From: Candidatus Moranbacteria bacterium CG06_land_8_20_14_3_00_40_12
GTDB taxonomy: Bacteria; Patescibacteriota; Minisyncoccia; Moranbacterales; UBA2206
DNA length: 64,000 nt
Assembly: GCA_002780175.1 (NCBI GenBank)
Contig: PEVT01000048.1
Coordinates: 8,754 to 72,753, forward strand
Direction of reading: 5' to 3'
In this document: piece after piece, positions 1 to 64,000 of the stretch
How positions within the stretch are numbered: position 1 is the first letter of the stretch
Layout: each line of letters starts with the position of its first letter
The notes under the pieces: model-generated
Databases searched by the model: none
Told to the model about the DNA's origin: nothing
Seen by the model: the letters and a program-made list of their open reading frames with translations, nothing else
Position numbers and translations under genes: made by a program

Positions 1-490
1 AGAAAAATCAGCAGGTTCTTCAGCCCGGGAATGGATCGCTTGCATCGTTATTATAATTCTCTCGCTATTGGTTTATGTCGGCGCCGTGGCTTATGATCGT
101 TTTTTGATTAAAGACGTCGGCCGATTAAACAGGGAATATGAATCTCAATATAATTCTTTGTTAGAGAGCGGAAAAAATGTTTTTGATTTTCAAAATCGTT
201 TAGAAACAGCCAAACCTCTGGTCCTGGAAAAAAATTACGCCTTAGGAAGCCTGGATCAGATAGAAAAAATGATCATTCCGGGAATTTACGTGGAATCTTT
301 TACCTGGAGTTCGGAAAAAGGCATAGTTAATCTGGAATGCGTGTCCAGCGAATATCGTTTAGTGGCTAACCAGCTGGCTAGTTTTAAAAAATCCGATTAT
401 TTTTCGGAAGTAATTATCAATGAAACCAAAAGCCGGGAAGATGGAAAAATCAGCTTTTTTTTGAAGTTAGCGATAAAAAATAAAAAATAA
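1..490 (+). CDS. PilN-like type IV pilus assembly protein, 5'-truncated at window edge
   Basis: The frame stays open back to nt 2 and reads ...IACIVIIILSLLVYVGAVAYD, a TM helix typical of PilN. The listed 'M' at 68 is a TTG codon. A coiled-coil periplasmic domain follows. The gene sits immediately upstream of the pilO-like and pilB genes. Confidence 0.5.
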   Translation, partial: EKSAGSSAREWIACIVIIILSLLVYVGAVAYDRFLIKDVGRLNREYESQYNSLLESGKNVFDFQNRLETAKPLVLEKNYALGSLDQIEKMIIPGIYVESFTWSSEKGIVNLECVSSEYRLVANQLASFKKSDYFSEVIINETKSREDGKISFFLKLAIKNKK

Positions 491-523
491 ATATCAATCC
501 CGAGCACTCGGGATAAAAATAAA

Positions 524-1288
524 ATGAAAAAAAATCTTGTCATAAGTTTTGCCACTCTTTTAACAGTTATTGTTCTGGGGATATCAATTATCAAGCCGGA
601 ATTTTCTCAAATACTTGAAAACAGAAAAAACCTGAAAGATATCAAAGAAAAATTAGCCGTCTTGAATCAAAAATCCCAAAAAATCGAACAATTGAACCAG
701 GAGTTGTCTCAAAATCCTAAAAATCAGGAAACAGTCTTGAAATATATTCCGATAACCAGAAGCGAGGACTTTCTTATAAATTATCTGGATGGAATCTCTT
801 ATTCCGAAGGAGTCGGCTTGAAGGATATCGTCCTGGGAGAAAAAAATGCGAATAATTCTCTTTCCCGGGCGGTTCCGGCAAATAACCAGGCTTATCCAGG
901 AGGCGACTTGTCCTTGCAAACAAGCCCGCAACCGGTTTTTTTTACAGTTAAATTCAATTTTTCTTCCAATTATGAAAAAATTATCACTTTCCTGGAGAAA
1001 ATTGACAGCTTGAAAAGATTTAACGGAACAACTTATTTGAAAATAACTAAAAATTATCCCGAAGACAAAAAGGAAGACGCGACCCTGGATTCTCTCCAAG
1101 TGGATTTGGGATTGGATTTCAATTACTTAAAAAAGATTGCCTCTCAATCGGAAGTGGGAGAAGACATTTTTAAGAAAGAAGGCTTCGACAGCGAAGTTTT
1201 AAAAAATATAGAAAAAAGGGCGGTTAATGATATTTCCGGTCCGGAAAATAAATCAGACGGAAGGAGTAGTAATCCCTTTATTCCTTAG
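524..1288 (+). CDS. PilO-like type IV pilus assembly protein
   Basis: N-terminal TM helix, then a long coiled coil (KEKLAVLNQKSQKIEQLNQEL) and a periplasmic domain. Position between the PilN-like gene and pilB. Confidence 0.5.
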   Translation: MKKNLVISFATLLTVIVLGISIIKPEFSQILENRKNLKDIKEKLAVLNQKSQKIEQLNQELSQNPKNQETVLKYIPITRSEDFLINYLDGISYSEGVGLKDIVLGEKNANNSLSRAVPANNQAYPGGDLSLQTSPQPVFFTVKFNFSSNYEKIITFLEKIDSLKRFNGTTYLKITKNYPEDKKEDATLDSLQVDLGLDFNYLKKIASQSEVGEDIFKKEGFDSEVLKNIEKRAVNDISGPENKSDGRSSNPFIP

Positions 1289-1319
1289 ATGAATCAGAGA
1301 AGGTAATTTTGAAAATTAA

Positions 1320-3035
1320 GTGATGATTAAAAAAGAAGAAGAAAAATCCGATTTAAAAAATGGGGAAAATGATTTAACCGACAAACTCGGTTTACCCGCG
1401 ACAAAAAAACTTGAAGAACTTCCTGAAAGAATTGATAATTCGGTGGTTAGTTTAATTCCCGAAGAAGTTGCCAGAAAACATGGCTTGTTGTTTTTTAACA
1501 AAAAAGAAAATACGATCCAGGTGGCTATGCTCAATCCTTACGATACGGATGCTCTTAATGTAATAAGATTCGTGGCCGAAAAAGAAGACATCGAAGCGGA
1601 AATTTACGAAGTCGGTCAGAAAATCTTTACGCAAATGCTGAACGCCTATAATACTCCCAGTGAAATGGTTAAAAAGGCCGTGGTATCCTTTCAAAGCGAT
1701 AATTTGTTTGAAGAAGGCGACTCTAAAAAAGAAGAAAAGAAAGTTTCCAAAGAAGAGATATTGAGAGACGCTCCGGTGGCTAAATTGGTCCAAGTGATTA
1801 TCAGCCATGCCATTGAAGGCCACGCCAGCGATATTCATATCGAACCGACAGAAAAAGATTATCGGGTCAGATATCGGGTGGATGGAGTTTTGCACATCAG
1901 CCTGGTTCTTCCCAAAGAAATCGGCCCGGTGGTGATTTCCCGGATAAAAATAATGGCTAACCTCAAAATTGATGAGCGCCGGAAGCCCCAGGACGGCCGT
2001 TTCAATTTAAAGATTGATGAAAATAAAACCAAGGCGGAAAACAAGAACATTCCCGAGAACAAAGATATCGATTTTCGAGTTTCCACTTTGCCGGTTCTTT
2101 TGGGTGAAAAGATAGTAATGAGAATTTTGGAAAAAGACGAAGACTTGATTAATATGAATTCCCTGGGACTAATGGGCTCTTCGCTGAAAAATCTTTTAAC
2201 GGCTATTCAAGAAACTTATGGGATTATTTTGATAACCGGGCCGACGGGATCGGGGAAATCCACTACTCTCTACGCGGCGCTCAAAATACTCAATAAGGAG
2301 GAAAAAAACATTGTTACATTGGAGGATCCGATTGAATATAATATCGGAGGATTGAATCAGAGCCAGATTAATCCGGAAATCGGCTACACTTTTGCCAACG
2401 GACTGCGGACAATTTTACGCCAAGATCCGAATATTATAATGGTGGGAGAAATTCGCGATTCAGAAACGGCTTCTCTTTCCATTCACGCGGCGCTCACGGG
2501 CCATTTGGTTCTTTCCACCTTGCATACCAATACGGCTCTGGGAGCTATCACCAGAATGATTGATATGGGAGTGGAAACATTTTTACTGGCTTCTTCCTTG
2601 CGGATGGTTATCGCTCAAAGATTGGTCAGAAGAATTTGTGAAAATTGCAAAGAAGAAATTCAGGTTTCCGATCTGATAAAATCCAAGATAATGGAAGAAA
2701 TAAAAGATATACCGCCGGAAGAAATAAAAAAATACGAAATTGAGCCGGGTTCGGAGTTGCGTTTCTTTAAAGGAAAGGGCTGCAACAAGTGCAACGGATT
2801 AGGGCTGAAAGGCAGAATTGCTGTTTACGAAGTAATTCCTATCACGAATCCCATGAAAGATATAATTTTTGATAAAATGGGCAATGAATCGCTGTTAATC
2901 CAGGAAAGAAACAAAGAACGGTTTGTAACCATGAAACAGGATGGAATATTAAAAATTTTAAAAGGAAAAACTACGATTGAAGAAGTGGAAAGAGTAACCG
3001 AAGGGAGCATCAGGTTATTAATTGATGAAGAATAA
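1320..3035 (+). CDS. pilB: Type IV pilus assembly ATPase PilB (GspE family)
   Basis: Walker A GPTGSGKSTT, Asp/His boxes, and a C-terminal tetracysteine CxxC...CxxC (CENC...CNKC). N-terminal GSPII_E_N-like domain. Confidence 0.85.
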   Translation: MMIKKEEEKSDLKNGENDLTDKLGLPATKKLEELPERIDNSVVSLIPEEVARKHGLLFFNKKENTIQVAMLNPYDTDALNVIRFVAEKEDIEAEIYEVGQKIFTQMLNAYNTPSEMVKKAVVSFQSDNLFEEGDSKKEEKKVSKEEILRDAPVAKLVQVIISHAIEGHASDIHIEPTEKDYRVRYRVDGVLHISLVLPKEIGPVVISRIKIMANLKIDERRKPQDGRFNLKIDENKTKAENKNIPENKDIDFRVSTLPVLLGEKIVMRILEKDEDLINMNSLGLMGSSLKNLLTAIQETYGIILITGPTGSGKSTTLYAALKILNKEEKNIVTLEDPIEYNIGGLNQSQINPEIGYTFANGLRTILRQDPNIIMVGEIRDSETASLSIHAALTGHLVLSTLHTNTALGAITRMIDMGVETFLLASSLRMVIAQRLVRRICENCKEEIQVSDLIKSKIMEEIKDIPPEEIKKYEIEPGSELRFFKGKGCNKCNGLGLKGRIAVYEVIPITNPMKDIIFDKMGNESLLIQERNKERFVTMKQDGILKILKGKTTIEEVERVTEGSIRLLIDEE

Positions 3036-3057
3036 TATTTTTTAACAGAATAAAAAT

Positions 3058-3450
3058 ATGGAAAATATTGAAAATGAAAAAAAACCCAAAATCATGGTGG
3101 TGGAAGACGATTCTTTCGTCATGGATATTTATCAGACTAAATTGAGCCAGGAGGGCTATGAAGTGATTCAAGCGGAAAATGGCGTGGAGGCTTTTAAAAA
3201 ATTGGAAACAAAAATTCCGGATCTGATTCTGCTGGATATCATTATGCCTTATATGGACGGTTTGCAAATGCTTAAAAAAATCAAATTGGAAGAAAAATTG
3301 AAAAATATTCCGGTGATTCTTTTGACGAATTTGAGCCAGAAGGAAAATATTGACGAAGGCTTGGGCTTGGGGGCGGAAGGCTATCTCATCAAATCCCATT
3401 TTACTCCGTCAGAAGTTCTGGAAAAAATAAAAAAATACATAAAAAAATAA
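3058..3450 (+). CDS. Single-domain response regulator receiver (CheY/PilH-like)
   Basis: KIMVVEDD...LILLDIIMPYMDG...K receiver signature. 130 aa with no output domain. Embedded between pilB and pilT. Confidence 0.8.
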   Translation: MENIENEKKPKIMVVEDDSFVMDIYQTKLSQEGYEVIQAENGVEAFKKLETKIPDLILLDIIMPYMDGLQMLKKIKLEEKLKNIPVILLTNLSQKENIDEGLGLGAEGYLIKSHFTPSEVLEKIKKYIKK

Positions 3451-4530
3451 ATGAGTATCGTGCACACGGAACAAAGGATGAAAAATTTTTTAAGACTGGT
3501 GGCCCAGCAGGGAGCTTCCGATTTGCATTTAACAGTCGGAAGATATCCGACTTTCAGAATTGACGGCAATCTTAATCCTTTTAAAGAAGACAGCCTGCTG
3601 ACTCCTTCGGATACCCGAAGCATGGGAGAATTTATTTTAAACGCGGAAAATAAAGAGAAGCTGATTAAAGACGGCCAAGTGGATTTTTCTTATAACTTCG
3701 AAGATAAAGCCAGATTCAGAGTTAACGCTTTTTTTCAACAAGGTTATTTAAGCATCGCGATGCGGCTGGTTCCCCGGGAAATCAGAACATTGCAACAGCT
3801 GAAAATGCCGGAAATTCTGTATGAGTTTACTAAATTTTCCCAAGGACTTTTCTTGTGTGTCGGACCTATTGGCCAGGGGAAATCGACGACTTTGGCAGCG
3901 ATGGTCAATGAGATCAACCAAACTCAAGAGAAACATGTTATTACGATTGAAGATCCGATCGAATATATTTATGAACAACAAAAATGCATCATTAGCCAAA
4001 GAGAAGTCAATCAGGATACGCGATCTTTTGAAGCGGCTCTTCGTTCGGTTTTTCGCGAAGATGCCAATGTGATTTTAATCGGAGAAATGAGAGATTTGGA
4101 AACCATCAGAACCGCTCTGACCGCGGCGGAAACCGGACATTTGATTTTTGCCACTTTGCACACCAACGATTCCGCGCAAACAATAGACAGAATTATTGAT
4201 GTTTTTCCTCCGGATCAGCAAAACCAGATTCGCTCCCAACTCTCCAGCTCTCTTTTGGGAGTGGTTTCGCAGCGCCTGATGCCAATGACCAAGGGCGGAA
4301 GAATTCCGGCGGTGGAAATTTTGATAAAAAATAACGCGGTGGAAAATCTCATTCGCTCCAGGAAAGTTTATCAGATAAATAATGTTATCGAAACCAGCAT
4401 GGATCAGGGAATGATAACTTTGGATCGTTCGCTGGCCAACTTGGTTCGCGAAGGATTGATTTCCCAGGATGATGCCTTGAAGTATGTTCGGGATGAAAAA
4501 AACTTTAAAATGCTTCTGGGCAAGTTTTAA
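3451..4530 (+). CDS. pilT: Twitching-motility (retraction) ATPase PilT
   Basis: Walker A GPIGQGKSTT and a HLIFATLHTNDSAQTIDRI PilT-type motif. Length 359 aa. Confidence 0.85.
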   Translation: MSIVHTEQRMKNFLRLVAQQGASDLHLTVGRYPTFRIDGNLNPFKEDSLLTPSDTRSMGEFILNAENKEKLIKDGQVDFSYNFEDKARFRVNAFFQQGYLSIAMRLVPREIRTLQQLKMPEILYEFTKFSQGLFLCVGPIGQGKSTTLAAMVNEINQTQEKHVITIEDPIEYIYEQQKCIISQREVNQDTRSFEAALRSVFREDANVILIGEMRDLETIRTALTAAETGHLIFATLHTNDSAQTIDRIIDVFPPDQQNQIRSQLSSSLLGVVSQRLMPMTKGGRIPAVEILIKNNAVENLIRSRKVYQINNVIETSMDQGMITLDRSLANLVREGLISQDDALKYVRDEKNFKMLLGKF

Positions 4531-4637
4531 TCCCGCCAAGACGGGACGAGCTGAATTTGAGTAAGATTTCAACCGTTTGCCATAAATAAAGTTCCAGGTT
4601 TTTTGCGAAGTTAATATTTTTTATAAAATCTAGAATT

Positions 4638-5849
4638 ATGAAATTCTTTTTTCGAGCTAAAAACAAAGAGGGAGAAATTAAAGAAGGAGTGGTGGAGGCT
4701 TCCAATCAGGAGCTGGCGCTGAATTTAATTCAAAAAAACGAATTATTTCCTATTTCCGTGAAAAAGAAGGAAAAGAAAGGCTTATTAAGCGATCAGCTGG
4801 TGAGGTATTTCAGTCAAGTGAGCGCCAAAGAGCTGATGGTTTTTTTCCGCCAGCTGGCAATTTTGATTGAAGCGCGAGTGCCGATTATCTATTCCCTGGG
4901 AGCAATCAAGGACCAAACGGAAAATTCCTTTTTTAAAGCGACGATAGAAGAAGTTATCAATGACATCCAGGACGGATTGTCTTTTTCCGACGCCCTCAAG
5001 AAAAAACCGGAAGTTTTTTCCAATCTTTCCGTCAATATCATCAATTCGGGAGAAAATTCCGGCAACTTAAAGAAATCGGTGGAATACGTAGCCGATAATT
5101 TGGAAAGAAATTACAATCTTTCCCGAAAAATATCCTCGGCTTTTGTTTATCCGGCGGTCGTATTGGCAGTTTTTCTTATTATCGGTTTTGTTTTTGTAAC
5201 TTTCATTATTCCCAGATTAACCGAGGTCATCAAAGACATGGGAGTGGATTTTCCCTGGTATACGAAAATAATTATCAACTTTAGCGATTTTATGAAAGCT
5301 TACTGGTGGATAGTTTTACTGGGAATAATCGGTTCAATTCTGGGACTGTTATCCTATGTCGGATCGGAAAAAGGAAGAAGAGCCTTGGATAAATTGAAAA
5401 TTCAGCTGCCGGTTTTTGGTTCCATTTTTCGAAATCTTTACATTGCGCGCTTTACGGAAAATTTGGCTATCTTGCTGACGAGCGGAATTCCCATCATTCG
5501 AGCGGTGACTCTTTCCAGCTCTGTAATCAATAATTCGATTTACGAAAAACTCTTTTTAAAAACCGCCTATGAACTGAAAATCGGCGGAAACATCAACAGC
5601 GTTTTTAGAAAATCGGAATATATTCCCTCCATTGTTTCCCAAATGATCAGGGTAGGGGAAGAAAGCGGACAGCTGGATATGGTTCTGCGTTATATCGTTT
5701 CTTTTTACGAACAAGAAACGGAAACCGCCACTAAAAACCTCTCCACTTTGCTCGAGCCTTTTATTATGGTGATTATCGGGATAGCGGTGGGATTTCTGGT
5801 GTTTTCCATTTTAATGCCGATTTATAACATAGCCAGCCAGATCTCTTAG
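4638..5849 (+). CDS. pilC: Type IV pilus inner-membrane platform protein PilC (GspF family)
   Basis: Two GspF repeats and three TM segments. 403 aa, a typical PilC length. Follows pilB/pilT. Confidence 0.8.
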   Translation: MKFFFRAKNKEGEIKEGVVEASNQELALNLIQKNELFPISVKKKEKKGLLSDQLVRYFSQVSAKELMVFFRQLAILIEARVPIIYSLGAIKDQTENSFFKATIEEVINDIQDGLSFSDALKKKPEVFSNLSVNIINSGENSGNLKKSVEYVADNLERNYNLSRKISSAFVYPAVVLAVFLIIGFVFVTFIIPRLTEVIKDMGVDFPWYTKIIINFSDFMKAYWWIVLLGIIGSILGLLSYVGSEKGRRALDKLKIQLPVFGSIFRNLYIARFTENLAILLTSGIPIIRAVTLSSSVINNSIYEKLFLKTAYELKIGGNINSVFRKSEYIPSIVSQMIRVGEESGQLDMVLRYIVSFYEQETETATKNLSTLLEPFIMVIIGIAVGFLVFSILMPIYNIASQIS

Positions 5850-5937
5850 TTTTTTCAGGTTGAACAAAAATATAACAAAAAAATTATCCGGTTAAGTTTT
5901 TAAAAATTAAAATAAAAACTAGAAGGCGAGGTGAAAT

Positions 5938-6351
5938 ATGGCTAAAAAGAAAAAAACAAAAAAGAAAAAAGGTTTTACCCTGATTGAGCTTTTGATTGTT
6001 ATCGCGATTATCGGAATTTTGGCGTCAATCGTGTTGGTAAGCCTGAATAGCGCCAGAACTAAAGCAAGGGAAGCTGCTTTTAAAGCATCGGTTTCCAGCA
6101 TAACTCCGGGAGCTATTTTATGTTGCGATCAAACAGGAGGTTCTCTCTTGGCAGTTGCGGGCGCGGAAATGTGCAACCCCGCTATAACTTCAAGTTATCC
6201 GCCAGCTACTAAAGTAGCGAATCCCACCATTACCAGCAATTGCAACAACGGGGATTTCACTATAACCCTGGCGCCAGGAACTGAAGGAGCTGGAAATTGC
6301 ACCCAAGCAATTATTAATCAATCAGGAGTAGTTTCCTTTACCGGATGCTAA
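5938..6351 (+). CDS. Type IV pilin (candidate major pilin)
   Basis: Class III prepilin signal: [25 protein letters not shown] (G|FTLIE). Cys pairs in the C-terminal domain. Good RBS (GAGGTG). A hairpin follows the gene. Confidence 0.8.
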
Positions 6352-6368
6352 TGATTTAAAAATTATCA

Positions 6369-6405
6369 AGCTTGCCAATTATTTATTCAAGCGAATTGGC
6401 AAGCT
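6369..6405 (+). terminator. Hairpin downstream of the pilin gene (AGCTTGCCAATT-N13-AATTGGCAAGCT)
   Basis: Perfect 12-bp inverted repeat seen in the sequence. The trailing T-run is weak. Confidence 0.35.
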
Positions 6406-6519
6406 CCGCGCCAACTTTAATAAATTTAGAATAACGGAGAAAAATTAGAGTTAGAGCGGAGCGGCTAAAAATGTAAAAAATTTTGAAAAATAAAAAATTC
6501 ACGATTCATATTCTATTGT

Positions 6520-6918
6520 ATGTTTAAAACAAAAAAAAATAAACGAGCTTTTACTTTGATAGAAGTGATGATAGTGGTTTTAATTGTTGCTGTTTTAGTA
6601 AGCGTAATTTTAGCGAATATCAACCAGTCGCGTAAAAAAGCCCGTGTTAATGGAGCGAAAACTTCATTAAAATTGGTTTTGCCGGCGATAATGGCTTGCA
6701 AAGACGGCGGCGGAAACGTAAGTCTTCCTCCGACGGCGGACGCGGATATTTGCGCGACAGCCGTTGGTTTAACGGGAGCGACATGGCCGACGCTTCCGGA
6801 TGGTTACGCGTATGTTCCGGGATTGGGCTATAATTCAGTCAACTGCAGTTTTACGGTTTTTACTAATGGCGATTCAGCTGATTTAACTTGCGGTTGTGAA
6901 GCGCAGATTTGCCAATAA
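6520..6918 (+). CDS. Type IV pilin / pseudopilin
   Basis: Prepilin motif KKNKRAFTLIEVMIVVLIVAVLVSV. Cys-rich C-terminal domain. Confidence 0.75.
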   Translation: MFKTKKNKRAFTLIEVMIVVLIVAVLVSVILANINQSRKKARVNGAKTSLKLVLPAIMACKDGGGNVSLPPTADADICATAVGLTGATWPTLPDGYAYVPGLGYNSVNCSFTVFTNGDSADLTCGCEAQICQ

Positions 6919-6946
6919 GTCGCAAGTTATAAGTTAAATTGAAAAT

Positions 6947-7732
6947 ATGATAATAATTTTTTTAATTTTCGGGCTTATTATCGGCAGTTTTTTGAATGTG
7001 GTGATTTACCGGCTGAATCTGGCGGAAAGCCTTTTGGGGCGATCGCATTGTCCACATTGCAAAAATAAAATCAGTTGGTATGACAATATCCCATTGTTAA
7101 GTTTTATCCTGCTTTTTGCCAAGTGCCGCTATTGCCAAAAAAACATTTCCTGGCAATATCCCTTGATGGAATTGGCGACCGGGATTATTTTTGCCGAAAC
7201 CGCCTATGTTTTTTTATTAAACGGCCGCCTGGAAAATTGGCTGGAAACTATTTTCTATTTGGGGCTTTTTTCCGCGTTGCTGGTTATTTTTGTTTTTGAC
7301 TTAAAACATTTGGAAATTCCCATGCCGGTGCTCTGGCTGGCCCTAATCTGGACTTTATTTTTTTTGCTGGTTTTAGACGGGATAACCTTTATCCCCGGAC
7401 AAACCATTTTTTCTTCGAGAATTTTTTCCGGAAATTTAGGAGGATTGCTGGCTTTTATTTTTTTCTTCGCGCTCTCTTTCGGTTCCAAAGAAAAATGGAT
7501 GGGAATGGGAGACGCTTATCTGGCGCTTCTTATCGGATTGAGTTTAGGCTGGACCAAAATTTTTTTCGCCTTATTGCTGGCCTTTTTTCTGGGATCGCTG
7601 GTGGGAATCGGACTGGTGATATTCCGGAAAAAAACTTTGAAAAGCCAGATTCCTTTCGGACCGTTTTTAGTTTCCGGAGCGATAATGACAGTTTTGTTTT
7701 TTGATCTGTTTCCAATTTTCCAGAGCTGGTAA
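6947..7732 (+). CDS. pilD: Prepilin peptidase PilD (A24 family, with N-terminal zinc ribbon)
   Basis: CPHC...CRYC tetracysteine, then a polytopic membrane domain with conserved acidic residues. Sits inside the pilin cluster. Confidence 0.8.
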   Translation: MIIIFLIFGLIIGSFLNVVIYRLNLAESLLGRSHCPHCKNKISWYDNIPLLSFILLFAKCRYCQKNISWQYPLMELATGIIFAETAYVFLLNGRLENWLETIFYLGLFSALLVIFVFDLKHLEIPMPVLWLALIWTLFFLLVLDGITFIPGQTIFSSRIFSGNLGGLLAFIFFFALSFGSKEKWMGMGDAYLALLIGLSLGWTKIFFALLLAFFLGSLVGIGLVIFRKKTLKSQIPFGPFLVSGAIMTVLFFDLFPIFQSW

Positions 7733-7821
7733 TTTTAAAATATTTTGTCATTCTGAAACCCGCCTGCCGGCGAGGCAAGCAAGTTCGGGATGGCATGATC
7801 GAAGATGAGTTTATTAAGTTT

Positions 7822-8274
7822 ATGAAAATAATTAAACAAAAAGGATTTTCTCTTTTGGAATTGATAATTGTTATTGCCATCGTAGGTATTATGACGGCGA
7901 TAACGCTGGTTTCAATGAATACTCTGCGGGAAAAAAAGGCGGTGGAAGAAGCCGCCAGAGAAGTAGCGGCGGCGATTCGAGAAACGCAAAATTACGCCCT
8001 GACCGGAAAAGATATTACAGCCGACTCCTCCGCTTGCGCTTATGTTTTTGGCTGGGCGGGAACCGGCTATAATATGAGTGGTTGCGATTCTCAAGTTTAT
8101 TCATTGAAAAACGACACGACCTTTGTTAATAACGGAAGTTTTTCTTTTTCTGTTCCTTTCGCCACTCTTAACCCGTCAGCCGATATAGACATTGTTTTAT
8201 TGAAAGGCGGCAGTTTTTATCATGTGTGCGTTTATATTTCAGGCTTGGTAAAAGAAAGTTTGAGCGGATGTTAA
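7822..8274 (+). CDS. Pseudopilin / minor pilin
   Basis: MKIIKQKGFSLLELIIVIAIVGIMTAITLV prepilin motif. The internal ATG at 7822 is preferred over the listed start at 7795 because it gives a normal 8-aa leader. Confidence 0.65.
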   Translation: MKIIKQKGFSLLELIIVIAIVGIMTAITLVSMNTLREKKAVEEAAREVAAAIRETQNYALTGKDITADSSACAYVFGWAGTGYNMSGCDSQVYSLKNDTTFVNNGSFSFSVPFATLNPSADIDIVLLKGGSFYHVCVYISGLVKESLSGC

Positions 8275-8297
8275 TCGCGTAATTTTATTAAACAAGT

Positions 8298-8813
8298 ATG
8301 CGGGAAAATTTTAAAAAAAATGAAAAAAAGGGCTATTCTTTGCTGGAAGTAATGCTGGTTATTTTTATTCTAGGAACCGCTTTGGTGGTTTTTGTTCAAG
8401 TGATAAGTAAAAGCATCATTCATTCTATGGACAGCCGGGATACGATAATCGCTTCCGAACTGGCTCAAGAAGGAGTGGAGTTGACAATAAATATCCGGGA
8501 TAATAACTGGGCGCAGAAGCTTGAAGATTTCTCGGGAATAGATAACGGATCTCACGCCATAAATTATAACGGCGGCGCTTTAATTTCTTTGGGAACGGGA
8601 AAACTTAGATGGAGCGGCAGCTATTACAATACTTCTTCAGGAAGTGAAACGAAATTCTCCCGGAAGATAATCGTGGATGGCGATGCCGATGTAAAAAAAA
8701 TAACCAGCCTGGTGGTTTGGGAAAGAAACGATTTTCCTCCCGACACGACCTCTTGCCACGCGGCCAATAAATGCGCTTACGCGGAAGTAAATTTGACTAA
8801 ATGGGGAAACTAA
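8298..8813 (+). CDS. Pseudopilin / minor pilin (GspH-like)
   Basis: KKNEKKGYSLLEVMLVIFILGTALVVF prepilin motif. Confidence 0.65.
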   Translation: MRENFKKNEKKGYSLLEVMLVIFILGTALVVFVQVISKSIIHSMDSRDTIIASELAQEGVELTINIRDNNWAQKLEDFSGIDNGSHAINYNGGALISLGTGKLRWSGSYYNTSSGSETKFSRKIIVDGDADVKKITSLVVWERNDFPPDTTSCHAANKCAYAEVNLTKWGN

Positions 8814-8817
8814 AAAC

Positions 8818-9543
8818 ATGAATTTAGAGAAAAATAAAAAAGCCATGCCTGTCGGCAGGCAGGGATTTGCTCCCGCGCCGGAATGTTCCGTATATCGGCC
8901 CTCTCTCCTTAATTCGGCGCAGCGGGTCGGCAAGGCGGCTGAATATGAAAACGGATGGTTAAAAGCCCGAAAGACAAGCGCTTTGGCAAAAGGATTCACA
9001 CTCATAGAAATGATGATTGCGATTTTCATATTTTCTCTAATGATGATCGCGGTGACGGAGATATTTTCCAGTTCCTTTGGCGGATATGGCAACGCCCGCA
9101 ATATCCAAAAAGATTTGGAAGACGCCCAATTTGTGATGGGTCAGATAGCTAAAACTTTGCGAACCAGCAGCATCGTGAATATTGGTGGAAGTTCTGAAAT
9201 AACAGTCTATGATTATTCTCAAAATAAATGCGTTGCTTATCAATTTGTATCCGGAGAAATCAGGACTGACACTACGGCTGATGATTCCGTGCCGTCCACC
9301 AGCGATCCCGTTGACTGGTGTTTTGCGAATTTCTCTCCGGATTTTTCCGCTTATAATAAGATGGCGGCTTTTTTCGTGGATGGCCGGTTTAATTCAATCA
9401 AATCGGACAACACTCCCGGAAGTGAAATATTGGGCAAGGTCACCATTTCAATGAAAATATGTTCCAACTCCAGTTGCTCCAAAGACGAAGCCGTGATTCA
9501 AACGTCAGTTTCTTTAAGAGATTATACCAAGGCGGGAATTTAA
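8818..9543 (+). CDS. Pilin-like protein with abnormally long (~56 aa) leader containing an inserted GC-rich palindromic element
   Basis: The canonical motif AKGFTLIEMMIAIFIFSLMM sits at residue ~55. The first 9 aa (MNLEKNKKA) resemble neighbouring pilin leaders. Nt 8845-8980 are GC-rich and contain CCTGTCGGCAGGCAGG, a variant of the window-wide palindrome. Confidence 0.55.
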   Translation: MNLEKNKKAMPVGRQGFAPAPECSVYRPSLLNSAQRVGKAAEYENGWLKARKTSALAKGFTLIEMMIAIFIFSLMMIAVTEIFSSSFGGYGNARNIQKDLEDAQFVMGQIAKTLRTSSIVNIGGSSEITVYDYSQNKCVAYQFVSGEIRTDTTADDSVPSTSDPVDWCFANFSPDFSAYNKMAAFFVDGRFNSIKSDNTPGSEILGKVTISMKICSNSSCSKDEAVIQTSVSLRDYTKAGI

Positions 9544-9557
9544 ATTAGATAATTAAT

Positions 9558-10625
9558 ATGAATCAAAAAGAAAATAAAAAAATAATAATTTTCCAAAGAG
9601 GTTCTGTCGCCGCGTTTGCTCTAATTCTAATGTTTATTTTAGCGGTGGCGACCATCGGAATAATAACCACCGCCTCTTTGGAAAGAAAAAGCTCTATTTC
9701 AACCGGCAGCTCCACGACCGCTTTCCAGGTGGCGGAAAGCGGTATGGAAAAAACCTTGCAATATTTTAAGGATAATTTCGATAAAAAATTAAGCGATGCG
9801 GGTTCTTGCGCGGCAGGAACCGGAATTGTGACTTACGATCCCTATACGACTATAAGATTCAGAAGTAACGACGAAACGTATATTACGGATTGCGAAGAAT
9901 TAATTTCTAACGTAAATATAATAAAATCCATCGGCACGACCAAACAAGAAACACGAGTCATCGAAGAAGTGGTTTTTTTGGCGGCCAGCAAGCTCTTATT
10001 GCATCTGAATGGAAAAAATTTCGACGGTGATTTTGAAGACTCATCTTATTATTACGAAAAAAATGATCCAATAGAAATTAATGGCGATGTGTCAGTGTCA
10101 ACTGACATATTAAGATTTGGCGGAGGCAGCGCCGAATTTGACGGCACGGGATATCTTTCTATTCCCGATAGCGATGATTGGGACTTGGGAACCAAAAATT
10201 TTACCCTTGATTGGTGGGCAAGGCCGGAAAGTCTGACCGCGAATAACACTTACCTGGAAATAGGTTCTTGGCCGGACTCGGTGTTAATCCGCCAGGATAG
10301 CGCGAACACGTTAGGCGTTTACATCATGGGAGGTTCCGGATACACTTATTCATTCGCTCCTTCAATCGGAGACTGGTATCACATTGCCATCGTAAGAAAA
10401 AACGATGACTTAAGAGTTTTTGTTAATGGCGATCAGGTCGGCGCGGATCAGGATATTTCTTCTAAAAACATACAAGTGTCAGATGAAATGCGGGTAGGAT
10501 CTTCCGTATACGCGAGCGGCCAGGTTTTTTATGGCTACATTGACGAATTAAGAATTTCTAAAGGAGTGGCCAGGTGGTGGGACTCTCCTTTTGATTATCC
10601 GACCGCTGAATATTGGCCGGATTAG
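9558..10625 (+). CDS. PilX-like minor pilin with C-terminal LamG/concanavalin-like domain (possible tip adhesin)
   Basis: N-terminus IIFQRGSVAAFALILMFILAVATIGII resembles PilX_N. The C-terminus (WYHIAIVRKNDDLRVFVNGDQVG) resembles a LamG fold. Confidence 0.55.
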   Translation: MNQKENKKIIIFQRGSVAAFALILMFILAVATIGIITTASLERKSSISTGSSTTAFQVAESGMEKTLQYFKDNFDKKLSDAGSCAAGTGIVTYDPYTTIRFRSNDETYITDCEELISNVNIIKSIGTTKQETRVIEEVVFLAASKLLLHLNGKNFDGDFEDSSYYYEKNDPIEINGDVSVSTDILRFGGGSAEFDGTGYLSIPDSDDWDLGTKNFTLDWWARPESLTANNTYLEIGSWPDSVLIRQDSANTLGVYIMGGSGYTYSFAPSIGDWYHIAIVRKNDDLRVFVNGDQVGADQDISSKNIQVSDEMRVGSSVYASGQVFYGYIDELRISKGVARWWDSPFDYPTAEYWPD

Positions 10626-10641
10626 TCGTCTAAAGATATCG

Positions 10642-10670
10642 GCGCTTCTTTTTTAGGAAGCGCTTTTTAT
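10642..10670 (+). terminator. Rho-independent terminator (GCGCTTC-loop-GAAGCGC-TTTTT)
   Basis: 7-bp stem plus T-run, seen directly after the pilus cluster and before ligA. Confidence 0.7.
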
Positions 10671-10685
10671 TTATGTTATAATTGA

Positions 10686-12833
<2,148 letters not shown>

Positions 12834-12837
12834 AAAA

Positions 12838-12946
12838 TAAGAATTTTAAATTTAGTATTTTGAATTTTGAATGGGAATCTGGAATAAAAAAGTTAGAATC
12901 TTGAATTATTCCAAATTCTAAATTCACAATTCTCAATTCTTAAAAT
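12838..12946. repeat. AT-rich ~110-bp palindromic intergenic element, copy A (GAATTTTGAAT...ATTCTAAATTC)
   Basis: About 85% identical to 13229-13339. Imperfect internal inverted symmetry. Sits immediately upstream of the gatC ATG. Confidence 0.7.
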
Positions 12947-13228
12947 ATGATAACCAAAGACGAAGTAAAATATATTGCCAAACTGGCGAGAATCGGAGTT
13001 TCGGAAAAAGAAGTGGAAAAATTTACGCGTGATTTGTCAGCCGTTTTGGATTGGGTGGAAGAATTGAAAAAAGTTGATATTGAAAAAATTTCCGAAATAA
13101 GCCATATTTTTGGGAGGGAAAATTCCTTAAGAGAGGATCGGGTGGAAAAATTCGCGGAAGCGGAAAAAATCATAGAACTTTTTCCGGAAAAAAAAGAACG
13201 GTATGACAAGGTCAAAAGTATTTTTTAA
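12947..13228 (+). CDS. gatC: Asp/Glu-tRNA amidotransferase subunit C
   Basis: 93 aa. N-terminus MITKDEVKYIAKLARIGVSEKEVEKF...LDWVEEL is GatC-like. gatA lies downstream. Confidence 0.8.
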   Translation: MITKDEVKYIAKLARIGVSEKEVEKFTRDLSAVLDWVEELKKVDIEKISEISHIFGRENSLREDRVEKFAEAEKIIELFPEKKERYDKVKSIF

Positions 13229-13339
13229 AGTAAGGATTTTGAATTTAGCATTTTGAATTTTGAATGGAAATCGGAAATAAAAAATTTAAAATCTTAAATT
13301 ATTCTGAATTCCAAATTCGTAATTCTAAATTCTCTAATT
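13229..13339. repeat. AT-rich ~110-bp palindromic intergenic element, copy B
   Basis: Paralog of 12838-12946. Sits immediately upstream of the gatA ATG. Confidence 0.7.
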
Positions 13340-14809
13340 ATGATCAAAGAATTACACGAAAAATTATTGGCGGGGAAAATAACTTCAGAAAAACTGACGC
13401 AAAATTATTTTTCTAAAATCAAAAAGAAAGATGAAAAAATATCAGCCTTTTTAACCCTAACGGAAGACTTAGCGATGGCGCAGGCTAAGAAAACAGATGA
13501 AAAAATAAAAAAAGGCGAAGAGATCGGAATTTTGGAAGGAATTCCCGGCGCAGTTAAGGACGTCATTTGCATGAAAGGCGTCAGAACTACGGCGGCTTCA
13601 AAAATTCTGGATAATTATATCGCTCCTTATGACGCTACGGTTATTCAGAAACTTAAAGCCAGCGGAGCGGTGTTTTTGGGAAAAACAAATTGCGACGAAT
13701 TCGCCATGGGTTCTTCCACGGAAAAAAGCGCTTACGCTATCACCAAAAATCCAGCTGATTTGCAAAGAGTGCCCGGCGGCTCTTCCGGAGGATCGGCCGC
13801 GGCGGTAGCGGGAGATGAAGCTGTTTGGGCGCTGGGATCGGATACGGGGGGTTCCATCCGGCAGCCGGCTTCTTTTTGCGGAGTGGTGGGGCTCAAACCG
13901 ACCTATGGGCGGGTTTCCCGTTACGGATTGCTGTCTATGGCTTCCAGCTTTGATCAAATCGGACCAATCGCTAAAAACATTGAAGACGCGGCCATTATTT
14001 TAAGCGAGATTGCCGGACAAGACAAAAGAGATGCCACATCAGCCAGAAGCGCCGGGAAAAGATATGAAAAATATCTGGAGGGTTCGATTCAAGGACTAAA
14101 AATCGGATTTATTAAAGAGCATTTTGAAAATCTGAATAAGAAAGTAAAAAATTCCATGGAAAATGTTTTAAAGAAATACGCCCGGTTGGGAGCGGAAATC
14201 AAAGAAATTAATTTGCCCCACATTCGGTATTCCCTGCCGGTTTACTATATTGTTATGCCGTGCGAGGTCAGTTCCAATTTGGCCCGGTTTGATGGAATGA
14301 AATACGGAATGAGAATTTTTGATCAGCAAGATTCGGATTTGGAAAAAATAAATCCGGAAGAAAGAAAATTAAGGGAAATCTATCTGGATTCCCGGCGTTA
14401 TGGATTGGGAGAAGAGGTGAAAAAAAGAATAATGCTGGGCACCTACGCTCTTTCTTCTGGTTATTACGAAGCTTATTATCTGCGAGCGCAGAAAGTAAGG
14501 GAGCTGATTAAAAGAGATTTTGAGAAAATTTTCGCTTCTTCTCAAAAGGGAGTGGATTTAATCCTGGCTCCGACTACGCCGACGCCGGCTTTTAAAATCG
14601 GAGAAAAAAATGCCAATCCGATTGAAATGTATTTGGAAGATATTTTTACCGTCACAGCCAATGTTATCGGCATTCCGGCTATTTCTCTTCCAGCCGATCC
14701 TGTTGACTGGGAGGGCAAGAAATTACCCGTCGGTTTTCAACTGATGGGCAAATGGTTTAACGAGGAAGGAATTTTGCGAGCGGCTTACGCTTACGAGAAA
14801 TCAAGCTAA
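13340..14809 (+). CDS. gatA: Glutamyl-tRNA(Gln)/Asp-tRNA(Asn) amidotransferase subunit A
   Basis: Amidase signature GGSSGGSAAAVA and a Ser-cisSer-Lys triad context. 489 aa. Confidence 0.9.
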   Translation: MIKELHEKLLAGKITSEKLTQNYFSKIKKKDEKISAFLTLTEDLAMAQAKKTDEKIKKGEEIGILEGIPGAVKDVICMKGVRTTAASKILDNYIAPYDATVIQKLKASGAVFLGKTNCDEFAMGSSTEKSAYAITKNPADLQRVPGGSSGGSAAAVAGDEAVWALGSDTGGSIRQPASFCGVVGLKPTYGRVSRYGLLSMASSFDQIGPIAKNIEDAAIILSEIAGQDKRDATSARSAGKRYEKYLEGSIQGLKIGFIKEHFENLNKKVKNSMENVLKKYARLGAEIKEINLPHIRYSLPVYYIVMPCEVSSNLARFDGMKYGMRIFDQQDSDLEKINPEERKLREIYLDSRRYGLGEEVKKRIMLGTYALSSGYYEAYYLRAQKVRELIKRDFEKIFASSQKGVDLILAPTTPTPAFKIGEKNANPIEMYLEDIFTVTANVIGIPAISLPADPVDWEGKKLPVGFQLMGKWFNEEGILRAAYAYEKSS

Positions 14810-14830
14810 TTTTTTCAATAAATTAAAATT

Positions 14831-15367
14831 ATGAGCGGGGAATTATTCTTTTCAAAATTTTACGCGATGACAACGGCTTTTTCCGGTACGGCTGTTTTTT
14901 TTGTCATTAAGGTGATGCTGGGAATTTATGCGGCGGTTCTTTTGGCGGACGTGATTTTATTGTTAATTCAAAGAGGAGTAGGAAATGTTTTCAGAGAAGG
15001 ATTTTCTGTCGGCATGAATATTCCTCCGGAACTGACGATTAGAAAGAAAAAAACCAAAGTTCGCTGGGAAAAAATAAAAAAACACCTGGAAAGCCGGGAA
15101 GAAAAAGAATTTAAGATAGCCATTATTGAGGCGGATGAAATGGTTGGCGATTTAATAAAAAGGATGGGTTATCAAGGGGAAAATTTAGGAGAAATTTTGA
15201 AGAATGTCCCGGAAACGCAAATAGAAAACATTGTTCAGGTAAAAAAAGCGCATGAAACAAAAAATCGGATAATTCACGATGAGCGTTTTTCGGTCAGTCT
15301 GGAATTAGCCAAAGAAACATTAGGCTATTACGAAAAATTTTTGGATGAATTTGAAGTTTTTGATTGA
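14831..15367 (+). CDS. Hypothetical membrane protein
   Basis: An ORF with an N-terminal TM helix and a charged C-terminal domain. No recognisable family. Confidence 0.4.
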   Translation: MSGELFFSKFYAMTTAFSGTAVFFVIKVMLGIYAAVLLADVILLLIQRGVGNVFREGFSVGMNIPPELTIRKKKTKVRWEKIKKHLESREEKEFKIAIIEADEMVGDLIKRMGYQGENLGEILKNVPETQIENIVQVKKAHETKNRIIHDERFSVSLELAKETLGYYEKFLDEFEVFD

Positions 15368-15416
15368 CAGGCTCGGGTTATTTGGGGTACAATAAAAGCT
15401 GATTTTTTGTTTTTTT

Positions 15417-15491
15417 AGCGGGGTAGAGTAATGGCAGCTCGTCTGGCTCATAACCAGGAGGTTGCAGGTTCGAATCCTGCCCCCGCAACCA
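15417..15491 (+). tRNA. tRNA-Met (CAU), initiator-like (fMet)
   Basis: A near-copy of E. coli tRNA-fMet: ...CTGGCTCATAACCAGG... T-arm GGTTCGAATCC. It ends CCCCCGCAACCA with an unpaired 1:72 position and an encoded CCA. Confidence 0.75.
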
Positions 15492-15620
15492 AGCTAAGCT
15501 TGGTTTAGGCCAGCTAAGCTGGCCAACCAAGAAACCAGGATTATTTTAGGTCAGCTAAGCTGGCCAACCAAGAAACTAAGATTATTTTAGGCCAGCTAAG
15601 CTGGCCAACCAAGAAATAAA
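15481..15620 (+). repeat. Tandem array of four hairpins (CCAAGCTAAGCTTGG, then 3x GGCCAGCTAAGCTGGCC at a 41-bp period)
   Basis: Seen directly. Three ~41-bp units (GGCCAGCTAAGCTGGCCAACCAAGAAAyyAgGATTATTTTAG). Sits between the tRNA and the GIY-YIG gene. No unique spacers. Confidence 0.6.
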
Positions 15621-15621
15621 T

Positions 15622-15894
15622 ATGTATTATGTTTATATACTGTTTAGTGAAAAAGATAAACAATTGTATATTGGCTATGCAGATGATTTAAAAGCTAGAT
15701 TTGAAAAACATAGCAAAGGATTTGTTCGCGCAACTAAATTTAGACTACCGCTGAAATTGATTTATTATGAAGCATATATAAAACAATCCGACGCTAAGCG
15801 TCGGGAAAAGTTTTTAAAAGGCGGAAAAGGTAGGGGTCAATTGAAGATTCAATTAAAAGATATTTTAGAGAAAGTGTGCTATAAAAACTTGTAA
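15622..15894 (+). CDS. Small GIY-YIG nuclease-domain protein (UPF0213/YhbQ-like)
   Basis: YYVYILFSEKDKQLYIGYADDLKARFEKH carries the GIY...YIG motifs. 90 aa. Confidence 0.75.
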   Translation: MYYVYILFSEKDKQLYIGYADDLKARFEKHSKGFVRATKFRLPLKLIYYEAYIKQSDAKRREKFLKGGKGRGQLKIQLKDILEKVCYKNL

Positions 15895-15988
15895 CGCCAA
15901 AATAGCTCAGATGGTTATCTAGCCTCGACTCGCGGAGGCGCTCGTTGACGCGAGGCAGGGAGCACGGGATTCACCCCCTCACCAAAAT

Positions 15989-16062
15989 GCCGGCGTAGCT
16001 CAGTTGGTTAGAGCGATGGACTCATAAGCCATAGGTCAGAGGTTCAAATCCTCTCGCCGGTA
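15989..16062 (+). tRNA. tRNA with CAU anticodon (elongator Met or lysidine-modified Ile2)
   Basis: GCCGGCGTAGCTCAGTTGGTTAGAGCG...CTCATAA...GGTTCAAATCC...CGCCGGTA cloverleaf. CCA is not encoded. Confidence 0.7.
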
Positions 16063-16241
16063 CGGCATTTTAGTGGAGGGGCGAGTAAGTCCGCCGACTG
16101 GCGGATCGAGAATTTTTCCCCCGTAGCGAACCGATTCTGCTACTGGGGTGAATTTCTCTCCTGGTACGAAAAAAATTAAAAATTAAAAAATCAAAATGTA
16201 AAATTTTTATTTTTGATTTTTACATTTTTCATTAATATATT

Positions 16242-16318
16242 GGACCGGTAGCTCAGTTGGTTAGAGCGTCTCCCTGTCACGGAGAAGGTCGCGAGTTCGA
16301 GTCTCGTCCGGTCCGCCT
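16242..16318 (+). tRNA. tRNA-Asp (GUC)
   Basis: GGACCGGTAGCTCAGTTGGTTAGAGC...TCTCC-CTGTCAC-GGAGA...GCGAGTTCGAGTCTCGT-CCGGTCC-G. The anticodon loop reads GTC. Confidence 0.8.
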
Positions 16319-16464
16319 TCGAATAAAAGCAATCTCTTTGGGGGTTGTTTTTTTCTTGAATAAACTCGGGCTTAATGATAATATGGAAATAGATAAAAAC
16401 GCCTGAAAACGAAGATTTTTGAAGTTTTGATGGAATTACGTAATTAAGTATGTAATAAAAATTT

Positions 16465-16641
16465 ATGGCAAAACGCCCACAAAATGAAAATAGTATTCGA
16501 AAATTAACGAAATTGGGTAAAAAAAGTCTTTGTGTCACAATTCCGATTGAGATCATCCGCGAATTCGGCTGGAGGGAACGGCAGAAGCTTGTTGTCAAAA
16601 AATTCGGAAAGAAAATTATTATTGAAGATTGGAAAAAATAA
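16465..16641 (+). CDS. Small AbrB/MazE-fold (SpoVT/AbrB-type) DNA-binding protein. Missing from the ORF track (58 aa)
   Basis: MAKRPQNENSIRKLTKLGKKSLCVTIPIEIIREFGWRERQKLVVKKFGKKIIIEDWKK. The 'SLCVTIPIEI...' stretch is a swapped-hairpin motif. It lies 15 nt upstream of hsdM. Its start codon sits inside the direct repeat that flanks the R-M island. Confidence 0.55.
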   Translation: MAKRPQNENSIRKLTKLGKKSLCVTIPIEIIREFGWRERQKLVVKKFGKKIIIEDWKK

Positions 16642-16656
16642 ATAATTTTTATAATT

Positions 16657-18195
16657 ATGGCCAATAATAAAATGGAGGGTTTTGAGAAAACTCTTTTCAA
16701 AGCGGCGGATAAATTGCGGAAAAATATTGACGCGGCGGAATATAAACATGTGGCTCTGGGCTTGATATTTCTGAAATATATTTCTGATTCTTTTGAGGAA
16801 GTTTATCTAAAATTAAAAGAGGGCAAGGGCGAGTATGAAGGCGCCGATCCGGAAGATAGTGATGAATATGCGGCCGCGCATGTTTTTTATGTTCCACTAA
16901 AAGCGCGCTGGTCATATTTATATTCCCGAGCCAAGCTGCCATCGATTGGAAATGATCTGGATGAAGCGATGGATGCGATTGAAAAAGATAATCCGCCGCT
17001 TAAAGGAATTTTGCCAAAAGCCTATGCGAAACCGAATTTAGACAAGGCGTCTTTGGGCGGGCTGATTGATCTCATTGGAAATATTGCCCTCGGAGATGAG
17101 GCGGCAAAATCCAAAGATCTGCTTGGTCATGTTTATGAGTATTTTCTGGGCGAATTTGCTAATGCCGAGGGCAAAAAGGGCGGACAATTTTATACGCCGA
17201 AATCAATCGTGAAAATTATGGTTGAAATGATTGAACCCTACAAAGGTCGAGTCTATGATCCGGCTTGCGGGTCTGGCGGAATGTTCGTGATGAGTGAAAA
17301 ATTCGTGAAAGAACACAAGGGAAGAATCGATGACATTTCCATTTATGGACAGGAATCCAATCAAACTACATACAGACTTTGCAGAATGAACTTGGCGATT
17401 CGCGGTATTGATAGTTCTCAAGTGGCATGGAATACGGAGGGATCATTTCTAAATGACGCGCATAAAGATTTGAGAGCGGATTATATTCTCGCCAACCCTC
17501 CTTTTAATGATAGTGATTGGTCGGGTGACCAATTGCGCGGAGACGCGCGCTGGAAATACGGCGTGCCGCCGACCGGTAATGCTAATTTTGCCTGGATGCA
17601 GCATATGATCCACCATCTTTCGCCCAAAGGAATTATGGCCTTGGTTTTAGCCAATGGTTCGCTTTCGTCCAACACTTCCAATGAAGGAGAAATCAGAAAA
17701 AACATCATTGAAAACGATTTGGTGGATTGTATTGTCGCGCTTCCCAAACAGCTTTTCTATAATACGGGCATCCCGGCGTGCCTTTGGTTTCTTTCCCGCA
17801 AACGATCGGGCAACGGCGATCGAAAACGAACCGGCGAAATTCTTTTTATTGATGCCAGTGAAATGGGATATTTGTCAGACCGAACACACCGAATGTTTAC
17901 GGATAATGATGTCAAAAAAATTGCCGATACTTATCACGAATGGAGAAGTAAAGAAAGCAAATATAAAAATATCAAAGGATTTTGCAATTCAGCCACGGTA
18001 AAAGATATTGAAAAACATAATTTTGTCCTCACACCCGGCCGTTATGTTGGCATTCCGGATGAAATCGATGACGGAATTCCTTTTGAGAAAAAGATGGGAA
18101 AATTGAATGAAGAATTGAAAGGGCAGATGGAAAAAGGGAAAAAGTTGAATGATGAAATAAAAAAACAGCTTTCAAAAATTGGATATGGACTCTAA
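16657..18195 (+). CDS. hsdM: Type I restriction-modification system, N6-adenine DNA methyltransferase subunit HsdM
   Basis: HsdM N-terminal domain, AdoMet motif ([10 protein letters not shown]) and catalytic NPPF ([13 protein letters not shown]). Confidence 0.9.
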
Positions 18196-19150
18196 TGTTT
18201 TAATAATATTTGATACAAATAGGATTAGGAAAACCTCTAAGGGGGAGGCCGACTACTCGGATTTTAGTTTGGGCGGTGATTATCCTGAACTTTTAAAATT
18301 TGTAAAATTAAATAATTTAGAGAAATTTATTGATTTGGCAATACCTGAAATAGTTATTGATGAGCTGGAAATGCAATCTAAAAAATCATATTTTAACGAT
18401 CTAGAGGCATTGGAAAATATGAAAACAAGACTTGCTCCCATAATGGGAATTTTTACTAAGGGGAGGATGGCCTTTGATCCCGACAATCATATTCGGAAAA
18501 ACATAGAAAAATATTTGGCAGATAAAGGGAATGTGAAAATTTTAAAAATGAAAAAAGTTGATGATATTTTGGATCATCTAAAGAAGAAGGCTTTTTTGGT
18601 AAAAAAACCTTTTAAAAACAATGGCAATGGAGGTTTTAAAGATGCAATTTTATGGGAAAATATTTTACATTCAGACATATTTTCAAAATATGAAACAATT
18701 TATTTTTTTACAGAGAATGCTAATGATTTTGAGGGTTGCGGAACTGAATTTTTTAAAAAACATGGTAAAGATTTTAAAATTGTGGTGAATTATCCTCAAC
18801 TGGAAACGTTGCTTGAAGAAAAGTATATTGATTTGATTGAAAATATATCAATTTTTAAATTTATTAAGGACGATTATTTTAAGGACTATGTGGAAAAAAG
18901 CACGAAAGATCAGCGATTGAATGAAATAAATTCTGGCAATTTTGAGGATTATAAAATAACAGATGTAGAAATTAAAGATATTTGTCATGATTTTGAAAAA
19001 ATTGACAAGCTCAGGGAAGAGGAAATGGATCTTTATAAAATAATTTCGCTAGTGAAAATAACCTTAGATAATGGTCAAAAAAAGGAAATATTAGCAACTA
19101 CAACAATAGATGAAGATAGGCAGTTTATAGATTTTGAAATTGAACAATAA
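18179..19150 (+). CDS. PIN-like domain protein (DUF4935-like) embedded between hsdM and hsdS
   Basis: N-terminus [12 protein letters not shown] matches the 'xxhhhDTNhh' opening of PIN-like/DUF4935 domains. Acidic residues appear further along ([15 protein letters not shown]). The gene overlaps the hsdM stop by 17 nt and ends 3 nt before hsdS. Confidence 0.5.
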
Positions 19151-19153
19151 TTT

Positions 19154-20356
19154 ATGAATAATTGGAAAGGAACAACTTTAGGAGAAATTTGCAAGATATT
19201 AAGTGGAAGTACGCCATCAACAAAAGACACTGGTTTCTGGGATGGAAATATATCTTGGATTACGCCGAAAGATTTATCGGGATATGATAATGTTTTTATA
19301 GAAAGAGGGGAAAGAAATATAACAGACAAGGGTTTAAAAAATTCTTCGGCACAATTATTGCCAGTAAATACAGTTTTATTTTCATCGCGAGCGCCAATTG
19401 GCTATATTGCAATAGCAAAAAGAGAATTAACTACAAATCAGGGTTTTAAAAATATTATTTGCGATGAAAAGAAAACACATTTTAAGTTTATTTATTATTG
19501 GTTAAAAAATAGAAGCGATTATATTGAAAAACTCTCTTCCGGGTCAACCTTTAGTGAAGCTTCAGCGACTTTAATGAGAAGCTTGGAAATAAATCTACCA
19601 TCTATTGAGGAACAAAAACAAATTGCAGCGATGCTGTCGAGTTTGGATGATAAGATTGAGCTTTTGCGAAAGCAGAATGAAACACTGGAAAAAATTGCGC
19701 AGGGTGTTTTCAAGGAATGGTTCGTAAATTTTAAAATTGATGGCAAAAAATTAAAACTAAAAAATGGCATTCCGGAGGAGTGGAAAGTTGGAAAAATTTA
19801 TGAAACAGGAAAAGTTGTTTGTGGAAAGACACCATCAAAAGAAAATACTGATTATTTTGGCGGAAAAATACCATTTATAAAAATTCCAGATATGCATGGT
19901 CAAATGTTTCTTTTGAAGACTATCGATAAACTTTCAAAAAATGGTGCTGATTCTCAAAAAACAAAAACTATTCCAAAAAATTCAATCTGTGTGAGTTGTA
20001 TTGCGACGGTTGGATTAGTTTCAATAACAACTGAAGATTCGCAAACCAATCAACAGATCAACTCGGTAGTTCCAAATGATGAATATTTACTTGAATATTT
20101 ATATTTTTCTTTAAAATCCATCAGTGGATTTTTAAATTCTATAGGTTCGAGTGGCACAACAACGGCAAATGTAAATACCGGAACTTTTATGAATTTGGAA
20201 ATTTTAATTCCAGCAGAAGAACATTTATTGTTATTTCATAAAAATACCGTGGCAATGTTTTCTAAAATAAAAGATAATAATTTTCAAATCCAAACCCTCT
20301 CTCGCTTGCGCGACACGCTGTTGCCGAAGTTGATGAGCGGGGAAATAACAATATGA
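19154..20356 (+). CDS. hsdS: Type I R-M specificity subunit HsdS
   Basis: Two target-recognition domains. They are separated and followed by the conserved coiled-coil repeats (LPSIEEQKQIAAMLSSLDDKIELLRKQNETLEKIAQGVFKEWF; LSRLRDTLLPKLMSGEI). Confidence 0.85.
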   Translation: MNNWKGTTLGEICKILSGSTPSTKDTGFWDGNISWITPKDLSGYDNVFIERGERNITDKGLKNSSAQLLPVNTVLFSSRAPIGYIAIAKRELTTNQGFKNIICDEKKTHFKFIYYWLKNRSDYIEKLSSGSTFSEASATLMRSLEINLPSIEEQKQIAAMLSSLDDKIELLRKQNETLEKIAQGVFKEWFVNFKIDGKKLKLKNGIPEEWKVGKIYETGKVVCGKTPSKENTDYFGGKIPFIKIPDMHGQMFLLKTIDKLSKNGADSQKTKTIPKNSICVSCIATVGLVSITTEDSQTNQQINSVVPNDEYLLEYLYFSLKSISGFLNSIGSSGTTTANVNTGTFMNLEILIPAEEHLLLFHKNTVAMFSKIKDNNFQIQTLSRLRDTLLPKLMSGEITI

Positions 20357-20982
20357 GTAATTTAGAATTTATAAAACAGACAAAAATGAAACTCTTTGGA
20401 TATGCTATAGGTGATATTATTAGAGCAACAAGGGGAAACTCTCTAATGGGATCATTTGTTCAATGTTTTTGTTTTGTGGGGTATATAGCAGAAATTGCTC
20501 GTATAATAAAGCCCGGAGAGATGGCAGGTGATAAAATTTGTTATAAAAACTTTATTGAAAAGTATTTATCGCAATATGATAGTGGAAAAGTGTATGCAAT
20601 TAGGTGCGGACTGGTTCACACTTATGGTTATGCCAATTCAATGAATGAGGCGAAGATTACGGGGTATTCTTTTCAGCATAAAAACCCAGAAAACCATAGA
20701 AGATATGAAAATAACGTGTATCATTTAAATTTGAGTAATTTTATTTTTGATATCATAAAGGCAACATATGATTTTTTTAAAGAATTGGAAAGTAAAAGTG
20801 AAGAGGATCTATTTGATTATAGACAAAGAATTAAAGCAACTCTAACAGTGAATACTGAAACGGGGCCGAGAATTTCCATGAACTATGCGGGAGTAGATAG
20901 CATTTTATCTGTTATGGACTCTAGCAATATAGAATGGAAAATGTTAGAAGATAATATTTATCAACTTTGCTTAAAGGCATAA
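20353..20982 (+). CDS. Hypothetical 209-aa protein embedded between hsdS and hsdR
   Basis: ORF with good coding bias. The ATGA start overlaps the hsdS stop. It ends 9 nt before hsdR. No recognisable domain. Confidence 0.4.
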   Translation: MSNLEFIKQTKMKLFGYAIGDIIRATRGNSLMGSFVQCFCFVGYIAEIARIIKPGEMAGDKICYKNFIEKYLSQYDSGKVYAIRCGLVHTYGYANSMNEAKITGYSFQHKNPENHRRYENNVYHLNLSNFIFDIIKATYDFFKELESKSEEDLFDYRQRIKATLTVNTETGPRISMNYAGVDSILSVMDSSNIEWKMLEDNIYQLCLKA

Positions 20983-20991
20983 TATTTTTTT

Positions 20992-23900
20992 ATGACAAAA
21001 ATCACCGAATCAAATATTGAAGAAATAGCCATTGAATTCTTGGAAGCGCAAGGCTATCAATATCTTTCACCTGAAGGGCAAGAAACGGAAAGAGAAAATT
21101 TAAGTGAGGTTGTTTTAAAAAAGCGCTTGAAAGATGCGATCAATCGGATTAATCCATACAAGCCGGAAGTTGTGCGCGAGCAAGCTTTCAAGGCAGTTTT
21201 TAATTTGGTTTCGCAGAATTTAATTGAAAGCAATGAAGAATTTCATCGGATGCTGACGGACGGAATTGACACCGAATTTTTAGCAGCGGATGGCATACGG
21301 GGAAATAAAGTTTGGCTGATTGACTTTGAGAATATCGAAAATAATGATTTCGTGGTTTGCAATCAATTTACGGTTAAGGAAAAAGAAGCGACGAAAAGAC
21401 CCGATCTTGTTTTGTTTGTGAATGGTTTGCCTTTGGTCGTGATTGAACTCAAAAATCCGGCGGATGAAAATGCGACGGTCAAAAAGGCTTTTATGCAACT
21501 CCAAAATTACAAAAATTTAATTCTGGCGCTTTTTAATTACAATGCGATTTTAGCGGCTTCGGACGGGTTGGATGCTAAAGCCGGATCGCTCACGGCCGGA
21601 TGGTCGAGATTTGCCGTTTGGAAAAATTCGGAAAATAAAAAGGAGGATAAAAAAACCGTTCCGCAATTGGAAACTTTAATAAAAGGGATGCTTCGTCCGA
21701 AAATTTTGCTTGATTTGATAAAACATTTTACCGTTTTTGAAAAAGCCAAAAAAAAAGATTCGGAGACGGGACAAGTTTTTGTGGAAACCGTGAAAAAAAT
21801 CGCGGCTTATCATCAATTTTACGCGGTGCAAAAAGCGGTTGAGTCAACGGAAAAAGCGGCGAGTGAGAATGGAGACCGGAGGTGCGGAGTAGTTTGGCAC
21901 ACGCAAGGATCCGGCAAATCATTGTCGATGGTTTTTTACGCTGGAAAGATTATTCAGAAACTGAATAATCTGACCATCTTAATAATTACGGATCGAAACG
22001 ATTTGGACGATCAGCTTTTTGATACTTTTGCGTCGTGCAAACAAATTTTGCGCCAGGACCCGGTGCAAGTTGAAAATAGAAATGATCTCAAGAAAAAATT
22101 AAAAGTTGCCGGAGGCGGAATTGTTTTTTCAACCATCCAAAAATTTATGCCCGAAGATGGAGGAGAAACTTTTGATTTATTATCTGACAGAAAAAATATA
22201 ATTGTGATCGCGGATGAAGCGCACCGGAGCCAGTATGGATTTAAGGGAAAAATTACATTTGCCGGCGGAGGCGCGCAACTCAAATACGGTTTTGCCAAAT
22301 ATGTGCGCGATGCTTTGCCAAACGCTTCTTTTATCGGATTTACCGGAACGCCAATTGAAACAACGGACAAATCCACGCCGGCGGTGTTTGGCGACTACAT
22401 CGATGTTTATGATATTCAGCAGGCAGTCAAAGATGGAGCGACCGTGCCGATTTATTATGAAAATCGGTTGGTAAAAGTGCATCTCAAAGAAGAAGATAGA
22501 AAAGAATTAGATGAAGTCGTAGATCAGATGACGGAAAAAGATGAACCGGTAGAAGCGGACAAGGCAAAAGCGAAATGGGCCAGAATTGAAGCGATTGTCG
22601 GCCAGCAGGAACGCTTGAAAGCAGTGGCGAATGATATTGTGGAACATTATGAAAAACGCAGCGAAGCGGTTGAAGGGAAAGCGATGATTGTGACGATGAG
22701 CCGCCGTATTGCCGTAGCTTTATGTAATGAAATTATAAAATTAAGACCAACATGGCAGAATCGCGCATTGGACAAAGGAACGATTAAAGTGGTAATGACA
22801 ACGACTATGACTGACCCGGCGGATTGGCAGGCGCATTGCACCACCAAAGAACAACGGCGAAAATTAGCGGACAGATTTAAGGATCCGAGTGATTCGCTTA
22901 AATTAGTGATTGTTCGGGATATGTGGCTGACCGGTTTTGACGCGCCTTGCGCGAAAGTAATGTATGTGGACAAGCTGATGCGCGGACATAATTTAATGCA
23001 AGCGATTGCCAGAGTGAATCGAGTTTATAAAGATATTAGAGGCGGTTTAATTGTTGATTATATTGGAATAGCGCGGGATTTGAAAAAAGCTCTGGCTGTT
23101 TATACGGAAAGTGGCGGGCAAGGAATTCCGACGCTAAATCTTTCTGAAGCCGCATCGACTATGCAGGAAAAATTTGAAATTATTGAGGAGATGTTTTCTG
23201 ATTTTAAATATAAAGATTATTTTTCAGCCGATATAAATCGAAAGATGCAACTCCTGCTTGAGGCGCAAGAGCATGTTCTTCAATTGCCTGATGGGAAGAA
23301 ACGATTCATTGAACACATTGAAACATTAATGCGATCTTATGCGCTGGTAGCGCCACGGCCGGAAGCAATGGCAATAAAAGAAGCGCTGGCCTTCTTTCAG
23401 GCTGTGAAAGTGCGGCTGGTTAAATTTGAATCTGCTGGCGGAAAGGGACGCGATTCGGAAGAAATTGAAACGGCGATTCGCCAGATTGTGGATAAAGCAT
23501 TAGCTTCAGAAGGCGTCATTGATATTTTCAGCGCGGCCGGAATCAAGAAACCCGATGTTTCTATTTTGTCCGAAGAATTTTTGGCCGAAGTAAGAGGAAT
23601 GGATCGCAAAAATCTGGCATTGGAACTCATGAAGAAGTTATTGAATAACGAAATTGATAGTATCAAAAGCAAGAATATAGTTTTGGGAAGAAAATTTTCA
23701 GAAATGCTGGACGATGTTTTAAAGCGCTACCAATCCAATATTTTAACTGCGGCAGAAATTATTGAAGAAATGATCGGTATGGCTCGAGAAATTCGAGGAG
23801 AAGGCGATCGAAAGAAAAAACTGGGTTTGGTAACGGATTACGAAGTGGCTTTTTATGATGCTCTGACTAACAACGCAAGCGCAAAAGAAGTTTTGAGTCA

Positions 23901-24117
23901 TGAAGTTTTGCGAGAGCTGGCTTGCGTTCTGGTAGACAAGGTAAAGGAAAATACATCTATCGATTGGACAATTAGAGAAAGCGCGCGGGCGAAATTGCGG
24001 GTAATGATTAAGCGGACATTGAATAAATTCGGTTATCCGCCTGATATGCAAAAATTGGCGACAGATTTGATTTTAAAACAAGCAGAATTATTCGCTGATG
24101 ATACTCTCAAAAATTAA
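20992..24117 (+). CDS. hsdR: Type I R-M restriction subunit HsdR (SF2 helicase/PD-(D/E)xK nuclease)
   Basis: N-terminal nuclease motif (FVNGLPLVVIELK), helicase motifs I (TQGSGKS) and II (VIADEAHRSQ), and a C-terminal HsdR domain. 1041 aa. Confidence 0.9.
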   Translation: MTKITESNIEEIAIEFLEAQGYQYLSPEGQETERENLSEVVLKKRLKDAINRINPYKPEVVREQAFKAVFNLVSQNLIESNEEFHRMLTDGIDTEFLAADGIRGNKVWLIDFENIENNDFVVCNQFTVKEKEATKRPDLVLFVNGLPLVVIELKNPADENATVKKAFMQLQNYKNLILALFNYNAILAASDGLDAKAGSLTAGWSRFAVWKNSENKKEDKKTVPQLETLIKGMLRPKILLDLIKHFTVFEKAKKKDSETGQVFVETVKKIAAYHQFYAVQKAVESTEKAASENGDRRCGVVWHTQGSGKSLSMVFYAGKIIQKLNNLTILIITDRNDLDDQLFDTFASCKQILRQDPVQVENRNDLKKKLKVAGGGIVFSTIQKFMPEDGGETFDLLSDRKNIIVIADEAHRSQYGFKGKITFAGGGAQLKYGFAKYVRDALPNASFIGFTGTPIETTDKSTPAVFGDYIDVYDIQQAVKDGATVPIYYENRLVKVHLKEEDRKELDEVVDQMTEKDEPVEADKAKAKWARIEAIVGQQERLKAVANDIVEHYEKRSEAVEGKAMIVTMSRRIAVALCNEIIKLRPTWQNRALDKGTIKVVMTTTMTDPADWQAHCTTKEQRRKLADRFKDPSDSLKLVIVRDMWLTGFDAPCAKVMYVDKLMRGHNLMQAIARVNRVYKDIRGGLIVDYIGIARDLKKALAVYTESGGQGIPTLNLSEAASTMQEKFEIIEEMFSDFKYKDYFSADINRKMQLLLEAQEHVLQLPDGKKRFIEHIETLMRSYALVAPRPEAMAIKEALAFFQAVKVRLVKFESAGGKGRDSEEIETAIRQIVDKALASEGVIDIFSAAGIKKPDVSILSEEFLAEVRGMDRKNLALELMKKLLNNEIDSIKSKNIVLGRKFSEMLDDVLKRYQSNILTAAEIIEEMIGMAREIRGEGDRKKKLGLVTDYEVAFYDALTNNASAKEVLSHEVLRELACVLVDKVKENTSIDWTIRESARAKLRVMIKRTLNKFGYPPDMQKLATDLILKQAELFADDTLKN

Positions 24118-24287
24118 TTACATACCGAATTACGTAATAAAAGCATGCGAAAAGCGTACTGCGAATACGCCCATGCGAATAAAATTTTATGGCTAAACGT
24201 GTCATTTACCCACGGCCGTATCCAGATGACATGGTAATTGGCATTTGCAAATCAAGCGATAATATGGCATTATTAAGTTAGAAAAAT

Positions 24288-24782
24288 ATGCCTTTACACG
24301 CGGAAAAATATAAACAAGTCATCCTTTATCTCTGCTCGCAGTTAGGCAAAGAAGTGCGAGGGAAGAAAAAATTGGCGAAATTGCTTTATTTCGTTGATTT
24401 TGATTTTTTTGAAAAGTATCAGAAATATTTTACCGGCGATAAATACAAGGCTTTGCCGATGGGACCGGTTCCCGTCTCTTTAAATGCGATAACAAGGGAA
24501 ATGAAAAAAGAAAAAGCATTGAAAATTGAATCAGTCAATGAACATAATGGATACAATGCAACCGAAGTTTATACCTGTCTGAAAGAACCGAAAACTGCTG
24601 TTTTTTCCAAGGAAGAAAAAGAAATGCTGGATAGGGTAATTAAGAAATATGGAAGCCTCAACGGGAAACAACTTGAAGATCTGACTCACGCGGAAGCGCC
24701 TTATTCCGGGACAAAACCAAGCGAGGAGATATTTTACGAATTGGCATTTTATCGAGGAACGGATTTTAAAAATAATGATTGA
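24288..24782 (+). CDS. Panacea-domain (DUF4065, SocA/GepA-like) putative antitoxin
   Basis: KKLAKLLYFVDFDFFEKYQKYFTGDKYKALPMGPVPVSL matches the KLQKLLYF.../GPV signature of DUF4065. Confidence 0.6.
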   Translation: MPLHAEKYKQVILYLCSQLGKEVRGKKKLAKLLYFVDFDFFEKYQKYFTGDKYKALPMGPVPVSLNAITREMKKEKALKIESVNEHNGYNATEVYTCLKEPKTAVFSKEEKEMLDRVIKKYGSLNGKQLEDLTHAEAPYSGTKPSEEIFYELAFYRGTDFKNND

Positions 24783-25137
24783 GTTTATTTACCATCCTGC
24801 ATTTGAAAAAGAAACTGCCAAATTAACGCGGCGGTTTTCTTTTTTAGATAAGGCGCTGGAGGCATTTAAAATGTTGTGCGAGTTTCAATTTCACCCTTTA
24901 AATCCTCAACAAAGAATTGCTCCCGCAAAATTGCATAGAGTCACACAAAATGATTTGTGGAGTATTTGGAAGATTGAGCTTTCCGTTCCAAATGTCAGAC
25001 CTAATCAATCTCCCAGAGTTTGGTTTGCCGTAAAGGGTTTAAATATTGCATTTTTATGTATAGCCTCGCACGTTGATAATTACAGCGATAACCAGATGAA
25101 TCAAGTGGCGACAGGAAGAGTTTCAGATATTTTCTAA
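24775..25137 (+). CDS. Candidate toxin partner of the Panacea antitoxin (RelE/HigB-like fold suspected)
   Basis: Overlaps the upstream gene by 8 nt. The core KLHRVTQNDLWSIWKIEL...RVWFAVKGLNIAFLCIASH resembles the RelE/HigB beta-core. This is tentative. Confidence 0.4.
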   Translation: MIEFIYHPAFEKETAKLTRRFSFLDKALEAFKMLCEFQFHPLNPQQRIAPAKLHRVTQNDLWSIWKIELSVPNVRPNQSPRVWFAVKGLNIAFLCIASHVDNYSDNQMNQVATGRVSDIF

Positions 25138-25181
25138 ATTTTTTAATTAACGCATTTTTCAACTACTTTTTATGTCATTTG

Positions 25182-25206
25182 ATGGCTTTATATAGCCATT
25201 TTTTTG
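25182..25206 (+). terminator. Rho-independent terminator (ATGGCT-TTATAT-AGCCAT-TTTTTTT)
   Basis: 6-bp stem plus a 7-T run, seen directly after the TA pair. Confidence 0.6.
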
Positions 25207-25218
25207 CATAAAAAAGTG

Positions 25219-25246
25219 TTGCAATTTTTGACCATTTGTGTATAAT
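25219..25246 (+). promoter_or_regulatory. Sigma70-like promoter TTGCAA-16-TATAAT
   Basis: The -35 TTGCAA (25219-25224), a 16-nt spacer and the -10 TATAAT (25241-25246). It sits 48 nt upstream of the 25294 ORF. Confidence 0.5.
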
Positions 25247-25293
25247 AGAAGGGTATAAGAGAAAAATAAAAAATTACTAAAATTAGACCTACT

Positions 25294-25665
25294 ATGACTT
25301 TAAGATTCTATCTTTGGGTTGTTAAAATAGTGACCCTTTTTTCTTTTAGCGCCCTGATTCTGGTGATTTATTTTATCGATCCGGAAAAAACCGGCCGGGC
25401 CGGTAAAATTATTTTTTATCTCGTTCTTTTTTTCGCTTTAAGCGGTTTGTTGAATTTGATTTTAACTAAGTTAAGAAAGATTTGGGGGGGAGAAAAGGCG
25501 GTAATTTTAAACATCAGTTTAAGTTCCCGCCAAAGCGTACTACTTTCCGTAATTCTGATTGGCCTTTTAATTTTGCAAAGCTCGCGGATTTTAGTTTGGT
25601 GGACGGGATTGCTCCTGATCGCCGGCGTTTTTCTAATAGAATTATATTTTTTAGATAAAAAATAA
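25294..25665 (+). CDS. Small multi-pass membrane protein
   Basis: Four hydrophobic segments. 123 aa. Confidence 0.35.
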   Translation: MTLRFYLWVVKIVTLFSFSALILVIYFIDPEKTGRAGKIIFYLVLFFALSGLLNLILTKLRKIWGGEKAVILNISLSSRQSVLLSVILIGLLILQSSRILVWWTGLLLIAGVFLIELYFLDKK

Positions 25666-25801
25666 TCCGAAAGAAAATCTCGATGTCATTGCAATTTAAT
25701 TTGTATTAGTTTAAAATTAATAACTCATGCTTACCCTGAAAATTTTCTGTGAAATATGACTAAAATCGTTTAAATTACGGCGGTATTAAATAAAAACTAT
25801 T

Positions 25802-27859
25802 ATGAAGAAAAAAAAGAAAATCGTGAAAAATTTAAAAGATTCTGAATATTCAGCTAAATCCATCCAGGTTTTGGAAGGCTTGGAACCGGTGCGCAAGCGC
25901 CCCGGAATGTATATCGGAGGAACCTCTTTGGAAGGTTTGCATCACTTAGTTTGGGAAGTAATCAATAATTGCGTTGATGAAGCCATGGCGGGTTATTGTA
26001 AAAATATTAGAATTTTTTTATTACCTGACAATGTGGTGGAAATTTCCGATGACGGGCGGGGAATTCCGGTGGAAAAACATCCGCAAACTAAAAAATCAAC
26101 TCTGGAAACAGTGTTGACGATTTTACACGCGGGTGGAAAATTTGGCGGCGGAGGCTACAAAATATCCGGAGGCCTGCACGGAGTGGGAGTATCGGTAGTT
26201 AACGCGTTAAGTGTTTGGCTGAAGGCGGAAGTCAGAAGGGATGGAAAAATTTACAGCATGGAATTTACCAGAGGCAAGTCCAAATCGAAAGATCCTAAAA
26301 TTGAAGGCAAAGCCCCAAATGCCGGAACCATTATTTCTTTTCAAGCTGATCCCCAAATTTTTCCCGAGATAAATTATAACTGGGAAAAAATCTTAAGTTA
26401 TGTCAGGCAACAGGCTTATTTAACTAAAGGCGTAAGCATCAAAGTTTTTGATAAAAGAAAAAAGCAGGAGGAAAAATCTTTCGGTTTTCTTTTTGACGGA
26501 GGACTAATCTCTTACATTAAATTTATTAACCGCGGCAAAGAAGTTAAGAATGAAACCCCTTTTTATATTGAAAAGGAAACGCAAGATTCCGTGGTGGAAG
26601 TGGCTTTGCAATATACCGATGGTTATAAGGAGCATGTTTTCTCTTTCGCGAATAATATTTTTACCTCCGAAGGCGGCACGCATGAAATCGGATTTCGCAT
26701 GGCTCTTACCCGGGTTATCAACGCTTACGCCAGAAAAAACAATATATTAAAAGAGAAAGAAGAAAATTTTATTTCCGAGGATTTGCAGGAAGGGCTTTCG
26801 GCGATCATTAGCGTTAAACTTAAAAATCCTCAATTTGAAGGCCAAACTAAAGCCAAATTGGGAAATAGCGAGATGAAAGGCCTTGTTTCCAGCATAACCG
26901 CCGAAGCCTTGGCGGAATTTTTGGAAAGTCATCCAATCGATGCTAAAAATATTTTGGCTAAATGTTTCTTAACGGCTAAAAGTCGAATTGCCGCCCGGGC
27001 GGCTAAAGACGCGGTTATTCGCAAGGGCGCCCTGGAGGGGATGACTCTCCCGGGAAAATTGGCGGATTGTTCTTCCAATGATCCCGCGGAGTCGGAGATA
27101 TACATTGTTGAGGGCGATTCTGCCGGTGGTAGCGCTAAACAGGGGAGAAACAGAAAATTTCAAGCCATTTTGCCTTTAAGAGGCAAGCTGGTCAATGTGG
27201 AAAAAACTACTTTGGATAAGGTGGTCAAATCCGATACCTTAAAACCCATAATTATCGCGCTGGGCGCCGGCATCGGAGATAGTTTTGATTTTTCCAAATT
27301 GCGTTATCACCGGATTATTATCATGGCGGACGCGGACGTGGACGGATCGCATATCCGGACATTGCTTTTAACTTTCTTTTACCGCTATTTTGAGGAATTA
27401 ATTGAAAAAGGCTTGATTTATATCGCTCAACCGCCCTTATATCGAATTCAGAAAAACAAGGAAGTTAATTATATTTACTCGGAAGAAGAGAAAAACATAA
27501 TGATAAAAGAAATGACAAATGACAAATTTCCAATGACAAATAAAATCCAAAATTCAAAATCCAAAAAAAGTGAAAATAAAAATGGGGAAGAAATTGTTAT
27601 GGAAACCGATGCGGAAGAAAGTGAAGAAAAAAAGATTGCGGGAATAAATATCCAGCGCTATAAGGGTTTGGGAGAAATGAATCCGGAACAACTTTGGGAA
27701 ACGACCATGGATCCGGAAAAAAGAATGATGCGGCGCATTACCATAGAAGACGCTGAAAAAGCCGATCGAATTTTTGATATTCTGATGGGAAATGAGGTGG
27801 AGCCCAGAAGAAGGTTTATTCAAACTCACGCCAAAGCCGTGTCCAATCTGGATATCTAG
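25802..27859 (+). CDS. gyrB: DNA gyrase / type II topoisomerase subunit B (GyrB/ParE family)
   Basis: GHKL ATPase N-terminus, TOPRIM motif EGDSAGGSAKQGR, and DxDxDG (MADADVDGSHI). A low-complexity insert lies near residue 560. 685 aa. Confidence 0.8.
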   Translation: MKKKKKIVKNLKDSEYSAKSIQVLEGLEPVRKRPGMYIGGTSLEGLHHLVWEVINNCVDEAMAGYCKNIRIFLLPDNVVEISDDGRGIPVEKHPQTKKSTLETVLTILHAGGKFGGGGYKISGGLHGVGVSVVNALSVWLKAEVRRDGKIYSMEFTRGKSKSKDPKIEGKAPNAGTIISFQADPQIFPEINYNWEKILSYVRQQAYLTKGVSIKVFDKRKKQEEKSFGFLFDGGLISYIKFINRGKEVKNETPFYIEKETQDSVVEVALQYTDGYKEHVFSFANNIFTSEGGTHEIGFRMALTRVINAYARKNNILKEKEENFISEDLQEGLSAIISVKLKNPQFEGQTKAKLGNSEMKGLVSSITAEALAEFLESHPIDAKNILAKCFLTAKSRIAARAAKDAVIRKGALEGMTLPGKLADCSSNDPAESEIYIVEGDSAGGSAKQGRNRKFQAILPLRGKLVNVEKTTLDKVVKSDTLKPIIIALGAGIGDSFDFSKLRYHRIIIMADADVDGSHIRTLLLTFFYRYFEELIEKGLIYIAQPPLYRIQKNKEVNYIYSEEEKNIMIKEMTNDKFPMTNKIQNSKSKKSENKNGEEIVMETDAEESEEKKIAGINIQRYKGLGEMNPEQLWETTMDPEKRMMRRITIEDAEKADRIFDILMGNEVEPRRRFIQTHAKAVSNLDI

Positions 27860-27974
27860 GGCTTCAAGGGCATTTTGGAAAAACTTGCTTTTATTTTTAA
27901 AATAAACTATACTTTTCAAAGTAGCAAAGTAGTAAGGAGGAGCTTGATTCAATTAATTTAATAGCGAAAACAAT

Positions 27975-30482
27975 ATGGATAACAACAATTGGACGCCAGT
28001 AAAAAAGTTTTCCAGCCCCGATATCAATCTGGCTGCGAAAAATACGCCACCGGAAAAACCGGAATTTAAATCTTCCGATTCAGGAAAATTGATAAAATTG
28101 TTTGATTTTTTAATAACATTCAGTCTGGGCGCTTTGTTTTTTGGTCTGCCTCTTTTCTTTTCGGGTATGACTTTTCAAGGGTTGGCTTTCGACAAACAAA
28201 TGTATTTTTATTTTTGGATTATTCTGGCTTTGGTTTTTTGGACTGTCAAAGGAGTCATCTTAGGGGAAATGAAAGTTCGCCGGACTCCTTTAGATATACC
28301 GATTGCCATTTTTCTTTTTATCTACGCTTTAGCTACCTTTTTTTCCGTTGATCGCTGGCACAGTTTCTGGGGATTTTTTGGCGATCCTTCCAGAGGCCTG
28401 GTAAACATGCTGGCTTTAGCCGTTGCTTATTATTTGATGTTTAGCCATTTAAATTCCAGGAAATTCAATTGGATGATTGGATCTTTGATTGTTTCCGGTT
28501 TTCTGGTTTCACTCTGGTCTTTCCTGGGAATTTTAGGCATAAAATTTTTACCGGCAACTTTAGCCCAAATAGCTCCTTTAAGCCTGATGGGATCCACGAC
28601 CGGTTTGAGTATTTTTTTAAGTTTACTGATTCCGTTAATCATGTCAGCCATTTTTAAACTTACGGAGATAACCCCCGACTGGAGAAGGAACGGAAGCATA
28701 GTTTTTTTAATCCTGGCTTTATTTTTGAATTTCCTGGTTTTATTTTCTGTTTATGCCTTTGTGCCCTGGCTGGGAATTTTAGTTGGCGTAAGCTTCTTTC
28801 TGGTTTATGTTTTAGCTCGCATTATCAGGCCCATTGGCGGCTGGACTTGGGTTCCGATGATAGGTTTTACTTTGATTTTGGCTATTTTAATGATTGGCAA
28901 TGTAAAAATTGCCAATATAGAAATGCCTGTCGAAGTTAATCCAGCTCCGGGACTTTCCTTTCAAATAGTTAAAGACAGTCTCAAAGAGAAGCTTGTTTTA
29001 GGATCAGGTCCGGGTAATTTTGCTTATGCTTTTTCTTTGCACAAGCCTCAAGATTTTAATCTGGAAGCTTTGTATAATCTGCGATTTTATCAAGGTTCCG
29101 GAATCATCTTTGAATCTCTGCCGACTATCGGAGTCTTGGGAACCATCAGCCTGGTTTTGATTATCTTGACTTTTTTGGGAGTGGAAATTTATCTTTTGAC
29201 TAAAGAAAAAGAAAAAAATAAGATTTTTTCTTTGGGCACCGCGGCCGCCTCGCTGATTTTTCTGGTAAATGCCGCCACTTTCCGGATAGAAGGTCCGATT
29301 TTTTTGCTGGGAGTTTTACTTGCCACGCTGGGACTGATTATCTTATACAAAGAAAGCGAATCCGAGGAAAAATATTTAAATCTTTCTCTTAAAGCTTCTC
29401 CAAAATTCGCTCTGACTCTGGCTTTTATCTTTATGGTGGTTATTTCCGGCGTTGTTTTTGTCTTCGTCTTTTTAGGCAGAGTGTTCGTGGCTGATGTCCA
29501 GGCGGGATTGGCAGTGAAAAAGAGTCAAATTTCAGAAAAAGATTCCGTGGCTAAAATCCTTAAAGCCATTAATCTGAATAAAAGAGAAGGAAGATATTTT
29601 TCCCGTCTGGCTCAAGATTATATGTTTCTGGCCAATCAGGAAGTGGCCAAGGGAGAAAGCGACCGGGATCTGAATAAAATTACCGAATATCTGAATTTTT
29701 CTATTTCTTCGGCTAAAATCGGCCGGGATTTAATGAGCAAAGACGTCACGGCCAATGAAGTGCTGGCTCAAATTTATGAAAATGCCGGAGTCTATGTGGG
29801 AGATTCGTTGGCTTTAGCCGAGGAAAGTTATCAAAAAACAGCCGAGCTGGATCCGCATAATCCGAATTTTTATCTGAAACTGGGGCAAATAAAGATAAAT
29901 TTGATTGCCACTAAAAAAGATGAGGCGGAAAAGAAAAAATTAGTGGAAGAAGCCAGAGACTTGTTTCAAAAAGCCATCAATGAAAAAAATAATTTTGACC
30001 CCGGCTATTATAACATGGCTTTAGCGGAGGAAGCTCTGGAAAATTTAGACGGAGCGATAGAAAATGTTAAAAAAGCGCTGGCAATCAAACAGGGAGATCT
30101 TAATTACGCTTTTTACCTGGGCAGATTATATCAAAATAGAGGAAAAGACGAGGACAATAAAATGGCCGAGGATATTTTCAAAGCCATCTTGAATGTTGAT
30201 AAAAATCAAATCAATGTTAGTTTCAATTTAGGCATGCTTTATGAAAAGCAAAACAAAAACAAGGAAGCCATAAGCGAATACGAAAATGTTCTGGCGATAT
30301 TTCCGGATACAAAAGACAACAAAGATACCCGGGCGAGAATCCAAAAAATGATCAGCAATATCAAAAATGGGATTGAAAATACGGCGGAAAATCTGAAAAT
30401 CGACACTGGCGAGACTGGCTCGTCTCCGGAAAACCAGCCGATAGAAAGCAGCGAGCCGGTACCGCCAACGCCAGCTAATTAG
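27975..30482 (+). CDS. Polytopic membrane protein with O-antigen-ligase/Wzy-like domain fused to C-terminal TPR repeats
   Basis: About 12 TM helices in the N-terminal 480 aa. The C-terminal 300 aa hold TPR-like repeats (AFYLGRLYQNRGKDEDNKMAEDIF; VSFNLGMLYEKQNKNKEAISEYENVL). Confidence 0.55.
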   Translation: MDNNNWTPVKKFSSPDINLAAKNTPPEKPEFKSSDSGKLIKLFDFLITFSLGALFFGLPLFFSGMTFQGLAFDKQMYFYFWIILALVFWTVKGVILGEMKVRRTPLDIPIAIFLFIYALATFFSVDRWHSFWGFFGDPSRGLVNMLALAVAYYLMFSHLNSRKFNWMIGSLIVSGFLVSLWSFLGILGIKFLPATLAQIAPLSLMGSTTGLSIFLSLLIPLIMSAIFKLTEITPDWRRNGSIVFLILALFLNFLVLFSVYAFVPWLGILVGVSFFLVYVLARIIRPIGGWTWVPMIGFTLILAILMIGNVKIANIEMPVEVNPAPGLSFQIVKDSLKEKLVLGSGPGNFAYAFSLHKPQDFNLEALYNLRFYQGSGIIFESLPTIGVLGTISLVLIILTFLGVEIYLLTKEKEKNKIFSLGTAAASLIFLVNAATFRIEGPIFLLGVLLATLGLIILYKESESEEKYLNLSLKASPKFALTLAFIFMVVISGVVFVFVFLGRVFVADVQAGLAVKKSQISEKDSVAKILKAINLNKREGRYFSRLAQDYMFLANQEVAKGESDRDLNKITEYLNFSISSAKIGRDLMSKDVTANEVLAQIYENAGVYVGDSLALAEESYQKTAELDPHNPNFYLKLGQIKINLIATKKDEAEKKKLVEEARDLFQKAINEKNNFDPGYYNMALAEEALENLDGAIENVKKALAIKQGDLNYAFYLGRLYQNRGKDEDNKMAEDIFKAILNVDKNQINVSFNLGMLYEKQNKNKEAISEYENVLAIFPDTKDNKDTRARIQKMISNIKNGIENTAENLKIDTGETGSSPENQPIESSEPVPPTPAN

Positions 30483-30570
30483 ATGCCGGTAATATATAAA
30501 AAGTCTGTTGCCAACAATAAAAAATTCTGGGTTTTAATTGAGAATAAAAATAGAAAGAGGAGGTGATAAA

Positions 30571-31260
30571 ATGAATGAATTACAAACCTGGGGGGAAATA
30601 ACGACGATATCCCTGTTGAACTTGTGGGAAAAATTTATTAATTTTTTTCCGATTTTAATTGGAGCTTTACTGGTCTTTTTATTAGGCTGGGTAATCGCCG
30701 CGGTTATGGAGAAAGTGGTGGAAAAAATGATTTTTTCTTTGCGAATCAATCAGGCCTTTGAAAAAATGGGACTAAGAAAAAAATTAAGCGAGTCGGGAAT
30801 TAATTTAAATGTAGCGGCTTTTTTCGGAGGGCTGGTAAAATGGTTTTTAATCCTGGTTTTCTTAATGGCGGCTACGGATATCTTGCGTCTCAATCAAGTT
30901 ACTAACTTTCTCAATAACATACTTCTCTATATCCCCAATGTGGTGGTGGCAGTGATTATTTTGGCGGTTGTTTTTCTGGTGGGAAATTTTGTTTATGTTG
31001 TTGTCAAAGGAAGCACCCGAGCGGCCGGAATTATGTCGGCGACGCTATTAGCGACTATTTCCAAATGGTCCATAATAACTTTCGGATTTTTGGCGGCTCT
31101 GATTCAATTAGGCATCGCCACTTCTTTGGTGAGCACCATATTTATTGGCATTGTAGCCATGTTATCTTTGGCTGGCGGTTTAGCTTTCGGTTTGGGCGGC
31201 AAAGAAGAAGCGCAAATGATCCTGCGAAAATTACGGGAAGAAATTTCTGAAAGGAAATAA
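30571..31260 (+). CDS. Membrane protein with repeated MscS-type 'conserved TM helix' segments (mechanosensitive-channel-like)
   Basis: The start at ATG 30571 is preferred because AGGAGG lies 8 nt upstream. Three repeated TM hairpins follow. Family assignment is tentative. Confidence 0.45.
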   Translation: MNELQTWGEITTISLLNLWEKFINFFPILIGALLVFLLGWVIAAVMEKVVEKMIFSLRINQAFEKMGLRKKLSESGINLNVAAFFGGLVKWFLILVFLMAATDILRLNQVTNFLNNILLYIPNVVVAVIILAVVFLVGNFVYVVVKGSTRAAGIMSATLLATISKWSIITFGFLAALIQLGIATSLVSTIFIGIVAMLSLAGGLAFGLGGKEEAQMILRKLREEISERK

Positions 31261-31283
31261 TTTTGAATTAAAAAAGCGGTAAA

Positions 31284-31312
31284 AATGCTCCTCCGTCTGG
31301 CGGAGCATTTTA
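31284..31312 (+). terminator. Hairpin terminator (AATGCTCC-loop-GGAGCATT, then TTT)
   Basis: 8-bp stem seen directly. The T-tract is short. Confidence 0.45.
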
Positions 31313-31406
31313 GTTTCCAGGAGTCCTTTATGACCCCCCTCTTTACTCTTAATTGTCTGCCATGTCGCTTTTAAAATTATAGCCCGAATACTTTAAATTT
31401 AGCCTC

Positions 31407-31435
31407 TTGACAGCTTTTCGGGAGCTTGCTATTAT
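31407..31435 (+). promoter_or_regulatory. Consensus sigma70 promoter TTGACA-17-TATTAT upstream of the 23S rRNA gene
   Basis: TTGACA at 31407-31412, a 17-nt spacer, and TATTAT at 31430-31435. It lies ~600 nt upstream of the mature 23S 5' end. No 16S gene is present in the intervening DNA. Confidence 0.5.
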
Positions 31436-32160
31436 GGCAATACGTGTTAAATTTAAATAAATTAATTTTTTCCAGCCAATAAATGGTAGTGTCCAAGAAA
31501 TATTTTAAAAAGAAAAGCGGGTGAGTTTTTTGGTTTTTTTATTAAATGGATAAAAAAATTGGAAACCCGCGTAAGCGGTTTTTTTGTTTGTTTCTACCAG
31601 GTACTAATTACTAATCAAATACCTGCCTACCGGCAGGCAGGCTAATATACTAATAAATTAATTTTATTATTCGTATATTCGTAATAAATTCGTAATTCGT
31701 AAAGATTACAAGCATTACTTCGGAAACCAGTTTATATAACAAAAGATTAGGTTATATGCACACGTTTCCGCAGCAGCAGGACTTTAACAATTGAACAGGT
31801 CTTACTAAAATATTGGATTTCGAGCGCAAGCGGAAATTCGAATTGAATATTTTGGTTAGTCTTCCGGCATCTTCGCAATAAGATGCTGGAAATAGGTTAT
31901 CTTTGTTTTTATGAAGAAAAAACAAAGAAAATTGCAAATAACAAATGTAATTAGAAATTGTTAACTGCTAATTAATTCCGATCTTCTTATGATCGGAAGA
32001 TTCCTGTGAAAAATCAGGAAAAGTTTAAGGTAAGTTACTCAAATGCGTATGGTGGATGCCTTGACATTAAAAAGCGACGAAGGACGTAGCTGGCTGCGAT
32101 AAGCCCCGGGGAGTTGTTAAGCAAACTGTGATCCGGGGATTTCCGAATGCGATAACGCAA

Positions 32161-32350
32161 CCATTCTTCACTAACGTTCAGAATGAAATTTTAAAGACTA
32201 AATTTAAAATTTTAAATCAAATCTAAATGACTAAATTTTAAAAATTTAATCATTTGAAAATTTAAAATTCATTTAAAATTTATAATTTAAAATTGAAAAT
32301 TTACAGTTTTTGTAAATATAAAAGTTCTGAATATTAGCGAAGGATGGTTA
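32161..32350 (+). repeat. AT-rich expansion element in 23S domain I (copy 1)
   Basis: Starts CCATTCTTCACTAACGTTCAGAATGAAATTTTAAAGACTAAATTTAAAATTTTAAATCAAATCTAAATGAC. More than 90% identical to 32474-32600. Its terminal arms are imperfectly complementary. Confidence 0.7.
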
Positions 32351-32473
32351 TTCTTAGCTGAATTCATAGGTTAAGAAAGCGCACCCTGGGAACTGAAACA
32401 TCTTAGTACCAGGAGGAAAAGAAAACAATTGTGATTCCGTCAGTAGTGGCGAGCGAAAGCGGAATAGCCTAAA

Positions 32474-32638
32474 CCATTCTTCACTAACGTTCAGAATGAA
32501 ATTTTAAAGACTAAATTTAAAATTTTAAATCAAATCTAAATGACTAAATTTTAAAACTTTAATCATTTAAAAATTTAAAATTCATTTAAAATTTATAATT
32601 TAAAATTAAAAATTTCCGAGCAATAGCGAGGGATGGTG
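32474..32638 (+). repeat. AT-rich expansion element in 23S domain I (copy 2)
   Basis: Same element as 32161-32350. It is inserted ~130 nt further into the rRNA, after AGTAGTGGCGAGCGAAAGCGGAATAGCC. Confidence 0.7.
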
Positions 32639-32943
32639 TTGCGAGACAATCTTACTCGTTTAATCGGGACCGGTGAAAAATCATAGTGGAAAGCTCCTGG
32701 AAAGGACTGCCAAAGAAGGTGAAAGCCCTGTACATAAAATGATATTTTATCGGCGTGATTGCTCTCAAGTAAGACGGGACCGGTGAAATCCCGTCTGAAT
32801 CCGGGGCCACTATAGCTCCAAGGCTAAATATTTTTAATGATCGATAGCGAACTAGTACCGTGAGGGAAAGGTGAAAAGCATCCCGATGAGGGAGATGAAA
32901 TAGTATCTGAAACCATATGCTAACGAAGAGTCAGAGCCGTGCA

Positions 32944-33118
32944 TAGCACGGAAGCTCCAAATCCAAAATCCCAAATCCAAAATAAATCCCAAATCCAAAA
33001 TCCCAAAGTTTAAAACATTGGGTCATTGGAAAATTGTCTGGCTTTGCCAGACTTGGCGTAGCCAAGGAATTTGTTTGGAAATTGGAAATTGGAAATTGGA
33101 AATTCCGCGCTGTGCGCG
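32944..33118 (+). repeat. IVS-like insertion at 23S helix 25 (CCAAATCC/GGAAATTGG repeat arms, central GTCTGGCTTTGCCAGAC palindrome)
   Basis: It replaces the helix-25 loop between GAGCCGTGCATAGCACGGAAG and GCGCTGTGCGCGGTGATGGCGTGC. Arms are CCAAATCCAAAATCCCAAATCC... and ...GGAAATTGGAAATTGGAAATTCC. Confidence 0.7.
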
Positions 33119-33938
33119 GTGATGGCGTGCTTTTTGTAGAACGAGCCAACGAGTTAGTTCTGTGCGGCTGGATAAGCTACTTTCGTAGCGGATCCACAGT
33201 GAAAGCGAGGCTTAACCGCCGTTCGTTCGTATCATACTGCGTGTGATACTCACTTAAAATCAAAATTAAAAAATCAAAAATTAAAATTTTGGTATGCGCT
33301 TCGCGCATGACAATTATAGATAAGTAATTGTCGCGAAGCGACTCCTTAATTTTTCATTTTGATATTTAATTTTTAAATTTTAGCGAGTATCGAGCGTAGC
33401 GAGATACGAGCGATTGTCGTACGGACTAGACCCGAAGCCAGGCGAGCTATTTATGAGCAGGGTGAATTTGGAGTAAAATCCAAAAGAGGCCCGAACCCAC
33501 GAGCCGTTCAACACTCGGGGATGACTTGTGAATAGAGGAGAAATTCCAATCGAGCTTGGCGATAGCTGGTTCTTCCCGAAATAGCTTGAGGGCTAGTGTC
33601 TTTTAAATGAGCTTAAAAGGTAGAGCTACTGAATGAGAATTCGCGGTTCGCCGTAGGATTCTCAACCAAACTCCGAATTTTTAAGTTTCTTATTAGGGCA
33701 GTCAGAAATCCGGGTCTAAGCTCGGATCTCAAAAGGGAAAAAGCCCAGACCGCAATCTAAGGTCCCCAAATTTATGTTAAGTGGAAAAGGAGGTGAAGTT
33801 TCTTATACACCTAGGAGGTTGGCTCAGAAGCAGCCATCCTTTAAAGAGTGCGTAACAGCTCACTAGTCTAGAGACTTTGCGCCGAAAATTTAACGGGGCT
33901 AAACATAATACCGAAGGTGCGGGTCAGTGTTATGCACT

Positions 33939-34092
33939 GGAAATCCCAAATCCAAAATCCCAAATCCAAAATAAATCCCAAATCCAAAATCCCAAAGTTT
34001 AAAACATTGGGTCATTGGAAAAGTGCCTGCCTGCCGGCAGGCAGGGAATTTGTTTGGAAATTGGAAATTGGAAATTGGAAATTCCAGCGCGT
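33939..34092 (+). repeat. IVS-like insertion at 23S helix 45 (same arm element, central CCTGCCTGCCGGCAGGCAGG palindrome)
   Basis: Arms identical to 32944-33118. The central hairpin is swapped for the 20-bp GC palindrome at 34026-34045. Confidence 0.7.
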
Positions 34093-35261
34093 AGCGCTGG
34101 CGGTAGGGAAGTGTTCTCTGCGCAGCGAAGTCCACGATGTGAATCGGGATGGAGCGCAGAGAAGTAAGAATGTTGGCATGAGTAACCACAATACCGATGA
34201 AAACTCGGTACACCGAAAGTCTAAGGTTTCCTGGGCAATGACAATCATCCCAGGGTTAGTCGGGCCTAAGGCGAGGCCGAAAGGCGTAGTCGATGGACAT
34301 ACGGTTAATATTCCGTAACTTCAAAAATTTTCGATGGAGCGACGTATCTTTGTAGTTTTTGCGCATTATTGGATTTGCGTATTTAATTTGAGGGTGCTTT
34401 TCAGGCAAATCCGGAAAGTATCGCCCAAGAATTAGGTGGAATTCCGACGTAAGTCGGGAGAACAAAGGCGAGCAAGGTACCAGGAAAAACTTCTAAGATT
34501 ATGATTTTTGAATCCGTACTAAAACCGACACAGGTAGACTGGGCGAGAAGCCTAAGGTGAACGGATGAACCTTCGTCAAGGAACTCTGCAATACAACTAG
34601 ACGTAAGTTAGCAAGATGTCTTTCCTACACCACCTTGATTCTTTAGATTATTTTTTAATAAGGAATCAGAGTGGTGTAGGACACAGTAAAAAATTTCAAG
34701 CGACTGTTTATCAAAAACACAGGTCTCTGCAAACTCGCAAGAGGAAGTATAGGGGCTGACGCCTGACCAGTGCTGGAACGTTAACGGAAGCGGTGCAAGC
34801 CAATTCCCGAAGCGCCAGTGAACGTCGGCGATAACTATAATCGTCCTAAGGTAGCGAAATTCCTTGTCAGGTAAGTTCTGACCCGCATCAAAGGCGTAAC
34901 GACTTGAAAACTGTCTCGACGAAGAGTCCGGTGAAATTGCAATGGCGGTAAAGATGCCGTCGACCTGCAGCAAGACGAAAAGACCCCGTGGAGCTTTACT
35001 ACAACTTGGTATTGACTTAGAGTTTTAGTTGCCGAGCTTAGGTGGGAGGCTGTGAAGTCCCGATTCTGGTCGGGATGGAGCCAACAAGTGGAATACCACC
35101 CTGCTGATGTTCTAAGTCTAACCCTGGTCTGTTATGAGTCTACTAAGACGAATAACCATTGATGAACCAGAAAATATACTCAAATTGTTTAGTGTGTTTT
35201 TCATGGTTCAAAAATTTATTTAGTCTTAGTTATTCATACCAGACCGGGAACAGTGCCTGGT

Positions 35262-35294
<33 letters not shown>

Positions 35295-35455
35295 GGCAAC
35301 GGAGGCGTTTACAAAGGTTGGCTAGGTCCGGATGGAAATCGGACTGATAGTACAAAAGCATAAGCCAGCTTTACTGAAAGACCCATAAGTCAATCAGTCA
35401 CGAAAGTGGAATTTAGTGAACCGACCATCGCTCATAGGAGCGTGGAAGATCATCA

Positions 35456-35488
<33 letters not shown>

Positions 35489-35620
35489 CCTCCCAAGAGT
35501 CCACATCGACGGAGGGGTTTGGCACCTCGATGTCGGCCCATCGCATCCTGGGGGTGGAGAAGCTCCCAAGGGTTTGGCTGTTCGCCAATTAAAGCGGTAC
35601 GCGAGCTGGGTTCAAACCGT

Positions 35621-35903
35621 AAAACAGCTTTTAGCTATTAGCTTATAGCTTTTAGGTAAAGGAAATTTTACAGTTTGAATCCGAGGTAAAGACATCACAA
35701 GCGGCGGCTTTTAGTAGCAATATTAAAAGTGAAGCTAACTTATATCGGTAAAATCCCGAATTCTCGGGACAATACCGAGGGAATGGTTCGACTTTGCTCA
35801 CCATGAGCGATAAGAATCGACCCGTAGAGACTAAACGTTAGCCTTCCTGAATTTTAGGGAAGAATTTATAGTCCATACACGCAGTAATGCGTGAACCAGT
35901 ATG
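35621..35903 (+). ncRNA. Putative group I intron (283 nt) in 23S domain V near the peptidyl-transferase centre
   Basis: It interrupts GGGTTCAAACCGT | CGTGAGACAGGTTGG (E. coli GGGUUUAGAACGUCGUGAGACAG). The 5' exon ends in U and the insert ends in G. P7-like strands AGAGACTAAACG and TATAGTC sit ~60 nt apart. No ORF. Confidence 0.5.
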
Positions 35904-36099
35904 CGTGAGACAGGTTGGTCTCCTATCTGCTGTGGGCGTTTATTGCTTGAGAGGAGTCTTTTTTAGTACGAGAGGACCGAAAAGAACGAACCTCTGGTGT
36001 ACCAGTTGCATCGCCAGATGCACAGCTGGGTAGCTAAGTTCGGACTGGATAATCGCTGAAAGCATATAAGCGAGAAGCCATCCTCAAGATTAGGCAATG

Positions 36100-36290
36100 C
36101 CAATGCGTAGCATTGGAATAACCAATGACCAAGTACCAATGACCAATAAATTTCCAATGACCGAATGAACAATTTTTAAATTAAAAGTTTGATTATTGGA
36201 GTTTGGGATTTGAGATTTTTTTGGAATTTGGAATTTGGAATTTGGAAATTCCACTGCTATGCAGTGGCCGATTTCCTGGAAGATTACCAG
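36100..36290 (+). repeat. Expansion insertion in 23S 3' domain (helix ~98 region) with (GGAATTT)x4 and CCAATGACC repeats
   Basis: Sits between GCATATAAGCGAGAAGCC and GATAGGTCTCAGGTGTAAGT. Contains TTTGGAATTTGGAATTTGGAATTTGGAAATTCC. Confidence 0.6.
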
Positions 36291-36532
36291 GTCGCCGCGA
36301 GGCGAACCTCGCCAAAGCCGCAAGGCGGAGGCGGGTTGATAGGTCTCAGGTGTAAGTCCGGCAACGGATTAAGCCGAGAGATACTAATAAATTGAATTGT
36401 TACTTATCTTAAATTTTAATGACGCAGGCACATAGCAAATAACTTTGGGTTATTCGCTGTGGCCGCGTGTTGTTGGATTAGCAGTTAATAGTTTCTAATT
36501 TCGCGCTTTTTTTGATTTTAAACATATAATTC

Positions 36533-36647
36533 TTGGTGTCTCTAGCGAAGTGGCAACACCTGATCCCATTCCGAACTCAGCCGTTAAGCACTTCAGCACC
36601 GATGATACCCCGACATTATGTCCGGGGAAAGTAGGCCGGTGCCAAGA
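36533..36647 (+). rRNA. rrf: 5S ribosomal RNA
   Basis: TTGGTGTCTCTAGCGAAGTGGCAACACCTGATCCCATTCCGAACTCAGCCGTTAAGCACTTCAGCACCGATGATACC...GGCCGGTGCCAAGA. It lies ~120 nt after the 23S gene. Confidence 0.85.
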
Positions 36648-36852
36648 ATTATGTGTTTAAAAAGGGCGTGGTTTTTTATTGGTCGCCGTCCGTTTATTTC
36701 GGATATGTTTCATAAAATCAAAGCATTTTCGTATAATTTTAAAAACTTCAAAATTACTGGATCTGGTTTAACATCAAAACCTTCGCGTTTTTTTTGTTTA
36801 TTCCGCGCCTTTTTACGCCAAGCGCGGACCTTAAAAAACTCATTAAAATCAT

Positions 36853-36880
36853 TCATTTTCGCGGTAAGCCGCGAAATTTT
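36853..36880 (+). terminator. Hairpin terminator after the rRNA operon (TTCGCGG-TAAG-CCGCGAA-ATTTTTTG)
   Basis: Seen directly. Several other GC hairpins lie in 36650-36980. Confidence 0.5.
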
Positions 36881-37048
36881 TTGAAAGATGCGAGGTTTGA
36901 TTGTTTATGCTAAAATAAAAGCGAGCTAATTTAAACGATAATTCCCGCCAGAGGCGGGCAAGCTCGCCGTTTTATGCTTATAGTTTGCTGTAAAAATAAA
37001 ATTCAGAAATTTTTCTGGAATAAATATTACTAAATTAAAATTAAAAAA

Positions 37049-37879
37049 ATGGAAAAAAGAGATTTAAAAAGGTTGATTATAATTCTAATTTATCTTTTAA
37101 TTTTAGCCAGCCTTTCCTTGGCGGCTTATTTTTGGTTGCGGCCGAAAGAATCTTGTTTCGACCAAAAAATGAATCAGAATGAACAGGGGATAGATTGCGG
37201 CGGAATTTGCCAAAAAAGATGCAATCTTCTTCCGCAATTTGATTTAACGGTCGGGGAGAAAGGATTCGTGGAAAGCGGAATTTCCGGAAAATACGATCTT
37301 TTTGGGGAAATTTCCAATCCGAACAATGATTTTGGAAGCGGAAGTTTCAGCTATGAATTTAAAATTAAAGATTCAACCGGAATCACTTTAAACCAATTTT
37401 CCGGAAAAAGCTTTATTTTGCCCGGAGAAAAAAAATATCTGATTGCCGTCAATATACCGGCGGAATCTGTTCCCGGAGAAATAACCCTGGCAGTAAGCGA
37501 GGTAAAATGGGAGGAGTTCGTAAATTATGAAAAACCGCAACTGAAAATTATCAATCGGAGTTACCAGGAGACGAGTTCCGGGGTTGGTTTCAGCGAAGCC
37601 TTTGGCCTGCTTAAGAATGAAAGCCCCTTTGATTTTAGCACGATCAAAATCAACGTAGTTCTTAAAGATTATGCCGGTAAAATATTGGCTCTCAATTCGA
37701 CAATCATCAACACGGTTAAAACAGGAGAAAGCCGAGATTTCAAGGTTATTTGGCCGAGTAAATTTTCCGGAGAAGTTGAAGATATGGAATTTCAAACAGA
37801 AGTGAATGTTTTTAGTTCGGAGGCTTTTGTGGAAAGATATTTTAGAAGTAAAAAATTTCAGAAATACGATTATCAATAG
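37049..37879 (+). CDS. Hypothetical secreted/membrane-anchored protein
   Basis: N-terminal signal/TM helix. 276 aa. No family recognised. Confidence 0.4.
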   Translation: MEKRDLKRLIIILIYLLILASLSLAAYFWLRPKESCFDQKMNQNEQGIDCGGICQKRCNLLPQFDLTVGEKGFVESGISGKYDLFGEISNPNNDFGSGSFSYEFKIKDSTGITLNQFSGKSFILPGEKKYLIAVNIPAESVPGEITLAVSEVKWEEFVNYEKPQLKIINRSYQETSSGVGFSEAFGLLKNESPFDFSTIKINVVLKDYAGKILALNSTIINTVKTGESRDFKVIWPSKFSGEVEDMEFQTEVNVFSSEAFVERYFRSKKFQKYDYQ

Positions 37880-37924
37880 ATTTTTGTTAAAAATTTTTTA
37901 ATAAAGTTATCCTGGAAATGAAAG

Positions 37925-39016
37925 ATGGTAAAAATTTTAAAATTAGACTGGTTGATGCTGGTAGTGGCGCTGCTTCTTTTGACGATTGGGCTGGCCGCTC
38001 TTTACAGCGTTTCTTTTTCAAGAAATGAATTTAATTCAGAATATTTTGTAAAGCAAATAATCGCTATTCTCATCGGAATAGGAATAATGTTTCTTTTGGC
38101 TTTATATGATTATCGCGCTTTTGGTTTTTTCAGCACCAGACTTTATCTGATTACGGTCTTAATTTTATTTGGAGTTATTTATTTCGGAGTTGAAGCTAGA
38201 GGCACTACGGGCTGGTTTGGGATCAGCGGTTTTAACTTCCAGCCGGTGGAATTGACCAAATTGGTCATGATAATTTTTTTGGCCAATTTTCTGTCTAAGA
38301 AAAAAAACGAATTGAGTATTTGGGTTAAGATTTTTTCTTCAACCATTTTGATTTTTATCCCCGTTTTTCTTATTTTAAAACAACCGGATTTCGGCTCGGC
38401 GATTATTATTATTGGAATTTGGCTGGGTATGTTTTTAGTTAGCGGTATCGATAAAAAAAATTTAATCATTTTTGTTTCAATTATACTGGTGGCGTTTTTT
38501 TCCAGCTGGCTTTTTTTAAGGGATTACCAGAAAGATAGAATAAAAAATTTCATCAATCCTTATAATGATCCCCGGGGCAGCGGATATAATGTTATTCAAT
38601 CAATAGTAGCGGTGGGTTCTGGAGGGGTTTGGGGAAAAGGCCTGGGTCATGGTTCGCAGAGCCAGCTTAATTTTCTGCCGGAAAAACATACGGATTTTAT
38701 TTTTGCCGCTATCGGAGAAGAACTGGGTTTTTGGGGCAGCGCGCTAGTTCTGGGACTTTTCGGAGTATTGCTTTATCAAATGAAAAATATCGCCCGTTTC
38801 GCCAGGGATAATGTTGGCTATCTGATGTCGGTCGGAATCATGATAATGTTTATTTTGCAAATTTTTATTAATATCGGAATGAATATCGGCATCGCGCCGA
38901 TTGCGGGAGTTCCGTTGCCGCTGTTGAGTTACGGAGGCAGTTCCATTATTATTATGTTAGCGTCTTTGGGCATCTTGCAAAGCATTTATATCAGAAAGAT
39001 AAAAACTCTTGACTAA
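37925..39016 (+). CDS. SEDS-family peptidoglycan glycosyltransferase (FtsW/RodA)
   Basis: Ten TM helices. Conserved SEDS motifs (GSGYNVIQSIVAVGSGGVWGKGLGHGSQ; PEKHTDFIFAAIGEELGF). Confidence 0.85.
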   Translation: MVKILKLDWLMLVVALLLLTIGLAALYSVSFSRNEFNSEYFVKQIIAILIGIGIMFLLALYDYRAFGFFSTRLYLITVLILFGVIYFGVEARGTTGWFGISGFNFQPVELTKLVMIIFLANFLSKKKNELSIWVKIFSSTILIFIPVFLILKQPDFGSAIIIIGIWLGMFLVSGIDKKNLIIFVSIILVAFFSSWLFLRDYQKDRIKNFINPYNDPRGSGYNVIQSIVAVGSGGVWGKGLGHGSQSQLNFLPEKHTDFIFAAIGEELGFWGSALVLGLFGVLLYQMKNIARFARDNVGYLMSVGIMIMFILQIFINIGMNIGIAPIAGVPLPLLSYGGSSIIIMLASLGILQSIYIRKIKTLD

Positions 39017-39042
39017 GCGCCTGTTTATGCTAGAATTCTTAA

Positions 39043-39375
39043 ATGAAAAATAAAAAAGATGATTTCCTTGACTTCGCCAAGTCTGGGGAAGCCAAACAGT
39101 CTTTCGTTAAATGTTCTGTTTGCCGGTATGATTTTAAACAAGAAAATCTGACGGTATTGGAGGAAAATCAACGGCAGAGCATTTTTCACGCTTCTTGTCC
39201 AAATTGTAAAACAGCCACTATGATTTTTTTGTCGAGTACTCATTCCGGATTGGTTAGTTTAGGGATGGCGACTGATTTGAATCAAGAGGAAGCTAAATTC
39301 TTTTTTGGCCGGGAAGCCGTGAATGTCGACGAAGTTATAGACGTGCATAGCCTGCTTTTTAAAGGTAAAATATAA
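39043..39375 (+). CDS. Small zinc-ribbon protein (CxxC...CxxC)
   Basis: CSVC...CPNC pairs. 110 aa. Confidence 0.35.
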   Translation: MKNKKDDFLDFAKSGEAKQSFVKCSVCRYDFKQENLTVLEENQRQSIFHASCPNCKTATMIFLSSTHSGLVSLGMATDLNQEEAKFFFGREAVNVDEVIDVHSLLFKGKI

Positions 39376-39427
39376 TTTTTAATCAATTGAAAAATCCTGT
39401 TTCAATAAAGAGGGTAAAAAGAAGAAT

Positions 39428-40126
39428 ATGGAAGAAATAATCCTAAAGGCAAAATTAAGAAAAGAATTGGGAAAAAAAATCAATGCCGGCAGGCGCGCCG
39501 GAATGATTCCGGCAGTTTTGTATGGTAAGGGAGCGGACAATGAAAATTTATGGATTGAAACGTTGGATTTAAAAAGATTGCTGAAAAAATCAGGAGAAAG
39601 CGTGATTATTAATTTGGAAATTGAAAACGGGAAAAAACACAACGTTTTGATTAATGAATTGCAAGAAAATCCCGTGAACAGAAATTATATCCACGTGGAT
39701 TTTTATCGCGTGAAAATGGATGAAAAAATTGAGACAGAAATTGAATTGGTTTTTACGGGCGAATCCAAAGCTGTTAAGGAGTCCGGCGGGATATTGGTAA
39801 GGAGTTTGGATAAGATAAAAATCAAGTGTTTCCCCAAAGATATGCCTTCATATATCAACGTCGATATTTCCAATCTGAATGCTTTTAATGATCGTGTTTC
39901 CATAAAAGATTTAAAAATTGATCCGATGATTGAAGTTAAAACTGATCCCAAAACAGTGGTAGTTTCAGTCGCTCCTCCGAGATCCGAAGAAGAACTGAAA
40001 GAATTGGAAGGCAAAGTGGAAGAAGATGTGACGAAAGTTGAAGGCGTAGTGAAAGAAACTCCGGAAGGAGAAGAATTGAAAGAGCCAGTCGAAACTTCCA
40101 AAAAAGAGAAATCCGACAAGAAATAG
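39428..40126 (+). CDS. rplY: 50S ribosomal protein L25 / general stress protein Ctc form
   Basis: The N-terminus (KAKLRKELGKKINAGRRAGMIPAVLYGKG) is L25-like. An acidic C-terminal extension follows, typical of the Ctc form. Confidence 0.75.
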   Translation: MEEIILKAKLRKELGKKINAGRRAGMIPAVLYGKGADNENLWIETLDLKRLLKKSGESVIINLEIENGKKHNVLINELQENPVNRNYIHVDFYRVKMDEKIETEIELVFTGESKAVKESGGILVRSLDKIKIKCFPKDMPSYINVDISNLNAFNDRVSIKDLKIDPMIEVKTDPKTVVVSVAPPRSEEELKELEGKVEEDVTKVEGVVKETPEGEELKEPVETSKKEKSDKK

Positions 40127-40147
40127 CCCGATGATAGCACATGAGAA

Positions 40148-40183
40148 AGCCGTTAAAACAGACAGTTTTAACGGCTTTTTTTA
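40148..40183 (+). terminator. Strong rho-independent terminator (AGCCGTTAAAAC-AGACA-GTTTTAACGGCT-TTTTTTT)
   Basis: 12-bp perfect stem plus a 7-T run, seen directly after rplY. Confidence 0.8.
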
Positions 40184-40210
40184 TTATCTCCAGGATGGTA
40201 TAATAATTTT

Positions 40211-41398
40211 ATGAAATTAAGCTTTAGAAAAATAGCCCTAATTTTTTTGATTGGTCTTTTCGGCTTTTTCAATTTTTTAAATTTTCCGGTTAAAGCGGCG
40301 GATGATTCTGACGAAATCAAGGAAAAGATAGAAAAATATGAGGATAAACTGGAAGATGTGACTAAGGAATTGCAGCAAAGCCAGGGATTATTGCAAAAAA
40401 CGACCAGGGAAGTTATGACAACCCGGAGCCTGATTGAAAAAACCAGTTCGGAAATAACCCGCAAGGAAGCCGAAGTTAAAAATTTAAATAATCGGATTGA
40501 ATTGAACAGAAAAATTTTAAGTGAATACGTGCGTCAAGTTTATTATAATGACGAGGAAAGTCTGCTGGTCCGGCTGGCTCTCGGAGAAGATAGTTTAGGG
40601 GGAATTTTAGGAAATTTAAACCAATCGCTGGGAATAAAAGACCGAATTTTAAATTTATTGGAAGAAACAAAAAAATCCAAAGAAGAATTAGAAAAAGTTA
40701 AAACTGAGCTGACAGGTAAAAAAGAAGAACATGAAGAGCTCTTGGTCATCAAAAAAAATGAACAAGCTGAAATTCAGCAAGATGTACGAGAAACACAGAT
40801 AACATTAGCAGAAATTCAACAGAAAATGTCAAAATTGAGAAGTACTCTGTCTGCTTTTTTAGGGAAATCATTTACTATAGATGATGTCGTTAAGGAGGTA
40901 ACATATGCCAGCGGAAAAACAGGAGTAAGAAAAGAATTTTTATTTGCCGTTCTTGATAAGGAAACAGATTTGGGAAGGTTTACTGGTGGATGTACTTATA
41001 AAAATAGTAAGATGGGCGCTACAAATGAAAAAATCTTTAAAGGTATTTGTGATGACTTAGGATATGATTATAAAAAGATGAAAGTTTCTTGTCCTTTGAG
41101 TTATGGGATTGGGGGGGCAATGGGCGTAGCGCAGTTTATGCCTTCAACATGGATAAATCCAAAATATGCACCCAGAATTGCTGCTATTACAGGAAATAAA
41201 CCAGCTAATCCGTGGAGTTTGAAAGACGGTATTTTGGGTATGGCTCTTTATTCAAAAGATAAGGGTGGAGATAAAAAAAGTGGTGAGCATACAGCCGCTG
41301 CCGCGTATCATTGCGGGAGTAATTTATCTCGAACGGTATGTCAAAATTATGCCAACTCGGTTATCAGTTGGTCAAAGGGGTATGATGATTATTTCTAG
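40211..41398 (+). CDS. Secreted coiled-coil protein with C-terminal lytic-transglycosylase (SLT)-like domain
   Basis: Signal peptide, then ~200 aa of coiled coil. The C-terminus carries GIGGAMGVAQFMPSTW, resembling the SLT 'QxMPxT' motif. Confidence 0.5.
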   Translation: MKLSFRKIALIFLIGLFGFFNFLNFPVKAADDSDEIKEKIEKYEDKLEDVTKELQQSQGLLQKTTREVMTTRSLIEKTSSEITRKEAEVKNLNNRIELNRKILSEYVRQVYYNDEESLLVRLALGEDSLGGILGNLNQSLGIKDRILNLLEETKKSKEELEKVKTELTGKKEEHEELLVIKKNEQAEIQQDVRETQITLAEIQQKMSKLRSTLSAFLGKSFTIDDVVKEVTYASGKTGVRKEFLFAVLDKETDLGRFTGGCTYKNSKMGATNEKIFKGICDDLGYDYKKMKVSCPLSYGIGGAMGVAQFMPSTWINPKYAPRIAAITGNKPANPWSLKDGILGMALYSKDKGGDKKSGEHTAAAAYHCGSNLSRTVCQNYANSVISWSKGYDDYF

Positions 41399-41558
41399 TT
41401 TTTAGCATAAAAATCCGTGTTAAATAAAAAATTCCTAGCTATTTCTGGGATTTTTTTGTTATTTTTCTTAGAAAGGAAAACAATCATTAAGCCTTGAAAA
41501 AAAACTGAAAGTGAAATATACTGTGATTACGTAAAGATTAGCTAAAATAACCTGAAAT

Positions 41559-42821
41559 ATGGAGACTTTCGAAATTCAAGGTGGAAAAAAACTTAAGGGT
41601 GAAATAGAGGTGCGGGGGTCAAAAAATGCCACTACACCGATTTTAGCCGCTACATTACTCACAAAAGAAAGATGCATTATTTCTAACATTCCTCTAATTG
41701 AGGATGTTTTTAAGATGTTGGAAATATTAAAAAGTATGGGCTCGGAAGTGAAATGGCTGGGTGAAAGAAAAATTTGTATTAAAAATGATAATATTTATCC
41801 AGATAAAATGGATGCGGAATTGATTAAAAAAATTCGTTCTTCCATTTTACTTTTTGGATCATTGAGTGCGCGTTTTGATAAATTCCAGATTCATCATCCA
41901 GGCGGATGCAAGATCGGCATTCGTCCCATGGATACACATTTTGACGCTTTAAGAAAAATGGGAGTAGAGGTCAAGCAAAATGAAAAAGCTTATGAAGTTT
42001 CAGCGAGCAAAAGAAAACCAGCAAAAATTGTTTTAAAAGAATTTTCTGTCACTGGTACGGAAAATGCTATGATGTTGGCGGCTAGTTTACCCGGTAAGAC
42101 TATTATAAAAATTGCCGCTTGTGAACCGCACGTAGAAGATTTGGGAAATTTCTTGATTTCTATGGGCGCTAAAATCGAAGGATTGGGGACGCATACTTTA
42201 GAAATAATTGGTTCCAGAAAATTGCAAGGAGTTAGGCACCAAATTATTCCAGATGCTAATGAAGCAGCCACATTTTTAATTATGGGCGTAGCCACGCAAA
42301 GCCCAATTAAAGTCAAAAATGCTAGAGAAGAACATCTGGATTTAGTATTGGAAAAATTAAGAGAATTCGGAGCGGATTTTAAAATAGAAAAAAATTGTAT
42401 AACTGTAATTCCAAATTCCCGATTGAAAGCTGTTAATAAAGTAGATGCCCGGACTTATCCCGGCGTTCCTACAGATGTTCAAGCGCCTTTTGGAGTTTTG
42501 GCGACGCAAGCTAAAGGGAAAACCCTAATTCACGATTCTTTGTATGAGGGGCGATTCAATTATATCAATGAAATAAATAAAATGGGGGCGCAAGCAAAGA
42601 TTCTCAATGTTCATCAGGCGTTGATTAGTGGGCCGACTAAATTAAGCGGTAAAAAGATAAATAGTTTCGACCTGCGTGCCGGAGCAGCGCTGATTATTGC
42701 GGCCTTGGTAGCCAAGGGGAAAACTGTCATTCAGGATATTTATCAAGTTGATAGAGGCTATGAGAGGATAGAAGAACGCTTGCAAAAATTGGGCGCGGAT
42801 ATAAAACGAGTATCGAGTTAA
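41559..42821 (+). CDS. murA: UDP-N-acetylglucosamine 1-carboxyvinyltransferase MurA
   Basis: EPSP-synthase fold. N-terminus FEIQGGKKLKGEIEVRGSKNATTPILAATLL is MurA-like. The active-site Cys region KIGIRPMD is present. Confidence 0.9.
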   Translation: METFEIQGGKKLKGEIEVRGSKNATTPILAATLLTKERCIISNIPLIEDVFKMLEILKSMGSEVKWLGERKICIKNDNIYPDKMDAELIKKIRSSILLFGSLSARFDKFQIHHPGGCKIGIRPMDTHFDALRKMGVEVKQNEKAYEVSASKRKPAKIVLKEFSVTGTENAMMLAASLPGKTIIKIAACEPHVEDLGNFLISMGAKIEGLGTHTLEIIGSRKLQGVRHQIIPDANEAATFLIMGVATQSPIKVKNAREEHLDLVLEKLREFGADFKIEKNCITVIPNSRLKAVNKVDARTYPGVPTDVQAPFGVLATQAKGKTLIHDSLYEGRFNYINEINKMGAQAKILNVHQALISGPTKLSGKKINSFDLRAGAALIIAALVAKGKTVIQDIYQVDRGYERIEERLQKLGADIKRVSS

Positions 42822-42875
42822 ACCGATGCGAAACTACAAAACATTTTTCGAATCTACGAACAAAACAAAAACAAA

Positions 42876-43274
42876 ATGTATACAAAAGGAATAGTTAAAA
42901 AAGATATAAAAATATTATATCCCGAACTGTCCTATAATTTAAATGGAATATTTTTTAAAATACACAAGGGATTGGGTCGATATTGTAGAGAAAAACAATA
43001 TGCAAATGCTTTTGAAAAAGAACTAATTAGTAAAAGTATAAAATATACGCGAGAGGAAAGAATTGTTAAGGGTGATAATTTTACAGGAAATATAACAGAT
43101 TTTATAATCGAAAATTGTGTAGTCGTTGAATTGAAAGCTAAAAAATTTGTGACTAAAAATGATTTTTATCAAGTGAAAAGATATTTAATAAGTTTAAATA
43201 AAAAACTAGGATTAATTGTGAATTTCAGGGACGACTTCATTAAAACAAAAAGAGTTTTAAATGATTGTTCGTAG
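42876..43274 (+). CDS. GxxExxY family protein (PD-(D/E)xK-like)
   Basis: Conserved GxxExxY-family layout (...CREKQYANAFEKEL...IVEN...VELKA). Confidence 0.55.
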   Translation: MYTKGIVKKDIKILYPELSYNLNGIFFKIHKGLGRYCREKQYANAFEKELISKSIKYTREERIVKGDNFTGNITDFIIENCVVVELKAKKFVTKNDFYQVKRYLISLNKKLGLIVNFRDDFIKTKRVLNDCS

Positions 43275-43312
43275 GTTCGTATTTTAATTCGTAGTTTCGA
43301 ATCGGATAATAT

Positions 43313-44320
43313 ATGTTTGTTCGCAAAATTGGAATTGATTTAGGCACGGCCAATACCCTGGTTTATGTCCCGAAAAAAGGCATCATGGTGAATGAACCCA
43401 GCGTGGTGGCTATTTCTTTGGTGGATAATAAAGTTTTAGCCATTGGCAATTATGCCAAAGAGATGTTGGGCCGCACGCCGGACACGATTATCGCCAGCCG
43501 TCCCATGAAAGACGGCGTGATTGCCGATTATCGGATCACGGAAGCCATGCTTAAATATTTTATCAATAAAGTCAGCGGAAAATTCCGGCTGGTCCGGCCG
43601 GAAGTTTTAATTTCCATTCCGGCCGGCGTGACTTCCACTGAAAGGCGGGCTGTGATTGACGCGGCTATGCGTTCCGGAGCCAAAGCGGCCTATGTGGTCA
43701 AAGAGCCGATTTTAGCGGCGATCGGCGCCGGCATCCCCATTAATTTTCCCACAGGCAATATGATAATTGATATCGGCGGTGGAACCTCGGAAGTGGCTGT
43801 CATCTCTCTGGGAGGCATTGTAGCGACGCACAGCGCCCGTGTAGGCGGTAATAAACTGGATCAAGCCATCGCGGACTATATAAAAAGAAAACACTGTCTG
43901 GCCATCGGAGACAAAACAGCCGAAGAAATTAAAATTCTGATCGGCTCGGCTTTGCCGCAGGCCAAAGATGAGCATATGGAAATACACGGCCGGGATCTTT
44001 CCGGCGGATTGCCTAAAACTATCAGAATCTTTTCCAATGAAATAACGGAAGCGATGCAAGACGAACTGCGGGAAATAATTTCGGCCATTAAAAAAGTTTT
44101 GCAGGAAACGCCGCCGGAACTGGCGGCGGACATTATGGATAAAGGCATGGTGCTTTCCGGCGGAGGAGCGCTGCTTAACCATCTGGACCAATTGATTGTC
44201 AAAACCATCGAGGTGCCTTGCTATGTGGCCGAAGAACCGCTGCTCTGCGTGATTAAAGGCATCGGAGTGGTGCTGGATAATCTGGATCAATACAAGCGGA
44301 CGATAATGCTAAGTAAATAA
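43313..44320 (+). CDS. mreB: Rod-shape-determining actin homolog MreB
   Basis: The phosphate-1 motif (IGIDLGTANTLVYV) and the DIGGGTSEVAVISLGG motif. Confidence 0.9.
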   Translation: MFVRKIGIDLGTANTLVYVPKKGIMVNEPSVVAISLVDNKVLAIGNYAKEMLGRTPDTIIASRPMKDGVIADYRITEAMLKYFINKVSGKFRLVRPEVLISIPAGVTSTERRAVIDAAMRSGAKAAYVVKEPILAAIGAGIPINFPTGNMIIDIGGGTSEVAVISLGGIVATHSARVGGNKLDQAIADYIKRKHCLAIGDKTAEEIKILIGSALPQAKDEHMEIHGRDLSGGLPKTIRIFSNEITEAMQDELREIISAIKKVLQETPPELAADIMDKGMVLSGGGALLNHLDQLIVKTIEVPCYVAEEPLLCVIKGIGVVLDNLDQYKRTIMLSK

Positions 44321-44440
44321 ATTTTAAATTTAAAATTCTAAATTTTAAATCAATTTTAAATTATCAAATGTTTAAATTATTTAAAAATTTATTCATTTAG
44401 ATTTCATTTAAAATTTTAAATTTAGAATTTAAAATTTCCA

Positions 44441-45631
44441 ATGATTATTGATCTTGACGGTTCGCGCGCTTTTTTACGGCAGCGGACCGGCATTGAAGAA
44501 TATTCTTATCAAGTTATTAAGCACCTGATTAATGAATTAAAAAACGATCAGGTTGTTTTGTATATACGTAAAAATCAGAATATTGATTTTAAACTGCCAA
44601 GCAATTGGAAAATTAAAATTATTAAGTGGCCTTATTTTTGGACTCAAATCGGACTTTCCCTGGAAATGCTTTTGCATCCGGCAGACGCGCTTTTTATTTC
44701 GGCCCATATTATTCCGTTAATTCATCCTAAAAAAACTCTTGTCACTATTCATGGCCTGGAATATGAATTTATTCCCCAAGCTTATTCTTTGTGGGAAAAA
44801 ATATATATGCGTTTCGCGATTAAAAAATCCTGCCGCCAGGCGCGAAAAATAATCGCGGTTTCGAAAAACACTAAGAGAGATTTGATGAAATTATACAAAG
44901 TGCCGGAGGAAAAAATCATTGTGATATATGAGGGTTATGTCATTGCGAGCAAAGCGAAGCAATCTAATAATAAAAATGAGATTGCCGCGGTCGTTCGTGG
45001 CGAACTCCCTCGCAATGACAATGTTGGGAAACATCTACTTTTTATTGGAAGACTCGAAGAACGTAAAAACATCATTGGAATCATCAAAGCTTTTGAAATC
45101 TTGAAAGAAAAATATAAAATTCCCCACAAATTGATTTTAGCGGGAAAACCTGGTTTTAACTATGAAAATATCCAGTCCTATCTGTCCAATTCGTCCTATA
45201 AGTCTGATATTATTCTAACCGGTTTTGTAAGCGAAGAAGAAAAACAAAAATTGTTAAAAAACGCGGAGGTTTTTCTTTTTCCCACATTTTATGAGGGCTT
45301 TGGTTTGCCAATTTTGGAAGCGCAAAATGCCGGCGTGCCGGTCGTAGCTTCCAATAATTCTTCCATTCCGGAAGTGGTAAAAATCCCCCCTAGCCCCCCT
45401 TTTGCAAAGGGGGAAAACAATTTTTCTCCCTTTTTAAAAAGGAGAGTTGGAGAGGGATTTTCCGCTCTGCTTGTTAATCCCAAAAATCCAACAGAGATCG
45501 CCGAAGCAACTTACAAACTTATCACTGATAAAAATCTTAAAGAAGATATGATAAAAAAAGGCTTGGAAAATACCAAGCGTTTCAGCTGGAAAAAATGCGC
45601 AAGTCAAATTGCTAAATTGTTAAAAGGCTAA
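44441..45631 (+). CDS. GT4-family glycosyltransferase carrying an in-frame ~85-bp palindromic insertion
   Basis: GT-B C-terminal domain with E-x7-E-like motifs (FLFPTFYEGFGLPILEAQNAGVPVVASN). The segment KIPPSPPFAKGENNFSPFLKRRVGEGFSA (nt 45379-45464) is a GC palindrome (CCCCCCTTTTGCAAAGGGGG; CTCCCTTTTTAAAAAGGAGAG) with no match in the GT4 fold. Confidence 0.75.
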   Translation: MIIDLDGSRAFLRQRTGIEEYSYQVIKHLINELKNDQVVLYIRKNQNIDFKLPSNWKIKIIKWPYFWTQIGLSLEMLLHPADALFISAHIIPLIHPKKTLVTIHGLEYEFIPQAYSLWEKIYMRFAIKKSCRQARKIIAVSKNTKRDLMKLYKVPEEKIIVIYEGYVIASKAKQSNNKNEIAAVVRGELPRNDNVGKHLLFIGRLEERKNIIGIIKAFEILKEKYKIPHKLILAGKPGFNYENIQSYLSNSSYKSDIILTGFVSEEEKQKLLKNAEVFLFPTFYEGFGLPILEAQNAGVPVVASNNSSIPEVVKIPPSPPFAKGENNFSPFLKRRVGEGFSALLVNPKNPTEIAEATYKLITDKNLKEDMIKKGLENTKRFSWKKCASQIAKLLKG

Positions 45632-45667
45632 ATGGCTATTTTTTGAAAATAAAAAACTAGAATTGAG

Positions 45668-45695
45668 ATGCGAGAGGTTGGGCATCCTCTCGCAT
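45668..45695. terminator. Bidirectional hairpin between convergent genes (ATGCGAGAGG-TTGGGCAT-CCTCTCGCAT)
   Basis: 10-bp perfect stem, seen directly. Confidence 0.6.
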
Positions 45696-45705
45696 GAAAA
45701 GAACT

Positions 45706-45921
45706 TTAGTCGTTTTCGTTTAGATCAAGTAAAAATTCAAGGGTAGCTTTCCTTTCAATCAGATGGATTGTTTCATCCAGAAGATCCATAGCCACTCGAA
45801 CATTATTTCTAATGAATGTTGCAAGATCAGAAGCTTCAGGATGTTGCTTGAAGATGTTTGCATCTGGCAATGTATCAAGACGTTCTAACGCTGTTCTAAG
45901 ATTTTTCAGATTAATATCCAT
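45706..45921 (-). CDS. Small hypothetical protein (71 aa), sole minus-strand gene in this stretch
   Basis: The ORF runs convergent to the upstream GT4 gene. A hairpin follows. No family recognised. Confidence 0.3.
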   Translation of the reverse strand: MDINLKNLRTALERLDTLPDANIFKQHPEASDLATFIRNNVRVAMDLLDETIHLIERKATLEFLLDLNEND

Positions 45922-46096
45922 AATATATCTCTCCTCCTTTTTTGCCCAATTCTAATTTTCTATTTTATTTTTAAAGACAAAAACAAATTTTGGCGATAAC
46001 TTTTTGGCTTATATAATAGATTGTGGTATGATTTTAATACAAGCGCGGTCTCTTATTAAGTGCATAATATCACGAAATTTAGAAAAAGCAATAAAA

Positions 46097-47302
46097 ATGA
46101 CGGAATTAAAAAAAGATTTAAAAATAGCCCTAGTTCACGATTTTCTGACGCAATACGGGGGAGCGGAGCGGGTCTTGGAAGTATTTTGCGAAATGTTTCC
46201 CAAAGCGCCGATTTATACCTTGCTTTATGATAAGGTTGCAATGCGCGGAAAATTTAAGGACAGAGAGATCCATACTTCTTTTTTACAAAAATTCCCCAAA
46301 TTTTTACGAAAAAAGAAAAAATGGCTCTTGCCTCTGATGCCGACCGCGCCGGAAACTTTCAATCTAAGGGATTTTGATTTGATTATTTCCAGCTGCGGAG
46401 TTTGGTCCAAAGCGATTATTACCCGATTAGATGTAAAACATATCTGTTATATGCACAGCCCAATGCGTTTTGCCTGGGAAGAGGGGGAGGAATATTTGCT
46501 GGAACAGAAAAGATCGGCGAAAACCAATTTTTTTGTCCGCCTGCTACTTAATTATTTACGCGTCTGGGACAGAGTTTCAGCTGACCGGCCGGATTATCTG
46601 ATTGCCAATTCGCGGTTTACCCGGGAAAGAATAAAAAAATATTATAACAGGGAGAGTGTTGTTATTTATCCGCCGGTAAATATGGAACATGAAACACGGA
46701 ACATAGAACAACAAAATCCCTTGGTTGCGCCAAGTCTGGCGAAGCCAGACAAATCTCAAACAATCCGCCAGCCGGCGGACAAAATTCAAAATTCAAAATT
46801 TTTTTTGGTTGTATCAAGGCTCTCTCCTTATAAAAAAATAGACGCGGCCGTAGAAGCTTTTAATAAATTAGAATTGCCGCTCATCGTAATCGGCGAAGGA
46901 TCGCAGGAAAAATATTTGCGTTCCATCGCTGGAAAAAATGTAAAAATTTTAGGTTGGCAACCGGAAGAAAAAATCAGGGAATATTACGCGGGTGCCAGAG
47001 CTTTTATCTTCGCGGGCGTGGATGATTTCGGGATGACGATGGTGGAAGCGTTGGCGCGGGGCGTTCCGGTGCTGGCGCTTAAAAAAGGCGGAGCTCTGGA
47101 AATCGTGGCAGAAGGGAAAACCGGCGAATTTTTTGTTTCCAACAAGCCGGAAATAATTGCCGAGTGCGTGAAGAGATTTATGGAAAAAGAAAAAGAATAC
47201 GACAAAAATCTTATAATAGAAAGCGCCAAAAAATTCAGTAAAGAGAGATTCGTTAGGGAATTTGAAGAATACATGGCAAAAATTTTAAATGACAAATTTT
47301 AA
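46097..47302 (+). CDS. GT4-family glycosyltransferase with in-frame palindromic insertion
   Basis: The start at 46097 (MTELKKDLKIALVHDFLTQYGGAERV) matches GT4 N-termini. C-terminal GT-B motifs are present (FIFAGVDDFGMTMVEALARGVPVLA). The segment LVAPSLAKPDKSQTIRQPADKIQNSKFF contains GTCTGGCGAAGCCAGAC (46734-46750). Confidence 0.75.
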   Translation: MTELKKDLKIALVHDFLTQYGGAERVLEVFCEMFPKAPIYTLLYDKVAMRGKFKDREIHTSFLQKFPKFLRKKKKWLLPLMPTAPETFNLRDFDLIISSCGVWSKAIITRLDVKHICYMHSPMRFAWEEGEEYLLEQKRSAKTNFFVRLLLNYLRVWDRVSADRPDYLIANSRFTRERIKKYYNRESVVIYPPVNMEHETRNIEQQNPLVAPSLAKPDKSQTIRQPADKIQNSKFFLVVSRLSPYKKIDAAVEAFNKLELPLIVIGEGSQEKYLRSIAGKNVKILGWQPEEKIREYYAGARAFIFAGVDDFGMTMVEALARGVPVLALKKGGALEIVAEGKTGEFFVSNKPEIIAECVKRFMEKEKEYDKNLIIESAKKFSKERFVREFEEYMAKILNDKF

Positions 47303-47422
47303 ATTTTAAATCAAATCCCTGCCTGCCGGCAGGCAGGTAAATGAATAAATTTTAAAACATTTAATCATTAAAAATTTATAATTCACTTAAAATTTAGAAT
47401 TTAAAATTGAAAATTATTTTCT

Positions 47423-48364
47423 ATGAATATCATCGGCCATAAAAAAATTATTGATTTATTAGATAAAGCTGTTGCTAAAAATAGCGTATCGCAGGCTTAT
47501 CTTTTTTCCGGTCCTTCCGGAGTCGGCAAGTTTCAAACGGCCAAGTATTTCGCGGAAAAAATTTTAGGATCCAGTCAGCAGCGGATCAGCGATGCCCTGG
47601 TAATTTTGGAAGCGGATAAGGAGAAAAATTCCGAAGAGCCGGTTGGGGAAGAAAAAAACGCCAAAGCGGATAAAACCAAAATGAAAAAAGGGGAAATAAA
47701 AATTGAGGAAATAAGAGAATTAAAAAGGAAGCTTTTTCTAAGTTCGGAAACAGGCCGGAAAGTCGCTATTATCCGCGGAGCGGAAAAATTAAATAAATCT
47801 TCCCAGAACGCTTTATTAAAAATTTTGGAAGAACCCAATGAAGGATTAACGATAATTTTAGTGGCGGATGACGAAAAAAAACTTTTTCCCACCATTATTT
47901 CCCGCTGCCAAAAAACCCGTTTTGGAATAGTGGCCGATGGGGAAATTAGCAAATTAGTTGATTCCCGGGGAAAAAATTTAAACCCCGAAATCAAGCAGGC
48001 TATACTTTTTTGGTCTATCGGCCGGCCGGGCTTGGCCTTGGAAATGCTGGAAAATCCGGAAAAACTGGAATTGAGAGTCTGTTCTTTTCGGGAGGCCCGG
48101 AATCTTTTTCAAAAAACCGTTTTGGAAAAGTTTGTCTTAGCGGAAAATTTAGCCAAAGATTTAAATGGCGCCTTGGCCAAAATGAATATCTGGGTGGTGG
48201 GAATAAGGGAGGCGTTGCTCAAAGGCGGATTAGAGGGAATTTCACAGGAAAAAAGCCTGGAAATACTGGAAAAAATAAGCGAGAGCCGGAAACTGCTTGG
48301 TCAAACTAATGCTAACGCCAAGCTAATCCTGGAAAATATGCTATTAGCTTTTTCGCGAAAATAA
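47423..48364 (+). CDS. holB: DNA polymerase III clamp-loader subunit delta' (HolB-like AAA+)
   Basis: Walker A-like GPSGVGKFQTAKYFAEKIL and the sensor region TIISRCQ. A low-complexity insert is present. Confidence 0.65.
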   Translation: MNIIGHKKIIDLLDKAVAKNSVSQAYLFSGPSGVGKFQTAKYFAEKILGSSQQRISDALVILEADKEKNSEEPVGEEKNAKADKTKMKKGEIKIEEIRELKRKLFLSSETGRKVAIIRGAEKLNKSSQNALLKILEEPNEGLTIILVADDEKKLFPTIISRCQKTRFGIVADGEISKLVDSRGKNLNPEIKQAILFWSIGRPGLALEMLENPEKLELRVCSFREARNLFQKTVLEKFVLAENLAKDLNGALAKMNIWVVGIREALLKGGLEGISQEKSLEILEKISESRKLLGQTNANAKLILENMLLAFSRK

Positions 48365-48378
48365 AAAGCCAAAAAAAA

Positions 48379-49269
48379 ATGACGAAGAAAGGTTTTTTAC
48401 CCAAAACCGGAAAAATCAGATACGCTCCGAAAAAAAAGATAAATTTCTCCAGGATTCTTTATCGTTTTTTTACCCTGTTTTTTTTGGGAGTAGCGGTCTA
48501 TATTTTTCTTTTTTCCGGATTTCTGAACATTTTGAGCCGGGAATTTTCACCGACGGAGAAAATCAGTTCGCAAAAGCTTTCCGACTGTTTGGATGAATTG
48601 CTGAAAGAAAAATATTTAAGTATCATTCCCAAAAATAATCTTCTCTTGCTTAAAGAAAGTTATGTGAATGATTTTTTCACCCGGAAATTCGGAATAGTGA
48701 AAAAAATAAAAATTATCAGGAAATTTCCTGATAAAATAAAGATTCTGGTGGAGGAAAGGAATCCGATTCTGATTTTAGAAAATTCTAAAGGGAGGTTTAT
48801 TTTAGATGACGAAAGCAATATTTATCCGGATGATTTTTTTGTTTCCAGCGGTTTTAACCAAACAGAACTGCCGATCTTGAAAGAAGAAAATTCGGAATTG
48901 GCTTTTTCTTTCGATAATCAGGCGGGCTTGAGTTATCTCCAATTCATTTTAAGAGTTAAAGAAAAACTGGAAAATCTTCTGGATATCCCGGTGGAAAAAG
49001 AGATGATCGCTCCTAAAATAATTTCCGGAGATGTTATTTTTAAAACGCAAGAAGGCTGGCAGCTGTATTTTAATAAAAGCGCAGCCATAGACAAGGAAAT
49101 AGAAACGCTCCGGATCGTGCTGGAAGAAAAAATCGGAAAGGAAAAACGCAAGGACTTGGAATATATCGATTTGCGGATCGATAACAAGATTTACTATAAA
49201 TTCAAAGATATTCAGGCAGAAAATCCTCCAGCTGAAAAATCTGAAGATAAAGACAAGAAGAAAAAATAA
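48379..49269 (+). CDS. FtsQ/DivIB-like cell-division protein (TM + POTRA)
   Basis: A single N-terminal TM helix, then a POTRA-like stretch (KKIKIIRKFPDKIKILVEERNPILIL). Confidence 0.5.
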   Translation: MTKKGFLPKTGKIRYAPKKKINFSRILYRFFTLFFLGVAVYIFLFSGFLNILSREFSPTEKISSQKLSDCLDELLKEKYLSIIPKNNLLLLKESYVNDFFTRKFGIVKKIKIIRKFPDKIKILVEERNPILILENSKGRFILDDESNIYPDDFFVSSGFNQTELPILKEENSELAFSFDNQAGLSYLQFILRVKEKLENLLDIPVEKEMIAPKIISGDVIFKTQEGWQLYFNKSAAIDKEIETLRIVLEEKIGKEKRKDLEYIDLRIDNKIYYKFKDIQAENPPAEKSEDKDKKKK

Positions 49270-49275
49270 AAAGCA

Positions 49276-49372
49276 ACTTTGCTGTTGTCATTCCCGTGAA
49301 AACGGGAATCCAGAAAACTAAACTAAAAATAATTTATTTGCTGGATTCCGGGTCAAGTCCGGAATGACAAGA
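49276..49372. repeat. MITE-like palindromic element with TTGTCATTCCCG...CCCGGAATGACAA termini
   Basis: Seen directly. It contains nested hairpins CCCGTGAAAACGGG and TCCGGGTCAAGTCCCGGA. Confidence 0.55.
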
Positions 49373-49375
49373 TGA

Positions 49376-51217
49376 TTATAAACTGTTGGCTTTTTCGGCC
49401 TCGGCCTGGTCAAGATAATAAATAAGCAAAGAGGTTCCCACTTGATAGTCGGGAATTTTTTCTTTTAGGAAGCGGTAGCTCTGGTTGTCCGGCTTGGTTT
49501 GGTCATAGAGGCTTCCTTGCAGAAAATTAGTGGAAACAGCATACCAGCCGATTTCGATTGGACGTTTACTGTCCCACCATAAATTGTTTTTATCTCCTAT
49601 GTGATAGTTGATATTTCCGCCACCGAAATAATCAATGCGGATTTTATCTATTTCCGGATGTTGAGACAGAAAATAACGCAAGCGGATTAAATCTTGGCCC
49701 CAGTCGGCGTTGGAATCGGTTACATAATGATAGCCATTTTTCGGACCGCCGGCCAATTGATTGAAATACGAGACATAATTAGGGAAAGACAAGAGGGTTT
49801 CCCATATCAGCCAAACTAAGAAAAACATGACGATAGCAGAAGAAAATTTTTTAATTTCCCGATGATGTTGCTTTTTGATAAATTCCGTAATTTTTTTTGC
49901 TAGCAGGATATAGATAAAAGGAAAAATCGGGAAAAGATGGCGCAGGCCGATGTTCAGCCGGCCCGTAATGCTGGAAATTAAGTATAAAGATATGAACAAC
50001 AGCATGGAAAATTCGGCCGGAGAAGTGCGAATATAGTCGATAAGGTTTTGCCAGCTTTTTTTGATAAAATTTTCAGAAATATTTTTTAATTTCTTTCCGA
50101 TTTGCCAGCAGGAAAAAAATAGGGAAAAAATAATCAGAAAAATTATTGGCAATGGTTCTTTAATTAGGAATACGACTGGAAAATAGGAAAGGAAACCCTT
50201 ATTGGATACTTCGCCCATGAAATAAGTCATATTTCCTCCAGCAACTCTTTGGAAGACTCTGGCTACGCCGAAAAAATAATCGGCAAGCGGCGTTAAAATC
50301 GGCTGGGCATTCATCCAAGAAATAACCATTCTGCCGTAAACATTTATGGGCTGTAAATCACTCGGATTAAAATAGTAATCCATGATTTCCAAAAGTTTTG
50401 TTTGTGGCATTCGGTAAGTATTTATATAATAAACCGCGTAAACAATTATCAAGGAAATTGCGAAAGCCGCGGTTCCCTTTAATAAGTATTCGCCAAGATA
50501 TTTTAATTTCCCATATTGTTTATCTTTAGGCAGCCTCACTAGCGGGTAGATTATTAAAATTAACGCAAAAATAGGAAAAGTTAATACGGAAGAAAATTTT
50601 ACCAGCTGCACTAATCCCAAAAATAGCCCAAAGAAAAAAGTATTTTTCCAATTAGGATTTTTAATAAATTTTATGAAGTAATAAAAAGTAAATACGATAA
50701 AAGCGGCAATGCCCAAATCAGTCGTGACATAATGATTGTGGCCTAAAATGTTGGGATCGAAAGCGTAAAAAAGAAGAGCGATAAAACCGGCGGTCAAACC
50801 GGCTAACTGCCGGGTCCAGATAAAAATAAAAATCCCCAAGATTAAAGAAAGCAAAATAATGGGCAAACGGGACCAAAAAACTATTTTTTCCGGATTATTG
50901 CCAGCTTGATAGAGGAAATATCTTCCGGCGTTCCATTGGCTATTATCAGCGTTATCTTTGGTCCAAAAATCTTGAGTAATATCAAACCTAGGTTGAAAGA
51001 AAAGTAAAGGAACGCCTGTTATATCTTTGAGAAGAGGCGGATGTTCCGGATTAAGCCGCATGTCATGCTCTTTTAAATAACTGTAGCCGGCTGGAATATG
51101 GGCGATTTCATCGTAAATCGGACTGTCATTTTTGGCGTTGATTAAGGAAATGACCAATATAAAAAACAGAATCAAAGAAATCAGCCAAAGATAATTTTTT
51201 TCTAAGAATCTTTTCAT
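49376..51217 (-). CDS. GT39/GT83-family (PMT/ArnT-like) polyprenyl-phosphate-sugar-dependent membrane glycosyltransferase
   Basis: N-terminal catalytic loop with a DE motif (SPIYDEIAH). About 13 TM helices and a C-terminal soluble domain. 613 aa. Confidence 0.6.
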   Translation of the reverse strand: MKRFLEKNYLWLISLILFFILVISLINAKNDSPIYDEIAHIPAGYSYLKEHDMRLNPEHPPLLKDITGVPLLFFQPRFDITQDFWTKDNADNSQWNAGRYFLYQAGNNPEKIVFWSRLPIILLSLILGIFIFIWTRQLAGLTAGFIALLFYAFDPNILGHNHYVTTDLGIAAFIVFTFYYFIKFIKNPNWKNTFFFGLFLGLVQLVKFSSVLTFPIFALILIIYPLVRLPKDKQYGKLKYLGEYLLKGTAAFAISLIIVYAVYYINTYRMPQTKLLEIMDYYFNPSDLQPINVYGRMVISWMNAQPILTPLADYFFGVARVFQRVAGGNMTYFMGEVSNKGFLSYFPVVFLIKEPLPIIFLIIFSLFFSCWQIGKKLKNISENFIKKSWQNLIDYIRTSPAEFSMLLFISLYLISSITGRLNIGLRHLFPIFPFIYILLAKKITEFIKKQHHREIKKFSSAIVMFFLVWLIWETLLSFPNYVSYFNQLAGGPKNGYHYVTDSNADWGQDLIRLRYFLSQHPEIDKIRIDYFGGGNINYHIGDKNNLWWDSKRPIEIGWYAVSTNFLQGSLYDQTKPDNQSYRFLKEKIPDYQVGTSLLIYYLDQAEAEKANSL

Positions 51218-51357
51218 GGCAATTTATCCCGCACTAACTTTGCACTGCGCCAAGTGCGTAAAATATTTAGTAAAATTATTGATACTGGATTTATCTTTAT
51301 TTTGTTGCATTATGTTACAGGCGCAAAATATTAATTGGTGCAAAGTTAGCGCGGGAT

Positions 51358-52920
51358 TTATTGCAAAATATAATAAACACTGCCAAGAGAGTTGATAATT
51401 TTTTTCGGAACAAGATTGGGAAATTTCAGCTGAAGTTCATTTTTGGCATTTTGGTTGTTTTCGGTAAAAAATACTATTGAGTTATTCGGATTCCGCGGGT
51501 TTATTTTAGGGAGTTCGTTGGGATAGAAAAATTGGACATTATCATCCAAGGTGAATAGCCAAATGGGCAATCTTTCCAGCGTGTTATTGCTACCAGTAAC
51601 GACGAATTTTTCTTGCGCTTTGGGCAGGGCTTGGATGTATTTGGAAATATCCGTCAGATTTTTGTTAAAAGAATTACCCACTATTGTTTTATTGGCCCAG
51701 AAATAATGATATTTGATTGTATTGAAAGCTCCTAGGGAAAGAAGCGCGAAAATAACCAAAGAAAAGATAATTTTTCTGAAAATTAAATTGTGTTCTTCCG
51801 CTTTTTCCAAAAAGAAATTAAAAGTCAAAGCGCTGAAAATGAAAACTACCGGCAAAGTTCCGATGGACCGCAAAGCGTGCGGGTTGCCTTCGGCGGTCAT
51901 AAATTCCGGGGCCAGCATTATAAAAAACCAAAAGATTAAAAAAGTGTGAACGGCCAATTCCGGATCGCGGATTTTTCGCTTAATCCGCCGATAAAGTTTT
52001 TGAAAAAACAGGAAAAAAGAGAAAATTATTCCAAAAAGAAAAGCAATGCCGGTGAGAGGATCCAGAAGCGGATAAGGAGGATAATTATGCCGCCAATTCT
52101 GGTCGCCCCAAAAATTATATTTAACCAAACTCAAGGAAAAGCTTCTGGCAAAAGTTTGAATTGTTTTTCCTTTATTAACTTTGGGGGAAAAAACAGAAAT
52201 GGAATCAAAGCGGGATTCAAAATATTCCGGATGAGCTTTAAAGGTATAAAGCATGGGAAAGGCAACAATCAGAGAAGAAAAGAGAAAAATTAAAACGCCT
52301 CTCCAGTAAGTTTTAAGAAAATTTTCTCGGGAAAGGACAAAAAAGATTAAAAGCATAATTAAAATTAAAGGAGAGATTCTCCAGGCGATATAGGTGTGGA
52401 TGCCTAGTCCGCAAAAAAAACCGCTTATGGCAAAGTCGATTTTTTTTCTAGTTCGCAGAGCCCGAAAAAGAAAATAAAAAGTAAAAACCAGAATAAAGGG
52501 CAGCATATTGGCGCGAAAAGAAATACGGCTGAAATTTAAAGGCCAAAAGGAAACGGCGACTAGAAATGAGCTGATAAGCCCAATTCTTTTATTGAAAATT
52601 TCTTGACCAAGCAAAAATATTCCCAATATCACCAAAGTTCCGGAAAGAATAGCGGGTAATTTAAGCGTTAAAATACTGATGCCAAAAAGCTTAAAACATA
52701 AAGCAATTAAATTCATAAAAAGTCCTTCCCGACCCTGATTAGCCGGATAAAACCATTGGTAATTGCCGGTATTATTGGCTTGAATAGCATCTTCGCCATT
52801 GATGGCTTCATCCGGGTAAATTCCCGGAGGCGTGTTTTCAATATTATAGACCCGTAAGAATAATCCTAAAGATAAAATCAAAAACAACAAAAAATAGATT
52901 AACTTTTTTTTATTTTCCAT
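51358..52920 (-). CDS. GT39/GT83-family (ArnT-like) membrane glycosyltransferase
   Basis: GIYPDEAIN motif in the first extracytoplasmic loop, with a multi-TM topology. It is a paralog of the preceding gene. Confidence 0.65.
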   Translation of the reverse strand: MENKKKLIYFLLFLILSLGLFLRVYNIENTPPGIYPDEAINGEDAIQANNTGNYQWFYPANQGREGLFMNLIALCFKLFGISILTLKLPAILSGTLVILGIFLLGQEIFNKRIGLISSFLVAVSFWPLNFSRISFRANMLPFILVFTFYFLFRALRTRKKIDFAISGFFCGLGIHTYIAWRISPLILIMLLIFFVLSRENFLKTYWRGVLIFLFSSLIVAFPMLYTFKAHPEYFESRFDSISVFSPKVNKGKTIQTFARSFSLSLVKYNFWGDQNWRHNYPPYPLLDPLTGIAFLFGIIFSFFLFFQKLYRRIKRKIRDPELAVHTFLIFWFFIMLAPEFMTAEGNPHALRSIGTLPVVFIFSALTFNFFLEKAEEHNLIFRKIIFSLVIFALLSLGAFNTIKYHYFWANKTIVGNSFNKNLTDISKYIQALPKAQEKFVVTGSNNTLERLPIWLFTLDDNVQFFYPNELPKINPRNPNNSIVFFTENNQNAKNELQLKFPNLVPKKIINSLGSVYYILQ

Positions 52921-53022
52921 TTTAGTTTTGTTTTTAACTGGTCAAATTATACCATAAATTTATTCTAATATCCACAGCAGGAGCCTTGGAGATAGGAGTA
53001 AAATTAATGTTTTTGTGGTATA

Positions 53023-53544
53023 ATGAAAGAGCTAAAAAAGGATAAGCGAAAAAGGAGAAAATCCGCCGGGTTAAGTTTTAATCAATTAAAAAATAAGCTT
53101 ATGTCGGTTCTTGATCCCATCTCCAAAGGAGATTTAAATTTAAAAGACAAGTTTATGGAAAAGACGGAAGATTCGGAGAAGAATTCTTCAGGCCAAGGCG
53201 CCGAAAAGGAATCTGGAGAGATTAAATATGCTCCGGAAAAAAACAAAGAAGGCGCGCCGGAGAAAAAAGAGGAAACTTATTCTAAAATACTTTCCCAGGT
53301 AACTTCTTATAAACCAGCCGATACCCAAAATTTGGAAGAAGACGCGCGAAAAGTTCAGGCGGAAAAAGAAGTTAAAGCCAAAATAACCAAACTAGTGGGG
53401 TTAGCCAGGGGAAAAGGAGTTATTTACGCCGTTAAAGTGGCGAGAAAAGTGGAAGATAATTATACCCTGGACGAATTTCATGATTGTCTGGCGCATGAAT
53501 TCCAGGCGGCTTTAATTAAAGAAGGTTTAATTAAAGAAATTTAA
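53023..53544 (+). CDS. Hypothetical highly charged protein (Lys/Glu-rich)
   Basis: 173 aa. No family recognised. Sits upstream of the ATPase gene. Confidence 0.35.
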   Translation: MKELKKDKRKRRKSAGLSFNQLKNKLMSVLDPISKGDLNLKDKFMEKTEDSEKNSSGQGAEKESGEIKYAPEKNKEGAPEKKEETYSKILSQVTSYKPADTQNLEEDARKVQAEKEVKAKITKLVGLARGKGVIYAVKVARKVEDNYTLDEFHDCLAHEFQAALIKEGLIKEI

Positions 53545-53555
53545 ATTTCGAAAAA

Positions 53556-53700
53556 AAAGCGTCATCCCAAACGGAATCCCGGGTATTCGGGACGAAGTCG
53601 AAGGATCTACTTTGTAAATTTTAATTAGATCCCCTGCCTACCGACCCGCCTATCGGAGGTCAGGCAGACAGGCTCGACGAAGCCCGGGATGATATGGAAT
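53556..53700. repeat. Composite palindromic element (GTCATCCC...GGGATGA termini with degenerate CCTGCC palindrome core)
   Basis: CGTCATCCCAAACGGAATCCCGGGTATTCGGGACGAAGTCG ... CGACGAAGCCCGGGATGATATGG. The core is CCTGCCTACCGACCCGCCTATCGGAGGTCAGGCAGACAGG. Confidence 0.55.
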
Positions 53701-53735
53701 TAACTGATAATTTCATCAAATAATATTTATTTTTT

Positions 53736-56207
53736 ATGCCGGCCATAGATTCATTGTTTGTTTTAGTGGTAATCCTTTTTGGATTGACGGCTTTATTCAG
53801 CGGACTGCTTTTGGTGTTGCGCAGTTTTTTAAATTTTCGGATAAATATCCATCGTTCCATAAACATGGATTTGGAAATAATCCGAGTTTCCAAAATTAAC
53901 CGTCCCAAAGAAGAACAGGAAAAACAGGAATTTTGGAAAGAAGAAATCGGAGCGATGGAGCAGCTTTTGACTTCGCTTTCCGGATTCAAAGAAACCGGCG
54001 GTTGGTGGAAACGGCTCATTTACGGACAGCCGCATATTTCTTTTGAAATTGCCAATTCGGCTAAAGACGAGGAAATAATTTTTTTCGTGGCCATGCCTAA
54101 AAAATTCAGAGAAGCCATAGAAAAGCAAATTAACAGTTTTTTCCCCAACGCTTCCTTGGAACTTTCCCAGGATTTTAATATTTTCTATCCCGGCAGCGTT
54201 ACTTGCGCTTCCATTTTAAAATTAAAAAACAACTATATTTTCCCCATAAAAACTTATGAAAATCTGGAAATAGATCCGCTTAACGCTTTAACAAACGCTT
54301 TAAGCAAGCTAAGCAGAACGGAAGAGGGAGCGGCGGTTCAGCTGGTTTTTTGTCCGGTATTGCCCGGCTGGAGAATGAAAGGCCGGAAAATTGCCAGAGA
54401 AATGCAACAAGGAAAAAGATTGAGCCAGGTTTATTCAAAATCCTTTTTGTCCAAAGTCGGGAAAGAAATGGGAGACACTTTTTATAAAACCGTCATCAAA
54501 TCGGAGAAAGCGGAAAATAAAGGAGGATTAGACTCCAAATCGGTTCAACTGACCCCAGAAGAGCAGGAGCTGGTTAAAAGCATTGATCAAAAGTCCAGTA
54601 AAGCCGGGTTCGCGGTTAACATTCGCTTAGTCGCTTCTTCCGAAAGCCAGGAAAGATCGCAGCAGATTTTATCCCAGCTGGAAAACGCCTTTGTTCAGTA
54701 TGAAAATTCCGATCTTAATTGTTTTCAGATTTTCAAGAGAGTCGATCAGAAAGACATAGCTTTTGATTTTATTTTTCGGAATTTTATTTCCAACCAGGCG
54801 ATGATACTCAATGTCGAAGAAATCGCCAGTATTTTTCATTTACCCATTTCAGTTACCGAAGCGCCGAGAATCAAATGGCTCAAATCCAATATGGCCGCGC
54901 CGCCAGTGGATATTCCCCAGGAAGGCTTGATTTTAGGGTTTAACGATTATCGGGGAACTAAGACCAGCATCCGCATTACGGATGAAGATCGCCGGAGGCA
55001 TCTTTATTCTATCGGCCAGACCGGAACCGGAAAATCAAACTTTCTCCAGGAAATGGCCAAACAAGACGCTAAAAACGGCAAAGGTTTTTGCTTTATTGAT
55101 CCGCATGGCCAAGCCGTGGAAGATATTTTAAGCTGTATTCCCAAGGAAAGAGCCGAGGATGTGGTTATTTTCGATCCCTCGGACGTAGAGCGGCCTTTCG
55201 GCTTGAATATGCTGGAATATGACGAAAAACGTCCGGAACAGAAAACTTTCGTGATCAACGAAATGATTGGGATCTTTGATCAGTTGTATGATTTGCGGCA
55301 GACCGGCGGGCCGATGTTCGAGCAATATGTGAGGAACGCCATGCTTTTAGTGATGGAAGATCCCCAATCCGGTTCCACTTTGATGGAAATTCCCAAAGTG
55401 CTGGCGGATGAAGGTTTCAGGAAAATGAAGCTGTCCCGCTGCCAGAATCCGGTAGTGGTTGATTTTTGGACCAAGGAAGCGGAAAAAGCCGGCGGAGAAG
55501 CGGCTCTGGCTAATATGGTGCCCTACATCACTTCCAAGCTCACCACTTTTATTTCCAACGATATGATGAGGCCGATTATCGCCCAGCAAAAAAGCACCAT
55601 TAATTTCCGGCAAATCATGGATCAGAAAAAAATTCTACTAATTAATCTTTCTAAAGGGAAAATCGGCGAAATCAACGCGAGGCTTTTGGGAATGGTGATT
55701 GTGGGTAAAATTTTAATGGCGGCGCTCTCAAGAGTGGATATTCCAGAAGAAGAGCGGGTGGATTTTTATCTGTATATGGACGAGTTCCAAAATGTGACTA
55801 CCAATTCCATCGCGCAAATTCTTTCCGAAGCCCGGAAATACCGCCTGTGTTTGATTTTAGCCAATCAGTTCATCGGTCAGCTAAAAGAAGAAATTTCCAA
55901 GGCGGTTTTTGGCAATGTGGGTTCTTTGATTTCTTTCCGGGTGGGTTCGGAAGACGGAGAATTTCTGGAAAAACAATTCGCGCCGGTTTTTTCTCAAAAC
56001 GATCTGGTTAATGTGGATAATTATAACGGTTTTGCCAAAATTCTGGTAAAAAATATTTTAACCAAGCCGTTTAACATCAAGACTTATCCGCCGACCAAAG
56101 GCAATCCGGAAATTTCCCAGGCGCTTAAAGAATTATCGCGCCTCAAATACGGCCGGGACAAAGATATCGTCAACAAAGAAATTATGGAACGGATCAAATT
56201 GGTTTAA
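53736..56207 (+). CDS. Membrane-anchored P-loop ATPase of the TraD/VirD4-VirB4-HerA/FtsK superfamily (AAA_10/DUF87-like)
   Basis: An N-terminal TM helix, then a ~380-aa unknown domain. Walker A IGQTGTGKSNFL is followed by FIDPHGQ...VIFDPSD...PFGLNML. Walker B is FYLYMDEFQNV, followed by ARKYRLCLILANQFIGQL. The exact family is unresolved. Confidence 0.5.
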   Translation: MPAIDSLFVLVVILFGLTALFSGLLLVLRSFLNFRINIHRSINMDLEIIRVSKINRPKEEQEKQEFWKEEIGAMEQLLTSLSGFKETGGWWKRLIYGQPHISFEIANSAKDEEIIFFVAMPKKFREAIEKQINSFFPNASLELSQDFNIFYPGSVTCASILKLKNNYIFPIKTYENLEIDPLNALTNALSKLSRTEEGAAVQLVFCPVLPGWRMKGRKIAREMQQGKRLSQVYSKSFLSKVGKEMGDTFYKTVIKSEKAENKGGLDSKSVQLTPEEQELVKSIDQKSSKAGFAVNIRLVASSESQERSQQILSQLENAFVQYENSDLNCFQIFKRVDQKDIAFDFIFRNFISNQAMILNVEEIASIFHLPISVTEAPRIKWLKSNMAAPPVDIPQEGLILGFNDYRGTKTSIRITDEDRRRHLYSIGQTGTGKSNFLQEMAKQDAKNGKGFCFIDPHGQAVEDILSCIPKERAEDVVIFDPSDVERPFGLNMLEYDEKRPEQKTFVINEMIGIFDQLYDLRQTGGPMFEQYVRNAMLLVMEDPQSGSTLMEIPKVLADEGFRKMKLSRCQNPVVVDFWTKEAEKAGGEAALANMVPYITSKLTTFISNDMMRPIIAQQKSTINFRQIMDQKKILLINLSKGKIGEINARLLGMVIVGKILMAALSRVDIPEEERVDFYLYMDEFQNVTTNSIAQILSEARKYRLCLILANQFIGQLKEEISKAVFGNVGSLISFRVGSEDGEFLEKQFAPVFSQNDLVNVDNYNGFAKILVKNILTKPFNIKTYPPTKGNPEISQALKELSRLKYGRDKDIVNKEIMERIKLV

Positions 56208-56220
56208 AAAAATGTCATTG

Positions 56221-56240
56221 CCTGCCTGCCGGCAGGCAGG
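56221..56240. repeat. Perfect 20-bp palindrome CCTGCCTGCCGGCAGGCAGG preceded by TGTCATTG
   Basis: Seen directly after the ATPase stop. Identical copies lie at 34026-34045 and 47318-37. A 1-mismatch copy lies at 31622-41. Degenerate copies lie at 7761-79, 8848-63 and 53633-80. Confidence 0.85.
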
Positions 56241-56827
56241 CGAAGAAGTTTCGCCTCAAAACAATCGCGGCAGTCTAAATGTATTGTCCGTAAAAACAAA
56301 AAAGCTTTCTATTGAAGCTTTTTTAAATTTTATATGGCATTTCGGCGTCATCCAAAATCATCGCGCCATTTCGCGCGTGGTCGCGATTAAATTTTGGGGT
56401 AGTTTTTATCAAAATCAGGGTTTATTTTTTTAAACCAGGGACAATCCCAGCATTGGTATATTTTTTTAACTACTTTCGGACAGAAAGGTTCTTTGCTTAA
56501 TGAGCCCGCGATAAACCAGCATTCTTTTCCTGAATCGGTCGTGTATGCGGGACATTTTTTTCTGACCTCGATATCGCAATTTTGGAGTTCCCAACAATTT
56601 TGGGGTTCTTTTTCACTCGTAGTGGAATATGGATTTAATTATTATATAATTTTTATGTCCGCGAAACAATAAACAACATCACGCGCAATGTTTCGGAATA
56701 CGCGATGTTCGTTTTTTGGATTTATTGAACTAATTTGTGATTTGACTTAGGGCTATTTTATCACACTTTAACTTATTCCAGAAGTGCAAAATTTTTAACC
56801 AGATATACCGTGCTATATGATGTAAAT

Positions 56828-57232
56828 TTAGCTTATTCGTAGTTTATTCCAAAGCTTGTTAATGTCGACTTCAATTTTTGCTAAATTGGGCCAAGTATTT
56901 AATCTGTCATCTTTAAATCTCGGCAGTAAATGAAAATGAAAATGAAAAACTGATTGCTGGCCGTCTTTTCCGCTTGCGTGCATTAGATTCATACCCGTCG
57001 CATTTATTTTTTGTTTATATTCCAGCGTCAATCTCCGGGCTACTTTTACTAATTCACAAAGAATGTCAGATGGAATATCATATAAATCAGCATAATGCTT
57101 TTTTGGCGCAACTAAAGTATGTCCATAAGCTTCAATTTCTTTAGGTAGAAAACATATCACATTTTCATTTTCATAAATAATTTTCGCCGGCGCTTTTCTA
57201 TTAACAATTTGGCAAAATTTGCAATTGTCCAT
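56828..57232 (-). CDS. HIT-family (histidine triad) nucleotide hydrolase
   Basis: Zinc-ribbon CxxC N-terminus and the histidine triad VFHFHFHLLP. Confidence 0.8.
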   Translation of the reverse strand: MDNCKFCQIVNRKAPAKIIYENENVICFLPKEIEAYGHTLVAPKKHYADLYDIPSDILCELVKVARRLTLEYKQKINATGMNLMHASGKDGQQSVFHFHFHLLPRFKDDRLNTWPNLAKIEVDINKLWNKLRIS

Positions 57233-57336
57233 ATTTTATAAATTATATCAGGGCTAAATTTATTTCAGCTAGTTCATTTATACGCGAAAACGCTTCGCGT
57301 ATAATAGAAAATCGTGTATTTTATTTTAAATTGCCG

Positions 57337-59532
57337 TTAATCGGCTAAAAAGGATTGAACGGTGTTTTCGGCGGAAAAGTAAACGGTGTTGGTATCTTCG
57401 TTCACGGCAAAATCAGTAGAGTCGGCAATTTCCGGATGATAATATTGGGCCAATATTTTTCCGGTCAGATCCAGTTTGACGACGCGGGAATTAGCTTTAT
57501 CCAAAATCCAGATGTTTTGGCCGTTAATTTTAGCGGCGACTTTAAAGGGCAGGATTTTAGCGGGAGTTTCTTCAATAGTCAGATCTTGTTTTTTCCCCCG
57601 GAAAAGTTTCAGCAGATTTTCCGGTTCGGCCAGATAGATATTTTCATTGATGGCGATGTCGGAAGCCCGGGCAATGTCAAAATCCTCTTTTTTCCAGTTG
57701 ATTTTTTCCCCAAAGCCGCCTTCGGCGCGGGGATAGCGGTAGATTTGATTGTTGGCCGAATCCACCAAATAAAGGTAAGTCAAGTAAGTGCCAGCCAGGA
57801 TTATTTTGGCGCTCTCCGGAAGATTAAGGATATTATCCTGGAATTTTTTGGAAACCGGGCTGAAAGCCAGGGCTTTGCCTTGCGGATTAATTAAAATTAT
57901 CAGATCGAGATCGTTTATGCCGGAAGCAACCTCGATTTTTTTAAAGGTTTCGGGAATGGCAAATTCCTGCTGATTTTCCAGGTCAAATATTTTTTTATCC
58001 GAAAAAGCGAAAATTTTATCTTTGAGATTTATCAAACGGACGATTTCTTCCGAAAAATTAACGGCTGAATTTAAATTTTCCAGGCGCGTCAAGCCAGGTT
58101 CATTTTCCAGAGGAATTATAACCGGAGCGGTTTCGACAATTTGGCTGGCCAGCTTTTTCTGCTCCATATTTTTCTGGATTTTGACAATGAAAACAGGGAC
58201 GACAAAAATCAAAAAAATAATTACCAAAGCATAAAGTTTTTGCTTTCCGGTCATTCGGGCAAAGAGTTTTCGAAGGATGTAAAAATCAGGGAAAAAGCGG
58301 AACTTTTTTTCCATTGATGGAACAGAAACTTCTCCGGGAGAAAAATCAGATTCGATGTTTGCAATCGCCGGCGCGGATTTTTTGAATAAACGGAAGAATC
58401 TGTTGATAATCCAGACGACGCAATCCTTAAAGAAAGAAAAAATAAGCGCTAAAAGGCGGCCGAAAAAGAGCCCTATCCGGATTATTTTTTCCTTAAAAGG
58501 ATAAGTCTTTAAGCTTTTTAAAAAAGGTTGTATTTTTTCTCCGACTTTTTTAGCTTGAATTTGCAATAAAGAGCCCGATTGATCAAAATAAGCTTTCTTT
58601 TTGAAAAGAAAAAAAGAAGAAATTTTTTCGAATTTTTCGGGTTTTGCGGATTCTTTGATATAAATATGTCCGACTTTAGGCGTTTTTTCTTTGGGTGGAA
58701 GAAATTGATCCGGGATTTTTTCCATTTTGACTTCCGGCGCCATTTTTCTTTTTAAGGCAGGCTTGGAAAAGACGGAATTGCTAAAAACGTTCATTTTTTC
58801 CGCTTTTCTGGAAACAGGAAGAACAAGTTCCTCTTTTTCCCTGATATCCACTACCAAAGCCGCCGCCTTTTCCAATTTATTAACCAATACAGTTCTTAAA
58901 AATTGGGCGAAATCTTTTTCGGAAAAATTTAAAGCGTTGTTTTTTATTTCTTCCAAATCCAGGACATCGAGAATATTATCGGTGATAATAATAAGCTTAT
59001 CCTGGTTTTCCAATTTCCCGCTGGAAATATTAACGAAAGTTTTTAAAGGATTAGGTTCGAGATTATCAGGTGATAAATCCTCGCTGATATTGGTCAAGTA
59101 GCCGTTGCGCAATAAAAGGGCTAAAGTATTTCCGGTCTGGGTAAGATGCAAGTTTTGTTTTTCCGCCACGGCGCAAAGAGCGTTAATTTTTCCAATCCAA
59201 TTGATATTGCCGTATTCGGCCAGTTTAGCCAGAGCCAGATTGGCTTTATGGAGGGCGGCTTCAAAACTTTCCACCGCCCCTCTTTTGGGCCGGGAAAAAT
59301 ATTCTTTTTTAATCACGGAAATCAGATAATTTACGATATAGGAAGAATCTTCCGAATTATCGTTAATTTCAAAAATTCCCAAAAGAGCGCCCAGATCTTT
59401 TTGAGTGATATTTTCCGGTTCGTGCACGAAAACTTCCAAAAAAGGGCGATTTTCTTTGTCGTTGCAGACTAAAATTTCCTCAAAAAAAGATTCCATTTCG
59501 GTAATTTTTTTTCCCAATTTTTTTTTCAACAT
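57337..59532 (-). CDS. Large hypothetical membrane-spanning protein (731 aa)
   Basis: N-terminal cytoplasmic domain, a central cluster of TM helices (LYALVIIFLIFVVPVFIV; LALIFSFF) and a C-terminal beta-rich domain. No family confidently recognised. Confidence 0.4.
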   Translation of the reverse strand: MLKKKLGKKITEMESFFEEILVCNDKENRPFLEVFVHEPENITQKDLGALLGIFEINDNSEDSSYIVNYLISVIKKEYFSRPKRGAVESFEAALHKANLALAKLAEYGNINWIGKINALCAVAEKQNLHLTQTGNTLALLLRNGYLTNISEDLSPDNLEPNPLKTFVNISSGKLENQDKLIIITDNILDVLDLEEIKNNALNFSEKDFAQFLRTVLVNKLEKAAALVVDIREKEELVLPVSRKAEKMNVFSNSVFSKPALKRKMAPEVKMEKIPDQFLPPKEKTPKVGHIYIKESAKPEKFEKISSFFLFKKKAYFDQSGSLLQIQAKKVGEKIQPFLKSLKTYPFKEKIIRIGLFFGRLLALIFSFFKDCVVWIINRFFRLFKKSAPAIANIESDFSPGEVSVPSMEKKFRFFPDFYILRKLFARMTGKQKLYALVIIFLIFVVPVFIVKIQKNMEQKKLASQIVETAPVIIPLENEPGLTRLENLNSAVNFSEEIVRLINLKDKIFAFSDKKIFDLENQQEFAIPETFKKIEVASGINDLDLIILINPQGKALAFSPVSKKFQDNILNLPESAKIILAGTYLTYLYLVDSANNQIYRYPRAEGGFGEKINWKKEDFDIARASDIAINENIYLAEPENLLKLFRGKKQDLTIEETPAKILPFKVAAKINGQNIWILDKANSRVVKLDLTGKILAQYYHPEIADSTDFAVNEDTNTVYFSAENTVQSFLAD

Positions 59533-59570
59533 AAAAAATTAATTGATTTTAATTCCGCGCCGGTATTATT

Positions 59571-64000: not shown

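Follow-up and report, generated by a model that had tools for sequence, protein, structure and literature searches.

How does a type IV prepilin gene come to encode a leader of 59 residues, and is its product still a pilin? Classical type IVa leaders measure 6-7 aa. In the window (the whole 64-kb stretch of Candidatus Moranbacteria DNA that we analysed), a first-pass annotation had described an ORF that begins MNLEKNKKA, reads through at length and only then reaches AKG/FTLIEMM (here and below, the slash marks the cleavage site). We found this ORF as claimed. The annotation had offered three outcomes, namely a long leader that is processed, a downstream non-ATG start and an inactivated gene. 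The first is best supported by our analysis, the second is weakly disfavoured, and the third is disfavoured.

An otherwise intact-looking prepilin gene with a 59-residue leader

By its position in the minor-pilin operon, the product of 8818..9543 is PilW/GspJ/ComGF-like (Table 1). The gene lies 1.1 kb downstream of the PilD gene, homologues of PilB, PilT, PilC and PilM are also encoded upstream, and the four-gene minor-pilin set to which it belongs is intact. The class III signal motif AKG/FTLIEMM falls at G59/F60 (GGA 8992-8994, TTC 8995-8997). Residues 58-79 passed the cut-offs of both Pfam N_methyl (21.2; score 29.8 bits) and TIGR02532 (16.3; score 25.8), and the hydropathy maximum of the prepilin lies at residues 61-79. 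We therefore see the usual marks of a type IV prepilin: Gly at -1, Phe at +1, Glu at +5, ~20 hydrophobic residues, a pilin fold in the AF2 model and a prepilin peptidase in the locus. The one departure is the leader, which is exceptionally long, as had been noted, although it is hydrophilic and positive. It measures 59 aa from ATG 8818 (50 aa from ATG 8845), holds 11 K/R and 4 D/E for a net charge of +7, and has no hydrophobic stretch before residue ~55.

Table 1. Features of the prepilin locus, in window coordinates
Feature	Position	Strand	Details
PilD, prepilin peptidase/N-methyltransferase	6947..7732	+	Pfam A24_N_bact 1.1e-32, Peptidase_A24 4e-10
Minor type IV prepilin gene	8818..9543	+	241 aa; leader M1-G59, mature F60-I241 (ORF list)
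Ancestral leader codons MNLEKNKK, including ATG 8818	8818..8841	+	orthologues start M(L)NLSKNKKG/F or MNFPKKQKG/F
21-nt in-frame palindromic insertion, GCC ATG CCT GTC GGC AGG CAG (A-M-P-V-G-R-Q)	8842..8862	+	clean 21-nt gap vs L006
Relic Gly-Phe codons GGA TTT (G16-F17) from the ancestral cleavage site	8863..8868	+	43 residues upstream of the actual site
Single-copy in-frame insertion, A18-K58	8869..8991	+	about 123-129 nt; opens with second hairpin; K-G-F repeat at both ends
In-frame TTG (L56), rival start	8983..8985	+	4-aa leader MAKG (Met-Ala-Lys-Gly)
Cleavage site G59/F60 (predicted), Glu64 (+5), hydrophobic alpha1N	8992..9057	+	Pfam/TIGR motif matches; G59, F60, E64 invariant

Apart from the leader insertions, the gene looks intact. 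The protein has 178 homologues, and in a 20-sequence family alignment all 34 of the 34 invariant columns of the mature domain were kept. The AF2 model gave a confident pilin fold from residue 60, with an alpha1 helix at 62-115 and a beta-sheet of seven strands (pLDDT 84-93); residues 1-59 were modelled as a low-confidence coil, with pLDDT <50 for residues 22-53. The best fold matches in the PDB were weak (TTHA1219 pilin, EpsJ and XcpW). The identical 241-aa protein occurs on five more independent metagenome contigs, and the sequence is therefore not an assembly artefact. Its 90%-identity cluster holds 13 further variants, 12 of them of 241 aa and one a 232-aa call from M10, and none of the 14 population variants carries a frameshift or a stop. 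Two of these further variants, NCBI PIU80362.1 and PIP26765.1, are annotated as 'hypothetical protein, Candidatus Moranbacteria'; pilin-prediction tools expect a short leader.

The extra leader sequence consists of two insertion layers

Compared with the leader of its orthologues, the leader is in excess by 50 aa (150 nt), in frame. An in-frame excess had been reported before and stands; its size, given then as ~47 aa, does not. The palindrome that had been held responsible for the whole insertion makes up only 21 of the 150 nt and is a clean gap in the alignment with L006, a syntenic relative. The alignments show the palindrome and the long segment that follows it to be two separate insertion layers. 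The stretch between the ancestral leader codons and the cleavage site stands out in base composition, with 60% G+C in 8850-8949 against roughly 30-45% around.

The palindrome fits precisely into the junction between the final lysine codon and Gly(-1) of the relic site. Its stem-loop spans 8846-8861 (hairpin -11.9 kcal/mol), with CCTGTCGGCAGGCAGG at 8848-8863, and the boundary of the insertion is ambiguous by one G. The relic G16-F17 has no hydrophobic segment after it. Its counterparts in the alignment are the GGA TTT of the short-leader relative L007 and, in L006, the first GF.

The second hairpin, at the start of the long segment, has stems at 8875-8882 and 8913-8920 (-14 kcal/mol). A 9-bp direct repeat, AAAAGGATT, which covers the K-G-F codons, bounds the segment; its left copy is split by the palindrome, and its right copy lies at 8987-8995. 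The L100 locus shows a similar GGRTTTAC repeat, and such repeats are the conserved K-G-F-T coding motif itself. The doubled AAAAGGATT might be a target-site duplication, or it might come from recombination at these conserved codons.

At the same site, L006 has a diverged version of the long segment but lacks the palindrome; its leader measures 45 aa. Its counterpart segment (105 nt) is flanked by CAAARGGRTTTAC and has weak but significant similarity to the long segment, with a global score reached by 1 of 1000 shuffles; the homology was missed by BLAST and phmmer and is moderately supported. Across three lineages, the inserts measure 150, 108 and 69 nt, each divisible by three, so that the reading frame is kept. 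L006 and L007, which are sister lineages, are unlike in both layers, and the distribution among orthologues is patchy: the others that we inspected (>100) have shorter leaders, typically of 8-14 aa. The first-pass annotation had proposed that orthologues with the same long leader and conserved sequence would point to a genuine class of long-leader pilins. The comparison went half-way, in that the long leader of L006 is homologous but poorly conserved in sequence, and the leaders of the others are shorter. On these alignments, the long leader is a product of insertion and not the mark of a genuine long-leader pilin class.

Searches of the window and 58 related loci with blastn-short and tblastn gave no second copy of the long segment, only chance matches of 10-14 nt. 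A phmmer search of the inserted peptide against 1.84 billion protein representatives returned its own cluster and one spurious tandem-repeat hit. On these searches, we rejected the long segment as a repeated mobile element.

The palindrome belongs to a repeated family and recurs in pilin leaders

The palindrome in the leader-coding region had been taken for a member of a repeated family, and this was confirmed: with up to three mismatches allowed, 17 matches to the motif lie in the 64-kb window against 0.07 expected by chance. We told apart two forms, CCTGCCTGCCGGCAGGCAGG and a GCCATGCCTG...GGCAGGCAG variant. Five good copies and two degenerate ones lie in the window, which is about 6% of a ~1-Mb genome. 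Besides the leader copy, the good copies (CCTGCCTGCCGGCAGGCAGG) are at 31622, 34026, 47318 and 56221, and the degenerate ones are near 7761 and 53629. None of the other four good copies falls in a protein-coding gene; one is in the gene for 23S rRNA, whose expansions carry the same palindrome family. Two extragenic copies lie a few bases past stop codons, and the leader copy follows the stop of the preceding gene at a distance of 35 nt. In LigA we saw extra in-frame segments and one palindrome. The genome thus tolerates such insertions, as the LigA segments and the 23S rRNA palindromes attest. We did not count L25 (39428..40126) as another palindrome-bearing N-terminus, since we take its GC-rich stretch to be the usual L25 N-terminal motif.

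The palindrome recurs in the leaders of other Moranbacteria pilin genes. The same 21 nt precede Gly-1 in a different pilin paralogue at the locus L009, and palindrome variants with identical ends precede Gly-1 in L007, L039 and L122. A variant, GCCATGCC, is common to the leader-embedded palindromes and is absent from the copies outside the leader. Further 'double-GF' leaders with hairpins are found in L100 and L031. A metagenome scan with GGATTTRCNCCCRCRCCGRAA gave 60 matches, nearly all of them chance or tRNA; the one informative match was the L100 pilin, MKSRGFTPTPKFGVSLQSKRG/FTLIE, whose leader gave no matches in a protein word-index search. We also rejected a tRNA-derived insert: the likeness to tRNA T-arms, shown by several matches of the scan, does not extend past the search pattern (21 bases), and ARAGORN found none.

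That these 21 nt recur at one codon boundary across pilin paralogues and species points to a preferred target and, by extension, to an insertion mechanism of CPR bacteria (Patescibacteria). Palindromic elements of these bacteria may favour the prepilin cleavage junction, with one family before Gly(-1) and another after Gly-Phe with a duplication of the K-G-F codons, and the leader may be their safe harbour, much as the 23S rRNA expansions of this genome host the same palindromes. Removal of the encoded peptide by PilD would allow them to persist there. We put this forward tentatively and with considerable doubt.

The inserted peptide is under relaxed constraint

Relative to strain L120, the insert carries four non-synonymous and no synonymous SNPs, against 3 and 12, respectively, outside it (Fisher p = 0.009, from small counts). 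SNP density was ~8-fold higher in the insert (Poisson p = 0.002, on few SNPs). Amino-acid polymorphism across the cluster variants was ~5-fold denser there (Fisher p = 0.036). These data place the inserted peptide under relaxed constraint.

Translation most likely starts at ATG 8818

Shine-Dalgarno sites are largely absent from this genome, and gene starts are A+T-rich and unstructured. Scoring Shine-Dalgarno sites is therefore not discriminating, and we ranked start contexts by A+T content and local folding instead. ATG 8818 has 70% A+T upstream and a local folding energy of -1.1 kcal/mol, compared with gene means of 81% and -1.35, and is thus a typical start for this genome. The sole other in-frame ATG, 8845 (M10), is buried in the hairpin (-11.5 kcal/mol); the earlier statement that no alternative ATG yields a short leader is correct. 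Judged by these contexts, translation most likely begins at ATG 8818.

An in-frame TTG had also been pointed out just before the cleavage site, and it is there, four codons ahead of F60. If functional translation started at this TTG, the insertions would be 5' untranslated or spacer sequence, and the upstream frame would be incidental or occasionally translated. Such a start would suit the unconstrained inserted peptide as well as the setting of the palindromes, whose other copies are non-protein-coding, two of them just past stops, with the leader copy itself close behind one. It would also recall L006, in which the corresponding segment offers an in-frame ATG with a textbook leader of 7 aa, MRLRAKG/F, so that an inserted segment may supply a new start. 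We nevertheless consider a TTG start unlikely. Its context is the least start-like among the 37 sites compared: upstream A+T, at 45%, is below that of all 36 reference gene starts, and local folding, at -4.3 kcal/mol, is more structured than at 35 of the 36. ATG opens nearly all long ORFs of the window, and the window, L006 and L007 all retain the ancestral ATG together with the leader codons. The coding frame of the insert is free of stops, whereas one of the two remaining sense frames holds 3 and the other 4, and the long segment of L006 is likewise stop-free in the coding frame with 3-4 stops in the other sense frames. Finally, a 4-aa leader would lie below any described: the reviewed range is 6-26 aa, of which 59 aa is about twice the upper end (PMC4471445).

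Two other start candidates fell away. The 232-aa call, P0127, is not a natural allele without ATG 8818, as its contig has the same ATG; the shorter call is a gene-calling effect close to the end of a contig. The out-of-frame ATG 8955 would give the leader MVKSPKDKRFGK upon a one-base change in the four-A run at 8988-8991. Four bases are too few for slippage, and all aligned strains have the run unchanged; we therefore treated ATG 8955 as chance. The genes of two relatives are called from an internal ATG, and insertions of this kind mislead start-codon calling.

Selection for the long leader is improbable, and loss of function more so

The long leader or its RNA hairpins might themselves be selected, either as an attenuator of translation or mRNA stability that keeps minor-pilin stoichiometry low, or for a leader function of their own. 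Two stable hairpins (-11.9 and -14 kcal/mol) do lie 28-100 nt into the coding region, and three of the four strain SNPs of the insert fall in the loop of hairpin 2, with none in a stem. The recurrence of palindromes at the exact position in several pilin genes, and the restriction of the GCCATGCC variant to leader-embedded copies, would also fit. We regard selection as improbable, however. The feature is patchy among orthologues, most of which have no insert, L006 and L007 differ in both layers, and length and sequence diverge fast. The whole region (8800-9010) folds no better than shuffles (z = +0.9) and gave nothing relevant in Rfam at E <= 10, on which grounds we rejected a structured RNA or riboswitch there. 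The sole hit that resembled an intrinsic terminator lies on the opposite strand and is an artefact of lysine codons.

That the insertions inactivated the gene and left a young pseudogene is very improbable: the leader is longer than the known range and the insert evolves as if neutral, but every invariant residue of the mature domain is kept, frameshifts and stops are absent from the 14 population variants, the minor-pilin set is intact, and an insertion also persists with an open frame in a relative at 70-85% nucleotide identity.

The insertions as probable silent passengers in a leader that would be discarded

We favour, with a probability of about 0.6, a reading in which translation starts at ATG 8818, PilD removes a long cytoplasmic leader, and the insertions are silent passengers. 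The gene would encode a live minor type IV pilin whose discarded leader gained two independent in-frame insertions. The first would be a 21-nt copy of the genome-wide G+C-rich palindrome, placed before the Gly(-1) codon. The second would be the ~125-nt segment just past the original Gly-Phe codons, where duplication of K-G-F would have recreated the cleavage site at the 3' end. The prepilin made from ATG 8818 would have a 59-residue hydrophilic leader of net charge +7. With the hydrophobic alpha1N helix inserted in the membrane, this leader would remain cytoplasmic. PilD would then cut after G59, adjoining the membrane, and ignore the relic G16-F17. Since the extra 50 residues would be discarded with the leader, the insertions would be cheap and could persist as passengers.

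We know of no prepilin peptidase that accepts a 59-aa leader. If this one is processed, class III signal peptides and the substrates of prepilin peptidases would reach beyond their accepted limits, with consequences for pilin-prediction tools and with a CPR prepilin peptidase handling leaders up to about twice the known maximum. The locus would also be a clean natural example of selfish DNA hiding in a very small genome, in sequence that is removed or tolerated in any case: a cleaved leader, rRNA expansions and a DNA ligase linker.

Comparison with known palindromic elements and long prepilin leaders

The closest parallel is with Rickettsia palindromic elements (RPEs; Ogata et al. 2000, 2002, summarised in PMC10969869), which are ~100-150 bp long and lie in frame in genes. 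As with RPEs, short palindromic and probably selfish DNA lies in frame in a coding gene and adds a peptide while the protein seemingly stays functional; the 21-nt and ~129-nt additions keep a stop-free frame ahead of a conserved mature domain. The long segment falls within the RPE size range, and the same genome has in-frame insertions in LigA. However, RPE families are multi-copy with a conserved peptide, whereas the long segment is single-copy and the multi-copy element here is only ~20 nt. RPEs also sit in surface loops of mature proteins of alphaproteobacterial hosts, in contrast to a signal-peptide leader that would be removed, in a CPR bacterium. The in-frame palindromic insertion resembles those of the Rickettsia type, with the signal-peptide leader a new and apparently favoured niche.

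REP elements have a GTAG or CGTC tetranucleotide as a 5' tag (PMC3733652). The family described here shares with them a 20-bp perfect palindrome, within their range of 20-40 nt, in many mostly extragenic copies. Unlike REPs, it starts with CCTG, has varied flanks and bears neither tag, and its copies are also found in a coding leader and in 23S rRNA expansions. No RAYT (IS200/IS605-like) transposase was noticed in the 64 kb of the window.

Intragenic in-frame fusions of MITEs are known (PMC10969869, PMC2759123). The long segment resembles MITEs such as Correia, ERIC and RUP in its length of ~125 nt, its apparent non-coding origin and its hairpins; MITEs are flanked by target-site duplications, and the 9-bp direct repeat AAAAGGATT at its ends might be one. 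It differs in having no second copy and no convincing terminal inverted repeats, as its ends pair at ~7 of 13 positions by eye.

Among prepilins, TcpA, CofA, Flp1 and S. sanguinis PilE likewise combine a class III signal with a hydrophilic leader of more than 6-7 aa and cleavage by a PilD-family peptidase, which is predicted here. Their leaders of 15-30 aa are characteristic of whole families, whereas the 59-aa leader is confined to one species-level cluster, with a diverged 45-aa version in one relative, and was demonstrably built by insertions into a 9-aa leader.

Exceptionally long leader of a minor prepilin

ORF 8818..9543 (+) lies within a type IV pilus cluster on the low-G+C DNA of a Candidatus Moranbacteria host (Patescibacteria/CPR). 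Its 241-aa product is identical to NCBI PIU80362.1, annotated there as "hypothetical protein", and was also found on five other metagenome contigs with at least 99.7% identity. The N-terminus, MNLEKNKK, is the same opening as in the orthologues, and a class III signal motif is first reached at G59|F60 (AKG|FTLIEMM), giving a leader of 59 aa, that is, the ancestral 9 aa plus 50. The exceptionally long leader described in the first-pass annotation is real, at the coordinates given there. The DNA between MNLEKNKK and the cleavage motif has a G+C content of 60%, against ~40% for the genome, and contains CCTGTCGGCAGGCAGG. The neighbouring GspH-like pilin is open from ATG 7795 and likely starts at ATG 7822, with the leader MKIIKQKG.

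Published leaders measure 6-26 aa (to ~30) (PMC4471445), about half the length seen here. Across 169 pilin-like genes surveyed in the loci analysed, leader lengths cluster at 5-15 aa, and of those that no nearer ATG would shorten, the window leader is the longest. Most species-representative Moranbacteria loci analysed have an in-frame ATG ~6-21 codons before the cleavage site. Among the 120 homologues listed, leaders are mostly 6-20 aa, several measuring up to ~38 aa, and the query N-terminus is covered only by the query cluster and P0002, the orthologue from the syntenic relative L006.

Coordinates of the pilus genes, the leader insertions and related palindromes
Feature	Position	Details
PilM, ATPases, PilC	upstream of ORF 8818..9543	
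Two major-type pilins	5938 and 6520	
PilD (prepilin peptidase)	6947..7732	
Minor pilin, GspH-like	7795	
Minor pilin, PilV-like	8298	
Minor pilin under study	8818	
Minor pilin, PilX-plus-lectin	9558	
Palindrome	8842-8862	21 nt, GCC ATG CCT GTC GGC AGG CAG; alignment with L006 and L007
Relic site	8863-8868	GGA TTT, original Gly-Phe
Long segment	8869-8991	~123-125 nt; 3' end ...GCA AAA, then GGA TTC ACA, the working cleavage site
CCTGCCTGCCGGCAGGCAGG family, good copies	31622, 34026, 47318, 56221	
CCTGCCTGCCGGCAGGCAGG family, eroded copies	near 7761 and 53629	
23S rRNA expansions	~138, ~282, ~583 (model positions)	176 nt; 147 nt; classical helix-25 intervening-sequence site
Hairpin-forming in-frame leader insertions, other CPR pilin genes	L009 1944-2010 and 2457-2550; L039 2950-3030; L122 146-250; L031 2926-3020; L100 634-700	L100 on the minus strand

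A recurrent palindrome and an orphan segment

We resolved the anatomy of the leader by aligning the window DNA with two syntenic relatives, L006 (70-85% nucleotide identity over the greater part of the cluster) and L007 (a fragment of 1.35 kb in which the gene has the same neighbours). Judged from this alignment, the leader-coding region contains two insertions rather than one. A palindrome does lie in the leader, as first noted; however, it accounts for only 21 nt and is separate from the long segment, so it did not cause the whole insert. The palindrome is a clean insertion, placed where the last Lys codon meets that for Gly and absent from L006, and is a slightly degenerate copy of the perfect 20-bp palindrome CCTGCCTGCCGGCAGGCAGG, a family with a chance expectation of 0.07 in the window. 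One eroded copy, CGCCTGCCGGCGAGGCAAGC (7761-7780), lies in the spacer (7733-7824) that separates pilD from the pilin gene after it. In L007, a 69-nt leader insertion has the same junctions (AAAG|CCATGCCTG ... GGTCGGCAGGCAGG|GATTT), and its palindrome contains a nested copy of a second palindrome family. In L007 (428) and the related locus L119 (79), gene callers chose the palindrome-internal ATG over the ancestral one (MPDCL..., MPVGRQ...), so leader insertions disturb automatic start-codon calls.

With the palindrome taken out, the long segment is flanked by a direct repeat, AAAAGGATT, whose equivalent in L006 is CAAARGGRTTTAC. At its start stands a separate hairpin (-14 kcal/mol) whose stems are 8875-8882 and 8913-8920; the L006 counterpart, 105 nt at the same place, has this hairpin in a smaller form. 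The two segments share GF(A/T)P(A/T)P..S and E(N/D)GW.K, and their global alignment scores above 999 of 1000 shuffles. An orthologue with the same conserved long leader had been named as evidence for a genuine long-leader class: L006 does carry a probably homologous segment, but it is poorly conserved and BLAST does not align the two, and the homologues listed outside the query cluster otherwise lack it. No second copy of the long segment was found in the window or 58 related loci, and its peptide had no credible relative among 1.84 billion protein-cluster representatives.

Both insertions occur in the window; just the long segment is present in L006 and just the palindrome in L007, and the rest have neither. 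By mature-domain identity P0002 and P0003 are sisters (72%), and the window protein is roughly equidistant from all close relatives (55-61%). To account for this patchiness, insertions must have been gained repeatedly at a single site or lost precisely more than once; the second of these would be favoured by the direct repeat at the flanks. Overall, the feature is a composite, most likely silent, of a recurrent 21-nt palindrome and an orphan insertion of ~125 nt that is older, both in a leader expected to be cleaved off.

Prepilin leaders as landing sites

From the distribution of insertions, the prepilin leader appears to be a favoured landing site. In L009, the gene for the GspH-like pilin, which is a different paralogue, has the AMPVGRQ-coding 21 nt (one mismatch) directly upstream of its Gly-1 codon; they are absent from the PilW-like orthologue there, and a related copy lies in the PilV-like gene. 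Variants with the same ends but other loops occur in L039 and L122; of the leader insertions tabulated for other CPR pilin genes, several have AMP...GRQ ends directly before Gly-1. Hairpin-containing leaders with a duplicated Gly-Phe were seen in L031 and in the unrelated metagenomic pilin L100, whose leader, MKSRGFTPTPKFGVSLQSKRG|FTLIE, has 21 identical bases and a hairpin in common with the start of the L006 long segment.

Translation, processing and integrity of the gene

Shine-Dalgarno sites are largely absent from the genome (starts of about 39 long ORFs, whole window), and start contexts are A+T-rich (81 ± 11%) and unstructured (-1.35 ± 1.2 kcal/mol). ATG 8818 fits this context (70% A+T, -1.1 kcal/mol), and ATG 8845 is buried within the palindrome (-11.5 kcal/mol). 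A start at the downstream TTG 8983 is unlikely, though the in-frame ATG at the corresponding place in L006 speaks for it: among the sites compared, this TTG is preceded by the lowest A+T content (45%), at -4.3 kcal/mol. Out of frame, ATG 8955 (8955-9152) would yield a credible pilin leader, MVKSPKDKRFGK, given a one-base change in the A-run at 8988-8991; since this run does not vary among the aligned strains, the match is probably chance.

In the mechanism proposed, translation from ATG 8818 would give a prepilin that is inserted through its alpha1N helix, and PilD would trim it after G59, the 59-residue leader being thrown away. With a net charge of +7 and no hydrophobic stretch, the leader should stay cytoplasmic under the positive-inside rule described for prepilins (PMC4471445, PMC10191384). 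Because the peptidase active site is at the membrane, from which the relic G16-F17 would be distant, cleavage is expected at G59 only. We propose that the insertions are tolerated because they are located in this disposable part.

Against strain L120 (99.5% identity over 3.7 kb), all four SNPs inside the insert are non-synonymous, compared with three of 15 outside (12 synonymous; Fisher p = 0.009), and SNP density is 8-fold higher inside (Poisson p = 0.002). The same bias is seen among fourteen population variants of the gene, none of which carries a stop or frameshift. Stops are absent from the coding frame in both the window and L006, against 3-4 in each of the remaining sense frames. We conclude that the inserted peptide is unconstrained in sequence while its frame is kept. 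A regulatory hairpin or a leader under selection, for which the hairpins might speak, is improbable. A young pseudogene, which the insertions might suggest, is very improbable: the mature domain keeps 34/34 invariant columns of the family alignment, and its structure prediction is a high-confidence pilin fold, with a beta-sheet and an alpha1 helix at 62-115. Residues 1-59 are predicted as low-confidence coil, and fold matches are weak, towards the minor pilins TTHA1219, EpsJ and XcpW.

Known elements and palindromes elsewhere in the genome

In concept, the nearest known system is the Rickettsia palindromic element (RPE), selfish palindromic DNA inserted in frame into host genes that stay functional (PMC10969869). 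The long segment resembles RPEs in size and in-frame insertion, but lacks their multiple copies and conserved peptide; its flanking repeat, itself the conserved K-G-F-T coding motif, may be MITE-like, and it has no convincing inverted termini. The 20-nt palindrome is similar to repetitive extragenic palindromes in its size, its number of copies and its largely extragenic placement, but has no GTAG or CGTC tag. By analogy, the locus would work like RPE or intragenic MITE insertions, while fitting no named family. Palindromic insertions in prepilin leaders or CPR genomes were not described in the literature searched, a partial coverage that is not proof of novelty.

The 23S rRNA gene (32028-36411) is 4384 nt (4.4 kb) long, compared with a 2925-nt (2.9 kb) model. 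Its expansions consist of A+T-rich repeats and G+C palindromes of both families, among them the leader palindrome in perfect form (34026-34045) and a copy of the second family (33039-33069). Compared with E. coli LigA (2owo), the NAD-dependent DNA ligase LigA (10689-12833) has in-frame extra segments at residues ~112-127 and ~559-573; a palindrome of the TGGCTATGCCAGATCTGGCGAAGCCAGACAA family (12575-12605) codes for a stretch within the linker before its BRCT domain. The LigA segments and 23S rRNA expansions suggest that, in this lineage, small palindromes persist at any place where they are tolerated in the product or removed from it. The second G+C-rich family (TGGCT.TGCCAGA.CTGGCG.AGCCA) has four window copies, at 12575, 33039, 39069 and 46722. 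Separately, three tandem 41-nt units (15491-15616), each with the palindrome GGCCAGCTAAGCTGGCC, are flanked by tRNA-Met (15417-15491) and a 90-aa GIY-YIG nuclease ORF (15622-15894).

Follow-up and report, generated by a model that had tools for sequence, protein, structure and literature searches.

An AT-rich palindromic repeat family shared by 23S rRNA insertions and intercistronic spacers in Patescibacteria

This study addressed the question of why one AT-rich sequence lies both within a 23S rRNA gene and immediately upstream of protein-coding genes in a 64,000-nt stretch of the Candidatus Moranbacteria contig PEVT01000048.1 (the whole stretch is termed the window). The 23S rRNA gene occupies positions 32028-36411 of the plus strand (Rfam RF02541, 2257.8 bits, model positions 1-2925) and measures 4384 nt, compared with the 2925 positions of the model. 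Alignment to E. coli rrlH distributed the approximately 1461 extra nucleotides among nine insertion blocks, located after E. coli nt ~147, ~274, ~296, ~539, ~654, ~1185, ~2213, and ~2593 and near the 3' end, and MFE folding predicted an extended hairpin for each of the nine. A 5S gene is located downstream (36532-36647), and a 16S gene is absent nearby. Approximately 90% of adjacent gene pairs in the window are co-directional. Few genes of this genome carry Shine-Dalgarno sites, and clear TGnTAnAAT boxes (TG-extended -10 elements) lie 6 nt before several ATGs. The identical holB product is encoded on GCA_002771255.1 (PCRU01000008.1) and on several groundwater metagenome contigs, and homologues of this product carry the names Patescibacteria, Parcubacteria, or Moraniibacteriota.

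Extensive insertion into rRNA genes is usual among Patescibacteria (CPR): 82% of CPR 23S genes bear inserts, with a mean of approximately 1.2 kb (PMC11270868, PMC9297842). The introns among these insertions are understood. The short, ORF-less, non-intron 23S inserts, which are <200 bp and occur at recurrent sites, were described as "probably" IVSs and left uncharacterized by Tsurumaki et al. (2024, J Bacteriol, PMC11270868), and the words "repeat" and "intergenic" have zero occurrences in the text of that paper. The window inserts analyzed here are the same objects as these short inserts.

A repeat search of the window and BLASTN identified four copies of a unit of approximately 118 nt. Copies 1 (32185-32302) and 2 (32498-32615) lie on the plus strand inside 23S inserts 1 and 2, respectively; copy 3 (44318-44437) lies on the minus strand and is therefore inverted relative to the other three; and copy 4 (47279-47415, plus strand) is split by a nested 20-nt GC palindrome, CCTGCCTGCCGGCAGGCAGG, at 47318-47337, which belongs to a separate small repeat family (D7/D8). 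The initial annotation had placed a core of approximately 70 nt at these 23S, GT4, and holB locations and had reported the GC palindrome in the holB copy. The locations and the palindrome stood, and the unit proved longer, as in 32185-32302. Moreover, the annotation had correctly placed one copy upstream of the GT4 ATG and had missed its inversion: the sequence of insert 1 matched 44438-44318 of the minus strand with 89.3% identity over 121 nt, compared with just 75% for the plus strand. The match of insert 1 to the holB copy (47280-47430) had 76% identity over 156 nt, and its alignment was broken by the GC palindrome. Both 23S copies lie inside the gene as previously described; their similarity, however, exceeds the unit and takes in the whole insert-2 hairpin with its stems, with 32159-32302 and 32472-32615 being 98% identical over 144 nt (97.9% in BLASTN).

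The annotation had named low-complexity AT-richness as the explanation that would undo its claim of one family in rRNA insertions and gene-upstream spacers. A 24-mer from the unit had seven matches at ≤3 mismatches, compared with 0.06 expected. The six pairwise local alignment scores among the window copies were all 58-112 and exceeded the maxima of every control, namely 32-43 for dinucleotide shuffles, 32-46 for a heptamer-phase composition model, and 27 for real AT-rich windows. These results confirm that the four copies form a genuine homologous repeat family, with similarity beyond low complexity.

Both intergenic copies occupy whole 120-nt spacers. Copy 3 fills the spacer at 44321-44440 between MreB (43313-44320) and GT4 (44441-45631), such that the MreB stop codon overlaps one of its edges and the GT4 ATG lies 3-4 nt beyond the other. 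Copy 4 fills the spacer at 47303-47422 between GT4#2 (46004-47302) and holB (47423-48364); it contains the last eight codons and the stop of GT4#2, and the holB ATG lies 7 nt beyond its end.

Family members are approximately 105-120 bp long, approximately 90% A+T, and heptamer-periodic, and they have the termini AATTTTAAA...TTTAAAATT. The self-match reached 0.58 at a lag of 7 nt and 0.49 at a lag of 14 nt, compared with 0.40 in shuffled sequence. The initial annotation had missed this periodicity and the palindromic architecture. The unit is an imperfect palindrome, and the four copies constitute the longest inverted repeats of the window (copy 1, I3 with 58-nt arms; copy 2, I2; copy 3, I1 with 59-nt arms that are 81% complementary). 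Terminal inverted repeats are present, with columns 7-15 pairing with columns 124-132 in >85% of copies at most positions. We set the mirror pairing of a 70-copy alignment by hand and tested it against slid controls. The pairing i+j=139 held in 81.5% of cells, compared with 56-59% when the partner was slid by one column and 21-35% when it was slid by two or three. The covariation score was 0.072 versus 0.057, and none of 500 shuffles reached 0.072; the covariation is modest because most alignment columns are invariant A/T. RNAalifold returned no consensus structure for the 70-copy alignment because heptamer slippage blurs the register. One mirror position is nearly always unpaired: 31 copies have C/C there, 22 have G/G, and just seven have a Watson-Crick pair. 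Stop codons occur in all six frames in 69 of the 70 copies, and the median run of an entering reading frame before its stop is four codons.

Every copy was predicted to fold as one long A/U hairpin with a duplex of about 50 bp, in agreement with the long AT hairpin suggested in the initial annotation. The predicted folding energies of the sense and antisense strands were -19.6 and -19.8 kcal/mol, and the G-U pairs numbered 141 and 135. Selection on a specific RNA strand was rejected as an explanation, since the strands showed no difference in predicted energy, in the number of G-U pairs, or in their content of G relative to C. In addition, orientation relative to transcription was random (32 of 65 copies), the C/C and G/G marker showed orientations of 29 versus 18 (p=0.14), and the tetranucleotide arm showed 24 versus 23. 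Because the strands fold equally and orientation is random, there is no sign of selection on a single RNA strand. The palindrome symmetry belongs to the DNA, or equally to the two strands. No Rfam family matched the element at the gathering threshold in a search of the whole window, and a scan of 44250-44500 at E<=10 returned only noise.

The 23S inserts place this unit on the tips of surface hairpins. Insert 1 (32160-32348) lies at the tip of the helix-9 hairpin, after approximately E. coli nt 147, according to the Rfam alignment and MFE folding; it comprises a 5' stem strand (32160-32184), the unit, a linker, and a 3' stem strand (32325-32348). The Rfam alignment records it as a 176-nt insert in the hairpin loop at model position ~138, and a single long hairpin of -50.8 kcal/mol was predicted. 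Insert 2 (32473-32637) lies at the tip of a domain-I hairpin (E. coli nt ~271-295, Rfam model 274-297) and comprises a 5' stem (32473-32497), the unit, and a 3' stem (32616-32637); it is recorded as a 147-nt insert in the hairpin loop at model position ~283, with a predicted hairpin of -38.0 kcal/mol. The 5' and 3' ends of both inserts pair, forming predicted basal stems of 17-25 bp. Beyond the unit, the two inserts have 25 nt of the 5' stem in common, and homology is also evident between the strands of the 3' stem (19/23). This shared unit, 5' stem, and homologous 3' strand suggest that the whole insert-2 hairpin was copied, stems included, between two helices of one gene to make insert 1, and that insert 1 is probably not a separate insertion of the unit.

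Related genomes differ at the same sites. Insert 2 and its flanking stem are orthologous in a Moranbacteria MAG (L016), in which the helix-9 tip bears a different heptamer hairpin. A family member with different stems occupies the insert-2 helix tip in a Levyibacteriota MAG (L032), and in a Levybacteria MAG (L092) the insert-2 site (E. coli nt ~274) carries a short native hairpin and no element. A second hairpin family occupies the same two habitats, with the core of the insert at E. coli nt ~654 having intergenic relatives in two other CPR genomes. At least two of the short 23S inserts of the window are members of dispersed families of hairpin repeats, which occupy stop-to-start gaps in many CPR lineages as well. 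In the literature that we searched, we found no earlier account of such a CPR repeat, and, to our knowledge, the link between CPR rRNA inserts and a dispersed intergenic repeat family is new.

To examine the distribution of the family, we scanned one genome for each GTDB species for exact occurrences of the 24-mer. The 24-mer matched 110 stretches, with record labels of CPR for 78, ambiguous automatic labels for 23, and non-CPR labels for nine; no exact match was found in viral contigs. A profile built from the four window copies gave 131 non-overlapping matches in the 24-mer-seeded loci, a count in which seeding with one exact 24-mer inflates the conservation of that arm and underrepresents diverged copies. 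About 45 species-level genomes contain full-length copies; almost all belong to Patescibacteria, and the host lineages comprise Moran-, Kuenen-, Yonath-, Staskawicz-, Yanofsky-, Paceibacter-, Levy-, and Curtissbacteria. Among the nine loci with non-CPR labels, the element is missing from seven and incomplete in one, and the remaining locus is a 3.9-kb contig from a MAG that was binned automatically. The loci labeled Bdellovibrionales share synteny and 70-75% DNA identity with Moranbacteria loci, which indicates that the labels are probably wrong. The taxon labels used are those of the MAG records; such labels and assemblies can err, and one chimeric contig was met (L123). Although L123 resembled a distant relative, its identical element was not counted, the contig being chimeric or recombinant and 100% identical to the window from 43784 onward.

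Gene contexts were obtained with a crude ORF caller that takes the first ATG. None of 99 full-length copies lies inside an ORF, and 89 of the 99 have one gene ending on one side and another gene of the same direction starting on the other. We did not accept this as an enrichment, because the share equals the co-directional background of approximately 90% in the window. Among these 89 copies, the next ATG is ≤12 nt from the element edge in 51, with a mode of 8 nt, and the upstream stop codon overlaps or abuts the element edge in 38. The terminal TAAAAT of the family lies at a fairly fixed 6-13 nt from the ATG, with a modal spacing of 9-10 nt. Up to five copies were found per 8-kb locus. A Kuenenbacteria locus (L030) has four consecutive spacers of a T4SS-like operon filled; in the loci read, of which this is an example, no transposase gene adjoins the copies.

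Orthologous junctions revealed gain, loss, and replacement in relatives that keep the gene order MreB, GT4, GT4#2, holB. The GT4#2-holB spacer contains the element and the GC palindrome in both the window and L120; the L120 copy is 90% identical, and the position of the palindrome is slightly shifted. The same spacer contains no element in three relatives: L118 has an unrelated 108-nt GC-rich sequence, and L119 and L121 have just 57 and 37 nt of plain heptamer repeats, which form plain tandem arrays upstream of holB (ATGTTCC x3 and ATGTTAT). The GC palindrome is placed at differing points within the elements of L118, L119, and L120.

A metagenome scan for MreB yielded 80 loci, and the junction was read in the 24 with the closest MreB, many of which keep the MreB-GT4 pair. 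The junction is only 0-6 nt in L145, L131, L130, and L136 and reads taa(N0-6)ATG. It holds an element of the present family in the window, L118, L119, and L134; other heptamer-periodic palindromes in L122, L124, L125, L126, and L146; a CCAAAAT/GGAAATTTGG-type hairpin, in the style of the helix-25 and helix-45 inserts of the window, in L138; and GC-rich palindromes in L127, L129, and L143. Filled and empty orthologous sites were therefore demonstrated three times, at the holB spacer, the MreB-GT4 junction, and the 23S helix tip. The target-site duplications for which the initial annotation had advised looking were not found in comparisons of filled with empty MreB-GT4 junctions. The frequent flanking TA is uninformative, because it is self-complementary and inseparable from an extension of the inverted repeat. 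Because empty sites have just 0-2 nt, the few bases between the element end and the ATG would have to arrive with the insert. Identity within genomes exceeded that between genomes (0.822 versus 0.782, p=5.5e-7), 20 of 44 copies had their nearest neighbor within their own genome, and genome-specific subfamilies are recognizable; some non-orthologous copies in different genomes are 94-95% identical.

The element can be strongly conserved where it persists. The MreB-GT4 copy is identical at 120/120 positions in L118 and at 116/118 in L119. The third codon positions of MreB in these comparisons are only 62-68% identical (62% where the element is 120/120), and the first 300 nt of GT4 show 64% and 45% third-position identity, respectively. 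A low substitution rate of AT-rich DNA was considered as the cause of the 120/120 identity and was found insufficient, since another AT-rich spacer of the same genomes is unalignable outside its promoter-proximal 70 nt. The conserved MreB-GT4 copies nonetheless accept GC-palindrome insertions of 20-40 nt. In further orthologous pairs, the element identity was 74-99% and was above the flank identity in 11 of 12, an excess that is tempered by a paralogue baseline of approximately 78-82%. These data indicate either purifying selection on the sequence or lateral replacement of short, element-limited tracts. Such conservation is atypical of a selfish repeat.

Among known systems, the closest architectural counterpart is ERIC/IRU, the imperfect palindromes of approximately 127 bp found in enterobacteria (Hulton 1991; Wilson & Sharp 2006; De Gregorio 2005). 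The two share the size class, the imperfect palindrome, the transcribed intergenic operon regions occupied in either orientation, the tens of copies per genome, the variants with extra DNA at internal sites, a cross-genus conservation that is puzzling for a selfish repeat, and the lack of an assigned mobilizing enzyme. However, the CPR repeat differs in its composition of approximately 90% A+T, its 7-nt periodicity, its Patescibacteria hosts, its presence at 23S helix tips, its abutment on the stop codon approximately 8 nt from the next ATG, and its conserved same-strand C/C or G/G non-pair. This A+T composition makes homology to ERIC implausible, and the likeness is architectural only.

The Correia/NEMIS hairpins of Neisseria are RNase III substrates and can carry promoter hexamers, the two roles that the initial annotation had proposed for the present repeat. 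Similar to these elements and other MITEs, the CPR repeat is small, non-coding, multi-copy, and hairpin-forming, has terminal inverted repeats, occurs in both orientations at gene boundaries, where it would be co-transcribed, and presents filled and empty sites. In contrast, the CPR repeat is palindromic over its whole length and Correia elements and MITEs only at their ends, and MITEs are defined by target-site duplication together with a cognate IS. For the CPR repeat, comparison of filled with empty junctions revealed no target duplication, and a partner IS is not known; we therefore left it outside the MITE class. The REP/BIME sequences are likewise intercistronic palindromes, and the nested 20-nt GC palindrome is REP-like; unlike the CPR repeat, REPs are 20-40 nt and GC-rich. 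Integron attC sites resemble the CPR repeat as imperfect palindromes of 60-140 nt after the stops of co-oriented genes, with conserved unpaired bases. Nevertheless, attC sites flank mobile cassettes and have RYYYAAC/GTTRRRY cores, and the CPR repeat is flanked by syntenic housekeeping genes. An integron explanation was rejected: the cores are absent from alignment A4 by inspection, and MreB, GT4, holB, and the T4SS-like operon keep synteny. The dense array in L030 was similarly rejected as a run of cassettes, the locus being an ordinary T4SS-like operon.

The sites of 23S IVSs include helix 9 in alpha-proteobacteria and helices 25 and 45 in Salmonella, Yersinia, and Campylobacter; IVSs also occur in Leptospira and Coxiella. 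IVSs and the window inserts are alike in forming extra stem-loops on the ends of surface helices, helix 9 among them, in their sporadic presence among relatives, in the occurrence of related inserts in two helices of one gene, and in a suspected lateral origin. The window inserts have a helix-tip position and paired ends that extend into a stem-loop; position and predicted fold thus suggest that they are of the IVS type, for which excision is the defining property. They differ from IVSs in that their core belongs to a repeat family dispersed through intergenic DNA across the whole CPR superphylum.

Taken together, we favor the explanation that the sequence probably represents a new ERIC/MITE-like family of dispersed, self-folding palindromes of CPR, tolerated at 23S tips and between cistrons through its own fold. 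The data show a lineage-restricted family that undergoes gain, loss, and replacement of copies, in either orientation, at stop-to-start junctions and 23S helix tips, and one sequence may be tolerated in two such different places because a self-contained fold makes both habitats permissive. At a 23S helix tip, the element would merely lengthen the helix, as an IVS-type or expansion-type insert that RNase III may remove or that may stay on the surface of the ribosome. In an intercistronic spacer, the fold would draw the upstream stop and the following ATG together at the base of a single hairpin, an arrangement that would suit a genome mostly without Shine-Dalgarno sites.

Several rival explanations were weighed against this one. 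Following the suggestion of RNase III processing in the initial annotation, the family could serve primarily as an RNase III module, in which the A/U duplex excises itself from the 23S precursor, leaving a fragmented 23S, and cuts polycistronic mRNAs; we regard this as possible, though doubtful as the primary function, and as compatible with the favored explanation rather than exclusive of it. Early transcripts of phage T7 are cut between cistrons by RNase III. In addition to the duplexes of approximately 50 bp predicted for all copies, the strictly intercistronic position in operons and the coincidence of the used 23S sites with classical IVS sites are consistent with such a module, as is the proposal that short CPR inserts are "probably" IVSs (PMC11270868). 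Known 23S IVSs make processing by RNase III a reasonable expectation. RNase III, however, needs the duplex shape and not the sequence, which leaves the near-perfect conservation and the C/C or G/G non-pair unexplained; moreover, six-frame translations of the 64-kb window contained no RNase III signature, a result that concerns the window and says nothing on the rest of the genome. The family may also be no passenger and instead a functional, Patescibacteria-specific element kept base by base, an explanation that appears unlikely overall. Such an element might act as a reinitiation hairpin that sets the stop and the next ATG side by side, allowing ribosomes to reinitiate without a Shine-Dalgarno site; alternatively, it might provide an array of heptad sites bound by a lineage-specific protein that recognizes the folded strand, a role that would account for the C/C or G/G non-pair. 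The 23S copies would in that case be retained as true bacterial expansion segments, with the same module present in mature ribosomes.

The initial annotation had also proposed that the repeat supplies promoter or UP-element-like A/T tracts, and a dedicated cis-regulatory DNA element, be it a promoter (perhaps near-leaderless), UP-like A/T tracts, or a terminator, would be conserved for that reason. The match TTTAAA-17-TAAAAT ends 5 nt before the GT4 ATG, the TAAAAT lies at its fairly regular distance from the ATG, orthologous copies are more conserved than their flanks, and the genome has its TGnTAnAAT boxes and few Shine-Dalgarno sites. The promoter role nevertheless appears unlikely, and we consider the whole cis-regulatory explanation improbable. 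Copies are orientation-independent, the promoter-like match is mirrored at the other end and points into MreB, it lacks a TG extension, and the holB copy has no match on the sense strand. Furthermore, the identical sequence type sits inside 23S, and the element is dispensable at orthologous junctions, including the holB spacer in the three relatives described above. The specific reading of the terminal TAAAAT as a leaderless promoter was rejected because the modal spacing from the -10 to the ATG is 9-10 nt and not the 6 nt of the clear cases in the genome, TG is missing, and the site is mirrored. Termination would require a GC stem or a T-run, and neither is present except where the GC palindrome is nested. 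Finally, AT-rich heptamer arrays and fold-backs could arise repeatedly in place by slippage and template switching, with no copying at all. The 7-nt periodicity of every hairpin family seen and of the plain tandem arrays in L119 and L121, the lack of a target duplication, and the different palindromes at the same junction in different lineages point in that direction. However, the alignment scores are far above the heptamer-phase composition model; the non-periodic landmarks AAATCAAATCTAAATGA, a variable tetranucleotide, and the paired C/C or G/G marker are common to non-orthologous copies with 90-95% identity in different genomes; copies occur in both orientations; and a 144-nt, 98% duplicate lies inside 23S. 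The near-identical non-orthologous copies refute this origin, which we regard as highly improbable.

The dispersed-palindrome explanation offers a concrete, testable origin for IVS-type and expansion-type rRNA inserts, namely self-folding repeats that land on helix tips, and the family provides a sequence probe for finding such inserts. The orthologous junctions, some occupied and some empty, form a natural series from which the movement of the repeat could be worked out. The element is also intergenic DNA that is more conserved than the surrounding genes, in genomes thought to be stripped of regulatory sequence. In CPR metagenome assemblies, the repeats are likely break points and chimera points, and, by introducing stop codons in every frame, they can displace the predicted ends of genes.

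The 20-nt GC palindrome CCTGCCTGCCGGCAGGCAGG constituted a small dispersed family of its own. In the window, its copies were located at 47318-47337, 34026-34045, ~31620-31640, ~8846-8866, and ~56219-56238, and the palindrome was also present in L118, L119, L120, L127, L143, and L145 (L-numbers denote loci from other genomes or metagenomes). The point at which it was nested within the AT-rich element differed between genomes, and in L145 the palindrome was located within a GT4 coding region. This palindrome is REP-like and looks independently mobile.

Several other short repeats were identified. The GC-rich repeat TGGCnnnGCCAGAnnTGGCGAAGCCAGACA occurred at window positions 12575-12605, 33039-33069, 39069-39099, and 46722-46752, and the 23S insert at approximately E. 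coli nt 539 had one of these copies as its apex. Immediately downstream of a tRNA gene, three tandem 41-nt units (15491-15616) each carried one GGCCAGCTAAGCTGGCC palindrome. The spacers of several relatives, including L118 (7893-8000) and, downstream of mreB, L129 and L143, shared a recurrent GTCATCCTGAGCGAAG...TCGAAGGATC-type module that was GC-rich and palindromic; this module is possibly a further dispersed repeat.

A second hairpin family was found in three 23S inserts: those at approximately E. coli nt 539 (window 32950-33106) and 1185 (33939-34085) and the one close to the 3' end (36191-36252). Its 5' arms were of the CCAAATC type and its 3' arms of the GGAAATT type, with G-U-rich pairing between them. 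The GC apical modules of this family were swappable, and two copies were 90-94% identical to each other. A hairpin of the same style filled the MreB-GT4 junction of L138. The core of the insert at approximately E. coli nt 654 (window 33226-33414) comprised AAAATCA-type arms and GCGAAGCG modules, and relatives of this core, 74-78% identical, occupied intergenic sites in two further CPR genomes (L045 3062-3181 and L020 4678-4805). The 283-nt insert after approximately E. coli nt 2593 harbored a group I intron at window 35686-35894 (Rfam RF00028, 51.8 bits, E=1.9e-12), which was detected by a targeted scan only and was missing from the whole-window scan at the gathering threshold. No ORF was present in this intron.

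Heptamer periodicity was observed in spacers. Two ~110-nt palindromes of the GAATTTT type (window 12834-12947 and 13227-13339; mutual identity, 85%) occupied the whole stop-to-start spacers on either side of a small gatC-like ORF. In relatives without the AT-rich element, tandem plain heptamers (ATGTTAT, ATGTTTC, and three ATGTTCC) abutted the holB ATG; these relatives were L119 (7944-8000) and L121 (2753-2789). Within the AT-rich element, the alignment of 70 copies (A4) revealed a conserved non-pair at mirror columns 38 and 101 (window 32222/32268 and 32535/32581): 31 copies had C/C at the two positions, 22 had G/G, and only 7 had a Watson-Crick pair. Both sides of this non-pair switched together, with no orientation bias with respect to transcription.

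The contig L123 (Ga0210020_1012582), compared with window 43184-46320, exhibited ~70% identity up to 43783 and 100% identity from 43784 onward. The break falls within mreB, and this contig arose either by chimeric assembly or by natural recombination.

We also noted the contexts of the start codons in the window. Extended -10 boxes (TGnTAnAAT) ended ~6 nt upstream of several ATGs (10689, 39043, 40211, and 53023, and 51358 on the minus strand), and a Shine-Dalgarno motif was missing from most of the genes. Together, these findings suggest that leaderless or near-leaderless mRNAs are frequent.

Follow-up and report, generated by a model that had tools for sequence, protein, structure and literature searches.

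A compact group I intron without an open reading frame at site 2593 of a Patescibacteria 23S rRNA gene, with a co-varying segment complementary to the upstream exon

We found that the 23S rRNA gene in the analyzed stretch of DNA (64,000 nucleotides, hereafter the window) is interrupted in its peptidyl-transferase region by a compact insert that bears the complete, covarying core of a group I intron, encodes no protein, and contains a guide sequence complementary to both exons. As a whole, we hold with high confidence that this insert is a self-splicing group I intron lacking an ORF. In addition, a second segment of the intron, upstream of the guide, is complementary to the 5′ exon and covaries with the host rRNA. 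We refer to this second pairing as the exon clamp.

The host gene is a full-length bacterial 23S rRNA gene at 32028 to 36411 on the forward strand (Rfam RF02541, 2257.8 bits), which extends to 4384 nt because of its many inserts. Genes of this kind are mis-handled by rRNA gene callers and amplicon surveys, the 23S gene here being 4.4 kb. A 5S rRNA gene lies 3′ of it at 36532 to 36647, and the same Rfam run revealed no 16S rRNA gene in the 64-kb window. The 23S-5S pair stands alone as a single locus, and it contains the only 23S gene seen here. In its surroundings we noted gyrB (25802 to 27859) and a TPR protein upstream, and FtsW (37925 to 39016), ribosomal protein L25 and an EPSP-synthase-family (PF00275) gene downstream; the window also holds a type I restriction R subunit at 20992 to 24117, and two tRNA-Met genes and one tRNA-Asp gene at 15417 to 16317. 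A protein of the window is also encoded on contig PCRU01000008.1 (GCA_002771255.1) and on three JGI groundwater metagenome contigs.

A MAFFT alignment against E. coli rrlH placed the insert exactly after U2593, and the same insert appeared in the Rfam LSU alignment, with 289 nt where the model has 6. The two alignments agree on the insert of 283 nt at 35621 to 35903 that a sequence-only reading of this DNA had proposed. That reading had also put the insertion within a few nucleotides of the 2593 homing site; the site was right, but the offset was wrong, as the insertion falls exactly at 2593. The exon context is GGGUUCAAACCGU / intron / CGUGAGACAG, and the junction between U2593 and C2594 lies within the peptidyl-transferase center, at the 5′ base of the loop that caps helix 93. 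The upstream exon ends in U (35620) and the insert ends in G (35903), in line with the splice-site rule for group I introns, as had been pointed out before. Since the intron sequence is identical in four independent assemblies (L001 to L004), we ruled out an assembly artefact.

When the region was searched by itself, the Rfam Intron_gpI model (RF00028) matched 35686 to 35894 at 51.8 bits, above the gathering score of 50, with E values of 2e-12 and 2e-11. The intron was absent from the Rfam listing of the whole 64-kb window at the gathering threshold, an omission probably due to speed filters. On the Rfam score alone, the group I call is marginal. We did not adopt the Rfam placement of the first hairpin (35690 to 35710), which contains many non-canonical pairs, and preferred an internal guide sequence followed by P2. 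Group II domain models gave no match at E values up to 1 in 31900 to 36700. Every helix of the P3 to P9 core could be placed, and the P7 that had been put forward as a candidate proved to be real: intron nucleotides G207 and G209 to A213 pair with U249 to C254, and A208 is bulged (35827 to 35833 with 35869 to 35874). The P7 pattern GACTAAA-N15-45-ATAGTC occurs once in the 64 kb, versus 0.01 occurrences expected by chance.

Relatives were collected by scanning GTDB species genomes with a pattern that combined both strands of P7 with the 3′ exon, which yielded at least 119 loci, all from Patescibacteria/CPR genomes. At least 103 complete L2593 introns of 233 to 715 nt were extracted, all similar in sequence to the window intron; since the P7 motif and compactness of the 3′ domain were prescribed by the pattern, the family sample is biased. 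From 12 compact members, including the window intron, we built a covariance model of the core (R1, P3 to the 3′ exon), and the 5′ domain was analyzed apart from it by scripts. R1 had a sole match in the window, the intron, whose 150.3 bits (seventh best of 121) are high by construction in a seed member, while the scores of the non-seed relatives are not.

In the 121-sequence alignment, 93.2% of the pair cells were standard, versus 35 to 44% when the partners were slid by 1 to 3 columns. Changes on both sides were found for 37 of the 42 core pairs, and none of 500 shuffles reached the observed pairing values. Covariation was seen at every pair of P3, P4, P5, P8, P9.0 and P9. P6 and P7 are nearly invariant and hence uninformative in this respect, the P7 motif being fixed by the scan pattern. 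A terminal G was present in all 104 introns, that is, the window intron and 103 relatives among the matches listed. Together with the RF00028 match, this covarying core supports the earlier interpretation of the insert as group-I-like. We conclude that it is a group I intron, and one that very likely splices itself. The intron and its helices are as follows, with numbering within the intron in parentheses.

35621 to 35903, + strand: whole intron, 283 nt, at L2593; alignments; identical in L001 to L004
35708 to 35716 with 35721 to 35729 (88 to 96/101 to 109), + strand: P2 hairpin with the GNRA loop GCAA at 35717 to 35720; MFE folds
35734 to 35739 (114 to 119), + strand: P3 5′ strand GCUAAC, pairing with 35837 to 35842; 6 of 6 pairs change on both sides, 94% paired
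35745 to 35750 with 35773 to 35778 (125 to 130/153 to 158), + strand: P4; 98.6% paired, all pairs covary
35754 to 35759 with 35764 to 35769 (134 to 139/144 to 149), + strand: P5; 81.6% paired, all pairs covary
35779 to 35781 with 35821 to 35823 (159 to 161/201 to 203), + strand: P6, GGG with CCC; nearly invariant
35785 to 35818, + strand: P6a/P6b, the position of the LAGLIDADG ORF in relatives (blastn and ORF scan)
35827 to 35833 (207, 209 to 213), + strand: P7 5′ strand GAGACUA, with A35828 bulged; 99% paired; pair of the G-binding site
35837 to 35842 (217 to 222), + strand: P3 3′ strand GUUAGC, 3 nt after P7
35843 to 35848 with 35857 to 35862 (223 to 228/237 to 242), + strand: P8 hairpin; 6 of 6 pairs covary, 84% paired
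35869 to 35874 (249 to 254), + strand: P7 3′ strand UAGUCC
35875 to 35877 with 35900 to 35902 (255 to 257/280 to 282), + strand: P9.0; 3 of 3 pairs covary
35878 to 35883 with 35888 to 35893 (258 to 263/268 to 273), + strand: P9 with the loop GUAA at 35884 to 35887; 6 of 6 pairs covary, 99% paired
35903 (283), + strand: omegaG

J4/5 and J5/4, in the P4-P5 region (35745 to 35778), are A-rich, and relatives have GNRA loops on P2 at the same place. The core is tightly spaced: 3 nt separate P7 from P3′, P8 follows P3′ directly (0 nt), and P7′ comes 6 nt after P8. Because P3′ begins only 3 nt after P7, there is no P7.1/P7.2.

The sequence-only reading had been unable to place P1 or the internal guide sequence, which we located at 35700 to 35707. 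The elements of the 5′ domain and the exon strand that it contacts are listed below.

35608 to 35617, + strand: exon strand of the clamp, GGGUUCAAAC, nt −13 to −4 (E. coli about 2581 to 2591), complementary to 35673 to 35682
35621 to 35669, + strand: hairpin starting at +1, AAAA 35621 to 35624 with UUUU 35666 to 35669; MFE fold, TRF
35670 to 35672, + strand: triplet ACA opposite exon CGU, with A opposite U(−1), C opposite G(−2), and A mismatched with C(−3)
35673 to 35682, + strand: exon-binding segment a′, GUUUGAAUCC, pairing with exon −4 to −13
35700 to 35707, + strand: internal guide sequence AGCGGCGG, directly 5′ of P2

An internal guide sequence that forms both P1 and P10 is the textbook arrangement (PMC3984707). 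The guide AGCGGCGG is complementary to the ligated exons CCGU/CGU, with a G·U pair at the splice site. P1 comprises 4 bp in the window, between GCGG (35704 to 35707) and exon CCGU, including G35704·U35620, and P10 comprises 3 bp, one of them a wobble, between GCG (35701 to 35703) and the 3′ exon CGU (35904 to 35906). The family consensus CACGGCGG was found exactly in 90 of the 104 introns (relatives from the matches listed), again directly 5′ of P2; it can pair with the whole of the ligated exons CCGU/CGUG, including a single G·U, and within it CACG is the partner of the four bases that open the 3′ exon. U(−1)·G was present in 100 of 101 family members, where the P10 positions were 97 to 100% paired. 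Since the exon bases of P1 and P10 are invariant, covariation cannot test the guide, and its assignment draws on conserved complementarity and position. The single variant exon (L124, AACGU) is accompanied by an unchanged guide. The sister introns L2500 and L1951 of related 23S genes likewise have, shortly before the core, a guide that is complementary to both of their exons; in L2500 it precedes P2. Because the U·G wobble comes from AGCGGCGG, we consider that this guide would form the catalytic P1.

Upstream of the guide, every member of the family has the segment a′ in the form (A/G)U(C/U)UGAA(C/U)C. Among 101 introns, clamp pairing was 98 to 100% from −12 to −5 and lower at the ends (87% at −4, 65% at −13). 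At exon position −6 (E. coli 2588), 66 hosts have G and 35 have A, and a′ position 3 follows this base, with G:C in 65, A:U in 35, G:U in 1 and no mismatch (Fisher 2e-26). As the state of exon −6 changed at least 17 times on an NJ tree of the intron core, this covariation is not a single inherited change. The hairpin that starts at +1 is also maintained in the 101 introns, positions +1 to +4 being paired in 88 to 92%, with 3 to 6 pair types each, versus 46 to 58% in slid controls. Between the two helices, U(−1) is faced by A in 81 introns, G in 13 and C in 7 (A or G in 93%), and G(−2) by C in 93 and U in 6 (C or U in 98%); the base opposite C(−3) can pair in 10% and is mismatched in 90%. The variable loop of the +1 hairpin contains a heptamer tandem repeat (35626 to 35655), AGCTTTT × 4.3 (TRF), and relatives carry other short repeats in this loop, such as AAAGTTNATAAAGT in L045, L070 and L080, the same habit as that of the hairpin inserts in the rRNA gene.

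The clamp, the ACA triplet and the +1 hairpin together form one long hairpin that contains the splice site, and this is the MFE fold of the exon plus the 5′ domain (z = −5.5). The long hairpin and P1 share exon −4 to −1, and the two pairings cross; either they would alternate, or the upstream nine pairs would persist alongside P1 in a pseudoknot. In no intron is the linker that joins the clamp to the guide shorter than 16 nt, and by our own geometric estimate this length is enough for the clamp and P1 to coexist. A search by eye found no consistent pairing partner for the conserved linker sequence GAGG...GACAUCA. In 80% of the introns, the long hairpin places the splice-site U opposite A, an unreactive arrangement, and it is on this ground that we view the hairpin as a competitor of P1. 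The clamp may act as an exon tether, as an inactive alternative to P1, or as both.

Taking these elements together, we propose the following course of splicing. The P3 to P9 core would fold around the guanosine pocket in P7, and the guide at 35700 to 35707 would pair with the last four exon bases into P1, with its G·U wobble at the 5′ splice site, where an external guanosine would attack. The same guide would then align the 3′ exon through P10, P9.0 would set the terminal G35903 in the pocket, and the exons would be joined, restoring GGGUUCAAACCGU-CGUGAGACAG. Segment 35673 to 35682 would pair with the upstream exon and, with the +1 hairpin, build one long helix that contains the splice site. 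The clamp would hold the 5′ exon and could offset the 4-bp P1; extended over the splice site, with U paired to A, it would be an inactive alternative to P1.

We tentatively propose, with the odds against it, that in this family the 5′ exon is recognized by two partners, the guide and a clamp of 9 to 10 nt that faces peptidyl-transferase-center nucleotides 2582 to 2591 and tracks the host rRNA, which compete for the splice-site bases as a conformational switch or aid reverse splicing. If so, the 5′ splice site would be buried in a U-A pair of the long hairpin, which would also retain the helix 93 strand, and rearrangement of this hairpin to the guide would trigger splicing, coupling removal of the intron to folding of the ribosome's catalytic center. 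Alternatively, the clamp would provide high-affinity targeting of an ORF-less intron for reverse splicing into intron-less 23S rRNA. With the clamp, a ribozyme of less than 300 nt would possess a second guide that is natural and programmable by sequence. Designers of trans-splicing ribozymes could draw on it, and it makes the coordination of splicing with large-subunit folding directly testable. By eye, the same two-partner layout was observed in four compact CPR L1931 introns (L124:2354-2603, L083:966-1250, L018:1818-2095 and L078:2969-3184, oriented coordinates), with a hairpin at +1, a segment (G/A)GGACUGUU complementary to exon AACGGUCCU, and a remote guide GCUGCCU before a GNRA-capped P2; in L078, the splice-site U would be faced by A of the guide instead of G.

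U·G at the cleavage site of group I introns is close to universal and functionally important, which bears on whether the long exon/intron hairpin, rather than the CACGGCGG-type motif, is the real P1, with splicing at U-A (80%) or U·G (13%). Its layout is exactly that of a P1, with an exon strand, the splice site and an intron stem from +1, it covaries strongly, and it dominates the MFE fold. However, it is the guide motif that sets G against the splice-site U in 100 of 101 introns; this motif is also complementary, in register, to the 3′ exon and lies just 5′ of P2 as in L2500, whereas the hairpin departs from the usual U·G and leaves C(−3) mismatched in 90% of cases. We therefore regard the hairpin as an unlikely P1 and retain the guide in this role.

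The insert might also derive from a group I intron that no longer splices itself, being kept in the mature 23S rRNA or needing a host or intron-encoded protein that is absent here. The lack of a maturase or endonuclease ORF, the short P1 and P10 of this copy and the marginal Rfam score speak for this, and a precedent is cited in the literature, the bacterial 23S group I intron L1931 of Simkania, reported to stay unspliced (PMC11270868). Nevertheless, all core helices are intact and kept by compensatory changes in the family, omegaG, P9.0, the G·U pair and the guide are conserved, the window intron is among the best family scores (150 bits), and a retained insert would split helix 93 of the peptidyl-transferase center in the only 23S gene seen. 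Loss of splicing is in our view quite improbable. At least eight hairpin inserts occur in this gene, including two at the classical sites H25 and H45, and a long duplex can form between the 5′ exon and the intron, as would suit an intervening sequence (IVS) that is cut out by RNase III without re-ligation and leaves a fragmented 23S rRNA. Such an IVS would be a simple extended hairpin that replaces the tip of a variable helix (H9, H25 or H45), a description that suits other inserts of the gene, but the present insert lies in the loop of H93, has a multi-helix fold with a complete covarying group I core, and combines U...G boundaries with a guide that spans both exons. Furthermore, 23S rRNA is not known to be fragmented within helix 93. 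We give excision of this kind hardly any credence, and self-splicing by the group I core remains our reading.

In agreement with the earlier statement that the insert encodes no ORF, an ORF scan found none longer than 50 aa overlapping it. By comparison, a LAGLIDADG gene of the I-CreI type lies in P6 in 4 of the 104 introns among the matches listed (L015, L019, L021 and L055; 708 to 715 nt), as an ORF of 150 to 173 aa. The L055 protein matches I-CreI/I-MsoI over its full length (E about 1e-25), endonucleases that we take to cut the intron-less 2593 site. Instead of an ORF, the window intron has a 39-nt P6a/b, which is common to the ORF-less L013 and L058, so we consider it a stable ORF-less form. 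It most likely descends from an L2593 intron carrying an I-CreI-type endonuclease and either lost the gene or never gained it. The L021 ORF (intron nt 185 to 640) encodes the same protein as that of L055, both introns being 712 nt, except for LAGFLDGYGS versus LAGFLDGDGS. The second Asp of the LAGLIDADG motif, replaced by Tyr in L021, is presumably the catalytic acid, and the L021 endonuclease is probably dead.

Intron-less 23S genes with an identical 38-nt 2593 target were present on at least 120 metagenome contigs (L125 to L244). The names of some of these contigs belong to the JGI Ga0210xxx series, as do those of the contigs with the window's copies, so occupied and empty sites coexist in these communities. 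Among the intron-less alleles listed by a metagenome junction scan, none was of the same species, the best candidates being 90 to 93% identical to this 23S gene.

In Tsurumaki et al. (2024, J Bacteriol), group I introns at site 2593 of CPR 23S rRNA genes (“23IS12”) are described with or without LAGLIDADG_1 (PMC11270868). There, 45% of CPR 23S inserts are group I introns, 222 are ORF-less, 2593 is a recurrent site of LAGLIDADG_1, similarity among the 2593 introns is high outside the ORF, and CPR rRNA inserts are removed from transcripts (PMC11270868). The “23IS12” introns so described share phylum, gene, site and Rfam model with the window intron (PMC11270868), which is a fresh member of an already catalogued type (CPR L2593) and one more annotated example of the abundant rRNA introns of Patescibacteria. 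The accession of the window's assembly was not found in the supplement of that study, and a term search of the article found no description of P1/IGS or of an exon-binding segment (PMC11270868). Our literature search, whose incomplete coverage makes it weak evidence, likewise found no prior description of an L2593 P1 or exon clamp. The co-varying clamp is the sole feature for which no published description was found, and we consider it modestly interesting.

Outside the CPR, the closest comparison is with IA-type L2593 introns of cyanobacteria and chloroplasts, among them the Chlamydomonas chloroplast Cr.LSU intron, which we take to encode I-CreI and to share the insertion site. Like the window intron, they follow U2593, and the endonuclease of its ORF-bearing relatives belongs to their I-CreI/I-MsoI family. 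The cyanobacterial L2593 introns (Synechococcus C1/C9, Thermosynechococcus) have a P7.1/P7.2 extension of about 65 nt and a full-length endonuclease gene (PMC1995217), whereas the window intron has neither P7.1/P7.2 nor a LAGLIDADG gene. The predicted build of this ribozyme differs from the described cyanobacterial type, in a family whose scan could find compact 3′ domains only.

In its architecture the window intron may resemble the small bacterial tRNA introns of the Azoarcus/Anabaena type (IC3), with which it would share compactness, GNRA-capped P2 and P9, no P5abc, P9.0, and the J6/7-P7 motif GUAGAGACUA(A/G)ACG. Tandem C-G pairs in P5 and P8 could receive both tetraloops. The window intron differs from that type in that its host is an rRNA, not a tRNA, and its 5′ domain, with the exon clamp, is much larger. 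Engineered trans-splicing ribozymes use extended guides, and the Tetrahymena intron has an alternative pairing of P(−1) and P1. Both are similar to the present case, in the pairing of the substrate beyond a guide of 4 to 6 nt and in an alternative helix that competes with P1 for the strand of the 5′ splice site. However, the engineered guides are artificial and pair with bases downstream of that site, and P(−1) is a hairpin formed by exon strands only. The clamp, by contrast, belongs naturally to the intron, finds its partner upstream of the splice site and changes in step with the host rRNA.

In domains IV-V of related Patescibacteria 23S genes (loci L087, L043, L072, L062, L106, L124, L083, L018, L078, L056, L101 and L089), the number of large inserts reaches four or five. 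They follow about Ec1931, 1951, 2263, 2449, 2500, 2532 and 2593 or lie between 2594 and 2657, and many of them match R1. In the 23S gene of the window, we noticed at least seven further inserts, at 32176 to 32348, 32476 to 32615, 32937 to 33105, 33226 to 33414, 33943 to 34101, 35136 to 35238 and about 36117 to 36247. They form long near-perfect hairpins (MFE z of −3.6 to −10), most of whose arms are 7-nt tandem repeats (TAAAATT; AAATCCC/TTGGAAA; AATGACC/TTTGGAA), and they gave no Rfam group I or II match. Two of the hairpin inserts occupy the classical IVS sites H25 (Ec539) and H45 (Ec1185). Further, there are two pairs of near-identical copies, 32159 to 32302 versus 32472 to 32615 (141 of 144 nt, after Ec147 and Ec274) and 32946 to 33110 versus 33934 to 34090 (147 of 155 nt, after Ec539 and Ec1185), which suggests that a hairpin element was recently duplicated, transposed or converted inside one rRNA gene.

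Follow-up and report, generated by a model that had tools for sequence, protein, structure and literature searches.

The CPR (Patescibacteria), which account for a large share of bacterial diversity, have a T4SS that descends from monoderm conjugation machinery. In Ca. S. epibionticum, the strain tested by Tn-seq, epibiotic growth requires this T4SS, and its gene cluster there includes no recognisable coupling protein (PMC10633639) or relaxase. The locus described here encodes a member of a family that derives from coupling proteins and has been reported in about 96% of CPR genomes: 5,713 VirD4-like homologs, which may not all be DUF8128 proteins, were identified in 2,918 of 3,035 genomes, 148 of them near virB4 (PMC12102498). 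A further described system of similar build is that of CedD, which consists of a transmembrane (TM) helix, a VirB4-NTD-like domain and a HerA/VirB4-type ATPase, is found away from any classical T4SS and is needed for DNA import (PMC11868833).

We analysed a 64-kb window (the whole stretch of 64,000 nucleotides) of a Candidatus Moranbacteria (CPR) chromosome. The ORF listing places two ORFs at the locus, both on the + strand, a small Lys/Glu-rich protein of 173 aa (53023..53544) and an ATPase of 823 aa (53736..56207), with sizes and coordinates matching those in a first-pass annotation made from the sequence alone. Our searches identified the larger protein as a member of a monoderm-type type IV coupling protein lineage, in the VirD4/TraD/TrwB clade of the FtsK-HerA superfamily. 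The 173-aa protein is, as sequence comparisons show, a real and lineage-specific partner of this ATPase that was previously unnamed.

Architecture and Conservation of the ATPase

Searches with the ATPase found 3939 homologs, with precomputed Pfam annotations PF26449, PF10412 and PF12696; the 120 closest database homologs were 70–91% identical. The AF2 model (pLDDT 87.5, pTM 0.77) begins with a helix at residues 3–42, and the translation and a Kyte-Doolittle scan place within it a TM helix at residues 4–32 (53745..53831, + strand), confirming the single N-terminal TM helix proposed earlier. The same scan detected a hydrophobic N-terminal helix in 51 of 54 unfused homologs and in none of 26 homologs fused to a partner domain (see below). 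The R/K-rich residues that follow the helix point to an N-out/C-in topology, which would place the ATPase in the cytoplasm.

Residues 40–398 (53853..54929, + strand) make up an N-terminal domain, in which a charged and disordered loop (residues ~237–268) links two alpha+beta subdomains. The first-pass annotation had recognised such a domain of about 380 aa but could not place it; we can now assign it to Pfam DUF8128 (PF26449.1), a precomputed annotation on an entry (P0001) whose sequence is 100% identical to that of the window protein, and structural comparison shows the modelled domain to be a homolog of the VirB4 N-terminal domain. No paper was found when the literature was searched for DUF8128 by name.

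The motor domain (residues 399–790; 54930..56105, + strand) has a P-loop core of RecA-like fold, into which an all-alpha segment is inserted after Walker A and before Walker B; the helices of this insertion (~502–615) lie between strands 476–479 and 633–637 of the AF2 model. We aligned the ATPase with 30 relatives at 35–49% identity, and with a second set of 122 relatives in which the motif residues were invariant or nearly so (≥90%). The Walker A motif or P-loop, GQTGTGKS (residues 427–434; 55014..55037, + strand), has G427, G430, G432 and K433 invariant in both alignments, and the Walker B motif, YLYMDE (residues 678–683; 55767..55784, + strand), includes the invariant catalytic pair D682-E683. 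Invariant stretches among the 30 relatives were Walker A G427-S434, Walker B D682-E683, E698-A-R-K-Y702, Q711 and G726-N-x-G729. The motifs from which the protein was first recognised (IDPHGQ, IFDPSD, PFGLNML and RKYR...LANQ...QL) are all present in the translation, at residues 453–459 (FIDPHGQ), 478–483, 487–493 and 699–716 (ARKYR...LANQ...QL). With the Walker A, Walker B and arginine/sensor motifs of the FtsK-HerA superfamily in place, the motor is predicted to be catalytically intact.

Relationship to Coupling Proteins and VirB4

The initial placement in the TraD/VirB4/HerA superfamily holds on the evidence of Pfam, of TraD models and of the AF2 structure. The window ATPase matched Pfam TrwB_AAD_bind with 32.9 bits (GA 20.5) and TraG-D_C with 23.0 bits (GA 22), and 30 of 30 diverse family members matched TraD models (best 1e-17), while the window ATPase scored far under the cut-offs of the NCBIfam TraD/VirD4 models (e.g., 26.8 vs 366). 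A family profile searched against PDB sequences had TrwB (5e-8) and DotL (7e-5) on top and no VirB4 among its matches, and a fold comparison covering PDB structures aligned 365 residues to TrwB, a length sufficient to take in the all-alpha insertion, and included Cagbeta (8dol) among the matches. Classical VirD4 and TrwB have two TM helices, the window ATPase one. We found no match of the window ATPase to AAA_10, CagE_TrbE_VirB or TIGR00929, the last of which was matched by 9 of 30 relatives, weakly and always below cut-off. The order of a VirB4-type N-domain and then a RecA-like C-terminal ATPase is nonetheless present, and as the all-alpha insertion is known from the VirB4 CTD as well as from TrwB, it does not discriminate between a coupling protein and VirB4.

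Outside the CPR the closest homologs were plasmid-borne coupling proteins, and full-length homologs on plasmids of Actinobacteria and Bacillota adjoin relaxase and VirB4/VirB6/VirB3-like genes; it is this position beside relaxase and VirB4/VirB6-like genes that marks the family as a monoderm-type coupling protein. The homolog on plasmid unnamed2 of Embleya sp. NBC_00896 (WP_331738717.1; 812 aa, 27% identity over residues 68–806, E 3e-83) is annotated as a 'type IV secretory system conjugative DNA transfer family protein' and is flanked on one side by a TrbL_4 protein, PrgI and a VirB4-like ATPase, and on the other by a Replic_Relax relaxase and an NlpC/P60 hydrolase. That of the Shouchella clausii ENTPro plasmid (WP_248290882.1), a DUF87 protein, is followed by a replication-relaxation protein, conjugal transfer proteins and a large ATP-binding protein, and a third homolog, on a B. 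subtilis plasmid, lies in a cluster with TcpC/D/E-family genes. We did not adopt an identification of the latter as the coupling protein of pLS20, as p48 of pLS20 is described as a protein of 786 aa with two TM helices, encoded in a different operon.

The Small Partner Protein

That the ATPase is preceded by a small charged partner, as first suggested, is borne out both by conservation of the upstream gene and by its fusion to the ATPase in another lineage. The partner gene is immediately upstream of the ATPase gene in 21 loci from several CPR classes, and in 26 other loci the partner is fused at the ATPase N-terminus, replacing the TM helix. The whole partner length corresponds to the fused part of these sister-lineage ATPases, the N-terminal extensions of which matched it in HMM searches (E 6e-9 to 7e-4) and by hhalign (97.8%, E 8e-13, 121 columns), and the type of partner tracks the ATPase tree. 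All 373 homologs of the partner are annotated as 'hypothetical' and none has a Pfam domain; in every case where the source names an organism it is a CPR bacterium. Profile searches with the window protein identified no Pfam family and no NCBIfam or PADLOC match, and no sequence relative was found in PDB (best E 1.1).

The partner is predicted to be a small, cytoplasmic protein, with a charged and poorly conserved N-terminal half and a helical, conserved C-terminal domain (residues ~100–171) with the motif KG[VI]..AV..A....D.Y.LD.FHD.L...L...L.K.G, in which D150 and D154 are invariant and G132, H153 and L156 near-invariant in an alignment of homologs. The first 26 residues of the ORF are not conserved in this alignment; the start is possibly an internal ATG at 53101, giving a protein of 147 aa that fits the 125–154 aa of its homologs.

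At a second type of locus (type B, below) the ATPase has another small partner (fam5, motif WLKIIPGVNKFFLEQEAKIKTDKI). We considered and rejected fam5 as a diverged branch of the window-partner family, and we treat the two as unrelated because the hhalign probability was 0.3%. Neither fam5 nor the type-B downstream protein fam4 matched Pfam.

Non-Coding Elements

The MITE-like element reported upstream of the ATPase gene is present and sits between the two genes, as a structured spacer of 191 nt (53545..53735, no strand assigned) recognised by its inverted repeats and fold. Its terminal inverted repeats, GTCATCCC and GGGATGAT, enclose GC-rich hairpins, and the RNA fold has an energy of -53.9 kcal/mol (z -2.4). 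The gap between partner and ATPase genes is 17–183 nt at related loci and -4 to 12 nt in Paceibacteria-type loci; in our view the spacer probably arose by insertion of a MITE-like element between the two genes and has no function in the system.

Downstream, an inverted-repeat scan placed a GC palindrome 13 nt past the stop codon (56220..56241, no strand assigned), where it had been noted before, although it is a perfect 22-mer, GCCTGCCTGCCGGCAGGCAGGC, and not the 20 bp first given. Its core, GCCTGCCGGCAGGC, occurs with ≤2 mismatches at 8847, 31625, 34029, 44828, 47321 and 56224 (0.03 expected), so that besides 56224 there are about five further intergenic copies in the window. The palindrome is one copy of a genome-dispersed palindromic element and not specific to the ATPase gene; it may act as a hairpin terminator. 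A promoter/terminator scan of the locus gave a result no better than shuffled sequence.

Gene Neighborhoods in the CPR

We surveyed the neighborhoods (±10 kb) of 84 CPR loci. The neighbors of family members were housekeeping genes, holB/dnaX, secY-adk-map and cysS: type A loci have holB upstream and RmuC downstream, type B loci have dnaX downstream, and in 26 loci the ATPase gene comes directly after secY-adk-map. The family comprises at least three paralogous lineages, each with its own fixed housekeeping position, and one of them is without a membrane anchor. Flanking genes were conserved across related genomes. We see the family as a chromosomal, vertically inherited Patescibacteria lineage that is widely conserved. 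Several third-party MAGs carry organism labels ('uncultured Bdellovibrionales', 'Gammaproteobacteria', 'Saccharibacteria') at odds with their Moranbacteria-/Paceibacteria-type synteny and identity, and these labels were not used for taxonomy.

Domain and profile searches found no nuclease or T4SS gene in the 64-kb window, in agreement with the first-pass annotation, and no relaxase either; the lack of T4SS and relaxase genes extends to ±10 kb in 84 of 84 CPR loci, none of which has an adjacent T4SS, relaxase or nuclease gene. Linkage to type IV pilus or competence genes had been proposed as a check; no surveyed locus linked a channel, ComEC or pilus gene, and the type IV pilus cluster of the window (1320–10625) is about 43 kb from the ATPase gene.

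Possible Functions

The reading that we hold most likely, at an even chance, is that this coupling-protein lineage is a hexameric membrane motor with an adaptor, serving a CPR T4SS encoded elsewhere. Six ATPase subunits would assemble into a ring on the cytoplasmic side of the membrane. The small helical partner would bind close to the membrane-proximal N-terminus of the ATPase and act there as adaptor or regulator, a role like those of CagZ with Cagbeta, TraM with TraD and IcmSW/DotMN with DotL. The energy of ATP hydrolysis would serve to pass a protein or DNA substrate on to the T4SS channel, which may comprise VirB4/VirB6/VirB3/VirB8 and VirB2-like pilins from a separate locus, in a cluster without its own coupling protein. 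Coupling-protein genes are often encoded apart from virB4, with linkage often missing even for genuine T4CPs (PMC12102498). Against a T4SS role are the absence of T4SS genes noted above and the anchor-less paralogous lineage, which is unusual for a coupling protein that docks to a channel. In addition, relaxases are scarce in the CPR (109 in 103 genomes; PMC12102498), and with them the classical coupling-protein substrate is largely missing.

A possible reading, which we hold more tentatively, is that the family is exapted and its motor T4SS-independent, acting alone or with another channel, with the partner as a regulator; it could be a CedB/CedD-like translocase for DNA import or handling, or an uptake motor coupled to ComEC and type IV pili in nucleotide-auxotrophic bacteria. 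T4CP homologs are more widespread than VirB4 (2,918 vs 2,417 CPR genomes, about 500 more), and in S. epibionticum the t4cp homolog is not essential where the T4SS is, for which the authors themselves raise exaptation (PMC12102498). The CedD-like architecture, the anchor-less lineage and the housekeeping contexts, several of them DNA-related (holB upstream and RmuC downstream in type A, dnaX downstream in type B), fit this reading, and 27 of 30 family members weakly matched CedD models (best 1e-8) over the second half of the N-domain and the P-loop. However, the window ATPase scored 21.7 bits against NCBIfam NF053655 (CedD), far under the family cut-off of 600, and no Ced genes are present; the adjacency to holB/dnaX may be plain synteny in small genomes, the competence of S. 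epibionticum is explained by ComEC and type IV pili with no requirement for a family protein reported, and the survey linked no channel, ComEC or pilus gene to the family. Going further, and with much the same modest chance, a near-universal Patescibacteria family may have been domesticated from a conjugative coupling protein into a T4SS-independent core motor served by an adaptor family of its own. The adaptor would then be a separate gene in some lineages and fused where the membrane anchor had been in others, while in a third an unrelated small protein takes its place. If true, such a motor would drive a process at the heart of the epibiotic, auxotrophic way of life; it might import or handle foreign DNA as CedD does, or deliver some other macromolecule. 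VirB4/VirD4-type ATPases would then include a new functional class.

It is improbable that the protein is an FtsK/SpoIIIE-like housekeeping DNA pump of the divisome, despite its high conservation among close homologs and the FtsQ-like POTRA protein and holB 3–4 genes away in the window. The window ATPase has no FtsK_SpoIIIE match in Pfam or NCBIfam and no gamma (winged-helix, KOPS-binding) domain, and its one TM helix compares with the 4–5 typical of FtsK. The FtsQ-like neighbor is confined to Moranbacteria-type synteny, with types B and C in unrelated contexts. Transcriptome papers on TM7x (Saccharibacteria) reportedly mention FtsK, which suggests that the CPR may have a separate FtsK. We reject the FtsK reading, which the first-pass annotation had named as the outcome contrary to its own, because there is no family match and the synteny is not conserved.

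A HerA-type ATPase working with a nuclease in anti-phage defence or DNA repair, a suggestion of the same annotation, is very improbable: a DUF87/HerA Pfam similarity of 1e-4, PADLOC matches to mad8 (1.4e-11, confined to the ATPase core) and, weakly, to HerA, and R-M systems at other places in the window point that way, but a HAS-barrel N-domain with an adjacent nuclease or effector was not found, NurA, Sir2, DUF4297 or any other nuclease or effector is adjacent neither in the window nor in the 84 loci, and, in contrast to defence islands, the gene occurs almost universally and keeps its synteny with core genes. We reject this reading because no other system component is adjacent or matched, there being no MADS component next to the gene in the window and no MADS match in three scanned neighboring proteins. 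Equally slight is the chance that the locus is mobile DNA left behind by an integrated conjugative element or plasmid and not a host gene, a reading which the plasmid-borne homologs and the flanking MITE-like insertion and palindromes might suggest, but which is opposed by the conserved flanking genes, by the three lineages at fixed positions (e.g., after secY-adk-map), by the lack of relaxase, integrase, VirB4 or a repeat boundary, and by a gene GC (0.43 vs 0.37–0.38 around it) that is inside the range across the window.

Comparison with Known Systems

The plasmid coupling proteins have relaxase and VirB4/VirB6/VirB3-like neighbors, whereas the CPR proteins have housekeeping neighbors and, unlike those relatives, a dedicated small partner or fusion and a split into at least three lineages. 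From VirB4 (TrwK of R388, PDB 7o42/8rtd; T. pseudethanolicus VirB4 CTD, 4ag5) the window ATPase differs in having no sequence-level membership of that family; its plasmid relatives encode a separate, genuine VirB4-like ATPase next door, and VirB4 is normally accompanied by VirB3/VirB6/VirB8 in a T4SS cluster, none of which occurs in the neighborhoods of the window ATPase. The presence of a VirB4-type N-domain in a class of coupling proteins from Gram-positive bacteria and actinobacteria bears on the divergence of the VirB4 and VirD4 families.

CedD, which with CedB belongs to the crenarchaeal Ced DNA import system, has an architecture identical to that of the window ATPase as described in PMC11868833. 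Its N-domain covers part of the VirB4 NTD only, whereas that of the window ATPase aligns over 248 residues, and the Ced system is archaeal and UV-induced, while the window locus has no linked CedA/VirB6-like gene.

As in the CPR pair, a small and largely helical protein accompanies the coupling ATPase in each of Cagbeta-CagZ, TraD-TraM and DotL-IcmSW/DotMN. The likeness of the CPR partner to CagZ, TraM and IcmSW/DotMN is in role only, as it has no sequence similarity to Pfam or PDB, and the fusions place it at the ATPase N-terminus, away from both the all-alpha domain and the C-terminal tail. This is a known kind of machine, to which the locus adds a VirB4-like N-domain, a dedicated small partner that is sometimes fused, and three lineages at fixed housekeeping positions, each of which offers an experimental handle.

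The ATPase and its N-terminal domain

ORF calling on the window confirmed the two genes proposed by the first-pass annotation, both on the forward strand: a partner gene (53023–53544) encoding a Lys/Glu-rich protein of 173 residues and an ATPase gene (53736–56207) encoding 823 residues, and all of the motifs reported for the latter (IDPHGQ, IFDPSD, PFGLNML and RKYR...LANQ...QL) were found in its translation. Its Walker A (GQTGTGKS, residues 427–434), Walker B (D682-E683), EARKY (698–702), Q711 and GNxG (726–729) motifs showed no variation in 30 relatives at only 35–49% identity, and were invariant or at least 90% conserved in a wider set of 122 relatives; this retention of catalytic motifs in distant relatives argues that the ATPase is under selection as an active enzyme.

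Pfam searches, suggested earlier as a check, gave matches above the GA threshold to TrwB_AAD_bind (32.9 bits; GA 20.5) and TraG-D_C (23.0; GA 22), and one slightly below GA to DUF87 (22.9), while the NCBIfam matches (TraD, VirD4-like, TrbC and CedD) were all sub-threshold. Among 30 diverse family members, TraD models matched 30/30, CedD 27/30 and VirB4_CagE 9/30. When a family profile was compared with PDB sequences the top match was TrwB (5e-8), followed by DotL (7e-5), and VirB4 was absent from these matches. Structural comparison of the motor, with which Foldseek agreed, placed the VirB4 CTD 4ag5 first (29.8; 332 residues, 2.9 Å), followed by the DndH C-domain (28.4), TrwB (27.7; 365 residues), HerA (25.3), DotL (24.2), Cagbeta (22.0), TcpA (17.3) and FtsK (17.0). 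The Pfam, profile and structural matches uphold the original assignment to the TraD/VirB4/HerA superfamily; the motor is a member of the FtsK-HerA superfamily, in its VirB4/VirD4 branch, and its nearest kin by sequence appear to be coupling proteins.

The large N-terminal domain, which had been recognized without being placed, is PF26449 (DUF8128) in precomputed annotations, and a literature search returned no paper mentioning this domain. A phmmer search with residues 1–395 against 1.84 billion representatives identified 1833 clusters at E ≤ 1e-3, with full-length members of about 790–970 residues. The domain matched TrwK chain 7o42_A over 248 aligned residues; this match is not to the RecA-like CTD of TrwK, because no other P-loop ATPase was among the N-domain matches, and the Hcp1 tag on TrwK in this chain was ruled out as too small for 248 aligned residues. 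As Foldseek also aligned the full-length ATPase model collinearly with whole VirB4 chains (about 900 columns), elimination of the other TrwK regions points to DUF8128 being a VirB4-NTD-like domain; it is not a HAS barrel. A VirB4-NTD-like domain has been found independently in archaeal CedB/CedD (PMC11868833). Besides its membrane anchor and VirB4-like N-domain, the window protein has a VirB4/VirD4-type motor that is intact.

Relatives on plasmids

A tblastn search of PLSDB identified 263 plasmids with a match, and in 41 the match spanned 80% or more of the query; the hosts included Streptomyces, Embleya, Bacillus, Priestia, Shouchella, Clostridium, haloarchaea and Sulfolobus. The Embleya homolog aligned over residues 68–806 (27% identity, E 3e-83), so that the match takes in the N-domain, and it lies in the gene order TrbL_4 (VirB6-like), PrgI (VirB3-like), VirB4-like ATPase (AAA_10/TraC/P-loop_TraG), homolog, Replic_Relax relaxase and NlpC/P60 hydrolase. 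On a 31-kb plasmid of Shouchella clausii the genes immediately after the homolog encode a replication-relaxation protein, conjugal-transfer proteins and an 837-residue ATP-binding protein; the B. subtilis homolog is in a cluster with TcpC/D/E-family genes. This setting of the plasmid homologs among relaxase and T4SS genes identifies the family as a monoderm-type coupling protein. The ATPase descends from conjugative coupling proteins, and its VirB4-like N-domain is typical of this monoderm class, not a CPR invention. In a Natrinema caseinilyticum plasmid the match (7770–11964) was split over two adjoining genes, for a 382-residue "hypothetical protein" and a 1018-residue T4SS DNA-transfer family protein; here a gene of its own may encode the VirB4-like N-domain, reminiscent of the stand-alone TrsD.

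Three lineages in CPR genomes and the small partner

At least 599 loci were confirmed in a single scan of a species-representative genome collection, and every one of the best 80 came from a Patescibacteria lineage (Moran-, Uhr-, Falkow-, Komeili-, Magasanik-, Pacei-, Nomura-, Zambryski-, Taylor-, Vogel-, Doudna-, Wolfe- and Niyogibacteria). The gene-neighborhood analysis advised by the first-pass annotation, in which ORFs were called in 84 loci, clustered and their neighbors read, revealed three types. Type A (21 loci, including the window) has an ATPase of 786–834 residues with a partner-family protein (125–173 residues) directly upstream, preceded by holB, FtsQ-like and PMT_2 genes and followed by an uncharacterized membrane protein of 720–860 residues and RmuC. 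Type B (15 loci; ATPase 815–873 residues) has an unrelated upstream protein of 150–194 residues with the motif WLKIIPGVNKFFLEQEAKIKTDKI, cysS and CorA upstream, and a ~200-residue protein then dnaX downstream. Type C (26 loci; ATPase 908–968 residues in 25, and one 1164-residue ORF call) has no separate upstream partner, this being fused, and lies directly after secY-adk-map and before ndk and an RNase J-like gene. In none of the 84 loci was a gene for VirB4, a relaxase, an integrase or a nuclease among the neighbors; the CPR loci are fixed core-genome positions and not mobile islands. In a neighbor-joining tree rooted on the plasmid proteins, types C and B each formed one clade and type A two, showing that partner type follows ATPase lineage.

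The partner's conserved part is its C-terminal ~70 residues (KG[VI]..AV..A....D.Y.LD.FHD.L). An HMM of this region matched residues ~70–160 of the extension in 26/26 type-C ATPases (E 6e-9 to 7e-4), and when the whole partner was compared, profile against profile, with the N-terminal 165 residues of the type-C proteins, the probability was 97.8% (E 8e-13, 121 columns). The small charged protein noted at the outset is therefore a real and dedicated partner, and its fusion to the ATPase, in the manner of a Rosetta stone, implies a physical association of the two. A TM helix was predicted in 0/26 fused ATPases vs 51/54 unfused ones, so the partner takes the position that the anchor has otherwise, next to the N terminus of the VirB4-like domain. 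A total of 373 members of the partner family could be detected; each is annotated as hypothetical and lacks a Pfam domain, and those named by a source are all CPR.

Several further observations concern these loci. The ~200-residue family directly downstream of the type-B ATPase in 15 loci (e.g., 12598–13272 in L029 and 11408–11998 in L022) has the core VIEGVFDGQ.M.G.DGK.Y.VP.NYASKSKLVEGD.L.L...WAA.ENV and no Pfam match, and could be an additional part of the type-B system. In one CPR MAG (L083, 324–2921) the ATPase is in two ORFs (397 and 457 residues) 30 nt apart, which reflects a frameshift/pseudogene or else an error in the assembly. MAGs including L004, L005, L007, L008, L021, L023, L024, L029 and L081 are labeled "uncultured Bdellovibrionales", "Gammaproteobacteria" or "Candidatus Saccharibacteria" despite Moranbacteria-, Paceibacteria- or type-B synteny and proteins 45–67% identical to the window's; these third-party labels look unreliable.

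Other features of the window

The partner and ATPase genes are separated by 191 nt (53545–53735) with terminal inverted repeats and a stable fold (-53.9 kcal/mol, z -2.4); as the gap in homologous loci is only 17–183 nt, this spacer looks like a small insertion. Beyond the ATPase stop codon lies a perfect 22-nt GC palindrome (56220–56241). Its core, GCCTGCCGGCAGGC, occurs with at most two mismatches at 8847, 31625, 34029, 44828, 47321 and 56224 (0.03 expected by chance), the roughly five other copies being intergenic; it is therefore a dispersed, genome-wide palindromic element not specific to the ATPase gene, possibly a terminator or REP-like repeat. Convergent with the ATPase gene is that of a 731-residue uncharacterized protein (57337–59532, reverse strand) with no Pfam, NCBIfam or PADLOC match; counterparts of 719–859 residues lie likewise downstream in ~10 Moranbacteria-type loci. 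The protein's N-terminal domain is conserved, a TM segment lies in its low-complexity middle, and its C-terminal region is repeat-like.

The closest homologs bear Candidatus Moranbacteria or Patescibacteria names, and the window encodes housekeeping genes (ligA, gatA, gyrB, ftsW/rodA, L25, murA, mreB, holB, glycosyltransferases that include two of the PMT_2 family, and an FtsQ-like protein). A complete type IV pilus cluster (1320–10625), ~43 kb from the ATPase locus and unlinked to it, comprises PilB (1320–3035), PilT-like (3451–4530), PilC (4638–5849), a prepilin peptidase (6947–7732), three N-methyl pilins (7795–9543) and a PilX_N + LamG protein (9558–10625). The 23S rRNA gene (32028–36411, forward strand) spans 4384 nt against an Rfam model of 2925 nt matched end to end, so the gene must contain one or more insertions totaling ~1.46 kb, comparable to the introns that have been reported for rRNA genes of CPR bacteria; a 5S gene follows (36532–36647), and no adjoining 16S gene was found in the stretch scanned (31000–37200). 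Of the two R-M systems, the type I operon (16657–24117; hsdM, PIN_12 protein, hsdS, 209-residue protein, hsdR) carries two additional genes in the interval from hsdM to hsdR, for the PIN_12 protein (18179–19150) and a 209-residue protein of unassigned family (20353–20982). The other, an Eco57I/MmeI-like type IIG enzyme (60696–63464, 922 residues), follows the VTT/DedA gene where related genomes have RmuC and glycosyltransferase genes, which suggests a local insertion.

Proposed role

Databases already list the gene family, as DUF8128 and under the label "T4SS DNA-binding / TraM-recognition domain protein", and orphan T4CP homologs in CPR have been published; we found no prior description of the three syntenic lineages, of DUF8128 as a VirB4-type N-domain that plasmid coupling proteins share, or of the partner family and its fusion and anchor swap. 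The partner, N-domain and lineage findings should be useful for designing CPR-secretion experiments.

We propose, with about even confidence, that the ATPase couples substrates to a T4SS: it would form a hexameric ring at the membrane and, driven by ATP, hand over substrate to a channel, for which the CPR T4SS, encoded elsewhere, is the most economical candidate. This T4SS descends from monoderm conjugation machinery (PMC12102498) and its cluster is without a coupling protein of its own (PMC12102498, PMC10633639). A serious rival, which we regard as tentative, is exaptation to a T4SS-independent role such as CedD-like DNA import. Several points weigh against T4SS coupling. VirD4-like homologs, which may include non-DUF8128 proteins, occur in 2,918 of 3,035 CPR genomes and VirB4 in only 2,417, only 148 of 5,713 homologs are near virB4, and the S. 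epibionticum homolog is non-essential whereas the T4SS is essential, its authors raising exaptation (all PMC12102498). In addition, one lineage in the surveyed loci has lost its anchor. The DNA-related neighbors (holB, dnaX, RmuC) and the architecture that the ATPase has in common with CedD would fit CedD-like DNA import.

The HerA-type defense role suggested earlier, with a nuclease as companion, is rejected: the locus has no nuclease or effector neighbor, the N-domain lacks the HAS barrel fold, and PADLOC yielded nothing beyond a mad8 match to the core and weak matches to HerA. Genes for VirB4, VirB6, a relaxase or a partner nuclease are absent from the 64-kb window, in line with the first-pass annotation, which saw no partner nuclease or other T4SS gene. 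An integrated conjugative element does not fit the conserved synteny and lack of mobility genes. Nor is this an FtsK-type housekeeping protein in a conserved divisome context, as the ATPase carries no FtsK signature and matches FtsK far less closely in structure, and divisome-like neighbors are specific to one lineage.

Under the T4SS-coupling model, the small partner would serve as an adaptor or regulator of the ATPase, in a role comparable to that of CagZ, TraM or IcmSW.
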